IMG/VR virus record: IMGVR_UViG_3300024259_001623
Length of the DNA stretch: 64,000 nucleotides
Source: a virus
Taxonomy: Duplodnaviria > Caudoviricetes
Strand: one strand, 5' to 3'
In this document: one piece after another, positions 1 to 64,000 of the stretch
How positions within the stretch are numbered: position 1 is the first letter of the stretch
Layout of the letters: the number at the start of each line of letters is the position of its first letter
Translations under genes and position numbers: made by a program
Notes under the pieces: generated by a model
What the model was told of the DNA's origin: nothing
What the model saw: only the letters and a program-made list of their open reading frames with translations
Database searches by the model: none

Positions 1-25
1 TTTTTAATATTATCTTTATACCAAT

Positions 26-784
26 TCATGTTTTTATCTTGAAAAAGTTTCTAATTTTTGACCTTATCTTTATAATTTCTATTTTTTGACGAATCTCCTT
101 TATAGGAATACAACAAATAAAAGAAGTATTATACGGATAAGAATACATGAATCTTGATATAACCCCAATAACCTCATTTTTAGAGTTTAATAATGCACCA
201 CCAGACATCCCCTTATGACCACCACCATTTGTCCAAACCTCATTTTTACCTATATAACATATAGCCCCTCTAACAACAAATTTTCTAGACTTCCCAATCA
301 CATCAGCAGGAAAACCTATAGACCAAGAAATGTCTCCCAGTGTGGCTTCACCCATATTGTGAATAAAATATCTTTTATTAGATTTAAATTTTAATAATGC
401 TATATCAGCAACGTCAGACTTATATACAATCTCTGATTCATTATTATCTACAAAAATCTTTTGACCAAACATAACGACATGTTTAGCCGTAGCAGCATAA
501 TACCAACCATCAATAAATGATACAACAACACAAGACCCACCGATCTCTACCGTACTCTCCACTTCTATATCAGACAATGGATCTTTTATAATATCAGTTT
601 TGAAGAAACTTTTAAAAGTTGTCTTAATTGTTTTTGTAGTCTTTACCTGTAAAATCCCCTTTGACTCTATTTTTGTATTATTTCTTTCTACAAAAATAGA
701 AGAAGTTTTAAAAGTTAAATTGATATGACAACCTGACAAAAAACTTAACATAACAAGTAGGAGCAAAAAATATTTCACTGACAA
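26..784 (-). CDS. Trypsin-like serine protease, predicted lipoprotein
   Basis: Hydrophobic N-terminus ending in lipobox LSGC; triad motifs ATAKHV (His), ADIALL (Asp), GMSGGAL (Ser). Confidence 0.8.
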   Translation of the reverse strand: MSVKYFLLLLVMLSFLSGCHINLTFKTSSIFVERNNTKIESKGILQVKTTKTIKTTFKSFFKTDIIKDPLSDIEVESTVEIGGSCVVVSFIDGWYYAATAKHVVMFGQKIFVDNNESEIVYKSDVADIALLKFKSNKRYFIHNMGEATLGDISWSIGFPADVIGKSRKFVVRGAICYIGKNEVWTNGGGHKGMSGGALLNSKNEVIGVISRFMYSYPYNTSFICCIPIKEIRQKIEIIKIRSKIRNFFKIKT

Positions 785-801
785 TCTCCTAAAAAATATA
801 T

Positions 802-1821
802 TTATTGAGCAATCTCTTCTCTGATCTCTGCCAATGTAACGGGGAAGACTCCAAACTTCTCTACCTCTAATCCTCCAGCTATATTAGACAATTTGACACA
901 TGTTTCTAAATCCGCCCCTACCTTTTTAGCACAACATAACATAGCCAAAACCATATCGCCAGCGCCACTGACATCATATATCTTTCTCTGTTTAACAGGG
1001 AAAATTTTCCCTATAGATGAACCCTGCTTTAAAAAAGCACCATCCTTATCTAAAGTAATTAAAACGTTTTTTATACCATAACCACTATTGATAAAACCTG
1101 CGACTCCATCAACATTGGACAAATTATGATCATCAAGACGTTTTGTTGTTATAGCATTACTGGCTCCCCACATTATACAAGCTTCTTCTCTATTAGGAGT
1201 TACCAAAAACGCTCCCCTATAACGATAATATTTACTACTAAAAGCAAACCTAGCAGGATCGACTATGGCTGATGACCCATTAGAATCACACTTCTTCATA
1301 ATATCGCTGCAAAGTTTATCCACCACAACACCCTTGTTATAATCTTCTATAGCAACAACTGATCCATTAACTATATCTTTCTCCAACAATCCGTAAATTT
1401 TATCAATAACATCAGCAGAAATATCTTCTGTGCTTTCTTTGTCTATTCTTAACATCTGCTGTTGATGTCTGTGTTGAGCTAAACCAATACATCTCTGTTT
1501 TACTGTTGTAGGTCTACTTGGATCAATAACCATTCCCGATACATCTGCACCAGCCCCTCTCAATAAAGATAATAAAGAATAGCCATTACGGTCATCTCCT
1601 ACAACACCAAAACATTTTACACTCATACCTAATGCCAATATATTCATAGCAACAGATGCAGACCCACCACATCTATCCTCTTCCTTCTCTACCTTTAAAA
1701 CAGGAACAGGAGCTTCCGGACTTATCCTCTCACAATTGCCATAAATATACTTGTCCAACATGAAGTCACCGACAAGTATAATTTCTTTATCTCTTCTAAA
1801 TTTATTTAAAACCTTTTCCAT
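802..1821 (-). CDS. rfaE: D-glycero-D-manno-heptose-7-phosphate kinase (HldE/RfaE domain I, PfkB family)
   Basis: VGDFMLDKYIYGNCERISPEAPVPV N-terminal signature, DYNKGV, TPNREE and DVSGAGD PfkB motif. Confidence 0.9.
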   Translation of the reverse strand: MEKVLNKFRRDKEIILVGDFMLDKYIYGNCERISPEAPVPVLKVEKEEDRCGGSASVAMNILALGMSVKCFGVVGDDRNGYSLLSLLRGAGADVSGMVIDPSRPTTVKQRCIGLAQHRHQQQMLRIDKESTEDISADVIDKIYGLLEKDIVNGSVVAIEDYNKGVVVDKLCSDIMKKCDSNGSSAIVDPARFAFSSKYYRYRGAFLVTPNREEACIMWGASNAITTKRLDDHNLSNVDGVAGFINSGYGIKNVLITLDKDGAFLKQGSSIGKIFPVKQRKIYDVSGAGDMVLAMLCCAKKVGADLETCVKLSNIAGGLEVEKFGVFPVTLAEIREEIAQ

Positions 1822-1835
1822 AATTAATTTCTTAT

Positions 1836-2291
1836 CTATCCCGGATTTTTTGCCATATTTAAAGAATTCTCAAACTTACTAGTGTATTGTTTTATCTTAT
1901 TAAGACCTATAGCATATATTTTTATTTTACCGCGTTTAAAAACTATAAAACCAACCTGCAAGGTCTTAGGGTCATCCCACTTACATATATAATAACCTTT
2001 CCTAACAGCTAACTCAAAAAACTTTTGAAATTTAACTATATCTACACATTTAACCTTTTTAAAAACATTAAACACATCATGAATAGCTTCTACAACAATC
2101 TCTGAACCATCATGATGATTCTGTCTCAATAATAGAGAACCTATCCTCCCATTAGACCAATCTTCAACTGGCAAAATATTAATATCAAAAACAGAACCAT
2201 CAAATTCTGGCCAATCATAATTCAAACTAGTATGATTTATGAAATTGTTTATCATATATTCATTAAACGTATTCTCTTTTATCTCTACCAT
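1836..2291 (-). CDS. Hypothetical protein
   Basis: 151-aa ORF tightly packed in a minus-strand operon. Confidence 0.6.
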   Translation of the reverse strand: MVEIKENTFNEYMINNFINHTSLNYDWPEFDGSVFDINILPVEDWSNGRIGSLLLRQNHHDGSEIVVEAIHDVFNVFKKVKCVDIVKFQKFFELAVRKGYYICKWDDPKTLQVGFIVFKRGKIKIYAIGLNKIKQYTSKFENSLNMAKNPG

Positions 2292-2293
2292 AA

Positions 2294-2605
2294 TTATTCA
2301 TTCCAAAATAAATGACCTATAATTATACCCATCAATACAGGGAGAAATCCTGCGAATCCCCATATATACCACGTATAAACTCCGATGATTCCCATTATCC
2401 CAGCATCGACACCCCGAGGAAATAGCTTATGAATCCATTGCGAAATAGTATCCTCTTTCTTGACAACAAGAAAAATATCAATCACAGCAACAGCAATCAA
2501 TACACCAAACGCAACCCATACCCAAGACATCCACGTCAAAAACATAGCCAAAACCAACAAAACAACTCCAACTAATCTAGAAACAGAAATAAATTTCTCA
2601 CTCAT
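2294..2605 (-). CDS. Small membrane protein
   Basis: Three to four hydrophobic segments; GGAG RBS; 4-nt overlap with the upstream gene. Confidence 0.7.
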   Translation of the reverse strand: MSEKFISVSRLVGVVLLVLAMFLTWMSWVWVAFGVLIAVAVIDIFLVVKKEDTISQWIHKLFPRGVDAGIMGIIGVYTWYIWGFAGFLPVLMGIIIGHLFWNE

Positions 2606-3150
2606 AATATTTCTCCATTATTCTCCTGCTCTTCCTCAAGAACAGAAATAACACTTGATTCTATTGTTTTTTCAAACATCTCTTTAATAACAGAATGCTG
2701 ATTAGCCATATCAGAAGAAACTATCATCAAATCTTTCAATGTTCTTATAATAAGATGCTTAGTATACTTTTGATATAACCAGTCCAAATAACCATTCTTA
2801 GGAGCATCATTTGGACGACCATAAACAATCTTACCAGAACAGACGAACCGACCAAACTCTATGTTAGTAGTTAGCGCTGGCATCGTTTTCAAATCACGAG
2901 GAATCCAAAATACTATAACAGCACATTTGAGTAAACCTTCATCCTCCCACTCAACTTGATCCAAAAAACTATATTTAGTTTTACCCTGATGCTCAGGAAC
3001 TAAAACCTGGCCTTTGTAACCAATCTCTTCCAATAACTCTAAAGCTTCTGGCCTCCATGACTTTACATAATCAGTTCTAGGAGTAGGACCAGCTAAAAAT
3101 ATACTATTTGACTCAACAACTAATTCCTGATCCGAATATACTACCTTCAT
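2602..3150 (-). CDS. Nucleoside 2-deoxyribosyltransferase-like protein
   Basis: SIFLAGPTPR...SWRPEA...QVEWE...TTNIEFG pattern of the NDT-like family. Confidence 0.75.
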   Translation of the reverse strand: MKVVYSDQELVVESNSIFLAGPTPRTDYVKSWRPEALELLEEIGYKGQVLVPEHQGKTKYSFLDQVEWEDEGLLKCAVIVFWIPRDLKTMPALTTNIEFGRFVCSGKIVYGRPNDAPKNGYLDWLYQKYTKHLIIRTLKDLMIVSSDMANQHSVIKEMFEKTIESSVISVLEEEQENNGEIL

Positions 3151-3162
3151 AATATTCCTTTA

Positions 3163-3273
3163 TTAACACAATGCCCCAACAAGCCAATACGAATTATACA
3201 TTAAAGTATTAATCAAATCCACATAATCTGAAAAAAATACGCACAAATATAAATATGCTTCAAATAAATTCAT
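3163..3273 (-). CDS. Possible 36-aa small protein (not in ORF track)
   Basis: MNLFEAYLYLCVFFSDYVDLINTLMYNSYWLVGALC preceded by AAGGAG; fills the intergenic gap. Confidence 0.4.
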   Translation of the reverse strand: MNLFEAYLYLCVFFSDYVDLINTLMYNSYWLVGALC

Positions 3274-3300
3274 TATAAACTCCTTCTATTGTATCGACGC

Positions 3301-3747
3301 CTATCCCAATTCGTCCGCAATAGCCTGTAACTCCAATTCCGCTCTAAGCTCAGGACTGATAATGGCGTTCAATCTCGACTCCAACTTATCCAAACTCTTT
3401 TTCTTAGAAGAAATCTGGACCTTGGCAATTCTAGCCTTAATGTCGGAAATCCAATCTTCAACAGTAAACCCCTCCCAAGTAAAATCCGGGGCGCCGACAA
3501 GCCGCAAAACGTTTAGCCAGGCATCAATATAAGATTTTTTTCTTTCTACTAAAAATGCAGTAATACTAATCAACTTTTTAATATCCTTCTCAACATGAAG
3601 ATTTACAACATTAGTTGCACTTCCCTCAATATATGAAAAACTACAATTCGTCACATAATGATACTTCTCAGTCTGTGCAATCTCTTTCTTTCTTCTCGCT
3701 ACCTCTTTAATCAAATCCAACGTCTTTTGGTCTGTCTTGTTAGCCAT
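3301..3747 (-). CDS. Hypothetical phage protein
   Basis: 148-aa ORF with GGAG RBS; helical C-terminus. Confidence 0.7.
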   Translation of the reverse strand: MANKTDQKTLDLIKEVARRKKEIAQTEKYHYVTNCSFSYIEGSATNVVNLHVEKDIKKLISITAFLVERKKSYIDAWLNVLRLVGAPDFTWEGFTVEDWISDIKARIAKVQISSKKKSLDKLESRLNAIISPELRAELELQAIADELG

Positions 3748-3768
3748 ATCTCTATATCTCCTTAAATT

Positions 3769-4893
3769 TTAAATTGAATTACCACACAACTGAAACTCAG
3801 AACCACTTTCTAATCTAATAAATAAACCTAAACCTGTAGGCTCAATCCATTTAATCTTATTCCAATTAGTTGATCTATAATAAGGATAATAATTACTATT
3901 ATTTTTAGATTCAGGATTACTACATGTTCCATACCACTCTTCAAACGTCAATTTACCATTCTCAAACCTAACTATCTTCGAACTTTTTATATAATCAATT
4001 TCCGGCTTACCATACCTATAACATGTATCATACATTGTCCAAACATTATCCGCGTCTTCTGTAACCCAACCATCACTATAGTAATAATTGCGTTTTTCTT
4101 CTTTTTTCTTTGGAAGCTCCTTAGAAAATACATCAACAATCTTGCTACCGAACTTTGATTTACTATACTTCTCAACCAACTCAGCATAATTATCAGCCAC
4201 AACATCAGAACTCAAAACAGCAAGAAACTTTAAATCACTCTTAAAAATAAAACTATCTTCATCGCTATAATAACTACTAACATTCTTCCCCCAAAAAACA
4301 TGCATATTACGCTTTCCAATCTTTCCATGATTCAACGTATGACGAGCAAACCTACCTAAATACATAACATCATCTTGCTTCTTAGTTGTATAAGTAGCCC
4401 CAGGAATCAAATCCTTAGCCTTGACTCCCTGGCCCTGCAACTTCGTATAACTCTGAGAAACTTGATAATCAGAAGAAGTTTCAGGCAATAATACTAACTC
4501 AGTTCCATCCCAAGAATAAACAAATTTCCCCTCTAATCCCTTACCTCGACTACAATCACATTCTTTCAAAATGAATAAGAGATTTGCTACAGAAATTTCA
4601 AATTCAAAATCACGAGGATCATATACTCGGATATATTCGTTCCTAGCATTCCATCCATAAGATTGACGAGCGCCACCGACGCCCTTATTTAATACAAAAC
4701 CTTCAGTCGGTACATTATCAAAATCAACATCATCAATCTTATGATCTCGCCAATTGTTCCATGACTTTTCTTTTCTCTTTGTTCCTTTTTGATCGTAATA
4801 AATTACATATGCTAATTTTTTAGTATATGTGCCTTCACGATTCTGAAAACCTACGGCGATTTTCTTCGGAATAAATAATTGCTTGCTCTTCAT
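3769..4893 (-). CDS. Hypothetical phage protein
   Basis: 374-aa ORF with AGGAG RBS; N-terminal region (FIPKKIAVGFQ...YIRVYDPRDFEFEIS) resembles conserved unknown proteins of large phages. Confidence 0.7.
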   Translation of the reverse strand: MKSKQLFIPKKIAVGFQNREGTYTKKLAYVIYYDQKGTKRKEKSWNNWRDHKIDDVDFDNVPTEGFVLNKGVGGARQSYGWNARNEYIRVYDPRDFEFEISVANLLFILKECDCSRGKGLEGKFVYSWDGTELVLLPETSSDYQVSQSYTKLQGQGVKAKDLIPGATYTTKKQDDVMYLGRFARHTLNHGKIGKRNMHVFWGKNVSSYYSDEDSFIFKSDLKFLAVLSSDVVADNYAELVEKYSKSKFGSKIVDVFSKELPKKKEEKRNYYYSDGWVTEDADNVWTMYDTCYRYGKPEIDYIKSSKIVRFENGKLTFEEWYGTCSNPESKNNSNYYPYYRSTNWNKIKWIEPTGLGLFIRLESGSEFQLCGNSI

Positions 4894-4910
4894 CTGTTAT
4901 TGCTCCTTCT

Positions 4911-5078
4911 TTATTTTTTATCAATAGCTTTTGCTAGTTTTTCTCTGGCTGACTCTAAAGCTTCCATTCTTCTACATCTTTCCTCGCTCCTATCTGGAGA
5001 ATTATACATTCCTGGAAGTGGTTCACTCATTTCGAGTAATGCAGCTTCATACTGAATAAGAATTTCTTTTGTGTCCAT
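4911..5078 (-). CDS. 55-aa small protein (not in ORF track)
   Basis: MDTKEILIQYEAALLEMSEPLPGMYNSPDRSEERCRRMEALESAREKLAKAIDKK; fills the gap downstream of a TGnTATAAT element. Confidence 0.6.
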   Translation of the reverse strand: MDTKEILIQYEAALLEMSEPLPGMYNSPDRSEERCRRMEALESAREKLAKAIDKK

Positions 5079-5094
5079 TAGTTCTTCTCTCTAT

Positions 5095-5103
5095 ATTATA
5101 TCA
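5095..5103 (-). promoter_or_regulatory. Putative extended -10 promoter (TGATATAAT)
   Basis: Exact TGnTATAAT 16 nt upstream of the 4911-5078 start codon. Confidence 0.5.
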
Positions 5104-5110
5104 ACGTGAT

Positions 5111-5935
5111 TCACTTTTGCTTTTTAATTTTCGGAATTCTATCACAAAAATCTAAAACAGCTTTTTTAAATTTATTCGGAATACGAATATTTATATCTAT
5201 ATAATCTTGCCATAAAATAGTTTTGATTTCGTTAAACACGTTTTTTGCCATATTACATATTTTTCGCCAAAAACGAACAGGATGATTAGATTCGAAACAA
5301 AGACTATTTATAAAATCTATGGTTTCTTTATATATTTCTTTTTTTTCCATAGTATAATTCATTCTTTTATTAAAAGACATACAATATGAGAATGGCTCCC
5401 TTATACGACTAGGTTCCTTATATTCTATTTTTTCATCAGTAAATCCTGGAGTTTTTTTATTAGGATCTATCCTGCCCACCATATAAGGATGTTCTGTAAA
5501 ATCTACTAATTCATTTAAAGATCTAGTTCTAAATAAATTTAATATACTTGACATATGTGAATCTATCTCTTCACATATACATAAAATATGTTTTTTATTT
5601 AAAAAATCTTTAGAAAAACCAAAGTCCAACTCGTCTCTAAAATAATTTTGACATTTTTTTATTTCAAATATCAAATCATTAATCTTATTTTCATTTATTT
5701 TGTGTCTTTCTCTTTTTTCATCAGACGACAAAAAATCAGTTTTATTATCTAAAATTTGCTGTATATGGCTTTGTTTTATAAAATCGATAGCGTAAGATAT
5801 GTTTTTTTTACATTCTGATAAAGGATAAACAATATCTTTATGTCTCTTATCTATATTTTTCCCAACTCTAGACCTCACAGCCTCAATTGCAGCAATCGCC
5901 CCTAAAATTATAATTACTAAGGTGCTTATTTCCAT
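5111..5935 (-). CDS. Hypothetical protein with N-terminal membrane anchor
   Basis: MEISTLVIIILGAIAAIEAV hydrophobic start; GGAG RBS. Confidence 0.65.
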   Translation of the reverse strand: MEISTLVIIILGAIAAIEAVRSRVGKNIDKRHKDIVYPLSECKKNISYAIDFIKQSHIQQILDNKTDFLSSDEKRERHKINENKINDLIFEIKKCQNYFRDELDFGFSKDFLNKKHILCICEEIDSHMSSILNLFRTRSLNELVDFTEHPYMVGRIDPNKKTPGFTDEKIEYKEPSRIREPFSYCMSFNKRMNYTMEKKEIYKETIDFINSLCFESNHPVRFWRKICNMAKNVFNEIKTILWQDYIDINIRIPNKFKKAVLDFCDRIPKIKKQK

Positions 5936-6019
5936 CTTCTTTCTCCAAATCTATTTCTTCTTAATTAGATTACTTCATCAGTCTTGCACTTTGACCTAAA
6001 TTTTAAATATTCTGAATAA

Positions 6020-8113
6020 TCAACTTATCACAAAAATAGGCTCAAATTTATTTCCGCCACCAAATTTAGGATATTTAATTCTGTCCTCACCTAAAAGCAT
6101 ATTTTTCGATTCTAAATATTCTTTTAAATCATCTGCAATAGGATAAGCCCCTGTATTTGCTACATTAATAGCAACTTTCTTGCTTACTCTACTAGACTCA
6201 ACCACACACGGAATTAAGTAATTATCAAACCACTCTCCATATGAACCATATTTCTGTGAACTCTGCTTACTATCAGTATCATATAATTCTGCATCAAAAT
6301 AAGGTGGAGATGTAAAACAAAAATCAAAAGTATTATCTACAAACATCTTCATACCCAAGAGGCTGTCCTGGTTGTTTATATTAATACTTGTCTTAATATT
6401 TTTATATACATATAATGAATGACGTAAATTATGTAAACCAGAAAAAGAATCTAAATTTATTTCGATACCATGATACGATTTTACTTTTTCAGAAGCAGAC
6501 GCTCCAAATAATCTACCACCATAACCAGCACAAAAATCTAATACATTACTTCCCTCATCACAATATTTATCGTATATAGATTTAGCTATACAGGGCATAA
6601 ACCCGCTAACACATTTATTTCCACGATATCTTCTTAATTTTCTTAATAAAACTCTGCCAATAGGAATCCTGTCATTTAAAATAACTTCTCTAACGATTTC
6701 TTTTAAATATATTTCATTATTAAAAATTTCTCTAGGAGAATAAGAACCTTTCGCTTTAGCCGTCCAAAAATTAGGAAAATGATACATAAGAAAAATATTA
6801 CCCAAAGAAGAAAAATCGATACAATCTTCCTTAATTGTTTTTCCCGTGTCAAATTCAAATACTTTTCTCATATCCGTTAAATGATTTTTAGGATCATCTA
6901 ACAGCGATCTAAAACCTTGATGATGAAGTGAAAAAACAATATTATCCACCCATTCATCTTGCTTATCTTTATTCATAGACATAAAATTATCAGAGAGAGG
7001 ACATTCTTTTATATCATGAATAGAAAGATTTTTCTTTTGTTTCCAGCTTGTATGGTCATTTTTATTTATTTTGTAATAAAACATAGGCAAAACATAAGAA
7101 GATACTAAATCAACAAATTTTTCTGAATGATATGTTCTTATTTTTACCCTATAATACAAATTACCATTAGATTTTCTGTCTGCAAGAAAAGCATCTATTC
7201 CATATCTTTCTTTAAACCACTGGACTATTAACTCGCAACTTTCTTTAGAAAATGAATCTGTACAAAAAGAAAATTGCGGTTTATGCTCTCTAATATCTGT
7301 AGAACCGTCGTCTTGATACCAAACAGCTAATCCTAATGGAGTTATATTATCAAGTATTTTTCTAGTTGGCTCTCTTTTATCATCTTTATAAAATTCAGAA
7401 AGTATATTTTCTACATCAGTATTAGCATGGGTATAAAAACTACAAGTAGTATTAAAGCCATTATGTCTAGGGTCAAAACTCAAAGATTCTTTTAGAGATT
7501 TTTCCGAAACAACACTTTTAAATTCATTAAATTTCCACAAAAGATATTTTTTCTGTTTGGAACTATGAGAAAAACCTACGGACGCAGTATTATAACTTTT
7601 ATTAACATATTGTCTTTTTGCATCTCCCATTAGAGATCCATATAATATCTCTTTTTGTCTTTGAGTCAAAGGAACTTCAGTATTTTTTCTATTTTGGTAC
7701 TTAAATCCTGTAGCCTTAAAATTATAAAGTTGTCTTAAAAATGTTATATCACTTTTGGATATATTATACCTATCAGCTATATCATTTAATGGTAACCCAG
7801 ATCTATAATCATTATAAAATGTATCTTTGTCTAAAATAATTTTCCCTTGCAAAAAATTACTAAAAAACTGCACTAAATGCTTAGATACTCCACTTCTGGA
7901 TATGTCTTTAAAACTCTTGCCAGAGTCTACCAACTCTCTTAATTCTCTAAAAGTAATAAAATTAAGTTTTCTGTTTCTAGAACTCTTTTGTAATTGAACA
8001 TCTAAATATGGTTCAACTAAATCCCAATCTAATTTGCTTTTCATCTTATTAAGTTTAGCAAGCTTCATTTGCTCTATAGCTTCTTTACTTAAATTTTGTC
8101 CTTTCTTAGGCAT
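6020..8113 (-). CDS. LAGLIDADG homing endonuclease fused to an amino (N4C/N6A) DNA methyltransferase
   Basis: ILYGSLMGDA and GLAVWYQDDGS (two LAGLIDADG motifs); C-terminal VLDFCAGYGG (SAM motif I) and FTSPPY (motif IV). Confidence 0.8.
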   Translation of the reverse strand: MPKKGQNLSKEAIEQMKLAKLNKMKSKLDWDLVEPYLDVQLQKSSRNRKLNFITFRELRELVDSGKSFKDISRSGVSKHLVQFFSNFLQGKIILDKDTFYNDYRSGLPLNDIADRYNISKSDITFLRQLYNFKATGFKYQNRKNTEVPLTQRQKEILYGSLMGDAKRQYVNKSYNTASVGFSHSSKQKKYLLWKFNEFKSVVSEKSLKESLSFDPRHNGFNTTCSFYTHANTDVENILSEFYKDDKREPTRKILDNITPLGLAVWYQDDGSTDIREHKPQFSFCTDSFSKESCELIVQWFKERYGIDAFLADRKSNGNLYYRVKIRTYHSEKFVDLVSSYVLPMFYYKINKNDHTSWKQKKNLSIHDIKECPLSDNFMSMNKDKQDEWVDNIVFSLHHQGFRSLLDDPKNHLTDMRKVFEFDTGKTIKEDCIDFSSLGNIFLMYHFPNFWTAKAKGSYSPREIFNNEIYLKEIVREVILNDRIPIGRVLLRKLRRYRGNKCVSGFMPCIAKSIYDKYCDEGSNVLDFCAGYGGRLFGASASEKVKSYHGIEINLDSFSGLHNLRHSLYVYKNIKTSININNQDSLLGMKMFVDNTFDFCFTSPPYFDAELYDTDSKQSSQKYGSYGEWFDNYLIPCVVESSRVSKKVAINVANTGAYPIADDLKEYLESKNMLLGEDRIKYPKFGGGNKFEPIFVIS

Positions 8114-8224
8114 TATAAGTCTCCTTTATTAGTGTTACCAGAATATAATACCTATCGGTAACACAATGTAGAAAACTTTAATACATAAAAATAGGTGCGT
8201 CGTAAGTCTATATAAAATAAAGAT

Positions 8225-9529
8225 TTACGTCCCACTTGAAAATAAATAACGAAACCAACGAGACCTTCCACCTGGAAGCGTAAATTCTGGAACTACGATT
8301 GCTCTTGTTAATCCAACGTAAGGACCATACTTTTTCTGTTCATATATATCTTTAACTTCTTCTTCATAGTTCTTTTTCAGTGTTTCCATATTATCGAAGG
8401 CTTTATTTGCTCCTTCTGGACCGCCAAAGACTTGTTGTGGTTCTTGGAATTGCAGGCAGAGCATTAATCTTCTCAGAGCATCGACTGCTGCTTGTTTAAT
8501 AACCACAGGAATGTATCTATCAGGAACTGAATTAACAGTATATCCACTATGAGGAGGATAACTATTCAGTGTTCTGATAGCATTTATAATAAATTCATAT
8601 AGTTCATCATCTGAGAACCATCTGAAATTATAATCTACGTTAACGACATCAAAATCTGTTAATGGAGAACTAAAGACTACTTCGCCTTTGAAATAATCTA
8701 CATTGACGCCGGATGTAACGATTTTATCTTGATTTCTATAGACTTTAATACCTGCTGTTTGGTTCCATCTTGGGAATGTAAATCTATAGGTTTTATGGTC
8801 AACAGTTTGTTTTGATTGCTCGAAATATACGGGAACTGATTGTGCGCATAAAATATATTTTTCCAGAGCTATAATCAATTCTCTTGCTCTTCCTGTATAT
8901 ACTTCATTTTCATCGCCTGTAGTCGGATCTTTTTCTGACACAACAAGATCTTGAATTTCTGATCTTACGACTCCATCTACAGTATATTCCCAAATAGCCT
9001 GATAGTCACCAGTAGTCCTAGTTTCCTCTATATCCCAATCAAATATATAAAACCCTATATCGGCCTTCACAGGAACTCCGAGCGTCACAAGGGTTCCTGC
9101 GTTGTTATTAATAGTTGTTGTAATAGATGTAGCATCTTGAGGATTGCCATCAAAATCTGTAATCTTTAGTAATAGTACAGCGGTTGTATTTTGCTTGAAG
9201 GAACCTTTAAAGTCTGTTGATGCTGTAACTGTGCCTGCATTGGGTACAAATGGTCCTACTTTATCTACTTTATAGACTGGAGTATCTTCAGCTTCGGGGA
9301 TAACTTCCCATGATACCAGATATGTTAGTGTATCATCTGCATCGAAGGTATATTCATAAACTCCTGTAGCTGGGTTACTTGTAGCTGTTCCATCTGCAAC
9401 AACGACGGTATCGGAGTCTAGTTCTTTAATTCCGTAATCTGCCTCATCTGATGATAATTTGACAGAATTTGCATTAACAGACAGTCCATTTTTCTTATAT
9501 AGAAAAGACACAGTGCGATCAGGCATCAC
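8225..9529 (-). CDS. Putative virion structural protein (Ig-like N-terminus, head-tail adaptor-like helical C-terminus)
   Basis: Acidic beta-rich repeats (GVYEYTF, GFYIFDW, GDYQAIWEY); helical end (FSDDELYEFI...AAVDALRRL) reminiscent of neck adaptors. Confidence 0.45.
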   Translation of the reverse strand: MMPDRTVSFLYKKNGLSVNANSVKLSSDEADYGIKELDSDTVVVADGTATSNPATGVYEYTFDADDTLTYLVSWEVIPEAEDTPVYKVDKVGPFVPNAGTVTASTDFKGSFKQNTTAVLLLKITDFDGNPQDATSITTTINNNAGTLVTLGVPVKADIGFYIFDWDIEETRTTGDYQAIWEYTVDGVVRSEIQDLVVSEKDPTTGDENEVYTGRARELIIALEKYILCAQSVPVYFEQSKQTVDHKTYRFTFPRWNQTAGIKVYRNQDKIVTSGVNVDYFKGEVVFSSPLTDFDVVNVDYNFRWFSDDELYEFIINAIRTLNSYPPHSGYTVNSVPDRYIPVVIKQAAVDALRRLMLCLQFQEPQQVFGGPEGANKAFDNMETLKKNYEEEVKDIYEQKKYGPYVGLTRAIVVPEFTLPGGRSRWFRYLFSSGT

Positions 9530-9554
9530 ATTCTCCCATTATAATTTAATATAC

Positions 9555-9586
9555 TTTATATTTGGGAAATATTATTAAAATCCCTT
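9555..9586 (-). promoter_or_regulatory. Putative late promoter AAGGG-N20-ATATAAA
   Basis: Same spacing at 42161-42192 and 55849-55880, each upstream of a virion-type gene. Confidence 0.45.
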
Positions 9587-10383
9587 TAAGAAAAGAAAAC
9601 ATTAATTTCCTTAATAATAGCCTCTCTGGTGGGCCTTTTTCTTTTCTTTTTTATATTATTAATCATAATTGCTACGACGCTGGTTGCGATTCCTAATGAG
9701 GCTTGTCTGCCTGTCATTTTAGCGTATTGTCCTTCTCCGTATGTAGTATAGAACTTAAAGCTTCTTGGCGGTTTTATATTAATAATATTATTTTCCGCGC
9801 TAATATTCCATTTTTTATTTGTTCCGGTTTTATAATTAACGCCTATAACATTATTATACCCGAACGGGTATATATTTACATTTTTGTCATCGAATGGAGT
9901 TAATATAATTGTTTGTTGTTTAACTGCCTTATTGATAGCATCTTTTAGTGAGTGGTCATCTATATTAGTTGCTAGTGGAAGTACAACGACATTAGACTTT
10001 TTGATAATAGCCCATAACAGTCCTGCTACGATACTGGGAGTATTAGTTTTCCCATTCTTATTAAAAATCTTCGCTGCTGTCAATTCAGCATTTGTTGATA
10101 ATCCTGTAATACCTTTTGGATTATCTGATGTTATAAAGCCTGATAGTGTTGTAGCGTTTCCATGTTCATCTAGGATATTTTTATCGGCGCTAAAATTTTC
10201 CATATCTTTAATATTCATCACATCGCAATGAGAAGGGACGCCTGTGCTTAGAAGACATATTTTAACCTTTCCGCCTTTATTTTGGAACTCAAAATCTTTC
10301 ATAATTTTGAAATAATTTTGACTGTCCGGCAGTTTGTTTTCTATGCTATTTGGGCCTACTCGTTTTATAAAAAAATCACTCAT
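9586..10383 (-). CDS. Subtilisin (S8)-fold protein with degenerate catalytic triad
   Basis: KICLLSTGV (Asp->Ser), DEHGNAT (His->Asn), MTGRQA (Ser->Gln) align with the S8 motifs VAVIDTG, GHGT and GTSMA. Confidence 0.75.
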   Translation of the reverse strand: MSDFFIKRVGPNSIENKLPDSQNYFKIMKDFEFQNKGGKVKICLLSTGVPSHCDVMNIKDMENFSADKNILDEHGNATTLSGFITSDNPKGITGLSTNAELTAAKIFNKNGKTNTPSIVAGLLWAIIKKSNVVVLPLATNIDDHSLKDAINKAVKQQTIILTPFDDKNVNIYPFGYNNVIGVNYKTGTNKKWNISAENNIINIKPPRSFKFYTTYGEGQYAKMTGRQASLGIATSVVAIMINNIKKKRKRPTREAIIKEINVFFS

Positions 10384-10395
10384 AAATACCTTTCT

Positions 10396-11121
10396 TTATT
10401 GTAAAAAATGTTTAGGAACGTCAAATACTTTACCAGAGCCAAACAACTCTATTTTAAAGTTATAATTTATAGTCTTTAAGAAATACACTTCTTTTCTCAA
10501 AAACAGTGCTATATTAAGAGTAAGAAAATCATCTGTTATAATTCTTTTGCATCTATTTATTTCATCCATTTTTTTATGGATATGTTGTTTTTGTGGGATA
10601 TACCACAACCTAGATTCTTTTAATTTAAGTTCTGTATACAAATATTCTTTTAAATTATAATTAGATAACAGGATACCAGTCCTATTTTTAACTGATTTAT
10701 TTCTAGGTTTATAATTTACATCTGCCCCTTCCCCCCTCCAGGACATACCTGCCAACTGATTATATATCTGAAACATATTCTTATTAGTTTTTTTATTACC
10801 ATAAAGAATATTCTTGTATTTATCTTTTGGATCTGTATAATTTATACCTACACATTTATCTACATTTAATAGGGAATCATTTATTGATGGGGATAAATTT
10901 ATTAATAAATCATAATGATTTAACAATAGATTTTCTTCATCTTGTCGATGTTTTAAAGTAAATACTTTCTTAACATATTTAGAATATTCAAAAACATCTG
11001 CTGTTGAGTCAAATACAGTAGCAACGTACACATCCCCCTGCTTTGACAACTTCTTCAAAAGACAAGTTGCTACAAAGCATTCGCTCATATGTCCTAAACT
11101 GGCTAAAAGAATATTCATCAT
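10396..11121 (-). CDS. GT9 (heptosyltransferase)-like protein, divergent
   Basis: ILLASLGHMSECFVATCLLKKL aligns with the GT9 N-terminal motif; YDLLINL downstream; shortened C-terminal domain. Confidence 0.55.
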   Translation of the reverse strand: MMNILLASLGHMSECFVATCLLKKLSKQGDVYVATVFDSTADVFEYSKYVKKVFTLKHRQDEENLLLNHYDLLINLSPSINDSLLNVDKCVGINYTDPKDKYKNILYGNKKTNKNMFQIYNQLAGMSWRGEGADVNYKPRNKSVKNRTGILLSNYNLKEYLYTELKLKESRLWYIPQKQHIHKKMDEINRCKRIITDDFLTLNIALFLRKEVYFLKTINYNFKIELFGSGKVFDVPKHFLQ

Positions 11122-11132
11122 ATTACCTTATA

Positions 11133-11801
11133 CTAAAAATCGTTCGGGAGCAGTCCTCTCTCGTTGCTAGAACTACTATCCAATCTTCTGGTTCCGGAAC
11201 CTTTTAATTCATTTGTCATATCAATAACAATAGCATCGTCTGCTGCTATATCTCCGTCAGCATAGGCTGCTGCGGAGCCTGGTTCTGAACCAGAGACTAA
11301 CATGCTGTTCATTGCAGCGTCTTCTCTCTCTCTATTTTCAGAATCCAATATAGATTGTTCTTCATGCACTTCGTTTAACGTTAATATTTCTATTTTCCCT
11401 GAGTCCAACAACTGATTAAATATTCTATTATTTTTCATATTTTTTTCGCCATGAGTTTTAATCAAATCAGATAAAGATTTAAAATCATTTAAGCCTTTTA
11501 ATTCTAAATCTAAATCACTCAAAACAATATTGCTTCTTGAAGAAGATCTGACAAACAATGCTTCTTCGCTATCCCAGATATCATCTTTATTGATGATATT
11601 TTTCTTTTTACCATACGATTCTTCAACAAGATTTACAATATCATCTATATCGGTTTTTATAGCATCAGTTATATATAAAACCTCGTTGCCTATAGCTTTA
11701 AACTTATTGAGTTTTTGTATATTTCTGAATGGAATAGAAGTTTCTCCGGTTCTGCTATATACTTTTACTGTTTTACTTTTTATATCCAAAAAAACTATCA
11801 T
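11133..11801 (-). CDS. Hypothetical protein carrying the shared ~55-aa module
   Basis: 222-aa ORF; FVRSSSRSNIVLSDL...LLDSGKIEI resembles the N-termini of the 11798 and 16570 proteins. Confidence 0.65.
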   Translation of the reverse strand: MIVFLDIKSKTVKVYSRTGETSIPFRNIQKLNKFKAIGNEVLYITDAIKTDIDDIVNLVEESYGKKKNIINKDDIWDSEEALFVRSSSRSNIVLSDLDLELKGLNDFKSLSDLIKTHGEKNMKNNRIFNQLLDSGKIEILTLNEVHEEQSILDSENREREDAAMNSMLVSGSEPGSAAAYADGDIAADDAIVIDMTNELKGSGTRRLDSSSSNERGLLPNDF

Positions 11802-13192
11802 AATTTACTCCATATAGAATCCAATCTATCTTTAGCCATCTGTGCTACAGTTGGTATATTGTATTTTGTTTTTACTAATTTCTGCAATTTTTTATTTTTC
11901 TTTTGTGCTTCAGAATAATTTTCATATACATATCTCATTTGTTTTCTGGCATCTCGTATAACTTTCTTCGACTGTAGTTCTGGGAACATTTGACCATCCC
12001 AATAATGAACATGCATAGACCCTGGCTGCATTTCAGAAATATTATCTACATCAACCAGATATGAATTACTTTTCTTTAAGAACATGGTCTGTGCGCTGCA
12101 ATTAGAACCTATTACTGGCAGACCGCATAAAGACGACTCACAATATGGAAGACCAAATCCTTCTCCGCGCGAAAATAGAACAAAAGCATCTGCTGCTCTA
12201 TAAATATTAGGCATTCTGTTTTCTGGTATTATACTACTACATCTTGCAATATGAGCAGCTTCGGATTTACCATTGTTATCTATATATCTTTTAATAACAT
12301 CTTTAATAACATCTTTTCCGTGAGCATTACAATTGAATCTACTGACAATCAACAATGAAACAGGATCATCTGACGAAAATTCTTCTAAATACGATTTCAA
12401 TAACACATCATAACCTTTTCTATAACTCCATCCAAATACGCTTATGAAAACAAAGTCTTTTAAGCTAGGATTAAATTCATATGGATCGCTATTTTCATTA
12501 TACAAATTAGTATCTATAGAATCTGGTATAACATAGATAGGTCTACTTACATTATGTTTCTCTAAAATTTCTTTACAGAAATCAGATGTAACCCATATTT
12601 CATTATAACTATTAGATATATCAACAAATTGTTGAGGTATAGAATAGGCTTCGACCGTGGTATATAAAATTCTATATCTAGATGCAGACATACTACTAAA
12701 TGTAGGTATCATACTATCTATAGAAATCGCCTTTCTGCTTACTGTTTTATTGATATGAGACAATCTTTTTATTTCTGCTTCATTTAGGTTATTCGAGTAT
12801 TTATTTGATGCATCTATATTGACTCTCACTCCTAATTTATGTAGACCTTCCGCTATATTTCTATTTACTTTGGCATATCCGCCAGCTTCATAGAAATGGC
12901 CTCTTATTTTTACTTCTAGATCTTTACAGCTTTCCATTTCGATTTTCTCATCCTCTTCTTGTTTTATTATTTTTTCTTTTGATTCTTTTTGTGATTTTAA
13001 TAAGCTTCTTTCTAAAGCAGTTTTACCGCACTTTGTTATTTCAATTTGACCCATACTAACCAATAATCTAAAAGAATTAGATTTCTTGACATTATCCAAC
13101 GAGATATGTTGTACCTCATCTCCTAAGAACGGGATATTCTTATCTATATCGCTTAAAAATATAGTGTTATTTGATCTATTTACAAAGTCCAT
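11798..13192 (-). CDS. GT-B glycosyltransferase (GT4-like) with N-terminal extension
   Basis: FISVFGWSYRKGYDVLL and SRGEGFGLPYCESSLCGLPVIGSNCSA (EGFG..E motif). Confidence 0.85.
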   Translation of the reverse strand: MDFVNRSNNTIFLSDIDKNIPFLGDEVQHISLDNVKKSNSFRLLVSMGQIEITKCGKTALERSLLKSQKESKEKIIKQEEDEKIEMESCKDLEVKIRGHFYEAGGYAKVNRNIAEGLHKLGVRVNIDASNKYSNNLNEAEIKRLSHINKTVSRKAISIDSMIPTFSSMSASRYRILYTTVEAYSIPQQFVDISNSYNEIWVTSDFCKEILEKHNVSRPIYVIPDSIDTNLYNENSDPYEFNPSLKDFVFISVFGWSYRKGYDVLLKSYLEEFSSDDPVSLLIVSRFNCNAHGKDVIKDVIKRYIDNNGKSEAAHIARCSSIIPENRMPNIYRAADAFVLFSRGEGFGLPYCESSLCGLPVIGSNCSAQTMFLKKSNSYLVDVDNISEMQPGSMHVHYWDGQMFPELQSKKVIRDARKQMRYVYENYSEAQKKNKKLQKLVKTKYNIPTVAQMAKDRLDSIWSKL

Positions 13193-13220
13193 ATTTTTTA
13201 TATCGTCAATATCTAATCTT

Positions 13221-13246
13221 AATAAAAAACCTGGCAGTAGCCAGGC
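13221..13246 (-). terminator. Intrinsic terminator
   Basis: Minus strand CCTGGC-TACT-GCCAGG followed by TTTTTTATT, downstream of the PEP-CTERM gene. Confidence 0.8.
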
Positions 13247-13283
13247 TTTATATTAAATCATCTTTTAATTTATAAGTTTATTT

Positions 13284-13991
13284 TTATCTTTTTCTTTTTG
13301 CTAATATAGCTGTAGATCCTATCAAAAAAAACAACGCTGTAGTCGGTTCTGGAGTATAAGTATAAGCATCAACGCCAGGTTCTCTCCACCATGACAATAA
13401 TATACTCAAATCTGCATCATCAACAATTCCTACAAAATCATCATTAATAGGATCTTCATGAGTTCCCAACCATACATTTCCTTTTTGATATGTCCGATAT
13501 TCACCCCAATTAGATAACAAAATGCTTAAATCATCATCTTCTACAAATCCATCATGATTCAAATCACCTGGATAAACATCAACCCAAATAAAAACCCATG
13601 AATTATACGATTGACCATCTTCACCAACAAGATTGATCCAATGCTGATCTGCTCCCCAAGAGTCAATCTCTGGTGTAAAAGTATAATAATCCGGCCCCAC
13701 ATCTTGATAAAAATGTACATCTATATCGCCTTTGATAATTCTAGTAGCTCCTATCATAGAGATATTCTTCATACCAATGTCATTTTCTAATGGATAGATA
13801 TTAATACTATTTCCTAATAATACATAATAATCATCTATAGCCCCATCTGCTGGCAATGGATAAAATGGATATACAGTCGCAGGATTAGGATTAAATTCAA
13901 ATTCGTATGCAAAAGAAGGTTGAGTAAAAAATAAAATACAAAATATAATAATAACTAAAATATGCTTCAAATATCTACTTGCAAGTCCCAT
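13284..13991 (-). CDS. Secreted PEP-CTERM protein with dockerin-like motifs
   Basis: ATG at 13991 with GGAGG RBS (track start 14030 is TTG); signal peptide ending QPSFA; GDLNHDGFVEDDDLSILLSNWG and VDDADLSILLSWW; C-terminal TPEPTTALFFLIGSTAILAKRKR. Confidence 0.85.
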   Translation of the reverse strand: MGLASRYLKHILVIIIFCILFFTQPSFAYEFEFNPNPATVYPFYPLPADGAIDDYYVLLGNSINIYPLENDIGMKNISMIGATRIIKGDIDVHFYQDVGPDYYTFTPEIDSWGADQHWINLVGEDGQSYNSWVFIWVDVYPGDLNHDGFVEDDDLSILLSNWGEYRTYQKGNVWLGTHEDPINDDFVGIVDDADLSILLSWWREPGVDAYTYTPEPTTALFFLIGSTAILAKRKR

Positions 13992-14047
13992 AGTACTTGT
14001 CCTCCATGATCCCCCAATAAGTTTCTTCAATCCATTCTTACTTTAGC

Positions 14048-14623
14048 TTACTTAATTACATCAAAGTATCTATAGGATTTCTTTTTATTTTTATCTTTGT
14101 TTTGTTTTTTAATATGTTTAACACATCTTTCATATTTTCCCTTGTCTTCTCTACCAGCAGATTCTGTGCATACAGCCCAAGGATTATATGGTTCCGTTTC
14201 TGATTTTGGATATTTACTTTTTGCAATTTTTAAAATATCATAATATCTTTCAGTTGATGCTGCCATTCCCATGCCTTTACCCATCATGCCTTTACCTTTA
14301 CCCATCATACCTTTACCCATCATACCTTTACCCATCATACCTTTACCCATCATACCTTTACCCATCATACCTTTACCCATCATACCTTTACCTTTGTCCA
14401 TATCTTCTTCCATCTTTTCTAAATGATCATAATATCTATCATTTTCTGTTAAATGATCCATAGCTATTTCTAAAGCCAAATCTGGATCATCAGTATGTTC
14501 CATCTCCGTAAGAATTCCCTTCTCTAACTGTTCTTTACAGAAATCCGATGGAACTCTATTATCCGCCAAGCCATCTGGTAATCTATCTTTATGTTTTGCC
14601 GTTTTAATTATTTGCATTCTCAT
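14048..14623 (-). CDS. DUF5661-like protein with (GKGMM)n repeat
   Basis: QLEKGILTEMEHTDDPDLALEIAMDHLTENDRYYDHL motif; low-complexity linker. Confidence 0.7.
   Translation of the reverse strand: MRMQIIKTAKHKDRLPDGLADNRVPSDFCKEQLEKGILTEMEHTDDPDLALEIAMDHLTENDRYYDHLEKMEEDMDKGKGMMGKGMMGKGMMGKGMMGKGMMGKGMMGKGKGMMGKGMGMAASTERYYDILKIAKSKYPKSETEPYNPWAVCTESAGREDKGKYERCVKHIKKQNKDKNKKKSYRYFDVIK
14301..14390. repeat. 15-bp tandem repeat CCCATCATACCTTTA x6 (encodes GKGMM)
   Basis: Six perfect copies plus degenerate copies at about 14265-14300. Confidence 0.95.
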
Positions 14624-15383
14624 CCCTATTTTGATAATATTTTAATCTTGCCTCTCTCATCTTCATTTTTGATTCTTCACTATGTCTCCTGCCTATTCCG
14701 CTTTCCGAAATTTTCTTCCTTGTTTCATCACTAATATTAGCTTTAGCAATTCTCATTTTTTCTTTCGTTTCTTCAGTCAATGTACGCCCTTTTAAGGATC
14801 TACTAATCTTCTCTTTCTGCTCTTTAGTTATAATTCTTCCCTTTCTCGCCTTACTCATATTCGCCGTTGCCTCTTTTGACGCTTTTCTTCCCTTTAAAGC
14901 TTTACTAATTTTATCTTTTTGTTCTTGAGGCATTTGATACCCCATATGAGATTCACTCATTTTCTTTCTAATCTCTTTAGAAGGATTCCATCCCCTTCTA
15001 GACTCAGCCAATTTCTTTTTATGTTCAGTCGTTCGATTCTTAGCCAATATGCTTAATTTATTTCTAGTCTCTTGAGAAACTTCCTTATTTCCTGTTTTTG
15101 GAGAAATGTTATACCCTTTATCTCTTAATAGGGTTTTCCACTCTTTTATATTTTCATTTTCCTTTTTAGCAAGATCTTCTATTGAACATTCTTCTATAAT
15201 ATCAAATTTAAAATTTTCTTCTCCATACTTATTAAAAGCATTTTGTAAATGATTATTTTCATGCTTGCCATGTCTCAATTTATATAAATGACTTCTTCGT
15301 CTTTGAGTCAAATTCCTACTACTACCAATATATTTTTTATTATTTACTTTATTTATGATCATATAAATGCCTATTTTTTTCAT
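14604..15383 (-). CDS. GIY-YIG homing endonuclease with NUMOD3-like repeats
   Basis: GIYMIINKVNNKKYIGSS...HENNHLQNAFNKYG; repeated SEETK/RKKIS motifs; likely start 15383 after GGAG. Confidence 0.9.
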   Translation of the reverse strand: MKKIGIYMIINKVNNKKYIGSSRNLTQRRRSHLYKLRHGKHENNHLQNAFNKYGEENFKFDIIEECSIEDLAKKENENIKEWKTLLRDKGYNISPKTGNKEVSQETRNKLSILAKNRTTEHKKKLAESRRGWNPSKEIRKKMSESHMGYQMPQEQKDKISKALKGRKASKEATANMSKARKGRIITKEQKEKISRSLKGRTLTEETKEKMRIAKANISDETRKKISESGIGRRHSEESKMKMREARLKYYQNRDENANN

Positions 15384-15433
15384 GCTAAATTCTCCAGTTT
15401 TTAATACAATAAGCATATTTATATTCTATTTAT

Positions 15434-15562
15434 TTACATCATTCTCCTTGTTCTAATATGTTCCATTTCTATTTTAACACCTTTTACCAATTGTTTCTTG
15501 CAAAAATCTAATGGAAGATTATTATCTCCTACTCCACCAGGTATATTATCTTTATAATCCAT
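15434..15562 (-). pseudogene. Truncated paralog of the DUF5661-like gene (42 aa, not in ORF track)
   Basis: MDYKDNIPGGVGDNNLPLDFCKKQLVKGVKIEMEH aligns with LPDGLADNRVPSDFCKEQLEKGILTEMEH of 14048-14623, then stops just before the GIY-YIG gene; AAGGAG RBS. Confidence 0.7.
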
Positions 15563-15572
15563 AATAAACTCC

Positions 15573-15932
15573 TTATTCTCTATTCCAAAATCTTTCCGCG
15601 CTAATCATAGCTCGTTCTATATTTGTTTTGCCAACAGGATTAGCAGAATGAACTCTCCACTCTAATCTCGGCAATTCTCCATTAAAAGCTTTTTCTTCTA
15701 TCCAATTCGCTAAACTATATCCACTTTCTCCCAGACCTAAATCGTGATCAAAAGATATATAAGATACATTCCCGTTGTTCAACATACCCCTTGCTTCTTC
15801 AGCGGTTTTGACCCATAACTCATTTCCATCAGCACCATATTCTGATTGTATAAAAGAATCTTGTGGATCTCTTTCGTCGTCTAACCAAAGTCTAATACCA
15901 TTAGACCCATAAGATATTTTATACCAATTCAT
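15573..15932 (-). CDS. Cyclic-phosphate-processing receiver (cREC)-like domain protein
   Basis: LWLDDERDP...ISFDHDLG...GYSLANWIEE...VHSANPVG pattern; N-terminus MNWYKIS. Confidence 0.75.
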   Translation of the reverse strand: MNWYKISYGSNGIRLWLDDERDPQDSFIQSEYGADGNELWVKTAEEARGMLNNGNVSYISFDHDLGLGESGYSLANWIEEKAFNGELPRLEWRVHSANPVGKTNIERAMISAERFWNRE

Positions 15933-15939
15933 TTATGCT

Positions 15940-16485
15940 CTAAACCACTTTAATATAAGCAACGTTTTCGGCACTGACTTTTCCTTGATAATAAATAGCA
16001 GCGACTAAAACAGAATAAGCCCCTGTCATATTCTCTCTAAGTATAAAGCCTGGATCACCACCATAAACTCCATTTCTAGCAAAATAAGTAGCAGAATTAG
16101 AAGGTTTATATATATTAGCAGCTTGAGCAGAAGGTAACTTGGCATCTCCATTATATGCAAACAAGATATCAGCTAATTCTTGAGTTTCTCCCTGTTCTAC
16201 AGGACCAATAACGGTGGAATAAATAGCTCGTGGAGACTCTTCTGGCTCAGTTTCCTCGGCATAACGTGACCATTCTCTTAATTCATAAGTAGAAGTCATT
16301 TTTACAGTAACCTGATCTATAAAGATAATAGGCTCACGATGTACTGTAATATCCGTTCCAGAAGTACTTGTAACATTAGTCCAATCTAAATCCGTTTCGA
16401 CAGAAGCTCCAGTTCCATCTGCAAGAACTCTAGTACCAGTTAATAATATTCTTGGAGCAGTTAATACTCTTACAGTTTCAGACAT
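15940..16485 (-). CDS. Hypothetical, probably virion-associated beta protein
   Basis: Thr/Val/Tyr-rich; GGAG RBS; directly downstream of the fibre gene. Confidence 0.55.
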   Translation of the reverse strand: MSETVRVLTAPRILLTGTRVLADGTGASVETDLDWTNVTSTSGTDITVHREPIIFIDQVTVKMTSTYELREWSRYAEETEPEESPRAIYSTVIGPVEQGETQELADILFAYNGDAKLPSAQAANIYKPSNSATYFARNGVYGGDPGFILRENMTGAYSVLVAAIYYQGKVSAENVAYIKVV

Positions 16486-16569
16486 ATTTTTCTCCTATTT
16501 TTATTTTAAAAATGCTTATTTTATCATTACACAGATATATCTAAATATCCTTTTATTATTTTACAATCA

Positions 16570-19464
16570 TTAGTTCCAGAAAGTTCCATTTACTTCAACA
16601 TTTACAGCATAGGTGTCACCAGCATAGGTGTCGCCGGTGGCACCACCATCAGCATCTCTCTTTAGGACAATAAACACAGCCGATTCCGGAAGTGATTCTG
16701 GAATACTAAAAACAAATTCAGTTTCATAAATTTGGTCAGCGGTATTCAACGTTGTAGTTGTAACATCAGTATCAATCACTTCAGTATTGGTTCCATCAAG
16801 AACCGTACCAATAAGTGCCTGGCCATAAACAAAATCAAGTGCTACATCACCCGCCGCCTCGTCACTATTAGGTGCCCATCTTATAACGAATCTCAGGGGC
16901 ATTGAGGTATCAAGTCCTGTCGGTACTGCAAATATTAAACCAAATCCATCTTCGTCTCCCTCTTCAAATTTATTCTTCTTAACCTTAAGGTTAATAATAG
17001 AACCGAAATCAACAGTATTATCTTTAGGACCGAGGCCATCTACTTCCCACGAGTTACCCAAATTAACATTCTCAATTTTGCGTTCCTGTCTTGCAGCACC
17101 AAAGAACTCCAGAAATCCGTCCGCATTTATTTCAGTTCTATTAGTATGTAATTTAAATTGTTGAAAAACAGGAGCCGTGGAGATATCAGTTGCGATTCTA
17201 AATCTCATCCAAAATCTATTACCAGTTCCAGTAGTTGGAGGATCATTTTTGATCCAATCACCAGAAATATCATCAAACCTAATCTGTTCCGAGTTAACTC
17301 TCTCAAATAATGTATTTGCATATGAACTATATGGTGCATTAGAATCAGCACTAAAATGATCAAATGCAGTCCAAGCTCCATTCCAATATTCTGCGACTAT
17401 AGACCCGCCATTTAGAACTGCCGCTGTAGCAATTGATGCCTTAATACCTAAAAAATACTTTTTATCAGAGGTAGTATTGTCATCAATATCAGAAGATACA
17501 TAAATCGCATTGTTAGCAGCAACGGCGGGAAATGTAAATGTCGATCCGGAAGCACTAGAAGCTGCGACTGATACATCTGTCCATACCGAACCAATGGCCG
17601 CAAATGTATAAACCATCATAGCTCTAGTATAACTATCTCCCTCTCCTAAGACTGTTTCACGTCCTATTTCGGGCGAGCCAACCTGGAGTTCCTCAAAGAA
17701 CAAGTGGCCTTCATCACCATCTACATCACTACTAAAATCAATCCTAACGATTTCAGGATTAACCATTGATAATTTAGTGGCTGAGAATCTACCACCATTA
17801 ATATTGATTGCTCCAGTTGTGCTCTCTTGTAGTATATCCCAAGTAGACCCATCTATAACCTGGACTAATGCCCCTTCCATACTAGAATCGACCCCTGTAT
17901 TACTAATTCTAATACTATTTGTGCACCCTTCTAAAATATAATCTTGAGAAGTGACTGAGCCACCATCATCTATATGAATACCATTAGTACAAAAAGCAGA
18001 CGCACATGTGATTGCTGAAATAGAACCGCCATCTGCAAAAATTCCGTTCGTACATAATACAGTTCCGCAAGATAATGCAGCGACTCTTCCAGAGTCAGTA
18101 GAATAAATCCCGCTTGCCGTTATACCTTCTACGGTAATATGATCTACACGAAGATTAGTTCCAACACCATCAGCATGAATTCCATTATTACCGCCGGTTA
18201 ATCTGCATCTTACTGCTTCCGCTCTATTTCCACCAGTGGCGAATATACAATCATCATTGGCTGGTCCAGTAATTCCCATATTATATAACGCGGCATCATC
18301 ATCTAAAGTGAACAATGGACTATTATCATCATTTATCCCAACCAAACAAACTTCATCATTATCTCCCTGCACGGCTACATATGATGGAACCGTCAACGGA
18401 TTTTCAGTATAAGACCCTGGCGTAACTCTAATAAGATAAGGATTAGATGCAGTAGCCTCATTCGGACCACCAGCAAATGAATTGATTTCATCAATAGCAG
18501 ACTCAATTGTTAAATATAAATCTCCACCTGTACCGGCGGTATTAGATACTATTAATTCATTTGGAATAGATACTCCACCTATTTCTATATTATTAATAAT
18601 ATTATCAATTTGAGTTTTTGTATAAAAATCAGCAAATTCAGGCTTTACAAAAATTGATCCTTCAGAAGCATCAGCATGTACAACAATCCCGATTTCAGTC
18701 ACCACATCAGGTTGAGTTGGCTTCACATTAGTCCATTCGCCTGCAACAGAAGGAGACAACCATAAACTATCTCCTTCTGTAAATAATGATGTATCAATTT
18801 CTCGAACGATTCCAAATGCAGTTACAAATCCAAAAGACCCATCTTCTATAGTATGAGTTGCAAGACCTATAGCAATCGCTGTTCCTTCGGTATCAGACTG
18901 GGCAAGTGCTATTGTTGGAGCGCCATTTATACCAAGACCAGAACCATCAGCCCCAGTAATTCTAACAGCTTGACCATCGGTAATATCTGATCCAGTATCA
19001 TTAACCACAAGAATCCACGTTTCTTGACCAACCTGTAATGTCACATCAGCCTCGCTATTATAAACAGCCAAAGCTTTTGCAGTATTATCATAAAATAACA
19101 ATCCTTCGCTATGACTAGGATCTGTAGAAAGACTAGGATTTAACTGTATACTATCATATGTATTATCTGTTTCAGTTATATCATTTATCTCTGCTGTGGT
19201 AACATAATCTTCTGGAGCAGACGCAGGAACTGATTTAGCAGCAGAATCAACTTCTTTTACTAACTCAAGAACGCCGGCACGAATAGCCAAAGGAAGTTCT
19301 TGATCTTGAGATATTTCATCGGCATCATAATATCTCAATAAATTTATTGTAGCCCCGGGTTGTATAGATGGTAATTTGAGCAAATTACCTAAACTAATCT
19401 CTCTGTTAGAAATATTTGTCAAAAACCATTTTTCTCTGTTGCTTTGATTGGTAGACTCGGCCAT
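16570..19464 (-). CDS. Fibre/spike-like virion protein with beta-helix region
   Basis: Acidic, Gly/Thr/Ala-rich; GQAVRI...IGLATHTI...GIVREIDTS fibre segment; periodic NGIHADG/SGIYSTDS/NGIFADG/NGIHIDDG beta-helix rungs. Confidence 0.65.
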   Translation of the reverse strand: MAESTNQSNREKWFLTNISNREISLGNLLKLPSIQPGATINLLRYYDADEISQDQELPLAIRAGVLELVKEVDSAAKSVPASAPEDYVTTAEINDITETDNTYDSIQLNPSLSTDPSHSEGLLFYDNTAKALAVYNSEADVTLQVGQETWILVVNDTGSDITDGQAVRITGADGSGLGINGAPTIALAQSDTEGTAIAIGLATHTIEDGSFGFVTAFGIVREIDTSLFTEGDSLWLSPSVAGEWTNVKPTQPDVVTEIGIVVHADASEGSIFVKPEFADFYTKTQIDNIINNIEIGGVSIPNELIVSNTAGTGGDLYLTIESAIDEINSFAGGPNEATASNPYLIRVTPGSYTENPLTVPSYVAVQGDNDEVCLVGINDDNSPLFTLDDDAALYNMGITGPANDDCIFATGGNRAEAVRCRLTGGNNGIHADGVGTNLRVDHITVEGITASGIYSTDSGRVAALSCGTVLCTNGIFADGGSISAITCASAFCTNGIHIDDGGSVTSQDYILEGCTNSIRISNTGVDSSMEGALVQVIDGSTWDILQESTTGAININGGRFSATKLSMVNPEIVRIDFSSDVDGDEGHLFFEELQVGSPEIGRETVLGEGDSYTRAMMVYTFAAIGSVWTDVSVAASSASGSTFTFPAVAANNAIYVSSDIDDNTTSDKKYFLGIKASIATAAVLNGGSIVAEYWNGAWTAFDHFSADSNAPYSSYANTLFERVNSEQIRFDDISGDWIKNDPPTTGTGNRFWMRFRIATDISTAPVFQQFKLHTNRTEINADGFLEFFGAARQERKIENVNLGNSWEVDGLGPKDNTVDFGSIINLKVKKNKFEEGDEDGFGLIFAVPTGLDTSMPLRFVIRWAPNSDEAAGDVALDFVYGQALIGTVLDGTNTEVIDTDVTTTTLNTADQIYETEFVFSIPESLPESAVFIVLKRDADGGATGDTYAGDTYAVNVEVNGTFWN

Positions 19465-19535
19465 TATATATCATAACTCCATATACTATATACATTTCCC
19501 CAGTTAATATTATATTTTAATAACAATAATCCTCT

Positions 19536-20078
19536 TTAATACATTATCTCGATTTCATCTTCTGTGCAGCTATCTCCTATCATCTGTATAGCCTTTTGTA
19601 TTCTTTGATGACATGCTTGTGTAGAAATACTTAATTTTTCTGACATCTCTTTATAGCTCAAATCTTCAAAAAATTTCATATGAATATCTTTTCTTTGGTC
19701 TTTACTCAAAATACTCATCTTATTATCGATAAAATCTTTGATATCTACGCTATTGTCTACTTCTGCTACCGGATGACTATCATCATTGTCTAAATTTAAT
19801 TCGCAAAATAATTCTTTTCTTCTTTTTTTAATTTTAGAAAAATAATTCAGATATGATCTATAAATAGCTACGCAGGCAAATGTGGAAAATTTATGTCCTA
19901 ATTCTTCATCAAAATTTTGAGAAGCTCTCATTAGTGCTGGCAGTCCATAATCGTATATGATTTCATCTTCAATCTCATTATTGCAATTAAATTTCTTTAA
20001 CATCTTATACAATAATCCGAAATTTTTTACTACTGTTCTCCATTCTTTTTCAGTTATTTTTTTCATATTATGCCTCAA
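19536..20078 (-). CDS. Sigma70-family RNA polymerase sigma factor (regions 2 and 4 only)
   Basis: ALMRASQNFDEELGHKFSTFA (region 2) and LSYKEMSEKLSISTQACHQRIQKA (region 4 HTH). Confidence 0.85.
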   Translation of the reverse strand: MRHNMKKITEKEWRTVVKNFGLLYKMLKKFNCNNEIEDEIIYDYGLPALMRASQNFDEELGHKFSTFACVAIYRSYLNYFSKIKKRRKELFCELNLDNDDSHPVAEVDNSVDIKDFIDNKMSILSKDQRKDIHMKFFEDLSYKEMSEKLSISTQACHQRIQKAIQMIGDSCTEDEIEIMY

Positions 20079-20181
20079 TTAAAAAGTAGACCTTTACATC
20101 ATTATGTTCTATTATGATTAAATAAAACCTACAAAAATATATAAGTTTTAAGGTCTAATAACCAGGCGAAGACATGTTCAT

Positions 20182-21012
20182 TTAAGAAGCAAAAATAAAG
20201 TCATGATGTTCTGTAACTGCCATCTCAGAAGCGGTAGATATTATTTTTTTCAGATCACAATCATAAAAACCAGATGTGCTAAAAGCATTTAATTCTAATA
20301 AATATTTCTTTCCATTACTCTCACATACATCCATTGTATATGTCTTGTCTGGATGCCACACAGCCCCCTCAACGAGCCTTCTAACGTAGTCCCACTCAGG
20401 AGAACCTTCTTTGCTTAATTCCATTTCTACAGAACCATTATCTTTATACATAGAACCAGTAATAACCTCTGTATCGGTTACAACAAATCTCCATTCTCTG
20501 TCTATCTTTTTAGGACTTGACACTACAACCAAAAGTTCTGGAGAATCTTCAGATACAAAACTCAACATACTTTCATTCAATCCATCAAGAGAAATTACTT
20601 CTCCATCGAATTCTTTGTATCCGCTACTTGGTCTGACAAAAATCTTATTGTCTTCTCCAAAATTCTCAAAAATATATTCCTTTCTTCTAATCAACTCTTG
20701 AAGAGGAATCATAATATAATCTTGGTTGAATAAATGTTTTCCCCAATACGTATAATATTTAAAGCATTCGAAATTAGCCAACGTACACCATCCACAAGGA
20801 ATCCAATTCTTTTCTCGAAGTAATCTCCTCATGAATCTTAGACTTCCGTAAAAGATCACACAGCTATAACCAGGGAAAAGATTATAATTATGAGATTGAA
20901 AATCTTTTAAATTCACCAAATCATAAGACATGCCTTGGTTATTGATCTCTTTCTTGAATTCTTCTATATTCTCGTCAAATACATCTTCTTCTAATATCCA
21001 ATTTGCTTTCAT
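20182..21012 (-). CDS. ATP-grasp protein (DUF4343/R2K-like)
   Basis: IFVRPSSGYKEFDG, REWRFVV, YTMDV, LLELNAFSTSGFY. Confidence 0.8.
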   Translation of the reverse strand: MKANWILEEDVFDENIEEFKKEINNQGMSYDLVNLKDFQSHNYNLFPGYSCVIFYGSLRFMRRLLREKNWIPCGWCTLANFECFKYYTYWGKHLFNQDYIMIPLQELIRRKEYIFENFGEDNKIFVRPSSGYKEFDGEVISLDGLNESMLSFVSEDSPELLVVVSSPKKIDREWRFVVTDTEVITGSMYKDNGSVEMELSKEGSPEWDYVRRLVEGAVWHPDKTYTMDVCESNGKKYLLELNAFSTSGFYDCDLKKIISTASEMAVTEHHDFIFAS

Positions 21013-21111
21013 AATCTTGTCTCAGTAAACCGCTTCCCTTGGAAAGAGTAGTTTTGCTAAAATTAATATTTTCTTAAAGGTTTTTCTTATATATTACGAT
21101 AAGTTACATAT

Positions 21112-22236
21112 ATGAAGATAACTCGTACAATTAAACTTAAACTCAATATACCTGAATCGGAAATACTATCCACTGTTCAAGCATATACAAAAGCATATAA
21201 CCTTATATGTCAACAAGGTTGGCAAGATAAAGACTACAATGCTATATCTCTACACCACAAAACATATAAAAATGTTAGAAAACAATTTAATCTTCCTGCT
21301 CAACTAGCTATTTCAGCAAGGACAAAAGCAACTGAAAGCCTTAAATCTGTTAGATCTAGAATTATTAAAAAACAAAAAGCTACTCAACCAAATTCTAAAC
21401 AATGTTCAATCAGATACGACAAAAACTCTATTACTATCTGGTTTGACAAAGAAAAAATTTCTCTTCTTACTGTTAATGGAAGAAAGAAATATTCTATCCG
21501 AGTGCCAGATTATTTTAAACAGTATATTACTTGGAATAAATGTTCTGCTGAACTTATGATCAGAAACCATACTGTTTTTCTTAATATTACAGTTTCTACA
21601 GAAAAAACTGATATTCCTCAAACAGATACTTATGTAGGAATAGATCGTGGTATCAAAAAGATAGCAGTAACATCTGAAAAACAATTTTTTAATGGATCTC
21701 AAATTAAAAGAATTACAGATAAATATGAAAAAAATAAAAGTAAACTTCAAAGCAAAGGAACTAAATCTGCCAAAAGACACCTTAAAAAACTTTCTAAAAA
21801 GGTTAACCGTTTTCGCAGAGATGTAAATCATTGTATTGCTAAACAAATTGTAAAATCTGTAAAACCAGGAAGTACTATTATTCTCGAAGATTTGGCTGGT
21901 ATTCGTCAAAATGTCAGATTGAGGAAGAAACAAAGAACAGAACTAAATAAATGGAACTTTTACCAGTTTGAACAGTTCTTGAAATATAAAGCAGAAGAAA
22001 AAGGTATTAAAGTAGAACATGTTTCTGCCAGATATACTTCTCAAAAATGTAGTAAGTGCGGTTATATTTCTCGTTCTAATCGTAAGAGTCAGTCTCAGTT
22101 TAAATGTACAAAATGTTCTTATCAATTAAATGCAGATTTAAATGCTGCTTTTAATATTAAGAAAAATTACTTAGACAGTATATCTTATCTAGGTAGGGTT
22201 GTAGTCAATCAACCTATTGTAACATCGTCAGTATGA
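21112..22236 (+). CDS. tnpB: IS200/IS605-family TnpB RNA-guided endonuclease
   Basis: RuvC-I VGIDRG, RuvC-II ILEDL, zinc finger CSKC...CTKC, RuvC-III NADLNAA; catalytic D/E/D intact. Confidence 0.95.
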   Translation: MKITRTIKLKLNIPESEILSTVQAYTKAYNLICQQGWQDKDYNAISLHHKTYKNVRKQFNLPAQLAISARTKATESLKSVRSRIIKKQKATQPNSKQCSIRYDKNSITIWFDKEKISLLTVNGRKKYSIRVPDYFKQYITWNKCSAELMIRNHTVFLNITVSTEKTDIPQTDTYVGIDRGIKKIAVTSEKQFFNGSQIKRITDKYEKNKSKLQSKGTKSAKRHLKKLSKKVNRFRRDVNHCIAKQIVKSVKPGSTIILEDLAGIRQNVRLRKKQRTELNKWNFYQFEQFLKYKAEEKGIKVEHVSARYTSQKCSKCGYISRSNRKSQSQFKCTKCSYQLNADLNAAFNIKKNYLDSISYLGRVVVNQPIVTSSV

Positions 22237-22274
22237 CGATAGTTACAAGTCTCCACTTTTAAGAGGTAATTGAC
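21112..22274 (+). mobile_element. Solo tnpB IS200/IS605 derivative (no tnpA); right end TTGAC at 22270-22274
   Basis: 3' end ...GTTACAAGTCTCCACTTTTAAGAGGTAATTGAC resembles IS605-type right ends; left end not identifiable. Confidence 0.7.
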
Positions 22275-22294
22275 AATATATTATACCGAAGTTA
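22190..22294 (+). ncRNA. Putative TnpB omega-RNA (scaffold to 22274 plus guide; 5' limit uncertain)
   Basis: Hairpins GGTTG/CAACC and TTGTAAC-ATCGTCA-GTA-TGACGAT-A-GTTACAA; GTCAA (22204-22208) is complementary to terminal TTGAC (pseudoknot). Confidence 0.65.
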
Positions 22295-22307
22295 TTTTTA
22301 ACAGGCA

Positions 22308-22341
22308 ATAAAAAAGCCACGCAAAAACGTGACTTTTTATT
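22308..22341 (-). terminator. Intrinsic terminator, possibly bidirectional
   Basis: Minus strand AATAAAAAGTCACG-TTTTTG-CGTGGCTTTTTTATT between convergent genes. Confidence 0.75.
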
Positions 22342-22359
22342 AAAATCAAATATTTATTT

Positions 22360-22737
22360 TTAAAATACTGCTTTAACGATATCTGGATACAATTCCATTA
22401 ATCGCAAGAAATCTTCGATACCTTGGCCCCATTCTGAAGACGCATAAAACTGATCTTCAACCCCAGTATTAGGAGGAACGAGTTTAACGAAATTACGAGC
22501 AATGAATCCTTTTAATTGTTCCATCCAATTCTCAGATTGCATAATACTTTGTAATTCTGCATCTAATTCAGGAAAATTCCTAGATTCTAATTTTAATAAT
22601 TCCAAAGCATCTACCAAAGCATTAGCATTTTCATCTTCTACTTCGGGCTGATTATCTTCTTGGAACTCATAATAATCTCGCTCCATTTGTTGATCACCAA
22701 AACTATCATAATATTGTGCGGTTTTTATTCTTTTCAT
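22360..22737 (-). CDS. Hypothetical acidic protein with N-terminal IKTAQ motif
   Basis: MKRIKTAQYYD...; GGAG RBS. Confidence 0.7.
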   Translation of the reverse strand: MKRIKTAQYYDSFGDQQMERDYYEFQEDNQPEVEDENANALVDALELLKLESRNFPELDAELQSIMQSENWMEQLKGFIARNFVKLVPPNTGVEDQFYASSEWGQGIEDFLRLMELYPDIVKAVF

Positions 22738-22749
22738 TTTATCTCCTAT

Positions 22750-24243
22750 TTACATTTTATTGGCTTTTTCAGCTTGCTTAATCCAATCTTCCAAGGATAT
22801 ATTCATTCTTTTCTGCATTTGTTCATCTAATTCCTTCCGAATATCTTTTCTCCAACCAAAAGGAAAAATACCAGAATATCTGTATTCTACTTCTTTTTCA
22901 TATTCTTCCATAGCTTTTTCATATTCTTCATCATCTTCATAATCTGGCTCATATGGATATACAAGATCTGATTCTAGACTATCTAGATAATCGACATCTA
23001 GATAATCGACATCTAATGCTTTATTAAGCTCAAATAATAACATATCTATCCCTTCATCTTCTTCATCTACAGCCAAACGTACAATAATTTCTCCTAGTCC
23101 GCTATCTCCATCATATCCACCTTTACTACTCATTTGTTGAACCATATCATAAGCATTTTCATATGCCTGTGCAACAAACTGTATCTTGTTAGTATCAGTC
23201 TCTTTCTTCAAACCATATTCATCAAATTCCCCTTGGGATAAAAACTTATATGCATTTTCCCACTCTTCTATAACAGTACTTATACTTGTCCATGTCAAAT
23301 TAGATGATGCAAAGAAATCAGCAGGATCTACTTCTTCTTGCGACACAGAAGGAGAATTATCATCACTTGCTATCCAATGTCTAATAATATCTTTATATTC
23401 ATCTTTAGGCTCAGAATTAGATTTTCCATATATTTGTTTTATATATTTTCCCGTTTCATCTATTTCTATTGTGACATGAGGATTATTATCAGGATCCCTT
23501 AAAGAATATATAACCGATATACCTTCGGATACAGGACCACAGTAGCCACCAACACAATTGTCCATCTTGTTACCTTCAGCTTCCAAATCATTTTTAGATT
23601 GAACATCTTGAATAGTCCAACCATGCCACTCTTTTATATCTCTGCCCTCGGCATCTTTCCAAAATGGCCCCCAAACGACCTCACGATCTTTAGGATCATA
23701 TTCTCCTTCACCTTTAAAAGCAGTAGCATGCCATTCTGCTGACGCATCCAAAGCCCTATCTAAAGTATAACTATTCAAATCAGGCAATTCTTGTCTATAC
23801 CAGTCCAACATATTACGAATTTCATTTCCTCTGGGATGAGCAGCTTCCCGGTTAAACAAAAATAATTTTATTCTTCTTACATCTTCTTGATTATATATTT
23901 TTCCTTTTAACCCTAAATATTTATAAATTTCTAAAGAAAACCATCTTACAAAACGATCTAAAATATTTCCATACCCTATAACTGATGCTGCAAAATTCTT
24001 AGCCATATTAGTCAAATCTTTTTCCCAAGGACTTTTCCCTGTTTCTTCTGATTGATTAGCTATATTCTGTAATTCAACGAGAGTGATTTGAGGATTTTTT
24101 CTAGCTTCATTTGTTAATATATTAGCAATATTATTATTTGACACATCAAATGACATGATAAAATCTACGATATTTTGTGGCAGATTAAGTGTTGATAAAA
24201 AATCAATCCTACCAGCAGCTATGCATATTTTATACCAGTTCAT
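22750..24243 (-). CDS. PcfJ-like domain protein with MNWYK N-terminus
   Basis: DLEAEGNKMDNCVGGY...IYSLRD...PHVTIE...IKQIYGKSN PcfJ pattern; acidic C-terminus. Confidence 0.7.
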   Translation of the reverse strand: MNWYKICIAAGRIDFLSTLNLPQNIVDFIMSFDVSNNNIANILTNEARKNPQITLVELQNIANQSEETGKSPWEKDLTNMAKNFAASVIGYGNILDRFVRWFSLEIYKYLGLKGKIYNQEDVRRIKLFLFNREAAHPRGNEIRNMLDWYRQELPDLNSYTLDRALDASAEWHATAFKGEGEYDPKDREVVWGPFWKDAEGRDIKEWHGWTIQDVQSKNDLEAEGNKMDNCVGGYCGPVSEGISVIYSLRDPDNNPHVTIEIDETGKYIKQIYGKSNSEPKDEYKDIIRHWIASDDNSPSVSQEEVDPADFFASSNLTWTSISTVIEEWENAYKFLSQGEFDEYGLKKETDTNKIQFVAQAYENAYDMVQQMSSKGGYDGDSGLGEIIVRLAVDEEDEGIDMLLFELNKALDVDYLDVDYLDSLESDLVYPYEPDYEDDEEYEKAMEEYEKEVEYRYSGIFPFGWRKDIRKELDEQMQKRMNISLEDWIKQAEKANKM

Positions 24244-24281
24244 AAAAATCTACCTTAATATATAAAATACATTTAAATAAT

Positions 24282-26372
24282 CTATTTTCCTTCAATTCTC
24301 TCTAATATCTTTTTACATCTCTTAGAAGGATCTTTAGTTAAAAAAGCTGCCTTTTTCCCAAAGTAGTAAGGAACAACAAAATCGAATTGTTCTTTTGTTA
24401 TATCAATAATTTCTTTGTTATATTCTGCCCACCAATGTGAAACACCATCTTCCAAAGTATATCTCTTTATTTTTATATCATATTTCTCTTTCAATATATG
24501 ATATAAAGATTCAGTAGCTATATAACAAGCACCATGAATAGGAGTATCACCTTGATATTCTTTCTTTATTAAATCAAAACTTAATACTTTCTTTATCTGA
24601 TCACAAATATCTATAATTTCTTTTTTTTCACAAAAATTAATCTTTGTTAAATTATAAACCCATTTCTTTTTTCCACAATCCCATATAACATACATTCTTC
24701 TCGAATTATTCCAATCTACGATAGTCATCCCCTCCGGCCTGTTTTTATTAGTCTGTCTTTGAGATTGCTTATTACAATACTTCTGTTTTTTATGATCATA
24801 ATAAAAATAACTTGGTGGATATTCTTTCTCTAAAGAAAAATCTAAAACACTATAAATATTCCCCTCAGAAAAAATATTGTCAGACCAACTAATAATATTA
24901 TCATAACCAGATTTTATAGACCACTCCCTGAAATATTTAAATAATTTACTAGAGCCACCTTGAACCGTTACACCATCCTTAAAAACCAACCTGGTCAAAA
25001 TACAAGCCTTCTTATCTCCACCACGCTCATGATGCTTGCCTGCCGTCATAACCCCTACAGTATCTCCATTATATACTAAATTAAAATATTTAATTGTTCC
25101 TCTTGGAGTTCCCTGTATATGATATTTCTCAATAAAATCATCAGAGTTACTATGAGATATTATACATTTACGAGCAGCAATCTTTTTCTTATTTAAACCA
25201 AAAACAGATTTTAAATATGTCTTAACCTGGTTCTCTCTTTGTAAATAAGTATGTTCAAAAACATGAACCAATCTATAACCCTTTTCATTACATAATCTAG
25301 TCTTTTCTATGTGCGTTTTCTTAGCTTTTTCACGAGAGAGGTTAGCCTCAGAATGCCAAAAACTACCATTAAATTCTACAGCAACTTTTTTATCCTTATC
25401 TACTATATCTAATTCTAGCGGAGTAATTATAGAACGATCATTAAACGAGACATTAGATCCTTCCTCTTTTAACCAGTCGTACAATTCTTTCTGTTTTTGT
25501 TGTGTAGGAAAAGTATATGTAGAATAATATCTATCCCTAAATTCATCCTTTAATAAAGCGGCAGTTGCACTTTGATAATTTAAATCAAAGTCTTCACAAA
25601 CTTTTTTTAAAGAATTTTTCAACAATTTATCCCAAAAATCTTGTCCTCTTAAAGTATTAACTAAATCATAATGACCTGCCTCATTTATGCCTATAGTGAT
25701 ATTAAAATTATGTTGAGTTTTATTTTTTATATCTTTATTTTGTTGAGGATTTTTACAACCATATTTTTGCATATTAGTATTTTCTATTTTTTTTCGAATC
25801 TCTTTATTTTTGAGAGGATTATCTACTCCATATCTCTCTACATTTGTCTGTTTCATTTTTTCTTTTATATCTTCACTTTTTAAAGGATGATCTACACCAT
25901 ATTTTTTAATATTAGTTTTTTTAATTTTATCTTTAATCTCTTCTGACTGAAAAGGATTTTCAACACCGTACCTTTTCAAATTTGTTTTTTTAATTTTATC
26001 CTTATTTTCTTTAGATAATCTAACATTAGAAATTTTCTTAGCTATTTCTTTATTTTGACTTGCATATTCAGATCCGTACTTCTCTTTAATCTTTTTTTTA
26101 GCTTTTTTTCTAATTTCAGGATCAGAAAATGGAGAACATTGTTTCTTCATTTCTTTTATTTTACACTCTTTATGACAAGCTGATCCTGATTTTATAAAAA
26201 ACCCTTTCCTAACTTTATGCTGTTTTCCACAAAATCTACAAATAGCAATAACAAATTTACTTGATGAATTACCTAAAGTGTCAGGATCATATCCAAACTC
26301 TTTTATAGTTTCTTCTTTTAAAATCTTTGATTTAAAATTAAATATCTTACGTTCTTTCATTTTTATCCTCAT
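24282..26372 (-). CDS. Homing endonuclease-like protein (zinc ribbon, KYGV-x-NP repeats, PD-(D/E)xK-like nuclease) with extra C-terminal domain
   Basis: CRFC/CHKEC; five TNxxRYGVxNP-type repeats; LELDI...AVEFNGSFWH; C-terminal GACYIATE...HWW...DIT. Confidence 0.75.
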   Translation of the reverse strand: MRIKMKERKIFNFKSKILKEETIKEFGYDPDTLGNSSSKFVIAICRFCGKQHKVRKGFFIKSGSACHKECKIKEMKKQCSPFSDPEIRKKAKKKIKEKYGSEYASQNKEIAKKISNVRLSKENKDKIKKTNLKRYGVENPFQSEEIKDKIKKTNIKKYGVDHPLKSEDIKEKMKQTNVERYGVDNPLKNKEIRKKIENTNMQKYGCKNPQQNKDIKNKTQHNFNITIGINEAGHYDLVNTLRGQDFWDKLLKNSLKKVCEDFDLNYQSATAALLKDEFRDRYYSTYTFPTQQKQKELYDWLKEEGSNVSFNDRSIITPLELDIVDKDKKVAVEFNGSFWHSEANLSREKAKKTHIEKTRLCNEKGYRLVHVFEHTYLQRENQVKTYLKSVFGLNKKKIAARKCIISHSNSDDFIEKYHIQGTPRGTIKYFNLVYNGDTVGVMTAGKHHERGGDKKACILTRLVFKDGVTVQGGSSKLFKYFREWSIKSGYDNIISWSDNIFSEGNIYSVLDFSLEKEYPPSYFYYDHKKQKYCNKQSQRQTNKNRPEGMTIVDWNNSRRMYVIWDCGKKKWVYNLTKINFCEKKEIIDICDQIKKVLSFDLIKKEYQGDTPIHGACYIATESLYHILKEKYDIKIKRYTLEDGVSHWWAEYNKEIIDITKEQFDFVVPYYFGKKAAFLTKDPSKRCKKILERIEGK

Positions 26373-26451
26373 AATCCATATATAATATCAACAATTATGT
26401 TCACTATTATATACGAAGAACTCGGGATAGTCCCTTCTATAATATAAGTAC

Positions 26452-26488
26452 AAAAAAAAGAGAGAGCCATAGGCTCTCTCTCTTTTTT
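26452..26488 (-). terminator. Strong intrinsic terminator after the major capsid gene
   Basis: AGAGAGAGCC-TAT-GGCTCTCTCT stem flanked by A and T tracts. Confidence 0.9.
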
Positions 26489-26506
26489 AAAAAACTAATT
26501 ACTAAC

Positions 26507-27379
26507 TTAGGAAGTTGCAGAACTAACGTTGATTCTAGAAACGGCGTAATCGTTGATAACAACGATTCCGACCTCTTCGTAGATAACCCAGCCAAGACGC
26601 AATTTCTTAGGATCATCAGCAGGAAGAACGGTAATATCCTGTCTAATTGGGAACGCGCCAACGGTGTCAGGACTCGCAACAACAAGAACGACGGTGTTAG
26701 GCATTCTCGAAGAAACGTGAATGTCGGCGGTATACAAGTGACCGTAAAGACCAGTTGTAATAATTTCTCTCTGAGTTGCCTCATCATAGAAAGTTTTGCC
26801 GAAGTTTCTTACGCTTGCAAACTGGGTTGCATGCATAACGATCTTAGTAGCGACAAGATCATGCTCTTCGATGAAACGGAAAGCGGTATTCAACGATGCA
26901 ACCGAAAGGGTTCCAAAGTTGTCAACAACATTACCGGAAGTAGTAGCAGCAGCCAACAGTGCGTTGAAAATGTTGGTGTCCTCTTCCTTCTGGATAGCTT
27001 CCTTGGCCTTGATTTGGGCGCGGTCTACGATGTAGAATCTACGAGCCTTAATCTCGGACAATCTTACGGTAGGATGGGCAGCGATTTCGAACGTAGGAAC
27101 CAAAATCTCTTCACCTTCCTGAATCTGATCTGGAACTGCGCCTCTACGAGAGATAACGTGAGCAATGCTCGCAACATCTCTTTCGTAACGTGCCAAAGCA
27201 CCTTGAGGAAGTTCGTCAACCATTAAAAGCTTACGACCTACAGCTTGATATTCCAACGAACGTCTAATTGGTTCTACCATAGCCTGTGCCAACGCTACTC
27301 TACCCTCATCAGTCTCAAGGGCCTGGGCGATGACCTCTTCTTTCTGTCTATCAGACAAACTATTTTTTGCAAAAGCCAT
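26507..27379 (-). CDS. Major capsid protein (HK97 fold, putative)
   Basis: Last gene after protease/scaffold and decoration genes; AAGGAG RBS; higher GC and biased codon use; strong terminator; GRVALAQAM...VPTFEI...EAIQKEED...WVIYEEVG pattern. Confidence 0.85.
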   Translation of the reverse strand: MAFAKNSLSDRQKEEVIAQALETDEGRVALAQAMVEPIRRSLEYQAVGRKLLMVDELPQGALARYERDVASIAHVISRRGAVPDQIQEGEEILVPTFEIAAHPTVRLSEIKARRFYIVDRAQIKAKEAIQKEEDTNIFNALLAAATTSGNVVDNFGTLSVASLNTAFRFIEEHDLVATKIVMHATQFASVRNFGKTFYDEATQREIITTGLYGHLYTADIHVSSRMPNTVVLVVASPDTVGAFPIRQDITVLPADDPKKLRLGWVIYEEVGIVVINDYAVSRINVSSATS

Positions 27380-27459
27380 TTTAAACTCCTTTTATTTACT
27401 ATTTTCAGGTATTCGATTGATTACAAATCCTAAAACGATAGTTTATTAAATTTTTTAAA

Positions 27460-28005
27460 TTAGATCAATAGAATGAATTCTACGAATTCACCTAAAGTAG
27501 TAGAACCATCAACAGTGATACCGGGAACGCCAGAAGGATAGTCAGCAACCGCAGCCGCTACTCTACCGATCAACTGGTCAGTACCTGGAGTACCATTGGT
27601 AGTCAACAAAGCATTGGCCGAACTATAAAGTGCAGCACCTGGATTCGCTGTAGAAACAAGATCTTCAAACTGATCGGTTGCGAAACGTCCGCCGCCATTA
27701 TAAACAGTCATCTTACCAGAAGCCAAAGTCTCGTTGAAGAAGTCAGATACTCTATTAGAGGTCTGTCTTGTAGCACCAGCAGAGTTAACGATCAAAGATG
27801 CAGAGTAAGGCGTACCAGCAGTATCATTACTCTGAGTGTCACCTGCGATGCCGATAGCATCGTTATTGTTACTGGCGTCAGGTCTTGCGTATCCAGCAGT
27901 TGTCAATCTGACAATCTGGCCTTCAATAAGATCTGGAGTACCAGCCCAATCAGGATCAACAGGATACATATCCGCAACAACATGTTGAATTTCGATTAAA
28001 GCCAT
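27460..28005 (-). CDS. Capsid decoration/cement-like protein
   Basis: Small Gly/Ala/Thr-rich beta protein between scaffold and MCP (GQIV...AIGIAGD...GKMTVY...TDQF...LYSSANALLT). Confidence 0.65.
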   Translation of the reverse strand: MALIEIQHVVADMYPVDPDWAGTPDLIEGQIVRLTTAGYARPDASNNNDAIGIAGDTQSNDTAGTPYSASLIVNSAGATRQTSNRVSDFFNETLASGKMTVYNGGGRFATDQFEDLVSTANPGAALYSSANALLTTNGTPGTDQLIGRVAAAVADYPSGVPGITVDGSTTLGEFVEFILLI

Positions 28006-28033
28006 TTTATAAATCTCCTAATTTTTCAATTCA

Positions 28034-31000
28034 TTATATACGATTATAAACTTTTTTATAATCTGAGTCTATGTCGTGAGCAGCTTGATTCTGTTGGTCG
28101 AGACTGAATAAACTTTTCAACTGAGTTGCAAGTTCTCCAGAAGCAGTCCTTTGATTGCTTTTTTCTCCAATAACAACGGGATTACTCTCTAGCCCGCCAG
28201 CTTCTCCGTCGAGTCCTTTTTTAGAAAAGATGCCTTTTTCAAAATCTGCAAGTTGCTCCATTTGGTATCTTGCCAACTCAGCGATTTTCTCTGCCAAGCC
28301 TTCTGGTTTGATACGGTTATCTTGCAACATACGACCGGCAATTCTTGTAGCTTCAGCATAAACTTTTCTATTATCGGACTCCGCTGTAGTAGAAGCGATG
28401 CCTATATCTTTATTTTCTTTTTCAGATTCCTGTCCTTCGCCCTTTGGTAACGTATCGCCACCGGCTGGGAAAGAAGGATGATCTTTAGGGGAATCTGGTT
28501 TACTCTTAAAAGTCTCTTTCTCTTTACCAATAAATCCGCCGTCACTCTTAACATCCTTATCCTTTACTTCATCAGCATCGAACTTATCTTCGTCGCCCAT
28601 AGTCTTATTGTCTTGTATGGGTTGGATATCAGGATCTTTAGAATCAGGTTCTTTAGGAGCTAACTTTTTCTCATTAGCAGACTTCAAAATGTTATCAGCT
28701 AATGCAGAAATTCTTTCTCTAGTAGATGCAGCCTTAGAAGTACCGGCTCCTTGTTCGCCGCCAGTATTTCTTACATCTCCGCCCTCTAACTCTTCTTCGC
28801 CCATTGGAGAACTTCCTGCTGGAACTTTAACCTCTTCAGTATCAATCTTTGTCTCTTCCGAGATAAGAGCTTGATCACCAGTATGAGGAACAGAAGGCTT
28901 TCCTTCTGTCAAAGCATTCTCATTATCCATTGGAGTTCCGTCTTTATATTTTCCGATATCAGGAGAATCTTGAGCATTCTGCTGCTGCAAAGATTTCTCT
29001 CCAGCTTCGGCTTTCTTATTTACAACAGATAAGACGTTAGACAAGTCTAATCCGATATGTCCAGTTCTACCGATATAACCATGTTTCATGGTGTTGGCCT
29101 CTTTCTCAATATTTTCTTGATTGTTTGCCATTGTCATTTCAGAATCTTCCATATCCATTTCTTCTTCGTCGCCCTCTTTTTCTACCATCTCGTCTGTCTC
29201 TTCAGGATTCATAACTCCTGCGTTATCATTCATATACTCATCTTCTTCTGGGACTCCTTCTTTATTTCCCATTTTTTCTTCAATTACTTCTTCTACTATG
29301 TCTTCAACCCTATCCATAATCTCTTCAACTATTTCTGCTTCAGGACTTTCTACAACATCTTCTACATCTTCTACGTCTTCTACAACATCCTCTACGTCTT
29401 CTTCAATACCTTCTACGCCTTCTCCAATATCTTCTACAACATCTACTACTTCTTCTTCGCCTTCCATATATTGCATATCAGAAGATTCTTCTCCTTCCAT
29501 ATCTTTAACTTCTTCAGTTCCTAAATTCTCTCCCAAAGCCTTATCAACAACTTCATCTACTACTTCTGAAGCATCTTCAGGAGTATCGATGTCTACTTCG
29601 ACTTCGGTAACTTCTTCTGGAACTTCTTCTACGACTTCGCCTTCACCTTGAGCCTCATCAATAGCTTGCTCAAGTTGCTCTAAAACTTCCGAAGGTAATT
29701 CAATAGTTATAGTAGCATCTGTATCTTCGCCAAAAGGCTCGATATCTACAATGCTGATGCCGTCAGGACCGCCAGGACCGTCTGGTCCTTCTGGACCGTC
29801 ATCTTCGACATCCAACTCGTCAACAATGACATCATCCAACTGTGCATATTTTGTTTTCAATGCATCGCAGATGACGCATGACTGTTTGTATTCAAATCCC
29901 AATCTGATATAATCTTCGATACATTCGCTAGCAGCTTCTTTCTCTACCCAAATTCCAGCGACCTTAACGGCCAAATTGCTAGAGTAAACGCCAGCATTCT
30001 TCAAAGACTTGCAAACGCAATCTGCCAAAGCTTTCCCTTCGCAAGGACCGCTTAAAGCAACTGCATTTTCGCCATATCTATTAGCCAACTTTTGCATGCA
30101 ACTTTCAACTGGGAACTGACTACCATCAACAGAAGCAAACTTAGTCTTATATTCATCAACTACGGATGTCTTTGTGCTTGCAGTCTTAATCTTATCTATA
30201 AGTCCCTTTCCGCTCATAGCCAAGATAACGTTACCCTTTTCTTTCATATCTAATGTATCAAAGCCCTTTTCGTCCAAACCAACTGTAGTTAAGGCTTTAA
30301 TGAATCTTGCTTTACTTCTTGAGCAAGAATCGCATTCCATATCAGTATTAGTTTTCCAACTCCATTGAGCGTATATATTCTTAGGATTCTTTGTACTAGC
30401 AGCATACTTAACTTCATACGCAATTCCAGAATCCATACACATAAACTTATTTGTATCTAATTGCATAACGTTTGTAGAACCAGTTACAGGGCTGACTTCG
30501 CCTAACTTAACTCCAGCTTCAGAAGCGATCTTCAAAGCTTCAGGAGTCAATTTTGTAGTCATAGCGAACTTACCAACTTTCATAACGGATGCTACTTTTT
30601 CCATTTTACTATCAGACTTGGCTGCTGCTGCCATCTCGCCCTCGCCTTCTGGAAGTGCAAAGCCTTCGCCTTCCAATTCTGCTCCAGCGGCTTCAGTCTC
30701 ATCTTCGCCAGCGAACTCGTCCTGGTCAATACCATCGTCCTTGTCGCCAGAAACGCCTTGCCATTTAGTTACTTTAATATCGATTTCATAAGAAAACTCC
30801 GATCCGCAGTTATTGCATTTTCCTTGTCCTTTGATGATATCAACATCTTCGCTTGTGCAAACTGGGCAAGTGGAGCCAGGAGGCTTAGGCTGTAAATCTT
30901 CGCCATCATCTCCCATTCCTTCTGCCATATCAGTCTCTTCAAATGTCTCTAATGGAGCTTCGCCCATATTTCCAGGAGCGGCTGGCATTGTAGCCCCAGC

Positions 31001-33844
31001 ACCGGCTCCTGCTCCCCCATCAGCGCCGCCAGCGGCTTCGCCGCCCATTCCTGGACCGCCTTGACCACCGAACATTTGAGCAGTCTTTACTAAATCATCT
31101 CTAGAAGCCATTCTCATATCTTTTTCATCATCATCAAGTTCGAATGGATCATAGAGCAATTCTTCGTGCTTTTTACCCTTTTCTATCTCTGCCAACTCTT
31201 CTGGGGTAGGCTCAATATATTCCATTTCCTCAGTCGCAGGCGGATCAAGCTTCTCTTTTCCAAAACTCTTTGGGTCATACAAAGCTGTCTGTGCAACTTT
31301 AACAGCAGCTTTTTCTTTTGCAGTCAAAGTCTTAACGTCCTTGACTGTAGCAACTACAAAACCTTTTTCCTCATCAATATCAATACTTAACAATGCAGTT
31401 TCGATCCCTGCATCATCAATTTCCTTATCAGCAAGTTTCTTTAAGGCTGCGATAAATTTTGCTTGATCTTCTTTACTAGCAGAAATTTCTTTCAAATCGG
31501 CATAAACTTGATAAACGCCGTCTTCTGGTCTATCCAACTCAGTAATAGCATTTTCGTATTCCGCAGTCTTATCCAAAACATCAACTGTATTCTTAGAAGC
31601 CATTTTTTCTTTTGCCATATTCTCGGCAATCTTCATACCCTTCTTGCTTCCAGCGATAACCTTAATAGCTTCTAAAACATCATCAGCCTTGTATCCTTGA
31701 ATATGAGCAGAAGCACATACAAGTAAGGAATCGACAGCAGATGGAGTTCTAACGCCGGAAGAAGCGATCTTAGAGAAGTAATCATACTTTTCTCTTTCAG
31801 ACTGTCTCTCGCCAGCCTTATGAGGAAGTGCATTGATCAATGTGACATAAGCAGCCTTATCTAAGGTCTTTACATTTTGATTAATGTAACTAGAAGCCTT
31901 TAAAACATCAACAGGAGTCTTACCGTAGTAAGCAATAGTATCAGCGATGGTTGCCATAGCAGACTTTACGATATCCTTAGATTCGCTAGAAGCCCATCTC
32001 TCAGCAACAGGTGCAGTACCTCCAGCTATCTGCTTTTCAGTAATAACTTCAGGAGTAGGATAAGTGTGATGAGAAACAAAATCATTAAGTTGCTTCTCAG
32101 TTATGATATTAGTCTGATCTTTGCTTAACAAGGAACCAACTAATCTACTAGTCTCATTCCATTGTTTTTCAGTAATAACTTCTGGGAAGTCTCCCCATCT
32201 AGTTACATAATCACTACCAATACTGTCTAACTGCTTTTCAGTTATAACTTCGTAAGAACCCAATCTTGCTTGTGGGCTTTCACTAGTTGTAACATTAGGA
32301 TCTTTATCAGCAGTAGGATTGTCTAACTGTTTTTCAGTTATAGTAGTAGGAGCTTTGTCCCAACGCTCGCCAGTGAATTCAGCCTCATCCAACTGTTTCT
32401 CTGTAATAACAGAAATATCATGTTCTGCTACTTTTTCAACTTTATCCTGGCCTTCACCTTTGTTCATTGCCATTATATCAGACTCCTTATTATTTAACTC
32501 TTTTTCATTATAAACATTATCGGTAGAATCATGTAATCTATCAGACAACGCTACTAGCCTTTCCTTCAAATTACCAACAGCTACCAAAAATTCCTTCTTT
32601 TTTCTGTTGTTATTTTCTAACTTTTTATTAGATGAAGTCTTAGGAACAGTAACGGAACCTATATCTCCATCCATGCTAACCTCTTCAGAACCGACCGGGC
32701 TAACAGGTTTTTGTATATTTTGAGGCTGAATATCAACTGGCTGCATTGGTTGCTCAGGAGCAACATCAGCAGTAATAGGACTTTCCCCGATATCTGGAGA
32801 TGGTAATTGAGCATATCCCATTTCTAATAATTCATCTGATAAATCTTGCAAACTAGCCCATACATCTACTAAGCTACTCAAATATTCCATAGAAACATGT
32901 CTTTTCTGAGCCATAATGCTTTTTGAAACCTTTTCAATCTTATCCATAGCTTCATTTAAGTATTCTAACTCTTGCTTGCCAGCCACTTTAGACATCTTAT
33001 TTCCAGTAATAGAGCAAGAACCAGAATCGCATTCTTGTGATATCTTATTTACTTTATCTCTTAAACTAGCGACTTTCTTAGAAACCTCATTAACATTGAA
33101 GATATCTTGAACCAAGCAGGAATGACATGCTGGATTTACTACAAAGCTATCTTCAATAAAATTAATACCAAAGTTATGTTCATATATCTGAGCGTCTTTA
33201 TGTTCTAATTCGCCTGTTTTATTTCCATCTGTACTACAGATTGGGCATGGATCGTCTTTTGTTGCTGGATATTGGCATTTAACCTTACCGCTGAATTTTT
33301 TATTTTTTCTATGCTTTACGTGATCGCAATATTCATCTGCCGTTGCAGCTTTACAATGACAAATTGAGCAACAGGAATGAGAAACGCTGCAACCCATGCT
33401 ACTTGCATAGATATAGCCTTCTTCTATGCCTCTAGCCAATTTAGGATACGCAATTCTATCAACAGTGGATATGATATAAATACCGCCAGCCTTTTTGTCA
33501 TACCATGCATGAACGCATTTTCCACGAGCTTTCTCAATATCATCATTTTGATGATTGCAGAATATAGGAACTCCTATGAAAGTTTTTGCTGACTTTCTAA
33601 GTTCCTCTCCGCTAAACGAATCAGCATTATCATTAACTTCATTCTCTTTAATAGCAAATACTTTGACAAATAGATGCTCAGGATGCTCTTTAATAGCAGA
33701 TGCTATATTAAAACCACCCAAATCTGTTTGTTTGGTTTTATCAACAGATGCTACTTTAATGATCTTGTATTCGTTCCATTCTTCAGGAAAATTTAAAGCT
33801 TCAATAGAAATATGTTCTAAATTAGGTCTTTTTTCCAAGGACAT
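28034..33844 (-). CDS. Prohead maturation protease fused to a very long scaffold/core protein (1936 aa)
   Basis: N-terminal NDNADSF...FIGVPIFCNH (His)...SSMGC (Ser)...EDSFVVNPA assemblin/HK97-type protease; long acidic remainder; canonical position upstream of MCP. Confidence 0.8.
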   Translation of the reverse strand: MSLEKRPNLEHISIEALNFPEEWNEYKIIKVASVDKTKQTDLGGFNIASAIKEHPEHLFVKVFAIKENEVNDNADSFSGEELRKSAKTFIGVPIFCNHQNDDIEKARGKCVHAWYDKKAGGIYIISTVDRIAYPKLARGIEEGYIYASSMGCSVSHSCCSICHCKAATADEYCDHVKHRKNKKFSGKVKCQYPATKDDPCPICSTDGNKTGELEHKDAQIYEHNFGINFIEDSFVVNPACHSCLVQDIFNVNEVSKKVASLRDKVNKISQECDSGSCSITGNKMSKVAGKQELEYLNEAMDKIEKVSKSIMAQKRHVSMEYLSSLVDVWASLQDLSDELLEMGYAQLPSPDIGESPITADVAPEQPMQPVDIQPQNIQKPVSPVGSEEVSMDGDIGSVTVPKTSSNKKLENNNRKKKEFLVAVGNLKERLVALSDRLHDSTDNVYNEKELNNKESDIMAMNKGEGQDKVEKVAEHDISVITEKQLDEAEFTGERWDKAPTTITEKQLDNPTADKDPNVTTSESPQARLGSYEVITEKQLDSIGSDYVTRWGDFPEVITEKQWNETSRLVGSLLSKDQTNIITEKQLNDFVSHHTYPTPEVITEKQIAGGTAPVAERWASSESKDIVKSAMATIADTIAYYGKTPVDVLKASSYINQNVKTLDKAAYVTLINALPHKAGERQSEREKYDYFSKIASSGVRTPSAVDSLLVCASAHIQGYKADDVLEAIKVIAGSKKGMKIAENMAKEKMASKNTVDVLDKTAEYENAITELDRPEDGVYQVYADLKEISASKEDQAKFIAALKKLADKEIDDAGIETALLSIDIDEEKGFVVATVKDVKTLTAKEKAAVKVAQTALYDPKSFGKEKLDPPATEEMEYIEPTPEELAEIEKGKKHEELLYDPFELDDDEKDMRMASRDDLVKTAQMFGGQGGPGMGGEAAGGADGGAGAGAGATMPAAPGNMGEAPLETFEETDMAEGMGDDGEDLQPKPPGSTCPVCTSEDVDIIKGQGKCNNCGSEFSYEIDIKVTKWQGVSGDKDDGIDQDEFAGEDETEAAGAELEGEGFALPEGEGEMAAAAKSDSKMEKVASVMKVGKFAMTTKLTPEALKIASEAGVKLGEVSPVTGSTNVMQLDTNKFMCMDSGIAYEVKYAASTKNPKNIYAQWSWKTNTDMECDSCSRSKARFIKALTTVGLDEKGFDTLDMKEKGNVILAMSGKGLIDKIKTASTKTSVVDEYKTKFASVDGSQFPVESCMQKLANRYGENAVALSGPCEGKALADCVCKSLKNAGVYSSNLAVKVAGIWVEKEAASECIEDYIRLGFEYKQSCVICDALKTKYAQLDDVIVDELDVEDDGPEGPDGPGGPDGISIVDIEPFGEDTDATITIELPSEVLEQLEQAIDEAQGEGEVVEEVPEEVTEVEVDIDTPEDASEVVDEVVDKALGENLGTEEVKDMEGEESSDMQYMEGEEEVVDVVEDIGEGVEGIEEDVEDVVEDVEDVEDVVESPEAEIVEEIMDRVEDIVEEVIEEKMGNKEGVPEEDEYMNDNAGVMNPEETDEMVEKEGDEEEMDMEDSEMTMANNQENIEKEANTMKHGYIGRTGHIGLDLSNVLSVVNKKAEAGEKSLQQQNAQDSPDIGKYKDGTPMDNENALTEGKPSVPHTGDQALISEETKIDTEEVKVPAGSSPMGEEELEGGDVRNTGGEQGAGTSKAASTRERISALADNILKSANEKKLAPKEPDSKDPDIQPIQDNKTMGDEDKFDADEVKDKDVKSDGGFIGKEKETFKSKPDSPKDHPSFPAGGDTLPKGEGQESEKENKDIGIASTTAESDNRKVYAEATRIAGRMLQDNRIKPEGLAEKIAELARYQMEQLADFEKGIFSKKGLDGEAGGLESNPVVIGEKSNQRTASGELATQLKSLFSLDQQNQAAHDIDSDYKKVYNRI
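32027..32410 (-). repeat. Six in-frame (V/T/I)ITEKQ(L/W/I) peptide repeats
   Basis: VITEKQL, TITEKQL, VITEKQL, VITEKQW, IITEKQL, VITEKQI separated by unrelated linkers. Confidence 0.9.
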
Positions 33845-33909
33845 AATCGTTTCCTTTTATTATTCTGTCTATTTACTTTTTATTTTATAATAAATTAAAA
33901 AATCCTTTA

Positions 33910-34554
33910 TTATAAACCAGTAACAAACAAGTTCTCTATATCTCCAGCAGTCGTTTTTATTTTTTCTAGTATTTCATCAGGCAACGTACAAACATTTTTA
34001 TCTTGCTTACAACATCCAAATTTACCATGAGCATCAATATTATATTGTACGCCTAAATACCCTGTCAATCTACCATCGGATACTATTCTATATTTCAAAA
34101 ATAAATGTACTCCTGCTCTTTTCATATGATGTTTCAAAAAACCATCAAATAGATCTTCAACTTTACCACAAACAACTTCATCAGCCTGCCAAGACTTTTT
34201 CAATAACGACATAACATCTGGTACTAATGTAACAGGAACATTTTGATAATTTATAAACTCATGAGAAACACTTCTTTCACAGCTTTCATGAGTTCTAGAA
34301 ATTTTCTTAATAGCTCCTCCATCAAAATATTCTCCACCATTATGAAACTTGGCGATATATACTCTTTGAGCGCCAAGTTCAACTCTTAGTTCAGTGATAG
34401 ATTCCTGAATCCTAAGATCGGTGTCAAAAGTTTTTAATGGGTTGATTTTTCCATTTTTTTTCTTTTTATTAGCCTTAACTTTTGATACTATTGCTATCAC
34501 GACTCCAACAACAAAAGCTCCGGCTCCTACGCAGTATGTAATTAATGTTTCCAA
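33910..34554 (-). CDS. Single-TM protein with GAF-like domain (possible holin-like)
   Basis: N-terminal TM then AQRVYIAKFHNGG...LTGYLGVQY. Confidence 0.45.
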   Translation of the reverse strand: METLITYCVGAGAFVVGVVIAIVSKVKANKKKKNGKINPLKTFDTDLRIQESITELRVELGAQRVYIAKFHNGGEYFDGGAIKKISRTHESCERSVSHEFINYQNVPVTLVPDVMSLLKKSWQADEVVCGKVEDLFDGFLKHHMKRAGVHLFLKYRIVSDGRLTGYLGVQYNIDAHGKFGCCKQDKNVCTLPDEILEKIKTTAGDIENLFVTGL

Positions 34555-34597
34555 ACCATGCTCTCTTATTAAATATAACTATAACTAATTATTATAT

Positions 34598-35041
34598 TTA
34601 TGCTTTCATTTTTCTAGGAATCTTGACATTCTCTAAATCAGCAGTAGAGTAATTCGTCTGATTCTTAGGAAAAGGAATTCCCCACATCTTACTAGCATGG
34701 CTCAATGCTGACATTATACTTGTAAAATATTTTCCGCTAGGGGCATAAACTTTTTTCCTTTCATGCTTGGGAGGTAGCTTTTTTATTCCAGCGAAAAACG
34801 ATTTTCTTCCATACTTCTGTTGAGCAGGTCCAACAACGATAAAATAGTCACTATCGGTTGTGTAATCATGACCTTCCCATCTTAGATATGCTCCTTCACC
34901 GATATTTTTATCAAATCTTTTCTTCAAAGGTGCAGATCTATCGTGGTACTTTTCTTCCCACTTGATCCCCCTATCACGGATTCTTTTTCTCTTTTTACTT
35001 GGAGCGACATAAGATAATTTGAAAACATCAAAATATTTCAT
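34598..35041 (-). CDS. Basic hypothetical protein
   Basis: 147-aa Lys/Arg-rich ORF overlapping the portal stop; starts MKYFDVFKLS. Confidence 0.7.
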   Translation of the reverse strand: MKYFDVFKLSYVAPSKKRKRIRDRGIKWEEKYHDRSAPLKKRFDKNIGEGAYLRWEGHDYTTDSDYFIVVGPAQQKYGRKSFFAGIKKLPPKHERKKVYAPSGKYFTSIMSALSHASKMWGIPFPKNQTNYSTADLENVKIPRKMKA

Positions 35042-38000
35042 TATGCTTTACCTATCAAATAGATATAACCCAAACCATTATTTAATTCTATTTCATTATA
35101 AAACAAATTTTCCTCTGTTAAATTGTCAAAAATACTGGCTTCTTTTACTAATCCATCAGATTCAGATTTTTTCTTTCTATTCTTTCTATCTTGAACAGCA
35201 TTTTGTATATGAGAATTAATAACTTTTCTTATTTCCTCTTCCTTATCGTGGATAGCGTCTTCTTTGAACCTTAAAATTCTCCAACCGATGTCAGCTAGTT
35301 TCTGATCTCTCTTCTTATCTCTTATTTTAGATTCAACATTCTCATGCCAAGATTTTCCATCAGCTTCAATTCCAATACCCAAATTAGGATAAGCGAAATC
35401 TAAAACATATGGATTCTGCTGTCCAGCTACATTAACAGAGTATTGCCCATATAACTGATATGGTGTTTGCATACTTTGTATAATTTTATACATTTTTTGT
35501 TCTAATTTAGTTAACTTAATAAACTTAGGAGCAGGAGGCTTTAACTGCTCTTCCATAGTCTTGCTACCTTTACCCTTTCTACCTACCTTGAAATTAGGAG
35601 GAATTGATTCTGCGGCTCCACCCATCTCGGCTCCTGGCATTCCGCCACCCATGTCGCCGCCAGGCATACCACCGCCCATCTCGGCTCCAGGCATTCCACC
35701 CATTTCAGCCCCAGGCATTCCCCCCATGTCAGGAGGAGCGCCACCCCCCATTGGAGCGCCACCCATGCCGCCCATTGCACCGCCACCCATGCCACCCATG
35801 CCGCCCATCTGACCTTGAGGGCCTGCCTGAACTTGCTCATCTCTAATTCTTTCTGTCTCTTGGTCATAATCAATATCAAATTCTTCTAGCAATTTTTGAG
35901 TACTGATAAGGCCCTTATCATGCAATTGAGACATTAATTGTAAATGATTTGATTTATCCCTAAGATTCATATCATTGAACACTAATTTAGGAACTTTATA
36001 AACAATCTCGCCTATTTCTTTAGACTCTTTCTCGTCTACGAAACCTTGCATCATTGCTATTGGCAAGAAAATATGATTTTCTACCCATTCGGCTAATGTA
36101 TTTCTCCAACTATCCAATCTTCTTATCATTGTTTCTACGCCGACCTGAGCAGAAGAATAACTGGTCATTTCTCCATTCAACAATGATTGATTAAGCATCA
36201 TTCCATCTAAAATTTCTTTACCGATATGTTCTAATTCTGCTGTAATATTATGAATCTTACCAGTAGCTCCATACCAATCATATTCAAAAGCATGGTGAGT
36301 CACTAATGTTAAATTAGGGTCATTAGCTACAGCAGATAATTGATTAGAAACATCCAAAATATCTTGAGGAGAAGCTGGACGCTCTTTATCTCCGATTTTA
36401 ACAACTCTAATTGGCAGAATAAGTCTTTCTGCAACAATCCAGTTAGCTGTCATAATTTTCGTCTTATAAGCCAAAACTGTGAACAGTCTACGAATCAATG
36501 AAACTCCATATGTTCCGTATGGACTATCATTATATTTCAAATGACTTACTGATCTATTTGACAAAGGTATAGGTTGCCCAGCAGAAACTAATTGAATTAA
36601 TTTAGAAGGTAATCTATCATATATTTGTTTAGGCTCTCGTTTTGATACAATTGATCTTAACTCTTCATCAGGAACAAGAACAACAACTGGCTCATTAGCC
36701 AAAACATTTTTCTGTACTTCAATCCAGTCGGGATTTAAAACAACTATTCTTTTAATTTTTCCATTTGGATGATTACATACGTTCCCGTCAGTATCCATCC
36801 CTGCTCCAGAACATGCTGGACAATGTATTTCTGTAAACGGAAAAACATCCCCTATCATAAAATATTCATGACTAATCAGTTTTAACCAATAATTTAATCT
36901 AAGATCTTTTGAGATCTTTTCGAAATACTTTAAAACCTTTTTATCTGACTGTTCTAAAACGAACCCGTTCATGGGAAACTGCGAATTATGGCAACATACT
37001 CTATTAACTATATAAGTATGAGCATTTTTAACCGTTAAATCATATACTTCTCCTGAATATCTATATTTCTTAATCGATATTATTTTTCTTAAAATATAAT
37101 TTCCTTCTTTCTTATAAGGAATATTATTACAATATCTTTCATCTATATCGCTTTTATAATGTTTAAAAGTATCTGCAAATACCCCACAACTACGGCGGCT
37201 AACACGTACATTATAACATGTTTGTCTATTGCCTTTAGAAATTCTAGTTTTAGTAAAAGAATAAATTAAACCTAATATGTCACAAATATTTGCTATTTGT
37301 TCAGAAAGTTTTTTACTTACTCCCACCCCTTGAAAACCATTATTTTTATTGAAACATCCATCTCCTTCCATAAAACCTTTAATTATTTCTGTCAAAACCT
37401 TTGTGGAACTTTTTAAAACAACGGGAGAAAATCTTTTAGAACCATCCTTTGCGATACCAGGGCACAAACCACAAAGATCATCTGCAATATTCCTGCCATA
37501 AGCAGAGATAACGGTTGTATTAGTATCCTCAAGTAATCTAACTGTAACTTTAATATTACCATAATATTTTTTTATACAATCTACGGCTTTTACTGCTAAA
37601 GTGTCATATTCATCTGCTGATAGATAAAAATAAACTCCCTTATAATGTTTTTCCATTTTTCCTTTTAATGACGTATGCTGATAAGGTATGCCACATCCTT
37701 CCGCAGCATAAAGTCCAAGAAGCCATGAAAAATCTTTATCAAAATTAATTTCTGATTTTTGATTTTCTTCATAATTACAAGGCGAAACTAACCAATCTCC
37801 CTCAGAAAGCTCTCCTGCTTGAACTTCAACAATTTTTCCATTTCTCATAACAAACATATTATGGCCAGTTGTTACTTTTAATGGTCCTTGAGAAATTCCA
37901 GCTATTTTAATCTTCAACATTTCTTCATTTGTATTCCGGCAATGCACATGAGTCACTTCATTAGAACTACCATCATGGCTTCTGACTAAATCCCCCACTT

Positions 38001-38385
38001 CTATAGATTCTATCGTTTTTTGCCCACCGTCTGCCATCAGTACTGGTGTTTTAGGCTCAAAACAATAGAAATCTATACCGGCAGCGACTTTAGGTTCATT
38101 TTCATAATAGAATCTTGCCCATTGATATATCTCTCTTCTCTTACTTGCGATCTGCCAGTTTTGAGGAGTATGCAAAGGACTGAAGAACATAGGCTGAGTC
38201 ATCGTAACATTGGCACCTGACCCAGCAAATTGTGAGTTTTTAGTTATAGGAACAACAGCAGAATTACTTTCAGCGTATCTACCACCATTATTTCCATTTT
38301 TATTAGAAGAAGTATGATGCCCACCAGAAGCTGATACTATCTTCTTTTTAGCATTGTCGTCTGGTACATTCATTTTTATTGGCAT
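35041..38385 (-). CDS. Portal protein with intein and C-terminal DUF559-like nuclease domain
   Basis: YENEPKVAAGID...EYFMIGDVF...VLNPDWIEV...HLKYNDSPYGTYGVSLIRRLF portal motifs; position between TerL and protease. Confidence 0.85.
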   Translation of the reverse strand: MPIKMNVPDDNAKKKIVSASGGHHTSSNKNGNNGGRYAESNSAVVPITKNSQFAGSGANVTMTQPMFFSPLHTPQNWQIASKRREIYQWARFYYENEPKVAAGIDFYCFEPKTPVLMADGGQKTIESIEVGDLVRSHDGSSNEVTHVHCRNTNEEMLKIKIAGISQGPLKVTTGHNMFVMRNGKIVEVQAGELSEGDWLVSPCNYEENQKSEINFDKDFSWLLGLYAAEGCGIPYQHTSLKGKMEKHYKGVYFYLSADEYDTLAVKAVDCIKKYYGNIKVTVRLLEDTNTTVISAYGRNIADDLCGLCPGIAKDGSKRFSPVVLKSSTKVLTEIIKGFMEGDGCFNKNNGFQGVGVSKKLSEQIANICDILGLIYSFTKTRISKGNRQTCYNVRVSRRSCGVFADTFKHYKSDIDERYCNNIPYKKEGNYILRKIISIKKYRYSGEVYDLTVKNAHTYIVNRVCCHNSQFPMNGFVLEQSDKKVLKYFEKISKDLRLNYWLKLISHEYFMIGDVFPFTEIHCPACSGAGMDTDGNVCNHPNGKIKRIVVLNPDWIEVQKNVLANEPVVVLVPDEELRSIVSKREPKQIYDRLPSKLIQLVSAGQPIPLSNRSVSHLKYNDSPYGTYGVSLIRRLFTVLAYKTKIMTANWIVAERLILPIRVVKIGDKERPASPQDILDVSNQLSAVANDPNLTLVTHHAFEYDWYGATGKIHNITAELEHIGKEILDGMMLNQSLLNGEMTSYSSAQVGVETMIRRLDSWRNTLAEWVENHIFLPIAMMQGFVDEKESKEIGEIVYKVPKLVFNDMNLRDKSNHLQLMSQLHDKGLISTQKLLEEFDIDYDQETERIRDEQVQAGPQGQMGGMGGMGGGAMGGMGGAPMGGGAPPDMGGMPGAEMGGMPGAEMGGGMPGGDMGGGMPGAEMGGAAESIPPNFKVGRKGKGSKTMEEQLKPPAPKFIKLTKLEQKMYKIIQSMQTPYQLYGQYSVNVAGQQNPYVLDFAYPNLGIGIEADGKSWHENVESKIRDKKRDQKLADIGWRILRFKEDAIHDKEEEIRKVINSHIQNAVQDRKNRKKKSESDGLVKEASIFDNLTEENLFYNEIELNNGLGYIYLIGKA
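36985..38064 (-). mobile_element. Class 1 intein with LAGLIDADG endonuclease in portal (360 aa)
   Basis: FY|CFEPKTPV...VYDLTV...CCHN|SQF; LLGLYAAEG and IKGFMEGDG. Confidence 0.92.
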
Positions 38386-38405
38386 GTTGTATCCTTTTAA
38401 AACGA

Positions 38406-40118
38406 TTAACCATCAAAAGATAAATCATCCATAGTGTTCTTTACCTGTTTCTGTTTATCGGAATCAACAGGCTTTCTATAATAAGGATCACTAACTAATT
38501 CTTCCGTATCAGGTTCAGTTAGTTGCATAATCTCTTCTGATTTATAAGTTTTTTCTGGTTTTTTCGCTTTTGGCTTTTTCTTTTTGCCAGCAGAAACTTT
38601 CAGTTCTGTATCCTCTTCAGCGACCTGAATAAACTCTGGAGTTTTATTCCTCGCTCTCCAGTTTCTAGCTTTTTCCGGTTCGCCTGGAAGTTGTTCTCTT
38701 ACTCCGAGATTTGCAATTGGACGAGAACCGTCATTGCACAGACCTGTTTCTTTATTTGGTTCAGAACCATCTGCGCACATTTGAATTGGGGCAGTTAATT
38801 TAGGATTAAAAAAATCTTGTCCTGGTAAGGCTCTATCTTTCGCTGGTAAATCAGCTATTTTTTGAATTTTTTTTTTACTCTGAGCCTCTTTCCAGTTAAA
38901 GGGTTTTCCTTCTGATGCAGGTTCGTAACCTCTTTCAGAGGCTTCTTTTTCTCTCATAGCTTCTAATCTTGCTTCATAACCTTTATGCTCTGGAATATAA
39001 GGCTTTCTTCTTTCCCCTGGCAATAACTGTAAGTTATTTTGTGCAGGGATATTCTTATCTACTTCAAATCTTTTCTGGATGTATCCGCCAACCCATTCGC
39101 CAGTCTTAGTATCACGATAAGGTCTAGAATACTTATCCATGATTGTTCCACGCCAAATGGATTCCCAATCTATATTCCAAACATCATCAACGACAAGACC
39201 GAAGCCCTTGTTTCTTTCGACTATATTCCAATCAGTAACAGGTTGTCTCAAGAAAGGATCGTATCTTTTTTCATTTGGCCCATACATAACAACATTTTCT
39301 ATCGTTTTTGCTTGGGCTTCCTTTTTAAGATTAAAAGGCTTCTTATCTTCTTTAACACTGTCTTGGGCGAGTTTCTTTATACTATTATCAATATCGTTTA
39401 CAAACGATACGATATCTGTCTTTTCTAATTTAGCGTTCTCTATCACTCCTGGCTTAGCCTCCAATGATTTAGGTTCCGAACTTAGATTTTTCCATATAGG
39501 TAAAACCATTTGTATTTTTTTTGTTACTGGATCATCTACAGTATTCCAGTCTACTGTTTCAAAATATTGCTGAAGTTGTCTGTCTAAAGCTTCAACAACT
39601 AAACGACCTTCAGGTGTATCTTCTGATGGAAAAAATTCCATGATCTCATCTCTTGCTCTTTGCTCATCAATATCATCTCTATCTAAATATGCAACTAAAT
39701 CTTCTACGCTGCTTAATTGCATAGACGCCAAAATATTATCATTAGTTTCTTCAACTTCAAATGGAGTATCTTCAGGAGTCACAATTTCATCAACAGGAAA
39801 TTCTGCTTGAGCCTTTTTAAAATTGAAAGGTTTAACTGAGGCAGCAATATTATCAGAAATATCTTGCATTTCTTGCATACTCCTTTCCTGTATCTCCACG
39901 GCAGATATCGCAGCGTCCTCAACGCCCTCTGTAGCGTCTACAACATCCCCAGATTCATCCCTAATGCGATTTAACTCTACTAAGATCAACTGAGGGTCAT
40001 TTAATAACTTAACAGCATCTGGGACTTGTATGCCCTTTTCAGTAAGGTTATCTATCTCTGTCTGTATCGCTTCTAAATCAGACATAGTACCCATATTTTG
40101 TGCTGTTTTATTTTTCAT
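38406..40118 (-). CDS. Putative internal head protein
   Basis: Acidic; starts MKNKTAQ; three KPFN(F/L/W)K..AQ motifs. Confidence 0.6.
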   Translation of the reverse strand: MKNKTAQNMGTMSDLEAIQTEIDNLTEKGIQVPDAVKLLNDPQLILVELNRIRDESGDVVDATEGVEDAAISAVEIQERSMQEMQDISDNIAASVKPFNFKKAQAEFPVDEIVTPEDTPFEVEETNDNILASMQLSSVEDLVAYLDRDDIDEQRARDEIMEFFPSEDTPEGRLVVEALDRQLQQYFETVDWNTVDDPVTKKIQMVLPIWKNLSSEPKSLEAKPGVIENAKLEKTDIVSFVNDIDNSIKKLAQDSVKEDKKPFNLKKEAQAKTIENVVMYGPNEKRYDPFLRQPVTDWNIVERNKGFGLVVDDVWNIDWESIWRGTIMDKYSRPYRDTKTGEWVGGYIQKRFEVDKNIPAQNNLQLLPGERRKPYIPEHKGYEARLEAMREKEASERGYEPASEGKPFNWKEAQSKKKIQKIADLPAKDRALPGQDFFNPKLTAPIQMCADGSEPNKETGLCNDGSRPIANLGVREQLPGEPEKARNWRARNKTPEFIQVAEEDTELKVSAGKKKKPKAKKPEKTYKSEEIMQLTEPDTEELVSDPYYRKPVDSDKQKQVKNTMDDLSFDG

Positions 40119-40826
40119 TTATTTATCCTGTGTTAAATTATCAAACAGGCTATCTACTAAACTACTCATTTTCTTGGTACCTTTATGGTCTTTCCAAGAA
40201 TCATCTTTCTCTTTAGCGGTTCTCGCATTCTCTGCCGAAATCTCTCCCGCTGTCTTCTCGGCCATGTCTTCAAAAACATTTGTATCAAATATGCTTAAAT
40301 TATTTTTAGAAGACTTAAAAGAAGAACCAGAGAATTCTCCAACGCTAGTAACAGTAGAGTCTTTTCTCGTATCAGTTTCAGACAAAGACTCAGCCAAATG
40401 ATCTAAAGACTCTTGCTTCAAACCATTTCTGACTTTTTCGAGACTAGCTCTCTCTTCTCTTATCTTTTCTCCATTGTCTTTTGAATCAATCAATTTTGCT
40501 ATTTTTTCCGAATCCCAAATACTATTTTTAGTTTCTGATCCTAAATGCTTACTAGAACCGCCAATATCAGTAATTCCACCAGAAGCAGAACGACCAGCAG
40601 ATAAAATCCCCTTATCGCCTCTAGTATTAATAACATCTGAATTATTTAATTTTTTAGCCTTTTGCTCCTGAATTAACGTTGCATCCTCTCTAGCCGCCAT
40701 TTCTTTTTTAAAATCATCTTGAGAAGCTTGTTTGTCAAATTTATCATACATCTCATTCTCATCTTCTGTGAATTTTATTCTATTTTGATCTGACATTCTC
40801 TGGATCATATTATTTCTCCGTATCAT
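40119..40826 (-). CDS. Putative head-associated hypothetical protein
   Basis: Charged and hydrophilic; translationally coupled within the head cluster. Confidence 0.6.
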   Translation of the reverse strand: MIRRNNMIQRMSDQNRIKFTEDENEMYDKFDKQASQDDFKKEMAAREDATLIQEQKAKKLNNSDVINTRGDKGILSAGRSASGGITDIGGSSKHLGSETKNSIWDSEKIAKLIDSKDNGEKIREERASLEKVRNGLKQESLDHLAESLSETDTRKDSTVTSVGEFSGSSFKSSKNNLSIFDTNVFEDMAEKTAGEISAENARTAKEKDDSWKDHKGTKKMSSLVDSLFDNLTQDK

Positions 40827-41502
40827 TTAACAAGGTATCAAGTACTGTTTGTCTACTTATCTTCAGTAATTCATTCATTGTACTTGCTTTTGTTTTCTTT
40901 CTACCTTTTTTATCGGAACCACCGCTATATACATCATCAAGAATATCAGACGAAAATTCTGATTCTTCTTCGCCATCCTCTTTTTGAGGCTTTTGAGAAG
41001 AAAAATTCATTGTAATTTTCTTATCTTTTCTTTCTGCATCCACAAAAGTCAAACCAAATTTCTCTTGTATCTCTGATATAATAGTCGAAAAATCTTTATT
41101 AGATATTCTTCCTTTTTTACCATAATATTGATCAGGAATAACAATAGTCATTTCAGTAACTCCACCTGGATAGATCTTTTCGTCTACAAAATCATTTTCA
41201 AATTCTTGTAATCTTCGTGGCGGATAACCAAAACTTTCCAATTTTTCAAATATATATACAGCAACATCGCTTTGAGAATCAGATTCTTTACCTTTTTCTG
41301 GTGCAATATCTTGTTCACTAGAAAAAGGGTCGCCAGGTTGATCACCAGGCGATCCATTTTCTAGCGTATTTTTATTCAGTGGTTGACTCTGGCCTAAATC
41401 CATATCACTTAAAGTCTTATCATCGATATTTAGATCCGGCATATCTTGACTAAAAGTTTGCGCGACCATTGTTCGTTTTGTCCCACTAGGAACAATTGAC
41501 AT
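40810..41502 (-). CDS. Putative head-associated hypothetical protein
   Basis: 230 aa; GGAG RBS; overlaps the next gene. Confidence 0.6.
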   Translation of the reverse strand: MSIVPSGTKRTMVAQTFSQDMPDLNIDDKTLSDMDLGQSQPLNKNTLENGSPGDQPGDPFSSEQDIAPEKGKESDSQSDVAVYIFEKLESFGYPPRRLQEFENDFVDEKIYPGGVTEMTIVIPDQYYGKKGRISNKDFSTIISEIQEKFGLTFVDAERKDKKITMNFSSQKPQKEDGEEESEFSSDILDDVYSGGSDKKGRKKTKASTMNELLKISRQTVLDTLLNDTEK

Positions 41503-41550
41503 TATAAGCTCCTTTTCTAGTTTAAACTGACCTAATATTAATACTTACTA

Positions 41551-42129
41551 TTAATATTCAGCTAACATTGCATCTACGTAGTCAGAAGGATACAGATTAC
41601 CCCAGAATTTCTTTAGGAACTCTCTAGTTTTTCCATCAAGCTTGGCAAGTTTAACAAAAGATTCAGTTTCGCTGGCTTCTCTACCCTTCTGGTGAAGAGG
41701 CTCAACGTCTAGCTGACCAGAACTATCGGCTTCGTCATTGTTTGACTTGCCTTTTGTTCTTTTTCCCTTTTCAGGAGTATTAACCAATTTGGCCTCTGCC
41801 TCTGGCTGACCACTTGAGTCTGCCTCGTCTTTTTCAGCTACTTTCGCGGTCTTGCAATCTTTTTCATCTTCTTTTTCTTCGTCTTTGTCATCTTCTTTCT
41901 TATCTTCGTCTTTATCTTCGTTGTCTGTCTTACCTGTCTGCTTCTTTTCAATAGCTTCTTGCAAAGCAGGAGGAAGATTCTTCTGTTTTTCTGACAATTC
42001 TGCTGTTTTAATCTCTTCGTCAGCAGAAGCAGTTTTAACAGTAGGCTTCCCAAGCTTCTCATTTACCAAATCTTCAAAACTTTTACCTTGCCCCATCTTG
42101 ATTACGCCTGTCATAAACTTAACACCCAT
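41551..42129 (-). CDS. Highly charged putative head-associated protein
   Basis: KTAS, KTAE and KTAK motifs; duplicated DEADSSGQ; D/E/K tract. Confidence 0.65.
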   Translation of the reverse strand: MGVKFMTGVIKMGQGKSFEDLVNEKLGKPTVKTASADEEIKTAELSEKQKNLPPALQEAIEKKQTGKTDNEDKDEDKKEDDKDEEKEDEKDCKTAKVAEKDEADSSGQPEAEAKLVNTPEKGKRTKGKSNNDEADSSGQLDVEPLHQKGREASETESFVKLAKLDGKTREFLKKFWGNLYPSDYVDAMLAEY

Positions 42130-42160
42130 TTTATTACTCCTATTAACGATAATTTTGCTT

Positions 42161-42192
42161 TTTATATTTTCACAGAATACGCAAAATACCTT
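42161..42192 (-). promoter_or_regulatory. Putative late promoter AAGGT-N20-ATATAAA
   Basis: Same spacing as 9555-9586 and 55849-55880. Confidence 0.45.
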
Positions 42193-42226
42193 TTAATTAA
42201 AATGCTATATTATTACTGTAAATCCT

Positions 42227-43945
42227 TTATTTTATTTTATTTTTAGATGAAGCTCTTGGTCCTACAACCCCTTCAGTTTGTTGTTCAGCAGGTATTTCCC
42301 CAGACATCATCCGATCTTGAGGAGCGGCTGGAGCAACAGCTTCAGGCTTAGGCTGCAAGAATCTATCTAAATTAGGTAATGATTTCATAACATATGTTAT
42401 GGCTCCCAAAACCCCAGATTTCGCTTTTTTGTCTTCTGGACCAACTTGTGCTGCTGCCAATTTACTTTTAATATCATTCAAAAATGCAACAACACTATCA
42501 ACATTTAACATATCTGCTTGAGGTTCCTGTTCGACAGTCGGCTCAACAGCTTGTTCGCCAGCCTGATCAGCAGGATCAGAAAAAGCAGCTAATTGATCTG
42601 CATAATTTTGCTGTATAAATTTAGCGGCCATAGGAATTTGGCCAGTAGAATTAAGACTTTTCCAAAAAGCTTGTGCAAACTGTTTAGGATTTCTTTGGAA
42701 CATAGCAGATAATTCCTGCTCTCCTATGGCAGCTTTTTTATTCATTCTATTAGAAAAAGCAACAGTTTGAGGGGCGTTTTTCTTAGCATAAGTAGTAAAA
42801 TACTGAAGAACTATCTGACTCATAGAAGGATCATTCATAATTAATCTCATAATGCCAGCGGCATTGGTGGGATCAGAAGCTACAGCCAATTCTCCTGGAG
42901 TCAAATCCCCCTGAACAGCAGCTTGTTGCTGTTCTCCAGGTTGCGTCTGCGCTCCAGCAGGCAAGGGTGGAGGAGCCGATTGTTCCTTACTCTCCATAGA
43001 GTTATACCAACCTTGTATGCTTTTCACTAAATTATTTAATAAATTAATTCTTTGACCTTCTTCAACTCTACTGTTTAATGCTTGATAAGACTGCATTACC
43101 GATTGCATATTAGGATCATCGCCAGTAGTTAATCTCTTAAATACGTTAAGGTCTTCCTGCATATCAACTTGGAAGTTATGCATCAAATTTTTATAATTTG
43201 CCAAAGACTGCTGATCTCTTGGGCTTTGTCTCCATTGCTGGAAAGCCGTGCTAACTTCTCTAGCAGCAGAAATAAGGTTCTGTACTCTTCCTTGTAATTG
43301 AGATTTATTACTTCTAAACCAATTCAAAGGATTCCAATTTCCGCCTGCACCGCCGCCAAAGGCAGATTCTTTAACAACTTCACTAGCAACACTTATAAGA
43401 GCTTTAGATATCTCATCATTACCAGTTTTGCTAATTTCTTCTGAAATACTTAATAATGAATCAGAACAATCAACCATTTTATTAGAATATTTATTCAATC
43501 CTTCTTCTACTGCATAAGCAAAAGCAAAACCTACAGATTCGCCAGCTTCTATCTTATTTTTCAAATTATTAAAAAATTCTTCTCTTTCTCTTTTGATAAT
43601 CTTCTTTTCAAAATCGCTTGAAGATGCAGTTTTGATCAAACTATCATCGCCAGCATATTTTTCCCATCCACTTTTATCATTGTTGATAGACTCAAGATAC
43701 TCTTTGTGGCATTTCTCCCAAACATTTTGAGCAGCCATGTCTGGATTAGTAACTCTTCCCTGTCTATAACAATTCTGCCAACATCTAGAGTTTCTAATCA
43801 TATATCCCTGCACACCAACAAATTGTGCGGTCTTAACCGACAAAAGACTTCTTGATACTTTATCAATTTTACCGGAAATATTTTTTAGATCTTTACTGTC
43901 TAATTTCTCAGCGATATCGGCTAATTTTTTAATAATATTTTCCAT
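42227..43945 (-). CDS. Putative internal head protein (Ala/Gln-rich, helical)
   Basis: VKTAQFVGVQGY...CWQNC...CHKEY; IKTAS; Q/A/P-rich linkers. Confidence 0.6.
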   Translation of the reverse strand: MENIIKKLADIAEKLDSKDLKNISGKIDKVSRSLLSVKTAQFVGVQGYMIRNSRCWQNCYRQGRVTNPDMAAQNVWEKCHKEYLESINNDKSGWEKYAGDDSLIKTASSSDFEKKIIKREREEFFNNLKNKIEAGESVGFAFAYAVEEGLNKYSNKMVDCSDSLLSISEEISKTGNDEISKALISVASEVVKESAFGGGAGGNWNPLNWFRSNKSQLQGRVQNLISAAREVSTAFQQWRQSPRDQQSLANYKNLMHNFQVDMQEDLNVFKRLTTGDDPNMQSVMQSYQALNSRVEEGQRINLLNNLVKSIQGWYNSMESKEQSAPPPLPAGAQTQPGEQQQAAVQGDLTPGELAVASDPTNAAGIMRLIMNDPSMSQIVLQYFTTYAKKNAPQTVAFSNRMNKKAAIGEQELSAMFQRNPKQFAQAFWKSLNSTGQIPMAAKFIQQNYADQLAAFSDPADQAGEQAVEPTVEQEPQADMLNVDSVVAFLNDIKSKLAAAQVGPEDKKAKSGVLGAITYVMKSLPNLDRFLQPKPEAVAPAAPQDRMMSGEIPAEQQTEGVVGPRASSKNKIK

Positions 43946-43966
43946 TATTCCACCTTTTAAAAGTTA

Positions 43967-44638
43967 TTATTTATGATTTCTCATCCTTCTGAGTCTTCTT
44001 CTATAGTTTTTTCTACTTCTTGAGAAATTAAACTTAGGAGAAAACTTTTCTCCTGTAAATTTATATCCTTTTGGATATTCTCCTGATTTAACTATATTTT
44101 CTGAGATATAAGTCCTTATACCTCCAACGGTATCATCCCAAACTGCAAAATTTCTTCTATTAGTAGTCTTAGCAAAAAAGTCTCCATGAGGTTCTACATC
44201 TCTTACTAAACTAGTTCCATTCAATGTAACATAATTTATTCTTACAGTTTCGTTATTATGCTTCGCCCATCTTAAAGCTTGAAAAACTGAAGAAAATTCA
44301 GGATATCCTTCAGGTTCAATGACTTCATCTGTCTCAGTTTCTCCTTCTTCTTCCAACGCATCTTGTGCCAAATCATCTAAATCATCTGGACTATATGTTT
44401 CTAAATCTTCATCATAATAATCTTCTAATTCTTCATCGCTTAAAGTATCTTCTAAATCATCATCTTTTGTTCCCATCTCATCGTCGCTAAGATCTAAAAG
44501 TTCTTCATTTCCATACACATCATCGTAATTTCTGTTAAAGTCATCAAGATTATCTTCATCAGTAGTATCCAAAGAATCTTCGATATTTCTTTGGGATAAT
44601 ACTATTTTTTCAAAATTTTCAGTGTATATTTTTTTCAT
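43967..44638 (-). CDS. Acidic protein with C-terminal WYL-like domain
   Basis: VRINYVTLNGTSLVRDVEPHG...GGIRTYISENI resembles the WYL core. Confidence 0.6.
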   Translation of the reverse strand: MKKIYTENFEKIVLSQRNIEDSLDTTDEDNLDDFNRNYDDVYGNEELLDLSDDEMGTKDDDLEDTLSDEELEDYYDEDLETYSPDDLDDLAQDALEEEGETETDEVIEPEGYPEFSSVFQALRWAKHNNETVRINYVTLNGTSLVRDVEPHGDFFAKTTNRRNFAVWDDTVGGIRTYISENIVKSGEYPKGYKFTGEKFSPKFNFSRSRKNYRRRLRRMRNHK

Positions 44639-44658
44639 TTACTAAATTTACTTTTATT

Positions 44659-45039
44659 TTACTGTTTTCCTTTATTTTTCATAAACAATATAGTCATGTC
44701 ATCTTCAAAATCTATATTATCTCCAGCGGCTATATTGTTATCACTAAAAAATCCCTTATTCGCTTCTATAGCCATAATGCATTCTTTATCGCTAGAGACA
44801 CTCTTGAATGATTTAGGATTAATTTCCCCTATTTTAATTATCTCTAATTTATCTGTAACAAATGCTATATCTAATGGAATATATGTATTTAATCCCCAAA
44901 ATTTTAATATATCATTCCGATTAAATTTAAAAAGCATACCAGCTTTTTTATCTAATTGGGTTCTATACATAAGACCTCGTTCCCATTTACTAGGAGAATC
45001 AGCTATCTCAACAAATAATTTAACTTTTTTATCAGACAT
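44659..45039 (-). CDS. DUF192 family protein
   Basis: VEIADS...RGLMYR...GMLF...FWGLNTYIPLDIAFV; likely start 45039 (TAATG overlap, GGAG RBS). Confidence 0.85.
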   Translation of the reverse strand: MSDKKVKLFVEIADSPSKWERGLMYRTQLDKKAGMLFKFNRNDILKFWGLNTYIPLDIAFVTDKLEIIKIGEINPKSFKSVSSDKECIMAIEANKGFFSDNNIAAGDNIDFEDDMTILFMKNKGKQ

Positions 45040-54400: not shown

Positions 54401-55816
54401 AAATTTTAAAGATGTATCATTAATATTATTATCAGTTGATAATAATAATATATCAAATTCTATTTGTTTAGGATGAACTCCATTTGGAAAAGGATCTGCC
54501 CCATAAGCTGCTTGAGTCTTACCAAAAATGAAGTCCATATGAGTAGTCAATGGATAAGTTTTAGCAGGTGCACCGACATGACATGTAGCAGGATTATTTA
54601 CAAGCCAAGTTGTGCCTCCTCCCAAATCAATTCTTTCTACATCAAACGCCAATGCTAATTTATGATCATTTCCGATAGTACATCCTGTAGCCCCTTCATT
54701 ATCAGCAGCAACAGCTAAAACAGGAATATGAAAATATCTTTGTACTTCTTGATCCATTCTTTGTTCATATTTATACCATCCTTCTTTATTACTTATGTAT
54801 GCTGGACCAATTGCAGTTCCTTCAACTGCCCACCCTGCTGCCGCATAATCTCTCAATGTTTTCATTAAATCAAAAGTTCCGATACCACCCATCGAAAAAC
54901 CAGTTACATAAATTTTAGAAGTATCTATTTTATAATCAGCATTTGCAATAAGACTAATCAATAATGATCTAATAGCTGAACAATAATAACCATTTTCTAA
55001 AATAGAAGTCTGATTATGAAATGGGACTTCTTGAGCGCCATCATCTCCCCAGGGGTAATAATTAGAACTTGATGGTATAATAGTACTAGACGGAGTAGTA
55101 GTAATAGGCATTGGAGCAACAGAAAAACATTTATAAGCTGGAGTCATAAAATGATTCGCAAAATATAAACTAGAAAAAGCAACATTCGGTTCTATCTGTT
55201 TTGTATTTGCCAAATACTCAGACATAGTATCCCCGACACCACCAGTACCTGGTTCATAAATAATAATTGGATACGTAGTGGCTTGATTAGAATCATAATC
55301 TTTTGGGAATAAAAATCTATATGGTAAAAAACCATCCGTAGGATATCCAGTTCCTCCCCCAAAATCATAGAAAAATGATTCATGACCATAAAATGTGTCA
55401 GTACCAGTCCAAAATATATCTTGAAAATTAGCAGGATCGCTACCAGTGATATCTAAAACTACCCACGCATATCTTCTAGCTTTTTCTTGAGTAAAATCCG
55501 CTTCAACACCATCAGACATCGCCTGAAAATCAGTTAAACGACGAAAACCAGTAAAGATGGAATCATCAAAAACATCCGAGGCCCAATAAGCCACAGCAGC
55601 ACTAACAGCAGTTGTTCCTCCAGCAAAAGTTATAGTAACTCTATGAAACATTAATTCATTATCAGACCCAGCATCGATAGATGGAGATACTAAATAATCA
55701 GTTCCTCCATATGAATATGTAAACCAATCACCATATCCAGGTGAAGTAACCCCATCAGCAGGATTCGCCTGAGAAAAAGTAGTTTCATTAGCAGAAAACG
55801 GTCTTGTAATAGCCAT
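51452..55816 (-). CDS. Large multidomain protein: alpha/beta hydrolase, Calx-beta and TIGR03790-like domains
   Basis: KIYVTGFSMGG nucleophile elbow; DDTAVNGVDF...LTFLPGETEKIVPLQIVD; VLFVY...SEALADLY...SRIDGP...LGEAYLLSEPFLNWTNTLIGDPL. Confidence 0.75.
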   Translation of the reverse strand: MAITRPFSANETTFSQANPADGVTSPGYGDWFTYSYGGTDYLVSPSIDAGSDNELMFHRVTITFAGGTTAVSAAVAYWASDVFDDSIFTGFRRLTDFQAMSDGVEADFTQEKARRYAWVVLDITGSDPANFQDIFWTGTDTFYGHESFFYDFGGGTGYPTDGFLPYRFLFPKDYDSNQATTYPIIIYEPGTGGVGDTMSEYLANTKQIEPNVAFSSLYFANHFMTPAYKCFSVAPMPITTTPSSTIIPSSSNYYPWGDDGAQEVPFHNQTSILENGYYCSAIRSLLISLIANADYKIDTSKIYVTGFSMGGIGTFDLMKTLRDYAAAGWAVEGTAIGPAYISNKEGWYKYEQRMDQEVQRYFHIPVLAVAADNEGATGCTIGNDHKLALAFDVERIDLGGGTTWLVNNPATCHVGAPAKTYPLTTHMDFIFGKTQAAYGADPFPNGVHPKQIEFDILLLSTDNNINDTSLKFADDGIIFRLDQTSIDSSNENYDSIQITYNVIDDTAVNGVDFIVDSPAILTFLPGETEKIVPLQIVDTGTPTWQRHFTVEIDDSTVTYTPSKTTVGAVDKARPAFSLSLISAGIPGIRDDNFRLDEIPNIFSNKIVESTVPGPANLEDESDDFRFYTFYAKEGDYIRLDVSNMPTSPEGWIYTCDAYRLEEGGASIIDSYLFNNLTSDGILENILLPGEEYSFRAFSTGYITLFTAYSSNGSPENATDLRTTLSRIVSVNKELSINEDEKNIRITRVRFLSDEGTIASISLSGQSFTIEDRNSKLYWNSGGSSPHIFDTSGDSIERLANGDLYRITYVGEGSQIFDVELIEDPDYNVLFVYKGDDAESEALADLYVEKYYDFNVTKLAVDCSSDEILDSYEDFQDEVEDTIKTAIDGSLTSINVVILGYNVPGGFIDGNDIISSTSRISKINFTYSKKENNFLYNRRNPYVLTTSDFSDAIICSRIDGPTLEEAKKLIKFGDELRNQYFANGRFYFDAYSNLESGSGSAADSNATSSTNLYFPDGYFAPGYFPLGYLLTQGLVIPEDIDAAVQYTEDLVSFQNNLLLKLNVSEVSTTKYISSNIDVVTPFLQHDSFYWGWFTDRTTQSYFKSTDTARAFFYNADFDSASTLRSFDDGNFAPLAISAGYVGIAGALSNPTISGFLRPDPFFKAINAGAKLGEAYLLSEPFLNWTNTLIGDPLATFAFPENSESSLVDDKDINESDIWNNLNILTAKMMGNHWGKEINGITLKNEICCSTNMATEIDLLSSVSDLSIATNTDQRIYRMSDPLRGLFDYASQVVVPNINSQPDEQVVSFEDFLEQNGYDISELYIGVHNDVTSVLPSSLYYSEGFWTYEDIILDELGEYAVYNFDLEVSDSIDFSTIIDTIDTTKSIAGWQYEKEFNVFEDFPAGGVTTEFVNMRIRYNSVTNDFLTRGQVYYFRIRQKTDSFIGDFRIKKQVIYT

Positions 55817-55848
55817 AATTATTCCATATTTACATTGTCTAGTTAATC

Positions 55849-55880
55849 TTTATATTTTAAAAAAAATACATAATTACCTT
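55849..55880 (-). promoter_or_regulatory. Putative late promoter AAGGT-N20-ATATAAA
   Basis: Lies in the divergent intergenic region upstream of the 1454-aa gene and TerL operon. Confidence 0.45.
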
Positions 55881-55936
55881 TTTATTATCGTAAATTAACG
55901 ATATATAAGTACTGGACCACACAAAAGGAGAATAAA

Positions 55937-57088
55937 ATGAAAGTCTTCACATCTGGTTGTTTTGATGTCATGCATAGCGGACATATCAATTTTTTAACAA
56001 AAGCATCAAAATATGGAGAATTGTATGTTGCCGTAGGATCAGACAGAACTATCGAATCACTAAAAGGTAGAAAACCCATAAATAATGAAAGAGAAAGACT
56101 ATATATGGTAAACTCTCTTAATTGCGTCAAAGAAGCCTTTATATCATCTGGCGATGGGATATTAGATTTTCAAAAAGAAATTAGAACAATAGAACCTCAT
56201 ATTTTTATTGTTAATAATGACGGTAACTATAAAGAAAAAAGAGATTTATGTGAACAATTAGGAATTGAATATCTTGTTTTAGAAAGAGATGTGATTATGA
56301 CAACCGAGCCTAAAAGCTCAACTCATATAATATCTAAGAGTAATATCCCATTTAGAATAGATATGTCTGGAGGGTGGCTAGATCAGCCCTTTGTGTCAAA
56401 GTATTACCCAGGATGCGTAACAACCATAAGTATAGAACCAATTATAGAATTTAATAATAGAAGCGGAATGGCTTCAAGCACAAGAAAAACTGCAATAGAA
56501 TTATGGCAAAATGATATCCCATGCTGGAATAGCTTTGAAAGACTAGCAAAAATATTATTTTGCTGCGATAATCCTCCCGGCAAAAAAGAAATTTCTGGCT
56601 CTCAAGATGCAATAGGTATCACTATACCAGGAATAAATCGAGCGAACTATGATGGAGAATACTGGCCAGAAAGTATAGAATCTATCAACGATGACAAAAC
56701 TATCAACTGGCTAGAAGATATCATAAAGATAATACCTTTGTGCCCAAGAAGTTATGATTATAATGTTCTATCGAACACAGACATAACCGAAGAACATGCA
56801 CAAAAATTATCATATGCGTCTAACAAATGCTGGAAAGCAATGAAAAATAGAAAATTAGACTTATTAGGCAAATGGATGATAAATTCTTTTAAGAGTCAAA
56901 TAAAAATGTTTCCTAGTATGATTAACGACGATATACAAACCATTATAGACAAATATTCTGATTTGATGTGCGGATACAAGATATCTGGAGCAGGGGGAGG
57001 GGGATATATTATAGCTGTGTCAGATAAACCTATACCAGACTCTATAAGTATAAAAATAAGAAGAAAACAACATTACGAAATATTATGA
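55937..57088 (+). CDS. Cytidylyltransferase-like (HxGH) domain fused to a GHMP sugar kinase
   Basis: SGCFDVMHSGH nucleotidyltransferase; RIDMSGGWLD, RSGMASS, SGSQD and KISGAGGGG GHMP motifs; AAGGAG RBS. Confidence 0.88.
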   Translation: MKVFTSGCFDVMHSGHINFLTKASKYGELYVAVGSDRTIESLKGRKPINNERERLYMVNSLNCVKEAFISSGDGILDFQKEIRTIEPHIFIVNNDGNYKEKRDLCEQLGIEYLVLERDVIMTTEPKSSTHIISKSNIPFRIDMSGGWLDQPFVSKYYPGCVTTISIEPIIEFNNRSGMASSTRKTAIELWQNDIPCWNSFERLAKILFCCDNPPGKKEISGSQDAIGITIPGINRANYDGEYWPESIESINDDKTINWLEDIIKIIPLCPRSYDYNVLSNTDITEEHAQKLSYASNKCWKAMKNRKLDLLGKWMINSFKSQIKMFPSMINDDIQTIIDKYSDLMCGYKISGAGGGGYIIAVSDKPIPDSISIKIRRKQHYEIL

Positions 57089-57349
57089 TTTTGTATGCTT
57101 ACTGACCAACCTAGTAAAACAATCTGCCCATTCCCAATCATGAAAATTAGGAAGTTGGGCATTAGGAGTCAGTGCATGAGCTAATTCGTGTAAAAACATA
57201 GCAATATCTTGAGAACAATTTTCTAAAATATCAATTCTCTTTCTAGAATGCCAACACATATTACCACCAGTAGCTATTCTCAAAGTCCACCCGTCTAGAT
57301 TGTACTCCGAGAATAGCTCTTCTGCGATTTTATTAATATCCATAATCAA
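57083..57349 (-). CDS. Small SprT-like zinc metalloprotein
   Basis: FLHELAHAL HExxH motif plus downstream FHD. Confidence 0.65.
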   Translation of the reverse strand: MIMDINKIAEELFSEYNLDGWTLRIATGGNMCWHSRKRIDILENCSQDIAMFLHELAHALTPNAQLPNFHDWEWADCFTRLVSKHTKS

Positions 57350-57687
57350 ATGTCTTTGTTATATATTCTTTCTTCTATAATTGCCATTTTTTCTTTCAAA
57401 GCTTCTTCAACGTCTACGCCTAATCTTTTTGCTAGAATGACAGTAACGAATATAACATCTGCTACTTCTTTAGCTATATCTTTCTTGTCAAATTTAGCTA
57501 ATTTCTCAGGTCTTTGATATCCTAAATAAGAAAGAACCTGTTCAGCCAACTCTCCAGTCTCTTCATTCAGTTTACTTTCGGCCCAAAATATTTTCTCAAC
57601 ATCTGATGAAGTTGGATGAGCCTTATCTAGTCTAGATATTTCCCATTCAATAAACTTTTCTACATCTTTTATACTCATTATATCCAT
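57346..57687 (-). CDS. mazG: MazG-like nucleotide pyrophosphohydrolase
   Basis: KLNEETGELAE...EVADV all-alpha NTP-PPase motif. Confidence 0.85.
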   Translation of the reverse strand: MDIMSIKDVEKFIEWEISRLDKAHPTSSDVEKIFWAESKLNEETGELAEQVLSYLGYQRPEKLAKFDKKDIAKEVADVIFVTVILAKRLGVDVEEALKEKMAIIEERIYNKDI

Positions 57688-58187
57688 TATACACCAGTGC
57701 TTCCGAAACCACCGCCTCCTCTTTCTGTTTCATCTAAATCATCGACTTCTTGTATATCAAATTGCTCGATCTTATTAACGACTCCTTGAGCAATTCTATC
57801 TCCCTTATTAATAACAAAATCTTCTTCGCCCAAATTAAAGATGATAATTTTTATCTCTCCACGATAATCGCTGTCGATAGTACCTGGAGAATTTGTAACC
57901 GTAATCTTATGTTTAAAAGATAATCCGCTTCTAGGGCGAACTTGTAATTCGTAACCTTCTGGAACAGCAACAGAAAGACCTGTATCAATAATCCGTTGCT
58001 TACCAGGCCCAACAATCTCAACAATTTCCATTTCATCATTATCATCCAAACGAACAGGATTGACTCCATCTTCATCAGGTGTTATAACTGCATGAAAATC
58101 AAATCCAGCAGACCCCTTAGTTTGATACTTCGGTATAACAGCTTCTTCATGCAACTTCTTAAACTTCAATTCCATTTTATTCTCCAT
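57687..58187 (-). CDS. dut: Trimeric dUTPase
   Basis: All five motifs present: SAGFD, RPRSG, GTIDSDYRGE, RIAQ, RGGGGFGSTG. Confidence 0.97.
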   Translation of the reverse strand: MENKMELKFKKLHEEAVIPKYQTKGSAGFDFHAVITPDEDGVNPVRLDDNDEMEIVEIVGPGKQRIIDTGLSVAVPEGYELQVRPRSGLSFKHKITVTNSPGTIDSDYRGEIKIIIFNLGEEDFVINKGDRIAQGVVNKIEQFDIQEVDDLDETERGGGGFGSTGV

Positions 58188-58193
58188 TAAATA

Positions 58194-60815
58194 TCAACCG
58201 CATTTGCTGTGCCCGCAATCTTGACAAGTTATACAACCTTCGCTGCGGACAAGATTATTACCATTACAACTATTACACACTTCACCTGTCACTTTCGTGC
58301 CATTCTTAATATATTTTTTCAAAGCTCTTGCAACAGCCTTGCTAAACGACCACATATCGCCAGTAGCTTTTTCTAATTGATGAACAACATATGCGATATC
58401 AATTCCATGTCTTAAAGATATAGAAGACAACCTAGTCAAAGAATCTTCAAATTCTGTTGTATTGTCTAAAATATTTTCTATACATACATCAGCCCCTTCA
58501 ACCTCTACCTTATATTTTCCTCTCTTGACTTTTGTAATCTTACCCTCAGTATACTTCTTATGAAGAATACCATTTTCAACAACAAAAACTTCATAAGGAA
58601 CATTATTCAATAATCCAACTATTACTAAGTAATCAAAAGTTCTTGGCTTATCCAATTTTTTAGTAACTTTAATATGATGGATCTTGCACTTTAAAGTCTT
58701 AGGTCTTTTAGGAGCATGTTTATTAGAATTAATGCATGTAACATTATCTCTTTCGTTACTGCCTTCTCCAATCATAACGCCTAGTCTACAATTATCTCTG
58801 TAGACAGTAACTCCCTTACATCCACTCTTCCATGCTGTTTTATATATATTTGCAACAGTTTCGACTGGAACATCATTAGGGAGATTGACAGTAGACGAGA
58901 TTGAATGGTCTATATGAGACTGGGCTTTTCCTTGAAGCTGAATTCTTTGTGTCCAATCCAATTCATTTGCAGACGCTCCAAACCAAGGAGAATCTTCTTC
59001 TTTCTTTTGACCTGTAATTTCTCTCCACATATCAAACTTATTGTGATGAACTTCAAAATGTTGCCACGCATCTCCATTATCGTCTACCATATCTACTCTT
59101 ACGTTCTTATCATTTGGATTAACCTTTTTTCTTCTAGTATAAGACAAACGGAAAACTGGTTCAATACCAGAAGTAGTTTGAGTCAAAAGCGATAACGACC
59201 CGGTTGGAGCAGAAGTCAACAAAGCAATATTCCTTCTTCCCCATTTAATCATATCTTCGATCAGATCAGAACCAGAAATTTCCAAACCTTCGCAAAGAGT
59301 TATATTTTCTTTTTTAATTCTATTCAAGAAGGGATTATCTTTTTCTAATTCCCAATCCCAAACCTCAAAGCTCCCTATCTCCTTAGACATATCAATAGAA
59401 GCTCTGTAACAGCCAAATTTCAGCGTCTGGTAGACTTTATCAACAAACTCTAGGGATTCATCGCTACCATATCTAATTCCCACAGCAGCCATCGTGTCTC
59501 CGATAGCAGTAAGACCAGTTCCGGTTCTTCTTCCCTTAACGCATGCTTCTAGTATTTTCTCCCATAAAGAAAGCTCTCTGAACTTGATATGGTCTGGTTC
59601 TGGATCAGACTTAACCTTGGCAATAATATCATGAATTGCTTCTTCTTCTAGATCAATTAAATCATCCATTAATCTTTGTGCAATTTGAGCATGATTATAA
59701 AAATCTTCAAAATCAAAATATGCTTCTTCAGTAAAAGGATTCTTTACAAAACCAAAAAGATTAAGAGACAATAATCTACAACTGTCATATGGACTCAGTG
59801 GAATCTCGCCACAAGGATTGGTGGTTACTGTTCTAAAGCCAAAATCGGCATAACAATCAGCAGGAGATTCTCTTAAAATTGTATCCCAAAACAGAAGACC
59901 TGGCTCCGCAGTTCTCCATGCACTATGGATAATCTTCTCCCAAGCCTTTTTAGCATCAACTTTTCTAGAGAACTGTTTTTCTCCTTCCAAGGGCCAACGC
60001 TGTTCAAACTTCTTGCCCTTCTCAACTGCTTCCAAAAATTCATCTGTTAATTGTATAGATATGTTTGCACCTGTAACTTTTGTCTTATCATATTTACATG
60101 TTGCAAAATCTATTTTATTGGGATTATAGAATTTAGAAGATATATTGAAATTACCAATATCTTTATCTTTAATTTCGACTGTGAAAGGTTTTCCATCTAT
60201 TTCATCATCCCAAGGCGTCACAGATTCGGGATGATGGATACTCATACAGAGCATTTCGGCACCACGCCTACCACCCTGCCCAACCTCTCTAATTGTATTG
60301 GAAAAACGTGAAGCAAACGGTATAATCCCAGTAGACGTTTTTGAAGCGTTATGGGTTTTAGAGCCAGCAGGTCTTAAATTAGATAAATTGGTTCCTACTC
60401 CACCACGCCTTTTACTAATTTGTGCCAATTCTTCATCTGTGGCGCAAACGCCTGCATAAGAGTCTTCTGGTGATGCAATTGCGAAACAATTACTGATACT
60501 AATATTTTGAAATTTATTTCCTATACCAGCCATAGGACTTCCGCCAGGAGATATTTTTCTAAAATGATCTAAAACATCAAATATCTCTTTTTCTGTCAAA
60601 GGCTTAATATTCGTTCCTTTATACTTCTTTTTTTCAACTCTTGCAAACTCTTTAGCTATCCTAGTATGCATGTCTTTTGGTGTTTCTTCTATCAATTCAT
60701 CGTTTTCATTTCTCAACGCATATTTATCTAAAAAAACCTTAGCAGCAAGTTTATCTCCATTAAAATATTTTATTGATTCTTCAAGTGCATCTTTATAAGA
60801 AAATGTTTTAATCAT
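58194..60815 (-). CDS. nrdJ: Class II (B12-dependent) ribonucleotide reductase
   Basis: SNC, RRGGVG, TNPCGE, APTGS, TSGIEP; C-terminal TSCPD-like region and zinc ribbon (EGCITCQDCGHSKC); no small-subunit gene adjacent. Confidence 0.92.
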   Translation of the reverse strand: MIKTFSYKDALEESIKYFNGDKLAAKVFLDKYALRNENDELIEETPKDMHTRIAKEFARVEKKKYKGTNIKPLTEKEIFDVLDHFRKISPGGSPMAGIGNKFQNISISNCFAIASPEDSYAGVCATDEELAQISKRRGGVGTNLSNLRPAGSKTHNASKTSTGIIPFASRFSNTIREVGQGGRRGAEMLCMSIHHPESVTPWDDEIDGKPFTVEIKDKDIGNFNISSKFYNPNKIDFATCKYDKTKVTGANISIQLTDEFLEAVEKGKKFEQRWPLEGEKQFSRKVDAKKAWEKIIHSAWRTAEPGLLFWDTILRESPADCYADFGFRTVTTNPCGEIPLSPYDSCRLLSLNLFGFVKNPFTEEAYFDFEDFYNHAQIAQRLMDDLIDLEEEAIHDIIAKVKSDPEPDHIKFRELSLWEKILEACVKGRRTGTGLTAIGDTMAAVGIRYGSDESLEFVDKVYQTLKFGCYRASIDMSKEIGSFEVWDWELEKDNPFLNRIKKENITLCEGLEISGSDLIEDMIKWGRRNIALLTSAPTGSLSLLTQTTSGIEPVFRLSYTRRKKVNPNDKNVRVDMVDDNGDAWQHFEVHHNKFDMWREITGQKKEEDSPWFGASANELDWTQRIQLQGKAQSHIDHSISSTVNLPNDVPVETVANIYKTAWKSGCKGVTVYRDNCRLGVMIGEGSNERDNVTCINSNKHAPKRPKTLKCKIHHIKVTKKLDKPRTFDYLVIVGLLNNVPYEVFVVENGILHKKYTEGKITKVKRGKYKVEVEGADVCIENILDNTTEFEDSLTRLSSISLRHGIDIAYVVHQLEKATGDMWSFSKAVARALKKYIKNGTKVTGEVCNSCNGNNLVRSEGCITCQDCGHSKCG

Positions 60816-60922
60816 TCCGTTTTAACTCCTGGTTTCATATTAAAGAACTGTTTCGTATCATGCTATACAAATAGACAAAAATCTTTCCTTCTTGTCCTAT
60901 TTTAAAATCTTTTTAGAGACTT

Positions 60923-63373
60923 TTATCTTCGTCTTCTAAAAGCTCTTGGCACTGCACTCTCTGTGCCAAATCCCATTGGATCAGAAGAACCTTCTGACAA
61001 ATTTGTAAAATCTTTACTTTTTATTTCATCTAGCGCTTTATAAAAATGATCAGAATTTAAAATAGCAATATCGTTGTCATCTGTATCTCCTGACTGTATA
61101 GCTAAAAACACTGCTGTTATGCATAAATCTTTAATATAAGCTCCACTCATCTCTTCCTTATCTTCATCAATTTCGGCAGCTATACCCTCAAAATCCACAT
61201 CCTTATGGACTTGGAATTTTTCTGTGAACTTTTTCAACATTTTTGCAACTTGCTTAGAATTCGGGTTATCAATATTAATAATCCTATCAAATCTGCCTGG
61301 TCTATTCTTAATAGCATTCTCAACTTTTTCTGCCAAATTAGTTGTAGCCACAGTCACAACGCTTTTAAAACTTTCTATACCATCCATTTTGTTCATTAAA
61401 TCAATAACAAACCAATCATTTCCATCTCCGCGATCCTGTGCTATATAATCAATATCTTCCAATATTAACAATGTAGGAGCTAAGTCTTTCGCCATGTCGC
61501 AAATCTTTGCCACATCTCCTTGGTTTCGTATATGAGAAGGCAAAACATATAAAACTGTAACTGACAATTCTTTAGCTAAAACCTTGCAGATCATGGTATT
61601 ATGAGTTATAATATAATTATTAGTTATATATAAATGATCTTCACTTTCAAGTAATATACACTGAGACTGTTCTTTCCCTTTAAGATTTATAGAAGACAAA
61701 ATCCTTACTGTCAAATATTTTGTGCGTTCTTTTACTTTATTTATTTTTCTCTTTAAACGGAAAAGCCTATATGCATCTTTTATGCTAATCCTTACACTAA
61801 AACTATTTAATCCGTTTTTTATTTCTCCGTTATACGAATACTTTACATTCTTTTTCTCCTTAATCGTGGCGATGCCGCCCAAAGATTGCACAATCTCCTT
61901 AACTCCTTCAGCAAGACACTTCGAAGTCGTATAAAAAACTGGCATTCCTGTTTTTTCGACACTTCCATCAGAATCCATTAACCCTTGTAAGATAGATATC
62001 CTACGATCAACTGAATTATAAATATAATCTTTTGGAATAAATTTATCTTGACTTTTTACTTTCCAAAGACCTAGATCTTTTATCTTTTTAACCAGAGAGT
62101 TAGACTTTCCCCTACTACCAGAAGAAATCCTAAAATCATAATCGCTAATTTCGCTTAGTGACAAATTATCCACAGAAACTAAATCGCTAATTATACTTAG
62201 TATCTCACTATCAGCAGTAGAAAAATTCAGCCCATTAGAACAAAAACATCCATCTCCCAATAAAAACCCTAACAAATAAGGATCAATAGAAATTTTTCTT
62301 TTTTCAAAAGAAACGGGTTCTGGCACCCTAATTCTAATATTCCTATATTCTCCAACTCTAACTCTATCTATTAAGTATTTTGTATCTACAATTTTAGGAC
62401 TACCACCGGAAGACTTATCACTAACCTCCCAAAGATGGTCAATACAGCATTCGACTTCATCTCCATTTTTAAATTTAAGCGTATATATTTCCTTTTCTCC
62501 CTGTGGATATACTCCTACAACCTTAGAACTTCCACCTGAAGCATTACAAACCATGTCTCCAATTTTTATCTCACCCATTGTTTTAATACCGTCTGGTGTA
62601 TAAACAAAAGAACTTAGAGGTTGAGCTTTCCCCGTTCCGGGAGGCCCCGTCAATATAATTCCTCTTTTAAGATTGATTCCATTCTTTTCCAAGATGTCAG
62701 CTTTGTCAAATAGATCTTTGACATTTCTTTGTATAACATCCTTGGCTTCTTTAGATATAATTATATCTTCCCAACATATATTTTCATCCAAATCCAAAAA
62801 AGCACAGTCTGGATTTATACTTTGACCTTTATAGAAATTATTCTCAATTGAGTAGGTTTTCCAATCCTCAAACACATCTTTAACACAACTTGAGAATACA
62901 TCAAAATAATAAAAACCATCATAGGCGTCTTTTGTTATCTTTACGCATACTCTGTCTTTAGCAGTTTTATTTTCAAAAAACAAAAATGCATTTAAATATC
63001 CATCTACGAACTTACCCTTTTCATATTCAATTTGATATTTTTTAGCCTTAGTTATGAACTCTCCATCATGAATACTAAAAGATCTAACAAAACTAAATCC
63101 AATAGTCTCAAAGAAATCTTTCATAGCAAATTGCATGATATTATTTACATAACTAGGAATCCCTGAAGTAAAAGTAGAAAAGTCTTTTTTATTAAAAAAG
63201 TCTTTTATAACAAGATCTTCTAGAACATTATTATAAGAAGCCTTATTGAATTGATCTAAATTGCATTCTGCCAATTTAGTTGTTTTATCTTCTGGACTAA
63301 GATTTCTACTTTCTGAACTGTACGCTTTCTCGATTGAACTAATTGAACTAATTGAACTAATTGTTTTTTTCAT
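60923..63373 (-). CDS. AAA+ ATPase with intein
   Basis: GPPGTGK|T Walker A split by the intein; LILEDID Walker B; TTN sensor; RPGRFD arginine finger. Confidence 0.9.
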   Translation of the reverse strand: MKKTISSISSISSIEKAYSSESRNLSPEDKTTKLAECNLDQFNKASYNNVLEDLVIKDFFNKKDFSTFTSGIPSYVNNIMQFAMKDFFETIGFSFVRSFSIHDGEFITKAKKYQIEYEKGKFVDGYLNAFLFFENKTAKDRVCVKITKDAYDGFYYFDVFSSCVKDVFEDWKTYSIENNFYKGQSINPDCAFLDLDENICWEDIIISKEAKDVIQRNVKDLFDKADILEKNGINLKRGIILTGPPGTGKAQPLSSFVYTPDGIKTMGEIKIGDMVCNASGGSSKVVGVYPQGEKEIYTLKFKNGDEVECCIDHLWEVSDKSSGGSPKIVDTKYLIDRVRVGEYRNIRIRVPEPVSFEKRKISIDPYLLGFLLGDGCFCSNGLNFSTADSEILSIISDLVSVDNLSLSEISDYDFRISSGSRGKSNSLVKKIKDLGLWKVKSQDKFIPKDYIYNSVDRRISILQGLMDSDGSVEKTGMPVFYTTSKCLAEGVKEIVQSLGGIATIKEKKNVKYSYNGEIKNGLNSFSVRISIKDAYRLFRLKRKINKVKERTKYLTVRILSSINLKGKEQSQCILLESEDHLYITNNYIITHNTMICKVLAKELSVTVLYVLPSHIRNQGDVAKICDMAKDLAPTLLILEDIDYIAQDRGDGNDWFVIDLMNKMDGIESFKSVVTVATTNLAEKVENAIKNRPGRFDRIINIDNPNSKQVAKMLKKFTEKFQVHKDVDFEGIAAEIDEDKEEMSGAYIKDLCITAVFLAIQSGDTDDNDIAILNSDHFYKALDEIKSKDFTNLSEGSSDPMGFGTESAVPRAFRRRR
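61598..62626 (-). mobile_element. Ala-initiated (class 3-type) intein with LAGLIDADG endonuclease (343 aa)
   Basis: GK|AQPLSS...DHLW...QCILL...ITHN|T; LLGFLLGDG and LQGLMDSDG. Confidence 0.9.
63333..63363. repeat. 9-bp tandem repeat ATTGAACTA x3.4 (encodes SSI repeats)
   Basis: Directly visible at the 5' end of the AAA gene. Confidence 0.9.
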
Positions 63374-63400
63374 ATTTACCTTTCTTCGTTTACCCTTCTT

Positions 63401-64000
63401 CTATTGAAATAATTTTTTTACGAAATATTCTCTTCCTTTAGAGAATTTTTCTATATCGAACATCTCAAACGCTTCATCTAGAGTTATTGTATTTCTAAAA
63501 ACGTCACTCTGTGAACAAGAAACCAGAATTCTAGATTTGTCCGCTTTCTTCATCCACCTTAGTCCTTTTTCACAAGCCTTTAATGTATGAGTCTTATGAT
63601 CCTTATTAACACCATAAAAATCAGTTTTACCTTCCCTATAAGAACAAGTGCATCCCATCAAAATAATCGGATCACAACCTAAAACATGAGCCAATTGATA
63701 AGCAAGAGGACCAGAACTTCCTCTGCCTGCCAAGACAGAAGGATTATTAGTCAACTTATAATCACCATATAAAAGCTTATAATGATATGCCATTTTCCTA
63801 GGATCAGAAACATCTCTCGAAAACAATATAGATTCTAATTTCGACAATCTCTTTCTACAGTCATAGTATAATTCTATATCTTGCCACAGTAGTATAGTTG
63901 GGTCTAATCTGAAAAATGCTCTGTTAATTCCTATAGTAAAGCAATCCTTCAATTTATAAACTGGGTAATCATCCAAATGAGGAGCATTGCCTAAAATAAA
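63401..64000 (-). CDS. DUF115/MptE-like (Maf glycosyltransferase-related) protein, 5'-truncated by window edge
   Basis: Frame stays open to the edge: FILGNAPHLDDYPV...TIGINR...SSGPLAYQLAHVLGCDPIILMGC. Confidence 0.65.
   Translation of the reverse strand, partial: FILGNAPHLDDYPVYKLKDCFTIGINRAFFRLDPTILLWQDIELYYDCRKRLSKLESILFSRDVSDPRKMAYHYKLLYGDYKLTNNPSVLAGRGSSGPLAYQLAHVLGCDPIILMGCTCSYREGKTDFYGVNKDHKTHTLKACEKGLRWMKKADKSRILVSCSQSDVFRNTITLDEAFEMFDIEKFSKGREYFVKKLFQ

What the first reader, a model, noticed from the sequence alone, without database searches (positions are those of the whole stretch)
6020..8113. Homing endonuclease fused in frame to a DNA methyltransferase
An HTH-like N-terminus and a two-motif LAGLIDADG nuclease continue without intein splice motifs into an SPPY-type MTase, with a TRD-like segment before motif I. 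It could be a selfish nuclease carrying self-protection, or a miniature restriction-modification-like weapon against co-infecting phages.
Basis: partly seen in the sequence, partly recalled or inferred. Interest (0 to 1): 0.6.

Follow-up and report, generated by a model that had tools for sequence, protein, structure and literature searches.

The report
Mobile homing nuclease fused to methyltransferase
A huge marine-type phage carries one gene that welds an I-SceI-like homing nuclease to a methyltransferase (probably acting on DNA); the fusion is real and widespread, and it behaves as a swappable selfish cassette at one fixed genome site, with the methyltransferase as optional cargo.

Summary
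Window 6020..8113 (- strand) is one 697-aa ORF made of a helical, HTH-like N-terminus, a two-motif LAGLIDADG nuclease and a C-terminal SPPY amino-methyltransferase.

- **Not a chimera.** The identical protein lies on 11 contigs, 65 collinear homologs of about 700 aa exist, and 79 more distant fusions were found.
- **Nuclease.** It is I-SceI/I-WcaI-like. The equivalents of I-SceI D44, D145 and K223 are kept in 64 of 65 members. At the K122 column the window has Arg, with Lys next to it.
- **Methyltransferase.** Motifs I and IV are near-invariant. DNA is the likely substrate, but this is not proven.
- **No intein and no intron** were found.

New here: the gene always sits just after a conserved 434-aa neighbour gene. 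In about 60 interpretable related loci that site holds the fusion (14-15), the nuclease alone (15-20), or neither (14-16). It never holds the methyltransferase alone. These states are scattered over the neighbour-gene tree. Two phages with 99.5% identical flanks carry different cassettes, and a run of synonymous changes marks the neighbour gene's last 17 codons.

The best reading is a free-standing homing endonuclease cassette with a fused methyltransferase as cargo. A coupled restriction-modification-like role is not excluded, but nothing found here supports it.

The scan's index lists this same stretch under a second first-reader note with the same reading.

The parts
6020..8113 (-). Whole ORF, 697 aa (P0001): HTH-like N-terminus, LAGLIDADG nuclease and amino-methyltransferase in one frame
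   Evidence: identical protein on 11 contigs; 65 collinear homologs
7670..8113 (-). Residues 1-148: helical N-terminal extension with an HTH-like three-helix unit at 96-129. It belongs to the nuclease module, because nuclease-only relatives have it too
   Evidence: nuclease-only ORFs share it
7058..7669 (-). Residues 149-352: single-chain two-motif LAGLIDADG domain, I-SceI/I-WcaI-like. D164 and D269 are the catalytic Asp equivalents. K246/R247 and K348 are the equivalents of I-SceI K122 and K223
   Evidence: residue roles from PMC3258161 and PMC3017599
6980..7057 (-). Residues 353-378: poorly conserved, lower-confidence linker. Nuclease-only relatives end inside it
6599..6979 (-). Residues 379-505: helical subdomain that precedes motif I. 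It is also present in stand-alone MTase homologs and is a possible substrate-recognition domain
   Evidence: no specific structural match
6023..6598 (-). Residues 506-697: Rossmann catalytic domain. Motif I is DFCAGYGG (526-533) and motif IV is TSPPY (601-605), in the order I then IV
8202..8214 (-). TATATAGACTTAC, the window's version of a short motif (consensus ATAAGGACTTAY) that follows the neighbour gene's stop codon in many nuclease-bearing alleles. Function unknown
8225..9529 (-). Conserved 434-aa neighbour gene (p434, unknown function). Its 3' end marks the left border of the cassette and is the candidate homing region

Best explanation
The gene is a free-standing homing endonuclease cassette of a huge tailed phage. 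An I-SceI-type single-chain LAGLIDADG nuclease, with its own N-terminal HTH-like DNA-binding extension, is translationally fused to a complete phage-type amino-methyltransferase (SPPY, most likely a DNA N4-cytosine or N6-adenine enzyme).

Shown:
- The fusion is real, old and widespread.
- Both catalytic centres are conserved.
- The cassette sits at one fixed site directly after a conserved neighbour gene.
- That site is polymorphic among related phages: fusion, nuclease alone, or empty, but never methyltransferase alone.
- Cassettes have been exchanged between nearly identical genomes, together with the last 17 codons of the neighbour gene.

Inferred:
- The nuclease cuts the cognate region of phages lacking this allele during co-infection, probably in or near the invariant 3' end of the neighbour gene.
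- Repair then copies the cassette (intronless homing).
- The methyltransferase is cargo that travels with the nuclease and works independently, probably as an orphan methylase against host restriction.
- In return, the fusion makes the selfish nuclease harder to delete.
For: Fusion is real:
- The identical protein is on 11 contigs.
- There are 65 collinear homologs and 79 more distant fusions.

Nuclease:
- The PDB profile search gives E 7e-25 to I-WcaI and 1e-22 to I-SceI.
- Foldseek gives TM 0.79 normalised to the target.
- Equivalents of I-SceI D44, D145 and K223 are kept in 64 of 65 members, and the K122 column holds Lys in 64 of 65 (Arg in this window's protein).
- The two Asp are kept in 76 of 79 distant fusions and in 53 of 53 nuclease-only forms.

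MTase:
- Motifs I and IV are near-invariant.
- The domain model has pLDDT 95.7 and a Rossmann fold.
- Links to DNA MTases: PHROG DNA MTase families, PADLOC MTase_II, PF01555 in 14 of 65 members, and the N4C DNA MTase 8s9n at E 5e-4 as a circular permutation.

Locus:
- The order glycosyltransferase, two ORFs, S8 peptidase, p434, then the cassette is conserved.
- Allele survey: 14-15 fused, 15-20 nuclease-only, 14-16 empty, 0 MTase-only.
- The states are interspersed on the p434 tree; 14 fused rows need 14 changes.

Recent swap, L127 versus L131:
- Flanks are 99.5% identical, cassettes are unalignable as DNA, and the nucleases are 47% identical.
- The last ~52 nt of p434 carry roughly 16 differences that leave the protein unchanged except for its last residue (T/V).
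- A 3' remnant of a nuclease gene follows the MTase stop in L127, L146 and L009.

Separability:
- Nuclease-only ORFs end cleanly with no MTase remnant.
- The 350-kb record of L011 holds no close MTase.
- P0024 has a dead nuclease and an intact MTase.
- The same nuclease is fused to a GNAT domain in P0166.

Context: the window holds several other selfish nucleases.
Against: - No cleavage or methylation was observed, and the homing site is only inferred.
- The two halves have diverged in step and at the same rate (pairwise identity r = 0.87, means 0.458 and 0.457). A functional partnership would predict this too.
- This MTase family is also fused to two other homing-type modules (LAGLIDADG_3 and DUF7487). 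This hints at a synergy beyond hitch-hiking.
- In this clade the MTase is never found without the nuclease.
- The nearest solved folds of the MTase core are RNA methyltransferases (METTL5 Z 17.1, Trm11 Z 16.6), so a DNA substrate is not proven.
- The window's own protein has Arg at the I-SceI K122 column.
- The direction of the L127/L131 swap cannot be decided, because L146 shares the remnant.
Confidence: 0.6

Rival explanations
1. Coupled single-chain restriction-modification-like enzyme. The methyltransferase methylates a base inside or beside the nuclease's long target. The phage's own DNA is thereby protected, while unmodified DNA of co-infecting phages or the host is cut.
For: - Both catalytic centres are conserved over more than 140 fusion clusters.
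- The halves co-evolve at equal rates.
- The same MTase family is independently fused to LAGLIDADG_3 and DUF7487 nuclease-type modules.
- There are no MTase-only alleles at the locus.
Against: - Nuclease-only alleles with intact catalytic residues persist at the same locus. One lies in a genome whose flanks are 99.5% identical to a fused allele. Loss of the MTase is therefore tolerated.
- P0024 keeps the MTase with a degenerate nuclease.
- The MTase module has its own N-terminal helical subdomain and many stand-alone relatives, often several per phage locus. This is typical of orphan methylases.
- According to PMC9957025, LAGLIDADG enzymes have not been described in R-M systems.
Confidence: 0.15
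2. Domesticated nuclease scaffold. The HTH-LAGLIDADG half serves mainly as a long-site DNA-binding or targeting module that delivers the methyltransferase to particular sites. Cleavage is absent or incidental.
For: - LAGLIDADG folds are reused as DNA-binding modules; the WhiA N-terminal domain appears among the fold matches.
- The linker is flexible and the whole-protein pTM is only 0.58, against 0.92 for the MTase domain alone.
Against: - The catalytic Asp pair and flanking Lys residues are conserved in nearly all fused and unfused members. A pure binding module would not need them.
- The locus shows presence/absence polymorphism and cassette swapping typical of an active homing nuclease.
- The MTase has its own putative recognition subdomain.
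Confidence: 0.1
3. The methyltransferase half acts on RNA (tRNA or rRNA, m2G or m6A type) or another non-DNA substrate. The fusion to a DNA nuclease is then fortuitous.
For: - The top structural neighbours are METTL5, Trm11, Trm14/TrmN and PH1948.
- Pfam Cons_hypoth95 (RsmD-like) matches 45 of 65 members.
- A source annotates some homologs as RsmD.
Against: - Motif IV is TSPPY, as in N4-cytosine DNA methylases. The profile matches the N4C DNA MTase 8s9n in both the motif I and motif IV regions.
- PHROG and PADLOC DNA MTase families match.
- PF01555 matches 14 of 65 members and many distant homologs.
- The Z-scores of the RNA enzymes (16-17) are only slightly above those of generic Rossmann MTases (13-15).
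Confidence: 0.1
4. Assembly chimera, or a read-through of two separate genes.
For: None found.
Against: - The identical ORF is on 11 contigs of different assemblies.
- There are 65 collinear homologs and 79 distant ones with the same junction.
- The stand-alone MTase fragments with the highest identity to the C-half start at contig ends.
Confidence: 0.01

Closest known systems
I-SceI and I-WcaI (mitochondrial group I intron LAGLIDADG endonucleases, Pfam PF03161)
   Same: Single-chain two-motif LAGLIDADG fold. The profile E-values are 1e-22 and 7e-25, and the TM-score is 0.79. Equivalents of D44, D145, K122 and K223 are kept across the family.
   Different: This gene is not inside an intron. 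It has an extra ~150-aa HTH-like N-terminal extension and a ~330-aa C-terminal methyltransferase. It is phage-borne.
Free-standing phage homing endonucleases that spread by intronless homing (T4 Seg and Mob proteins; from my own knowledge, not checked in a paper here)
   Same: The gene lies between conserved genes and is present or absent among relatives. Flanking sequence of the neighbouring conserved gene is co-converted.
   Different: Those enzymes are GIY-YIG or HNH types and carry no fused enzymatic cargo. This one is a LAGLIDADG enzyme with a fused methyltransferase.
Actinophage methylase Taj_79 with a non-intein LAGLIDADG domain (Gosselin et al. 2023, PMC9957025)
   Same: A LAGLIDADG nuclease domain lies in frame with a phage methylase and has no intein. 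The authors raised the same two readings, selfish element or R-M in one peptide, and left them open.
   Different: There the nuclease is an insertion within the methylase, in nine cluster-F phages. No mycobacteriophage record appeared in my tblastn of the phage collection, so the two are not detectably related at that threshold. Here the nuclease is N-terminal, the family is far larger, and locus polymorphism and a recent cassette swap are documented.
Type IIG/IIC/IIL single-chain restriction-modification enzymes (MmeI, BcgI, Eco57I; from my own knowledge)
   Same: A nuclease and an amino-methyltransferase lie in one polypeptide, with the nuclease N-terminal.
   Different: Those use PD-(D/E)XK-type nucleases and a shared specificity domain, and the two activities are obligately linked. 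Here the nuclease is a LAGLIDADG enzyme with its own DNA-binding surface, and it also occurs without the methyltransferase.
Phage orphan DNA methyltransferases of the N6_N4 type (PF01555; N4C MTase 8s9n)
   Same: The TSPPY motif IV and FxGxG motif I are shared, and stand-alone relatives are abundant in phages, often several per locus.
   Different: The motif order is I then IV, a circular permutation relative to the beta-class enzymes. The core fold ranks closest to the Trm11/METTL5-type enzymes.

Membership tests
LAGLIDADG homing endonuclease, I-SceI-like (PF03161) | Two LAGLIDADG motifs in one chain, each ending in a catalytic acidic residue | tested here: met
   Motifs at 156-165 and 262-271. 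D164 and D269 align with I-SceI D44 and D145 and are kept in 64 of 65 members. Residue roles are from PMC3258161.
LAGLIDADG homing endonuclease, I-SceI-like (PF03161) | Pseudo-symmetric alpha-beta-beta-alpha-beta-beta-alpha fold like solved members | tested here: met
   The model has pLDDT 91.4. Foldseek gives E 1e-13 to I-WcaI and 4e-12 to I-SceI, with TM 0.79 by target.
LAGLIDADG homing endonuclease, I-SceI-like (PF03161) | Peripheral active-site lysines (I-SceI K122 and K223) | tested here: met
   K348 corresponds to K223. The K122 column is Lys in 64 of 65 members. The window has R247 there with K246 adjacent, and Arg recurs among distant fusions. Roles are from PMC3017599.
LAGLIDADG homing endonuclease, I-SceI-like (PF03161) | Mobility: sporadic presence at a fixed site, with flanking co-conversion | tested here: met
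   Fused, nuclease-only and empty alleles occur after p434 and are interspersed on the p434 tree. The L127/L131 swap shows a run of synonymous changes in p434's last 17 codons.
LAGLIDADG homing endonuclease, I-SceI-like (PF03161) | Site-specific double-strand cleavage of a long target | not testable with these tools
   Needs a cleavage assay.
Intein | Hint splicing blocks flanking the nuclease, inside a host protein | tested here: not met
   No Hint or Intein_splicing match. The same tool finds them in the portal ORF of this window. Nuclease-only relatives are complete free-standing ORFs with the same N-terminus.
Group I intron-encoded endonuclease | ORF embedded in a ribozyme that splits a host gene | tested here: not met
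   No Rfam match at E up to 1 in 5000-9600. The MTase part is complete compared with stand-alone homologs, so no gene is split.
Exocyclic amino-methyltransferase with (D/N/S)PP(Y/F) | AdoMet-binding motif I (FxGxG) and catalytic motif IV on a class I Rossmann fold | tested here: met
   DFCAGYGG and TSPPY are near-invariant. The domain model has pLDDT 95.7, with Z 14-17 to amino-MTases.
DNA N4-cytosine/N6-adenine methyltransferase | DNA as substrate, and which base is modified | tested here: inconclusive
   Sequence links point to DNA MTases, but the nearest folds are RNA MTases. TSPPY fits the N4-cytosine signature as I recall it. A methylome experiment is needed.
Type IIG/IIC single-chain restriction-modification enzyme | Nuclease of a known restriction fold (PD-(D/E)XK, HNH, GIY-YIG, PLD, half-pipe) | tested here: not met
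   The nuclease is a LAGLIDADG enzyme.
Type IIG/IIC single-chain restriction-modification enzyme | Nuclease activity obligately accompanied by the protecting methyltransferase | tested here: not met
   Nuclease-only alleles with intact catalytic residues lie at the same locus.

The most novel reading that the evidence does not exclude
The HTH-LAGLIDADG-methyltransferase proteins are a new class of single-chain, restriction-modification-like enzymes built on a LAGLIDADG nuclease. This fold has never been seen in R-M systems. Methylation by the fused domain would mark the phage's own copy of a long target as self, and the nuclease would destroy or convert unmarked competitor genomes.
Probability: 0.15. 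Interest if true: 0.85.

Novelty: new variant of a known kind. Interest (0 to 1): 0.55.

Why it matters
- **Homing in uncultured phages.** The data show homing-endonuclease biology (a fixed hot spot, allele swapping, flanking co-conversion) operating in uncultured huge phages. They also identify a large, uncharacterised family in which a meganuclease carries an enzyme as in-frame cargo.
- **Spread of methylases.** If the methyltransferase is an anti-restriction methylase, homing would be a route by which such genes spread between phages.
- **A possible new R-M type.** If the two activities are coupled, this would be the first R-M-like system built on a LAGLIDADG nuclease.
- **Practical use.** Natural single-chain meganuclease-methyltransferase proteins with many diverged members are ready-made scaffolds. 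They could be tested for long-site DNA recognition linked to methylation.

Tried and rejected
- **Read support across the junction.** Independent assemblies served instead.
- **Near-identical DNA in the phage collection.** None found.
- **Whole genome.** None is held for this window.
- **Paralog in the window.** The 696-aa ORF at 24282..26372 is unrelated to P0001. An HMM search of the six frames finds only one copy.
- **Stand-alone MTases with the highest identity to the C-half.** P0127 and P0128 (44-45% identical) start at contig ends, so they are truncated fusions, not real stand-alone genes.
- **Ancestral state of the fusion.** In the nuclease-domain tree all outer clades are fused. I do not read this as 'the fusion is ancestral'. 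Distant nuclease-only proteins would score too low to enter the lists seeded with the two-domain query. Only the interspersion inside the close clade (at least 6-7 forced changes) is used.
- **Structural identification of the helical subdomain 379-505.** No specific match was found.
- **NCBIfam.** No match.
- **The motif after the p434 stop as a general promoter.** It is not enriched in the window: 5 matches against 2.9 expected.
- **Codon comparison at the p434 3' end.** By eye, empty alleles more often read GGC...TGGTTTAGATAT than nuclease-bearing ones. The empty alleles are partly one clade, so this is a lead only.
Full report
**What is there.** The window's 6020..8113 (- strand) is a single 697-aa ORF, P0001.
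- Pfam places LAGLIDADG_2 at residues 154-333 (E 9e-29), with weak methyltransferase matches at 520-623.
- PHROGs gives 'homing endonuclease with LAGLIDADG motif' for 149-352 and DNA methyltransferase families for about 500-670.
- The two LAGLIDADG motifs are at 156-165 and 262-271. MTase motif I (DFCAGYGG) is at 526-533 and motif IV (TSPPY) at 601-605.
- The window belongs to a large tailed phage with portal, large terminase, major head protein and ribonucleotide reductase genes. Contigs carrying this exact protein reach 434 kb.

**The fusion is real and old.**
- The identical protein is called on 11 contigs of separate assemblies.
- A word-seeded search and an exhaustive HMMER search returned about 60 collinear homologs of about 700 aa at 34-52% identity, plus many 640-1560-aa proteins with the same nuclease-to-MTase junction.
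- I aligned 65 full-length members (A1) and fitted the rest to its profile. A further 79 proteins carry both domains.
- A 485-kb uncultured phage (LR745208) has a 1229-aa ORF with two HTH-LAGLIDADG modules, the MTase and a Cys-rich tail.
- Pairwise identities of the nuclease half and the MTase half across the 65 members correlate at r = 0.87, with equal means (0.458 and 0.457). The two halves have therefore diverged together for a long time.

**The nuclease half.**
- The family profile hits I-WcaI (E 7e-25) and I-SceI (E 1e-22) among solved structures.
- The full-length model (pLDDT 91.4) superposes on them with TM 0.79 normalised to the target.
- In the printed alignment I-SceI D44 and D145 fall on D164 and D269, K223 falls on K348, and K122 falls on the column of residue 247. 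D44 and D145 are the two active-site residues mutated to inactivate I-SceI (PMC3258161). K122 and K223 each control cleavage of one strand (PMC3017599).
- These four columns are conserved in 64 of 65 members. The window's own protein has Arg at 247 with Lys at 246.
- The Asp pair is also kept in 76 of 79 distant fusions and in all 53 nuclease-only relatives.
- One fused member, P0024, has lost them (K, S and M at the D164, D269 and K348 columns) while keeping the MTase motifs.
- The first ~150 residues are helical, with a three-helix unit at 96-129. Relatives give HTH_28/HTH_23 matches there. Nuclease-only proteins share this extension, so it belongs to the nuclease module.

**Not an intein and not an intron ORF.**
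- No Hint or splicing family matches. The portal ORF of the same window gives Intein_splicing, Hom_end_hint and LAGLIDADG_3 with the same tool, which serves as a positive control.
- Rfam finds nothing in 5000-9600 at E up to 1.
- The MTase part is complete relative to stand-alone homologs. One example is the 330-aa Vibrio phage 'N-4 cytosine-specific DNA methylase', which covers residues 379-695.

**The methyltransferase half.**
- Motifs I and IV are near-invariant.
- The domain model (residues 366-697) has pLDDT 95.7 and pTM 0.92. It shows a helical subdomain followed by a Rossmann core.
- The nearest solved folds are amino-methyltransferases with the same motif order: METTL5 (Z 17.1), Trm11 (16.6) and Trm14/TrmN (16.2-16.3). 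These are only a little above generic Rossmann enzymes at 13-15.
- At sequence level the links are to DNA methylases:
  - PHROG DNA MTase families;
  - PADLOC MTase_II around motif IV;
  - PF01555 in 14 of 65 members;
  - the N4-cytosine DNA MTase 8s9n (E 5e-4), matched as a circular permutation with motif IV first in the target.
- Stand-alone relatives covering about 380-695 at 28-34% identity are common in IMG/VR phage contigs. There are often two or three paralogs in one locus, as is usual for orphan phage DNA methylases.
- I conclude that this is an active amino-methyltransferase and probably acts on DNA. Neither the base nor even the nucleic acid is proven.

**The locus.**
- Reading in the gene's direction, the order is a glycosyltransferase, two small ORFs, an S8 peptidase, a 434-aa protein of unknown function (p434, 8225..9529), and then the fusion.
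- This order recurs in relatives whose proteins are only 34-50% identical. Downstream the gene content differs in every relative.
- In two IMG/VR contigs (L011, 350 kb; L023) the same position holds only the nuclease half (368 and 370 aa). It ends cleanly after the LAGLIDADG domain, with no MTase remnant. The L011 record holds no close MTase elsewhere, though it is estimated 73% complete.
- In L010 the p434 homolog is followed by neither half.

**Allele survey.** I used an alignment of p434 homologs (A3) to fetch 80 metagenome loci and classified what follows p434.

| State after p434 | Loci |
|---|---|
| Fused nuclease-MTase | 14-15 |
| Nuclease alone | 15-20 |
| Other, shorter LAGLIDADG genes | 8 |
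| Neither within 2.5-9 kb | 14-16 |
| MTase alone | 0 |

- On a tree of p434 the states are thoroughly mixed. The 14 fused rows need 14 changes, no better than shuffled labels.
- On a tree of the nuclease domain, fused and unfused forms are interspersed within the close clade, with at least 6-7 changes forced by supported branches.

**A recent swap.**
- L127 (fused, 703 aa) and L131 (nuclease only, 367 aa) have flanks that are 99.5% identical over 2.3 kb upstream and 1.3 kb downstream. The segments between them do not align as DNA, and their nucleases are only 47% identical.
- On the left, identity is perfect until the codons for LPGGRSRWFRYVFGSG at the end of p434. There, roughly 16 differences accumulate in about 52 nt, and the protein is unchanged except for its last residue (T/V).
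- On the right, the shared sequence begins directly after the MTase stop codon of L127. In L131 this sequence encodes the last ~27 residues of the nuclease (LIRPHILPIFLYK...). L127 therefore carries a 3' remnant of a nuclease gene behind its MTase.
- The same kind of remnant follows the MTase stop in L146 and in the distant L009, but not in the window.
- Because L146 shares the remnant with L127, I cannot tell which of L127 and L131 is the derived state.
- Either way, whole cassettes are exchanged between co-circulating phages, with a breakpoint in the invariant 3' end of p434. This is the pattern expected for a free-standing homing endonuclease that cuts in or near a conserved neighbouring gene. 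The expectation is my knowledge of T4 Seg/Mob homing and was not checked in a paper here.

**How it most likely works.**
- Shown: a real fusion, conserved catalytic centres, a fixed polymorphic locus, and cassette exchange with a flanking run of synonymous changes.
- Inferred:
  - The nuclease cleaves alleles that lack its cassette during co-infection.
  - Repair copies the cassette.
  - The MTase is cargo that functions on its own, probably as an anti-restriction methylase.
  - The fusion makes the nuclease harder to lose.
- Separability is supported by several observations:
  - Nuclease-only alleles have intact active sites.
  - P0024 has a dead nuclease and a live MTase.
  - The same nuclease is fused to a GNAT domain in P0166.
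- Some facts would also fit a functional partnership:
  - The two halves co-evolve at equal rates.
  - There are no MTase-only alleles.
  - This MTase family is fused independently to LAGLIDADG_3 (P0087, P0088, P0090) and DUF7487 (P0250, P0255) modules.
- For these reasons I keep the coupled R-M-like reading at about 0.15.

**Comparison with what is known.**
- The nearest described case is the actinophage methylase Taj_79, where a non-intein LAGLIDADG domain sits inside a methylase in nine cluster-F phages. Its authors weighed 'independent selfish element' against 'R-M in one peptide' and noted that LAGLIDADG enzymes have not been described in R-M systems (PMC9957025).
- The present family differs in several ways. 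The nuclease is N-terminal, the MTase fold order differs, the family is much larger, and it is found mainly on large phage contigs. It was not detectably related to any mycobacteriophage record in my phage search.
- My full-text searches found no paper describing this family.
- I file it as a new variant of a known kind: a free-standing LAGLIDADG homing endonuclease with an in-frame methyltransferase cargo.

**Verdict.** Interest is 0.55.

Noticed in passing
window 8202-8214 (-); loci L095-L174 just after the p434 stop: A short motif (consensus ATAAGGACTTAY, often preceded by TAT) lies 2-40 nt after the p434 stop. It occurs in 18 of 46 distinct nuclease-bearing alleles against 1 of 14 empty ones (Fisher p = 0.026). 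In some loci it pairs with TAAGTCCTT, which overlaps the stop codon, to form a hairpin. It is not enriched elsewhere in the window. It could be a promoter, an operator or a terminator of the cassette.
   Followed up: partly
L127 5469-5550; L146 and L009 just after the MTase stop: The last ~25 codons of a LAGLIDADG nuclease gene (LIRPHILP.F.YK...) sit directly behind the stop codon of the fused gene in three loci, one of them very distant. This is a scar of cassette replacement. No such scar is present in the window.
   Followed up: partly
window 35041..38385 (-): The portal ORF (1114 aa) contains an intein (Intein_splicing, Hom_end_hint, LAGLIDADG_3 at about 105-467). It also has a C-terminal DUF559/REase_MTES_1575-like nuclease domain at about 983-1059.
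   Followed up: no
window 24282..26372 (-): A 696-aa ORF matches PHROG homing endonuclease/HNH families and Pfam DUF7487, with a YunG-like C-terminal domain. It is a second nuclease with an appended domain. DUF7487 modules are also fused to the same MTase family elsewhere (P0250, P0255).
   Followed up: partly
window 21112..22236 (+): A TnpB-like ORF (OrfB_IS605 plus the Cas12f1-like TNB domain), one of only two long (over 300 aa) ORFs on the + strand in the window (the other is the cytidylyltransferase-like ORF at 55937..57088).
   Followed up: no
window 14604..15416 (-): A GIY-YIG plus NUMOD3 homing endonuclease. Together with the items above, this 64-kb stretch holds at least five selfish nuclease elements.
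   Followed up: no
L001 2918..6607 (LR745208, 485-kb uncultured phage): A 1229-aa ORF with two HTH-LAGLIDADG modules, the MTase and a Cys-rich tail. By eye, the first module has Asn and Arg where the catalytic Asp residues should be, and the second is intact. P0173 and P0183 have the same layout.
   Followed up: partly
L003 2256..4489 (Bacteroides phage PhiCrAssBcn18): A stand-alone HTH-LAGLIDADG relative (26% identity over residues 51-350) sits between two pieces annotated as replicative DNA helicase. This suggests an intron or a split gene there.
   Followed up: no
L009 1..1663: The glycosyltransferase upstream of the cassette in this relative carries an intein (Intein_splicing and LAGLIDADG_3 hits on record). 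The window's ortholog (11798..13192) has none.
   Followed up: no
window 1..64000: GC skew is negative in every 2-kb bin (-0.07 to -0.43) and nearly all long ORFs are on the - strand.
   Followed up: no

Follow-up and report, generated by a model that had tools for sequence, protein, structure and literature searches.

A decayed tnpB-only IS200/IS605 element at the start codon of a jumbo phage R2K-clade ATP-grasp gene

Results

Organization of the locus

The window, by which we mean the whole stretch of 64,000 nucleotides of viral DNA analyzed here (IMG/VR record IMGVR_UViG_3300024259_001623), derives from an AT-rich jumbo phage with nearly every gene on the minus strand. A 434-kb contig carries the same proteins. 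As judged by alignment with its relatives, the segment 21013-22274 is a 1,262-bp tnpB-only IS200/IS605 element (IS1341-like) and a decayed member of a known family. It is flanked by an R2K ATP-grasp gene (20182-21012, minus) and by a gene for a 125-amino acid protein (22360-22737, minus), for which further relatives were not found. The features of the locus are as follows.

19536-20078, minus: phage-encoded sigma70/ECF-like factor gene, directly downstream of the R2K gene
20182-21012, minus: intact R2K-clade ATP-grasp gene, 276 amino acids, its ATG being the insertion point
21008-21012, plus: target motif/TAM TTCAT, read on the minus strand as ATGAA, the start of the R2K gene
21013-21051, plus: decayed left end, placed by alignment with relatives
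21019-21024, plus: 5' arm of the left-end outer stem, preceded by a 6-nt spacer
21026-21029, plus: left-end DNA guide, mutated to TAAA (GAAA in relatives)
After 21029 and within 21013-21051, plus: 5' arm of the TnpA hairpin, followed by a deletion of about 51 nt
21074-21102, plus: phage-type tnpB promoter, TTAAAGG ... CGATAA, conserved in the clade and followed by a leader of 8-9 nt or none
21112-22236, plus: tnpB, 374 amino acids, with intact RuvC residues (D178/E259/D342) and zinc finger
22168-22274, plus: predicted omega-RNA scaffold, from the fold, the alignment of relatives and pair covariation
22168-22195, plus: omega-RNA stem 1
22196-22215, plus: omega-RNA stem 2, with pseudoknot loop 22204-22209
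22217-22248, plus: omega-RNA stem 3
22246-22249, plus: right-end DNA guide CAAG
22250-22266, plus: shortened right-end hairpin
22270-22274, plus: TTGAC end
22275-22294, plus: predicted guide, formed by host flank and reverse-complementary to the leaderless R2K promoter displaced by the insertion
22280-22308, minus: sigma70-type promoter TTGCCT-17-TATAAT, from junction reconstruction together with 10 of 12 matching positions, a number that alone is not above chance
22310-22338, unstranded: hairpin resembling a bidirectional terminator, with A and T runs, read from the sequence and missed by a strict scan

About 25 close relatives (70-89% identity) were identified, at least several of them on large phage contigs; collections of plasmids and isolated phages contained no close relatives. 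The relatives have different flanks past TTGAC, so the clade has moved repeatedly. No tnpA gene was found in the 64-kb window or in two related jumbo phage records, as had been claimed from the window alone, and an autonomous IS605 element was rejected on this ground. An autonomous element with the same type of left end is found elsewhere (L109).

A GIY-YIG/NUMOD3 homing endonuclease gene (14604-15416, minus) and a DUF7487 nuclease-like gene (24282-26372, minus) share the region, so selfish nucleases are common here. We also observed that unrelated proteins begin with MNWYK or a near variant, both in the window (15932 and 24243, minus) and in L010, L018 and L019, and that several other proteins have a KTAQ-like motif near the N terminus. 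These N termini are possibly a targeting tag of the phage group.

The TnpB protein and its promoter

The product of tnpB scored 182.6 bits with the NCBIfam guided_TnpB model (cut-off 100). Residues D178, E259 and D342 and the four zinc-binding cysteines are invariant across 43 homologs, in agreement with the original prediction of an intact RuvC triad. The best PDB matches by sequence are Cas12f-like chains. The type V-F nuclease Cas12f was rejected as an identity for the protein, because the Cas12f2 model gave 143 bits against a cut-off of 450 and no CRISPR repeat array was present in 20900-22500.

Pairwise dN/dS values for tnpB were 0.06-0.15 (about 0.1), and the codon changes private to the window copy comprise nine synonymous and two non-synonymous ones. 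The gene is under purifying selection. Decay of the left end amounts to about 0.17 substitutions per site, compared with a total dN to L019 of only 0.048. TnpB thus appears to have remained constrained while the left end rotted, with the qualification that dN/dS cannot precisely date selection relative to the loss of that end. Among the clade copies with upstream sequence, about half have no working left end, and the fully readable ORFs of these are intact. On this evidence about half of the phage-clade copies are locked. One copy, L002, is frameshifted.

Relatives of bacterial type have TTGACA at the position of the tnpB promoter. The motif TAAAGG...CGA(T/A)(T/A)A occurs 10 times in a related 548-kb phage, versus 3 control matches, and its spacing is mostly fixed. 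From this comparison, the clade has exchanged the bacterial TTGACA-type tnpB promoter of its relatives for a phage-type motif. The TAAAGG promoter class may be read by the phage-encoded sigma70/ECF-like factor, whose gene possibly lies in the transcript lengthened by the insertion. A TAAAGG-type promoter also precedes a 54%-identical TnpB (L067) and an unrelated 401-amino acid TnpB-like gene (L197) in other phages, which suggests repeated adoption of this promoter type. The L197 gene is located one gene upstream of an R2K homolog.

The left end and the target motif

The original prediction had found no recognizable left end. That proved wrong: a decayed left end lies directly after TTCAT and is homologous to the intact left ends of L002, L004, L009, L010, L012 and L019. 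In relatives this region is nearly invariant and consists of TTCAT, a spacer of 5-9 nt, an outer stem, the DNA guide GAAA and a hairpin; six of the eight intact relatives have no differences across 43 nt. The window copy has about five substitutions (the guide change included) and one indel in 30 nt, and a net deletion of about 51 nt removed the 3' arms and the second hairpin. The distance from the left end to the tnpB ATG is 87 nt in the window versus 137-138 nt in relatives. An intact left-end hairpin with a TAM-matching guide is present in relatives but absent from the window.

Comparison between elements places the insertion immediately 3' of a conserved TTCAT, without target duplication. 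Wherever the left end of a clade member can be traced, TTCAT precedes the left-end stem by 5-9 nt, and TCAT is so placed in most outgroup elements. The left-end guides GA[A/G/T]A (for TCAT) and the right-end guide CAAG (for TGAC) fit the IS608-type pairing rule. TTCAT is also the published TAM of an IscB element, ISGst5 (bioRxiv 10.1101/2023.03.14.532601). A host origin of the 5-9 nt after TCAT was considered and rejected, since direct junctions rebuild normal Shine-Dalgarno (SD) or leaderless spacings. A further TCAT-docked left end (L336:125-162) has the same G-to-T change in its DNA guide as the window copy.

The right end and the omega-RNA

All relatives share sequence up to TTGAC (22274) and diverge immediately beyond it. 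This boundary is sharp in 20 relatives, with a different flank at each non-duplicate locus, and it fixes the start of the guide at 22275. The omega-RNA scaffold overlaps the 3' end of tnpB and, in the predicted structure, places the pseudoknot before the guide. The fold of the window sequence alone gave z = -3.7. Over 20 relatives 94.6% of cells pair and 18 pairs are changed on both sides; the pairing was matched by none of 500 shuffles and exceeded all slid controls, in a covariation test that can be inflated by the relatedness of the sequences. The stems and pseudoknot proposed from the window alone were thus recovered, the pseudoknot (GTCAAT/ATTGAC, 22204-22209 with 22269-22274) with the restriction that its pairs are nearly invariant and so fit the structure without giving covariation proof. 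In the window, base pairing is preserved in stems 1-3 and in the pseudoknot, and stem 2 shows a double change.

The right-end hairpin, already described as broken, has lost 4 nt relative to the relatives and is the most eroded of the 20, although the right-end guide CAAG and the terminal TGAC are intact. This hairpin is both the TnpA site and stem 4 of the omega-RNA. Stem 4 of the ISDra2 omega-RNA is contacted by the WED domain of TnpB (PMC10097598), so by analogy the shortened stem may weaken the ribonucleoprotein of the window TnpB. The decay of the left end and the shortening of the right-end hairpin together indicate that the copy is no longer excisable by TnpA. The earlier description of the element as immobilized but apparently active is consistent with the damage to both TnpA-binding ends and the conservation of the ORF and scaffold.

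The hairpin at 22310-22338 would end the tnpB/omega-RNA transcript as well as that of the upstream minus-strand operon. Rfam returned no match near threshold. An IStron was rejected on this result, on the distance of 99 nt from TAM to tnpB and on the antisense orientation of the element.

In some elements the end hairpins supply stop codons to the genes that they abut. The loop of the right-end hairpin provides a minus-strand stop codon in the gene tails at L001:4148-4150 (RNase H), L009:5148-5150 and L013:5148-5150, and left-end loops do likewise in several viral elements (L098, L103, L105 and L120). One contig, L032 (1984-2386), is identical to the window up to 22578 and then continues into an unrelated ORF. 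It is probably a chimeric assembly, and it possibly marks a recombination point 300 bp from the right end.

The guide and the displaced promoter

The guide is antisense to the -10 box and spacer of a sigma70-type promoter. The original prediction had noted a promoter-like site there, and the site extends to a full TTGCCT-17-TATAAT (22308 to 22280). Removal of the element in silico yields TTGCCT-17-TATAAT, 5 nt and then the R2K ATG. On this reconstruction the promoter originally drove the R2K gene and now reads antisense through the element. Such a leaderless layout is common in viruses, as 46 of 66 distinct matches to the 17-mer formed by the TAM and the first 12 nt of the guide open ORFs of at least 50 codons. 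Insertions of the family follow TCAT, which reads ATGA on the other strand, and copies on start codons therefore receive the displaced promoter or ribosome-binding site as guide; the guides of relatives also read as displaced SD sequences or promoters. The overlap of guide and promoter is, on this comparison, a by-product of docking, and regulation is not needed to explain it.

A syntenic TnpB-free contig carries an R2K ortholog with 79% identity and the same downstream sigma-factor gene. It has 73 bp from the R2K ortholog to the previous gene, compared with 85 bp in the rebuilt window. The suggested search for empty-site relatives thus produced one such allele, and the element ends and the TAM were set instead by comparing filled relatives. 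A search of IMG/VR with R2K as the query returned nothing, and more distant R2K homologs sit in other gene contexts. An 18-nt match to the empty junction (L193) was rejected as an unrelated chance match. All 14 contigs with an identical TnpB protein carry the filled allele, so there is perhaps little left to home into.

The search for guide matches found no TAM-plus-seed site in the window. Elsewhere it found at least 118 viral stretches with TAM and seed, all with three or more mismatches in guide positions 13-20; seed-level off-targets of the guide are therefore possible. An apparent likeness between the guide and the tnpB promoter (21087-21107) was discounted as evidence of self-targeting, since the promoter stretch is not preceded by TCAT and the window holds no TAM-plus-seed site.

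The R2K gene now has no SD sequence (-2.7 kcal/mol), whereas 27 of the 45 window genes have one. Loss of the hairpin beside its ATG may compensate for this in translation.

Start codons and SD sequences in related left ends

A search for left ends of this layout, selected by a pattern that demanded TCAT and an outer stem of 4 bp, recovered 72 distinct viral examples, which belong to TnpB, IscB and gene-less elements. The ATG at the junction opens an ORF of at least 50 codons in 48 of the 72 (67%), against a background of 26.6% (p = 1e-12); gene starts account for only 2.6% of the ATGA sites in the window. With an SD defined by an energy of at most -5 kcal/mol on the strand of the gene, a distal SD right beyond the outer stem was present in 79% of left ends; the figure was 7% for control windows shifted 24 nt inward and 1% for the opposite strand. 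Ten left ends have a proximal SD within the spacer, and eight of these have no distal SD (Fisher p = 2e-5). After siblings were collapsed to 34 clusters, a procedure that is not equivalent to a tree-based test, 28 clusters had a distal or proximal SD versus 2 controls, and the exclusion remained (p = 0.004).

The outer stem is predicted to form in 83% of cases, and the median distance from SD to ATG is 9 nt with the hairpin looped out versus about 50 nt in the linear sequence. The hairpin-less L007 has a similar tract at a normal SD distance from its ATG. A control scan with another TAM gave mostly chance matches and one true element, which targets TTAT and has no SD. In the sub-clade to which the window belongs a 31-nt insert displaces the SD tract and there is no well-placed distal SD; the window copy has none.

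Three observations from these elements concern other arrangements. IscB and shorter IscB-like genes (L077, L111, L120, L072 and L090) share this left end. They are oriented like the host gene, and their reading frames end at or within the left-end hairpin, immediately ahead of the host ATG, an arrangement that suggests translational coupling. The 548-kb phage contains a second, gene-less element of about 420 bp (L190, G001:C1 near 176,000) whose left end, promoter, omega-RNA scaffold and right end are all intact, and the only tnpB copy of this phage has lost its left end; the gene-less element possibly provides a second guide RNA in trans. A truncated relic that retains the left end, L192 (G003:C1 near 67,300), consists of the left end, promoter and about 11 first tnpB codons on the ATG of a 263-amino acid gene.

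Discussion

Comparison with known systems

The element resembles the tnpB-only IS200/IS605 elements of the IS1341 group, exemplified by ISGst of Geobacillus, which (bioRxiv 10.1101/2023.03.14.532601) likewise have an overlapping omega-RNA, hairpin ends with 4-nt DNA guides, a guide taken from the flank and no tnpA. Unlike the ISGst-type elements, it is phage-borne, has a phage-type promoter and is decayed at both ends. Start-codon docking and a replacement SD were not encountered in the passages of that preprint consulted here. With ISDra2 TnpB and its omega-RNA (PMC10097598, PMC8612924) the window copy shares the RuvC triad, the zinc finger, a four-stem scaffold and a pseudoknot before the guide. 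ISDra2 has the TAM TTGAT and is autonomous with tnpA, whereas here the TAM is TTCAT and stem 4 is shortened. At the family level there is a likeness to the IStrons, IS605/IS607 elements with a group I intron (bioRxiv 10.1101/2023.11.20.567912), in a proposed RNA-level rescue of the gene landed on. In contrast to the IStrons, the element has no intron and lies antisense to the host gene, and the rescue would be by a looped-out ribosome-binding site rather than by splicing.

The TldR proteins (bioRxiv 10.1101/2025.07.22.666180; PMC13622181) are similar in being phage-borne, without working ends and with a promoter-complementary guide. TldR is RuvC-dead, whereas the D178, E259 and D342 of the window TnpB are present and the RuvC domain is intact. 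The guide, moreover, is drawn from the flank of the element itself and is different in each relative, and no target or partner gene is conserved, unlike in TldR. Free-standing phage homing endonucleases of the GIY-YIG and HNH types cut an empty allele and are copied into it by repair. The lifestyle predicted for the window copy is similar, with cutting of the empty allele at co-infection and copying by repair, but differs in being RNA-guided, with a target set by the insertion site, and in its transposon origin.

Origin and maintenance of the window copy

We consider it probable that the element is a locked copy docked on the leaderless start of the R2K gene and maintained through RNA-guided homing into alleles that lack it. 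A TnpA acting in trans would have inserted an element of the jumbo phage clade just 3' of TTCAT, at the leaderless R2K start (minus strand). The rebuilt junction indicates that the insertion separated the promoter from the R2K ORF, and the right flank, hence the guide, thereby became the displaced promoter. Afterwards, to judge from the relatives, the left end decayed, the right-end hairpin was shortened and excision was lost, while tnpB was kept under purifying selection and is predicted to be expressed from the phage-type promoter. TnpB and its omega-RNA would cut TTCAT plus the guide sequence in sister phages that co-infect the cell and have the empty allele; the break would be repaired with the filled genome as template and the element thereby copied, in the manner of a free-standing RNA-guided homing nuclease. 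Since TAM and guide occur together only in the empty allele, homing is the simplest force maintaining TnpB. Homing is a known role of IS605 TnpB (bioRxiv 10.1101/2023.11.20.567912 and 10.1101/2023.03.14.532601). Transcription from the displaced promoter would still read through into the R2K gene. The strong left-end hairpin stood 6 nt from the R2K ATG, and selection may have favored its loss because translation is thereby freed. Both possibilities raised in the original prediction bear on this account: homing into TnpB-less alleles is the best model, with a syntenic empty allele in existence, whereas domestication with a promoter-targeting meaning is dispensable, as docking suffices.

That the copy is instead a dying relic, recently locked, with an omega-RNA killed by the 4-nt loss in stem 4 and an ORF left intact by selection during its mobile phase, seems to us unlikely but far from negligible. 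Both ends are damaged, the right-end hairpin is the most eroded of 20, the allele is fixed in every sampled contig, and L002 shows that such copies do frameshift. Set against this, the left end has accumulated about five substitutions per 30 nt and a deletion, yet the private tnpB changes stand at nine synonymous to two non-synonymous; stems 1-3 and the pseudoknot keep their pairing through a double change in stem 2, and the tnpB promoter is intact. We regard it as very unlikely that the copy is a domesticated weapon or regulator, in which TAM and 12-nt seed form a consensus leaderless sigma70 junction and the complex cuts or blocks promoters of rival phages or the host, its own copy being shielded by the insertion. 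In its favor, the 17-nt TAM and seed occur in at least 118 viral stretches, 38 of the 66 distinct matches have a -35 match of at least 4/6 and 46 open ORFs of at least 50 codons, and guide positions 1-12 are the essential ones in ISDra2 (PMC10097598). Nevertheless, every match has at least three mismatches in guide positions 13-20, five large phage records show no enrichment (5 versus 10 in the control), and the guide is different in each relative, so that no target is conserved. The nuclease is intact, unlike the TldR repressors, and docking alone accounts for the overlap. Least probable of all, in our estimation, is a cis effect in which the insert serves as an antisense leader or convergent unit that times expression of R2K and the sigma factor, with nuclease activity incidental. 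The displaced promoter and the tnpB promoter do face each other over the element, and the downstream genes encode an ATP-grasp enzyme and a sigma factor, but this would leave the purifying selection on TnpB amino acids unexplained, the insertion site differs in every relative, and a TnpB-free syntenic allele exists.

A possible translation-rescue device at family level

We are inclined to think that the left ends of TCAT-targeting elements, whether TnpB, IscB or gene-less, have evolved as a device for rescuing translation, with an SD acting across the looped-out TnpA hairpin. An SD beyond the outer stem, or in the spacer, would restore translation of the docked gene; the window copy appears to have lost this device. 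SD sequences that act across a hairpin have precedents in genes 38 and 25 of phage T4. The alternative is that docking reflects survivor bias only and that the tract is recognized by TnpA, or is left over from the ribosome-binding site of a deleted divergent tnpA, and plays no part in translation of the target gene. This has a real chance of being right, if short of an even one: starts and positions near 3' ends are the least harmful sites in a dense genome, and L001, L009 and L013 are in gene tails; about a third of the junctions are not starts; and in the sub-clade of the window the tract is not usably spaced. Docking could be due to survivor bias alone, but the SD pattern could not. The tract is missing mainly where the spacer holds an SD, the looped-out spacing centers on 7-10 nt, the hairpin-less L007 has a similar tract at the normal SD distance, and the single TTAT-targeting element was found without a tract. 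The tract also has the same position in TnpB, IscB and gene-less elements, and in the IscB elements this is the 3' end of the gene.

Within the literature searched, which covered few subscription journals, we found no report of start-codon docking of IS605 or IscB elements with a replacement SD, and no paper on a hairpin-bypassing SD in this setting. What is newly added here is the quantified pattern of distal or proximal SD sequences over TnpB, IscB and gene-less elements, the promoter swap of the clade and the frequent loss of the left end.

The window copy would be an example of a TnpB transposon becoming a fixed RNA-guided homing nuclease driven by a phage promoter, and such locked copies are a likely intermediate toward domesticated forms such as TldR. 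For IS200/IS605 elements the reversed start codon, as a target motif, would be a safe landing site, and their left end seems to supply a ribosome-binding site able to act over the folded transposase hairpin. If so, the rescue ribosome-binding site is a second means, beside IStron splicing, of hiding the cost of an element. It would also explain why many natural TnpB and IscB guides resemble promoters or ribosome-binding sites, and overlaps between guides and promoters would need caution before they are read as regulation.
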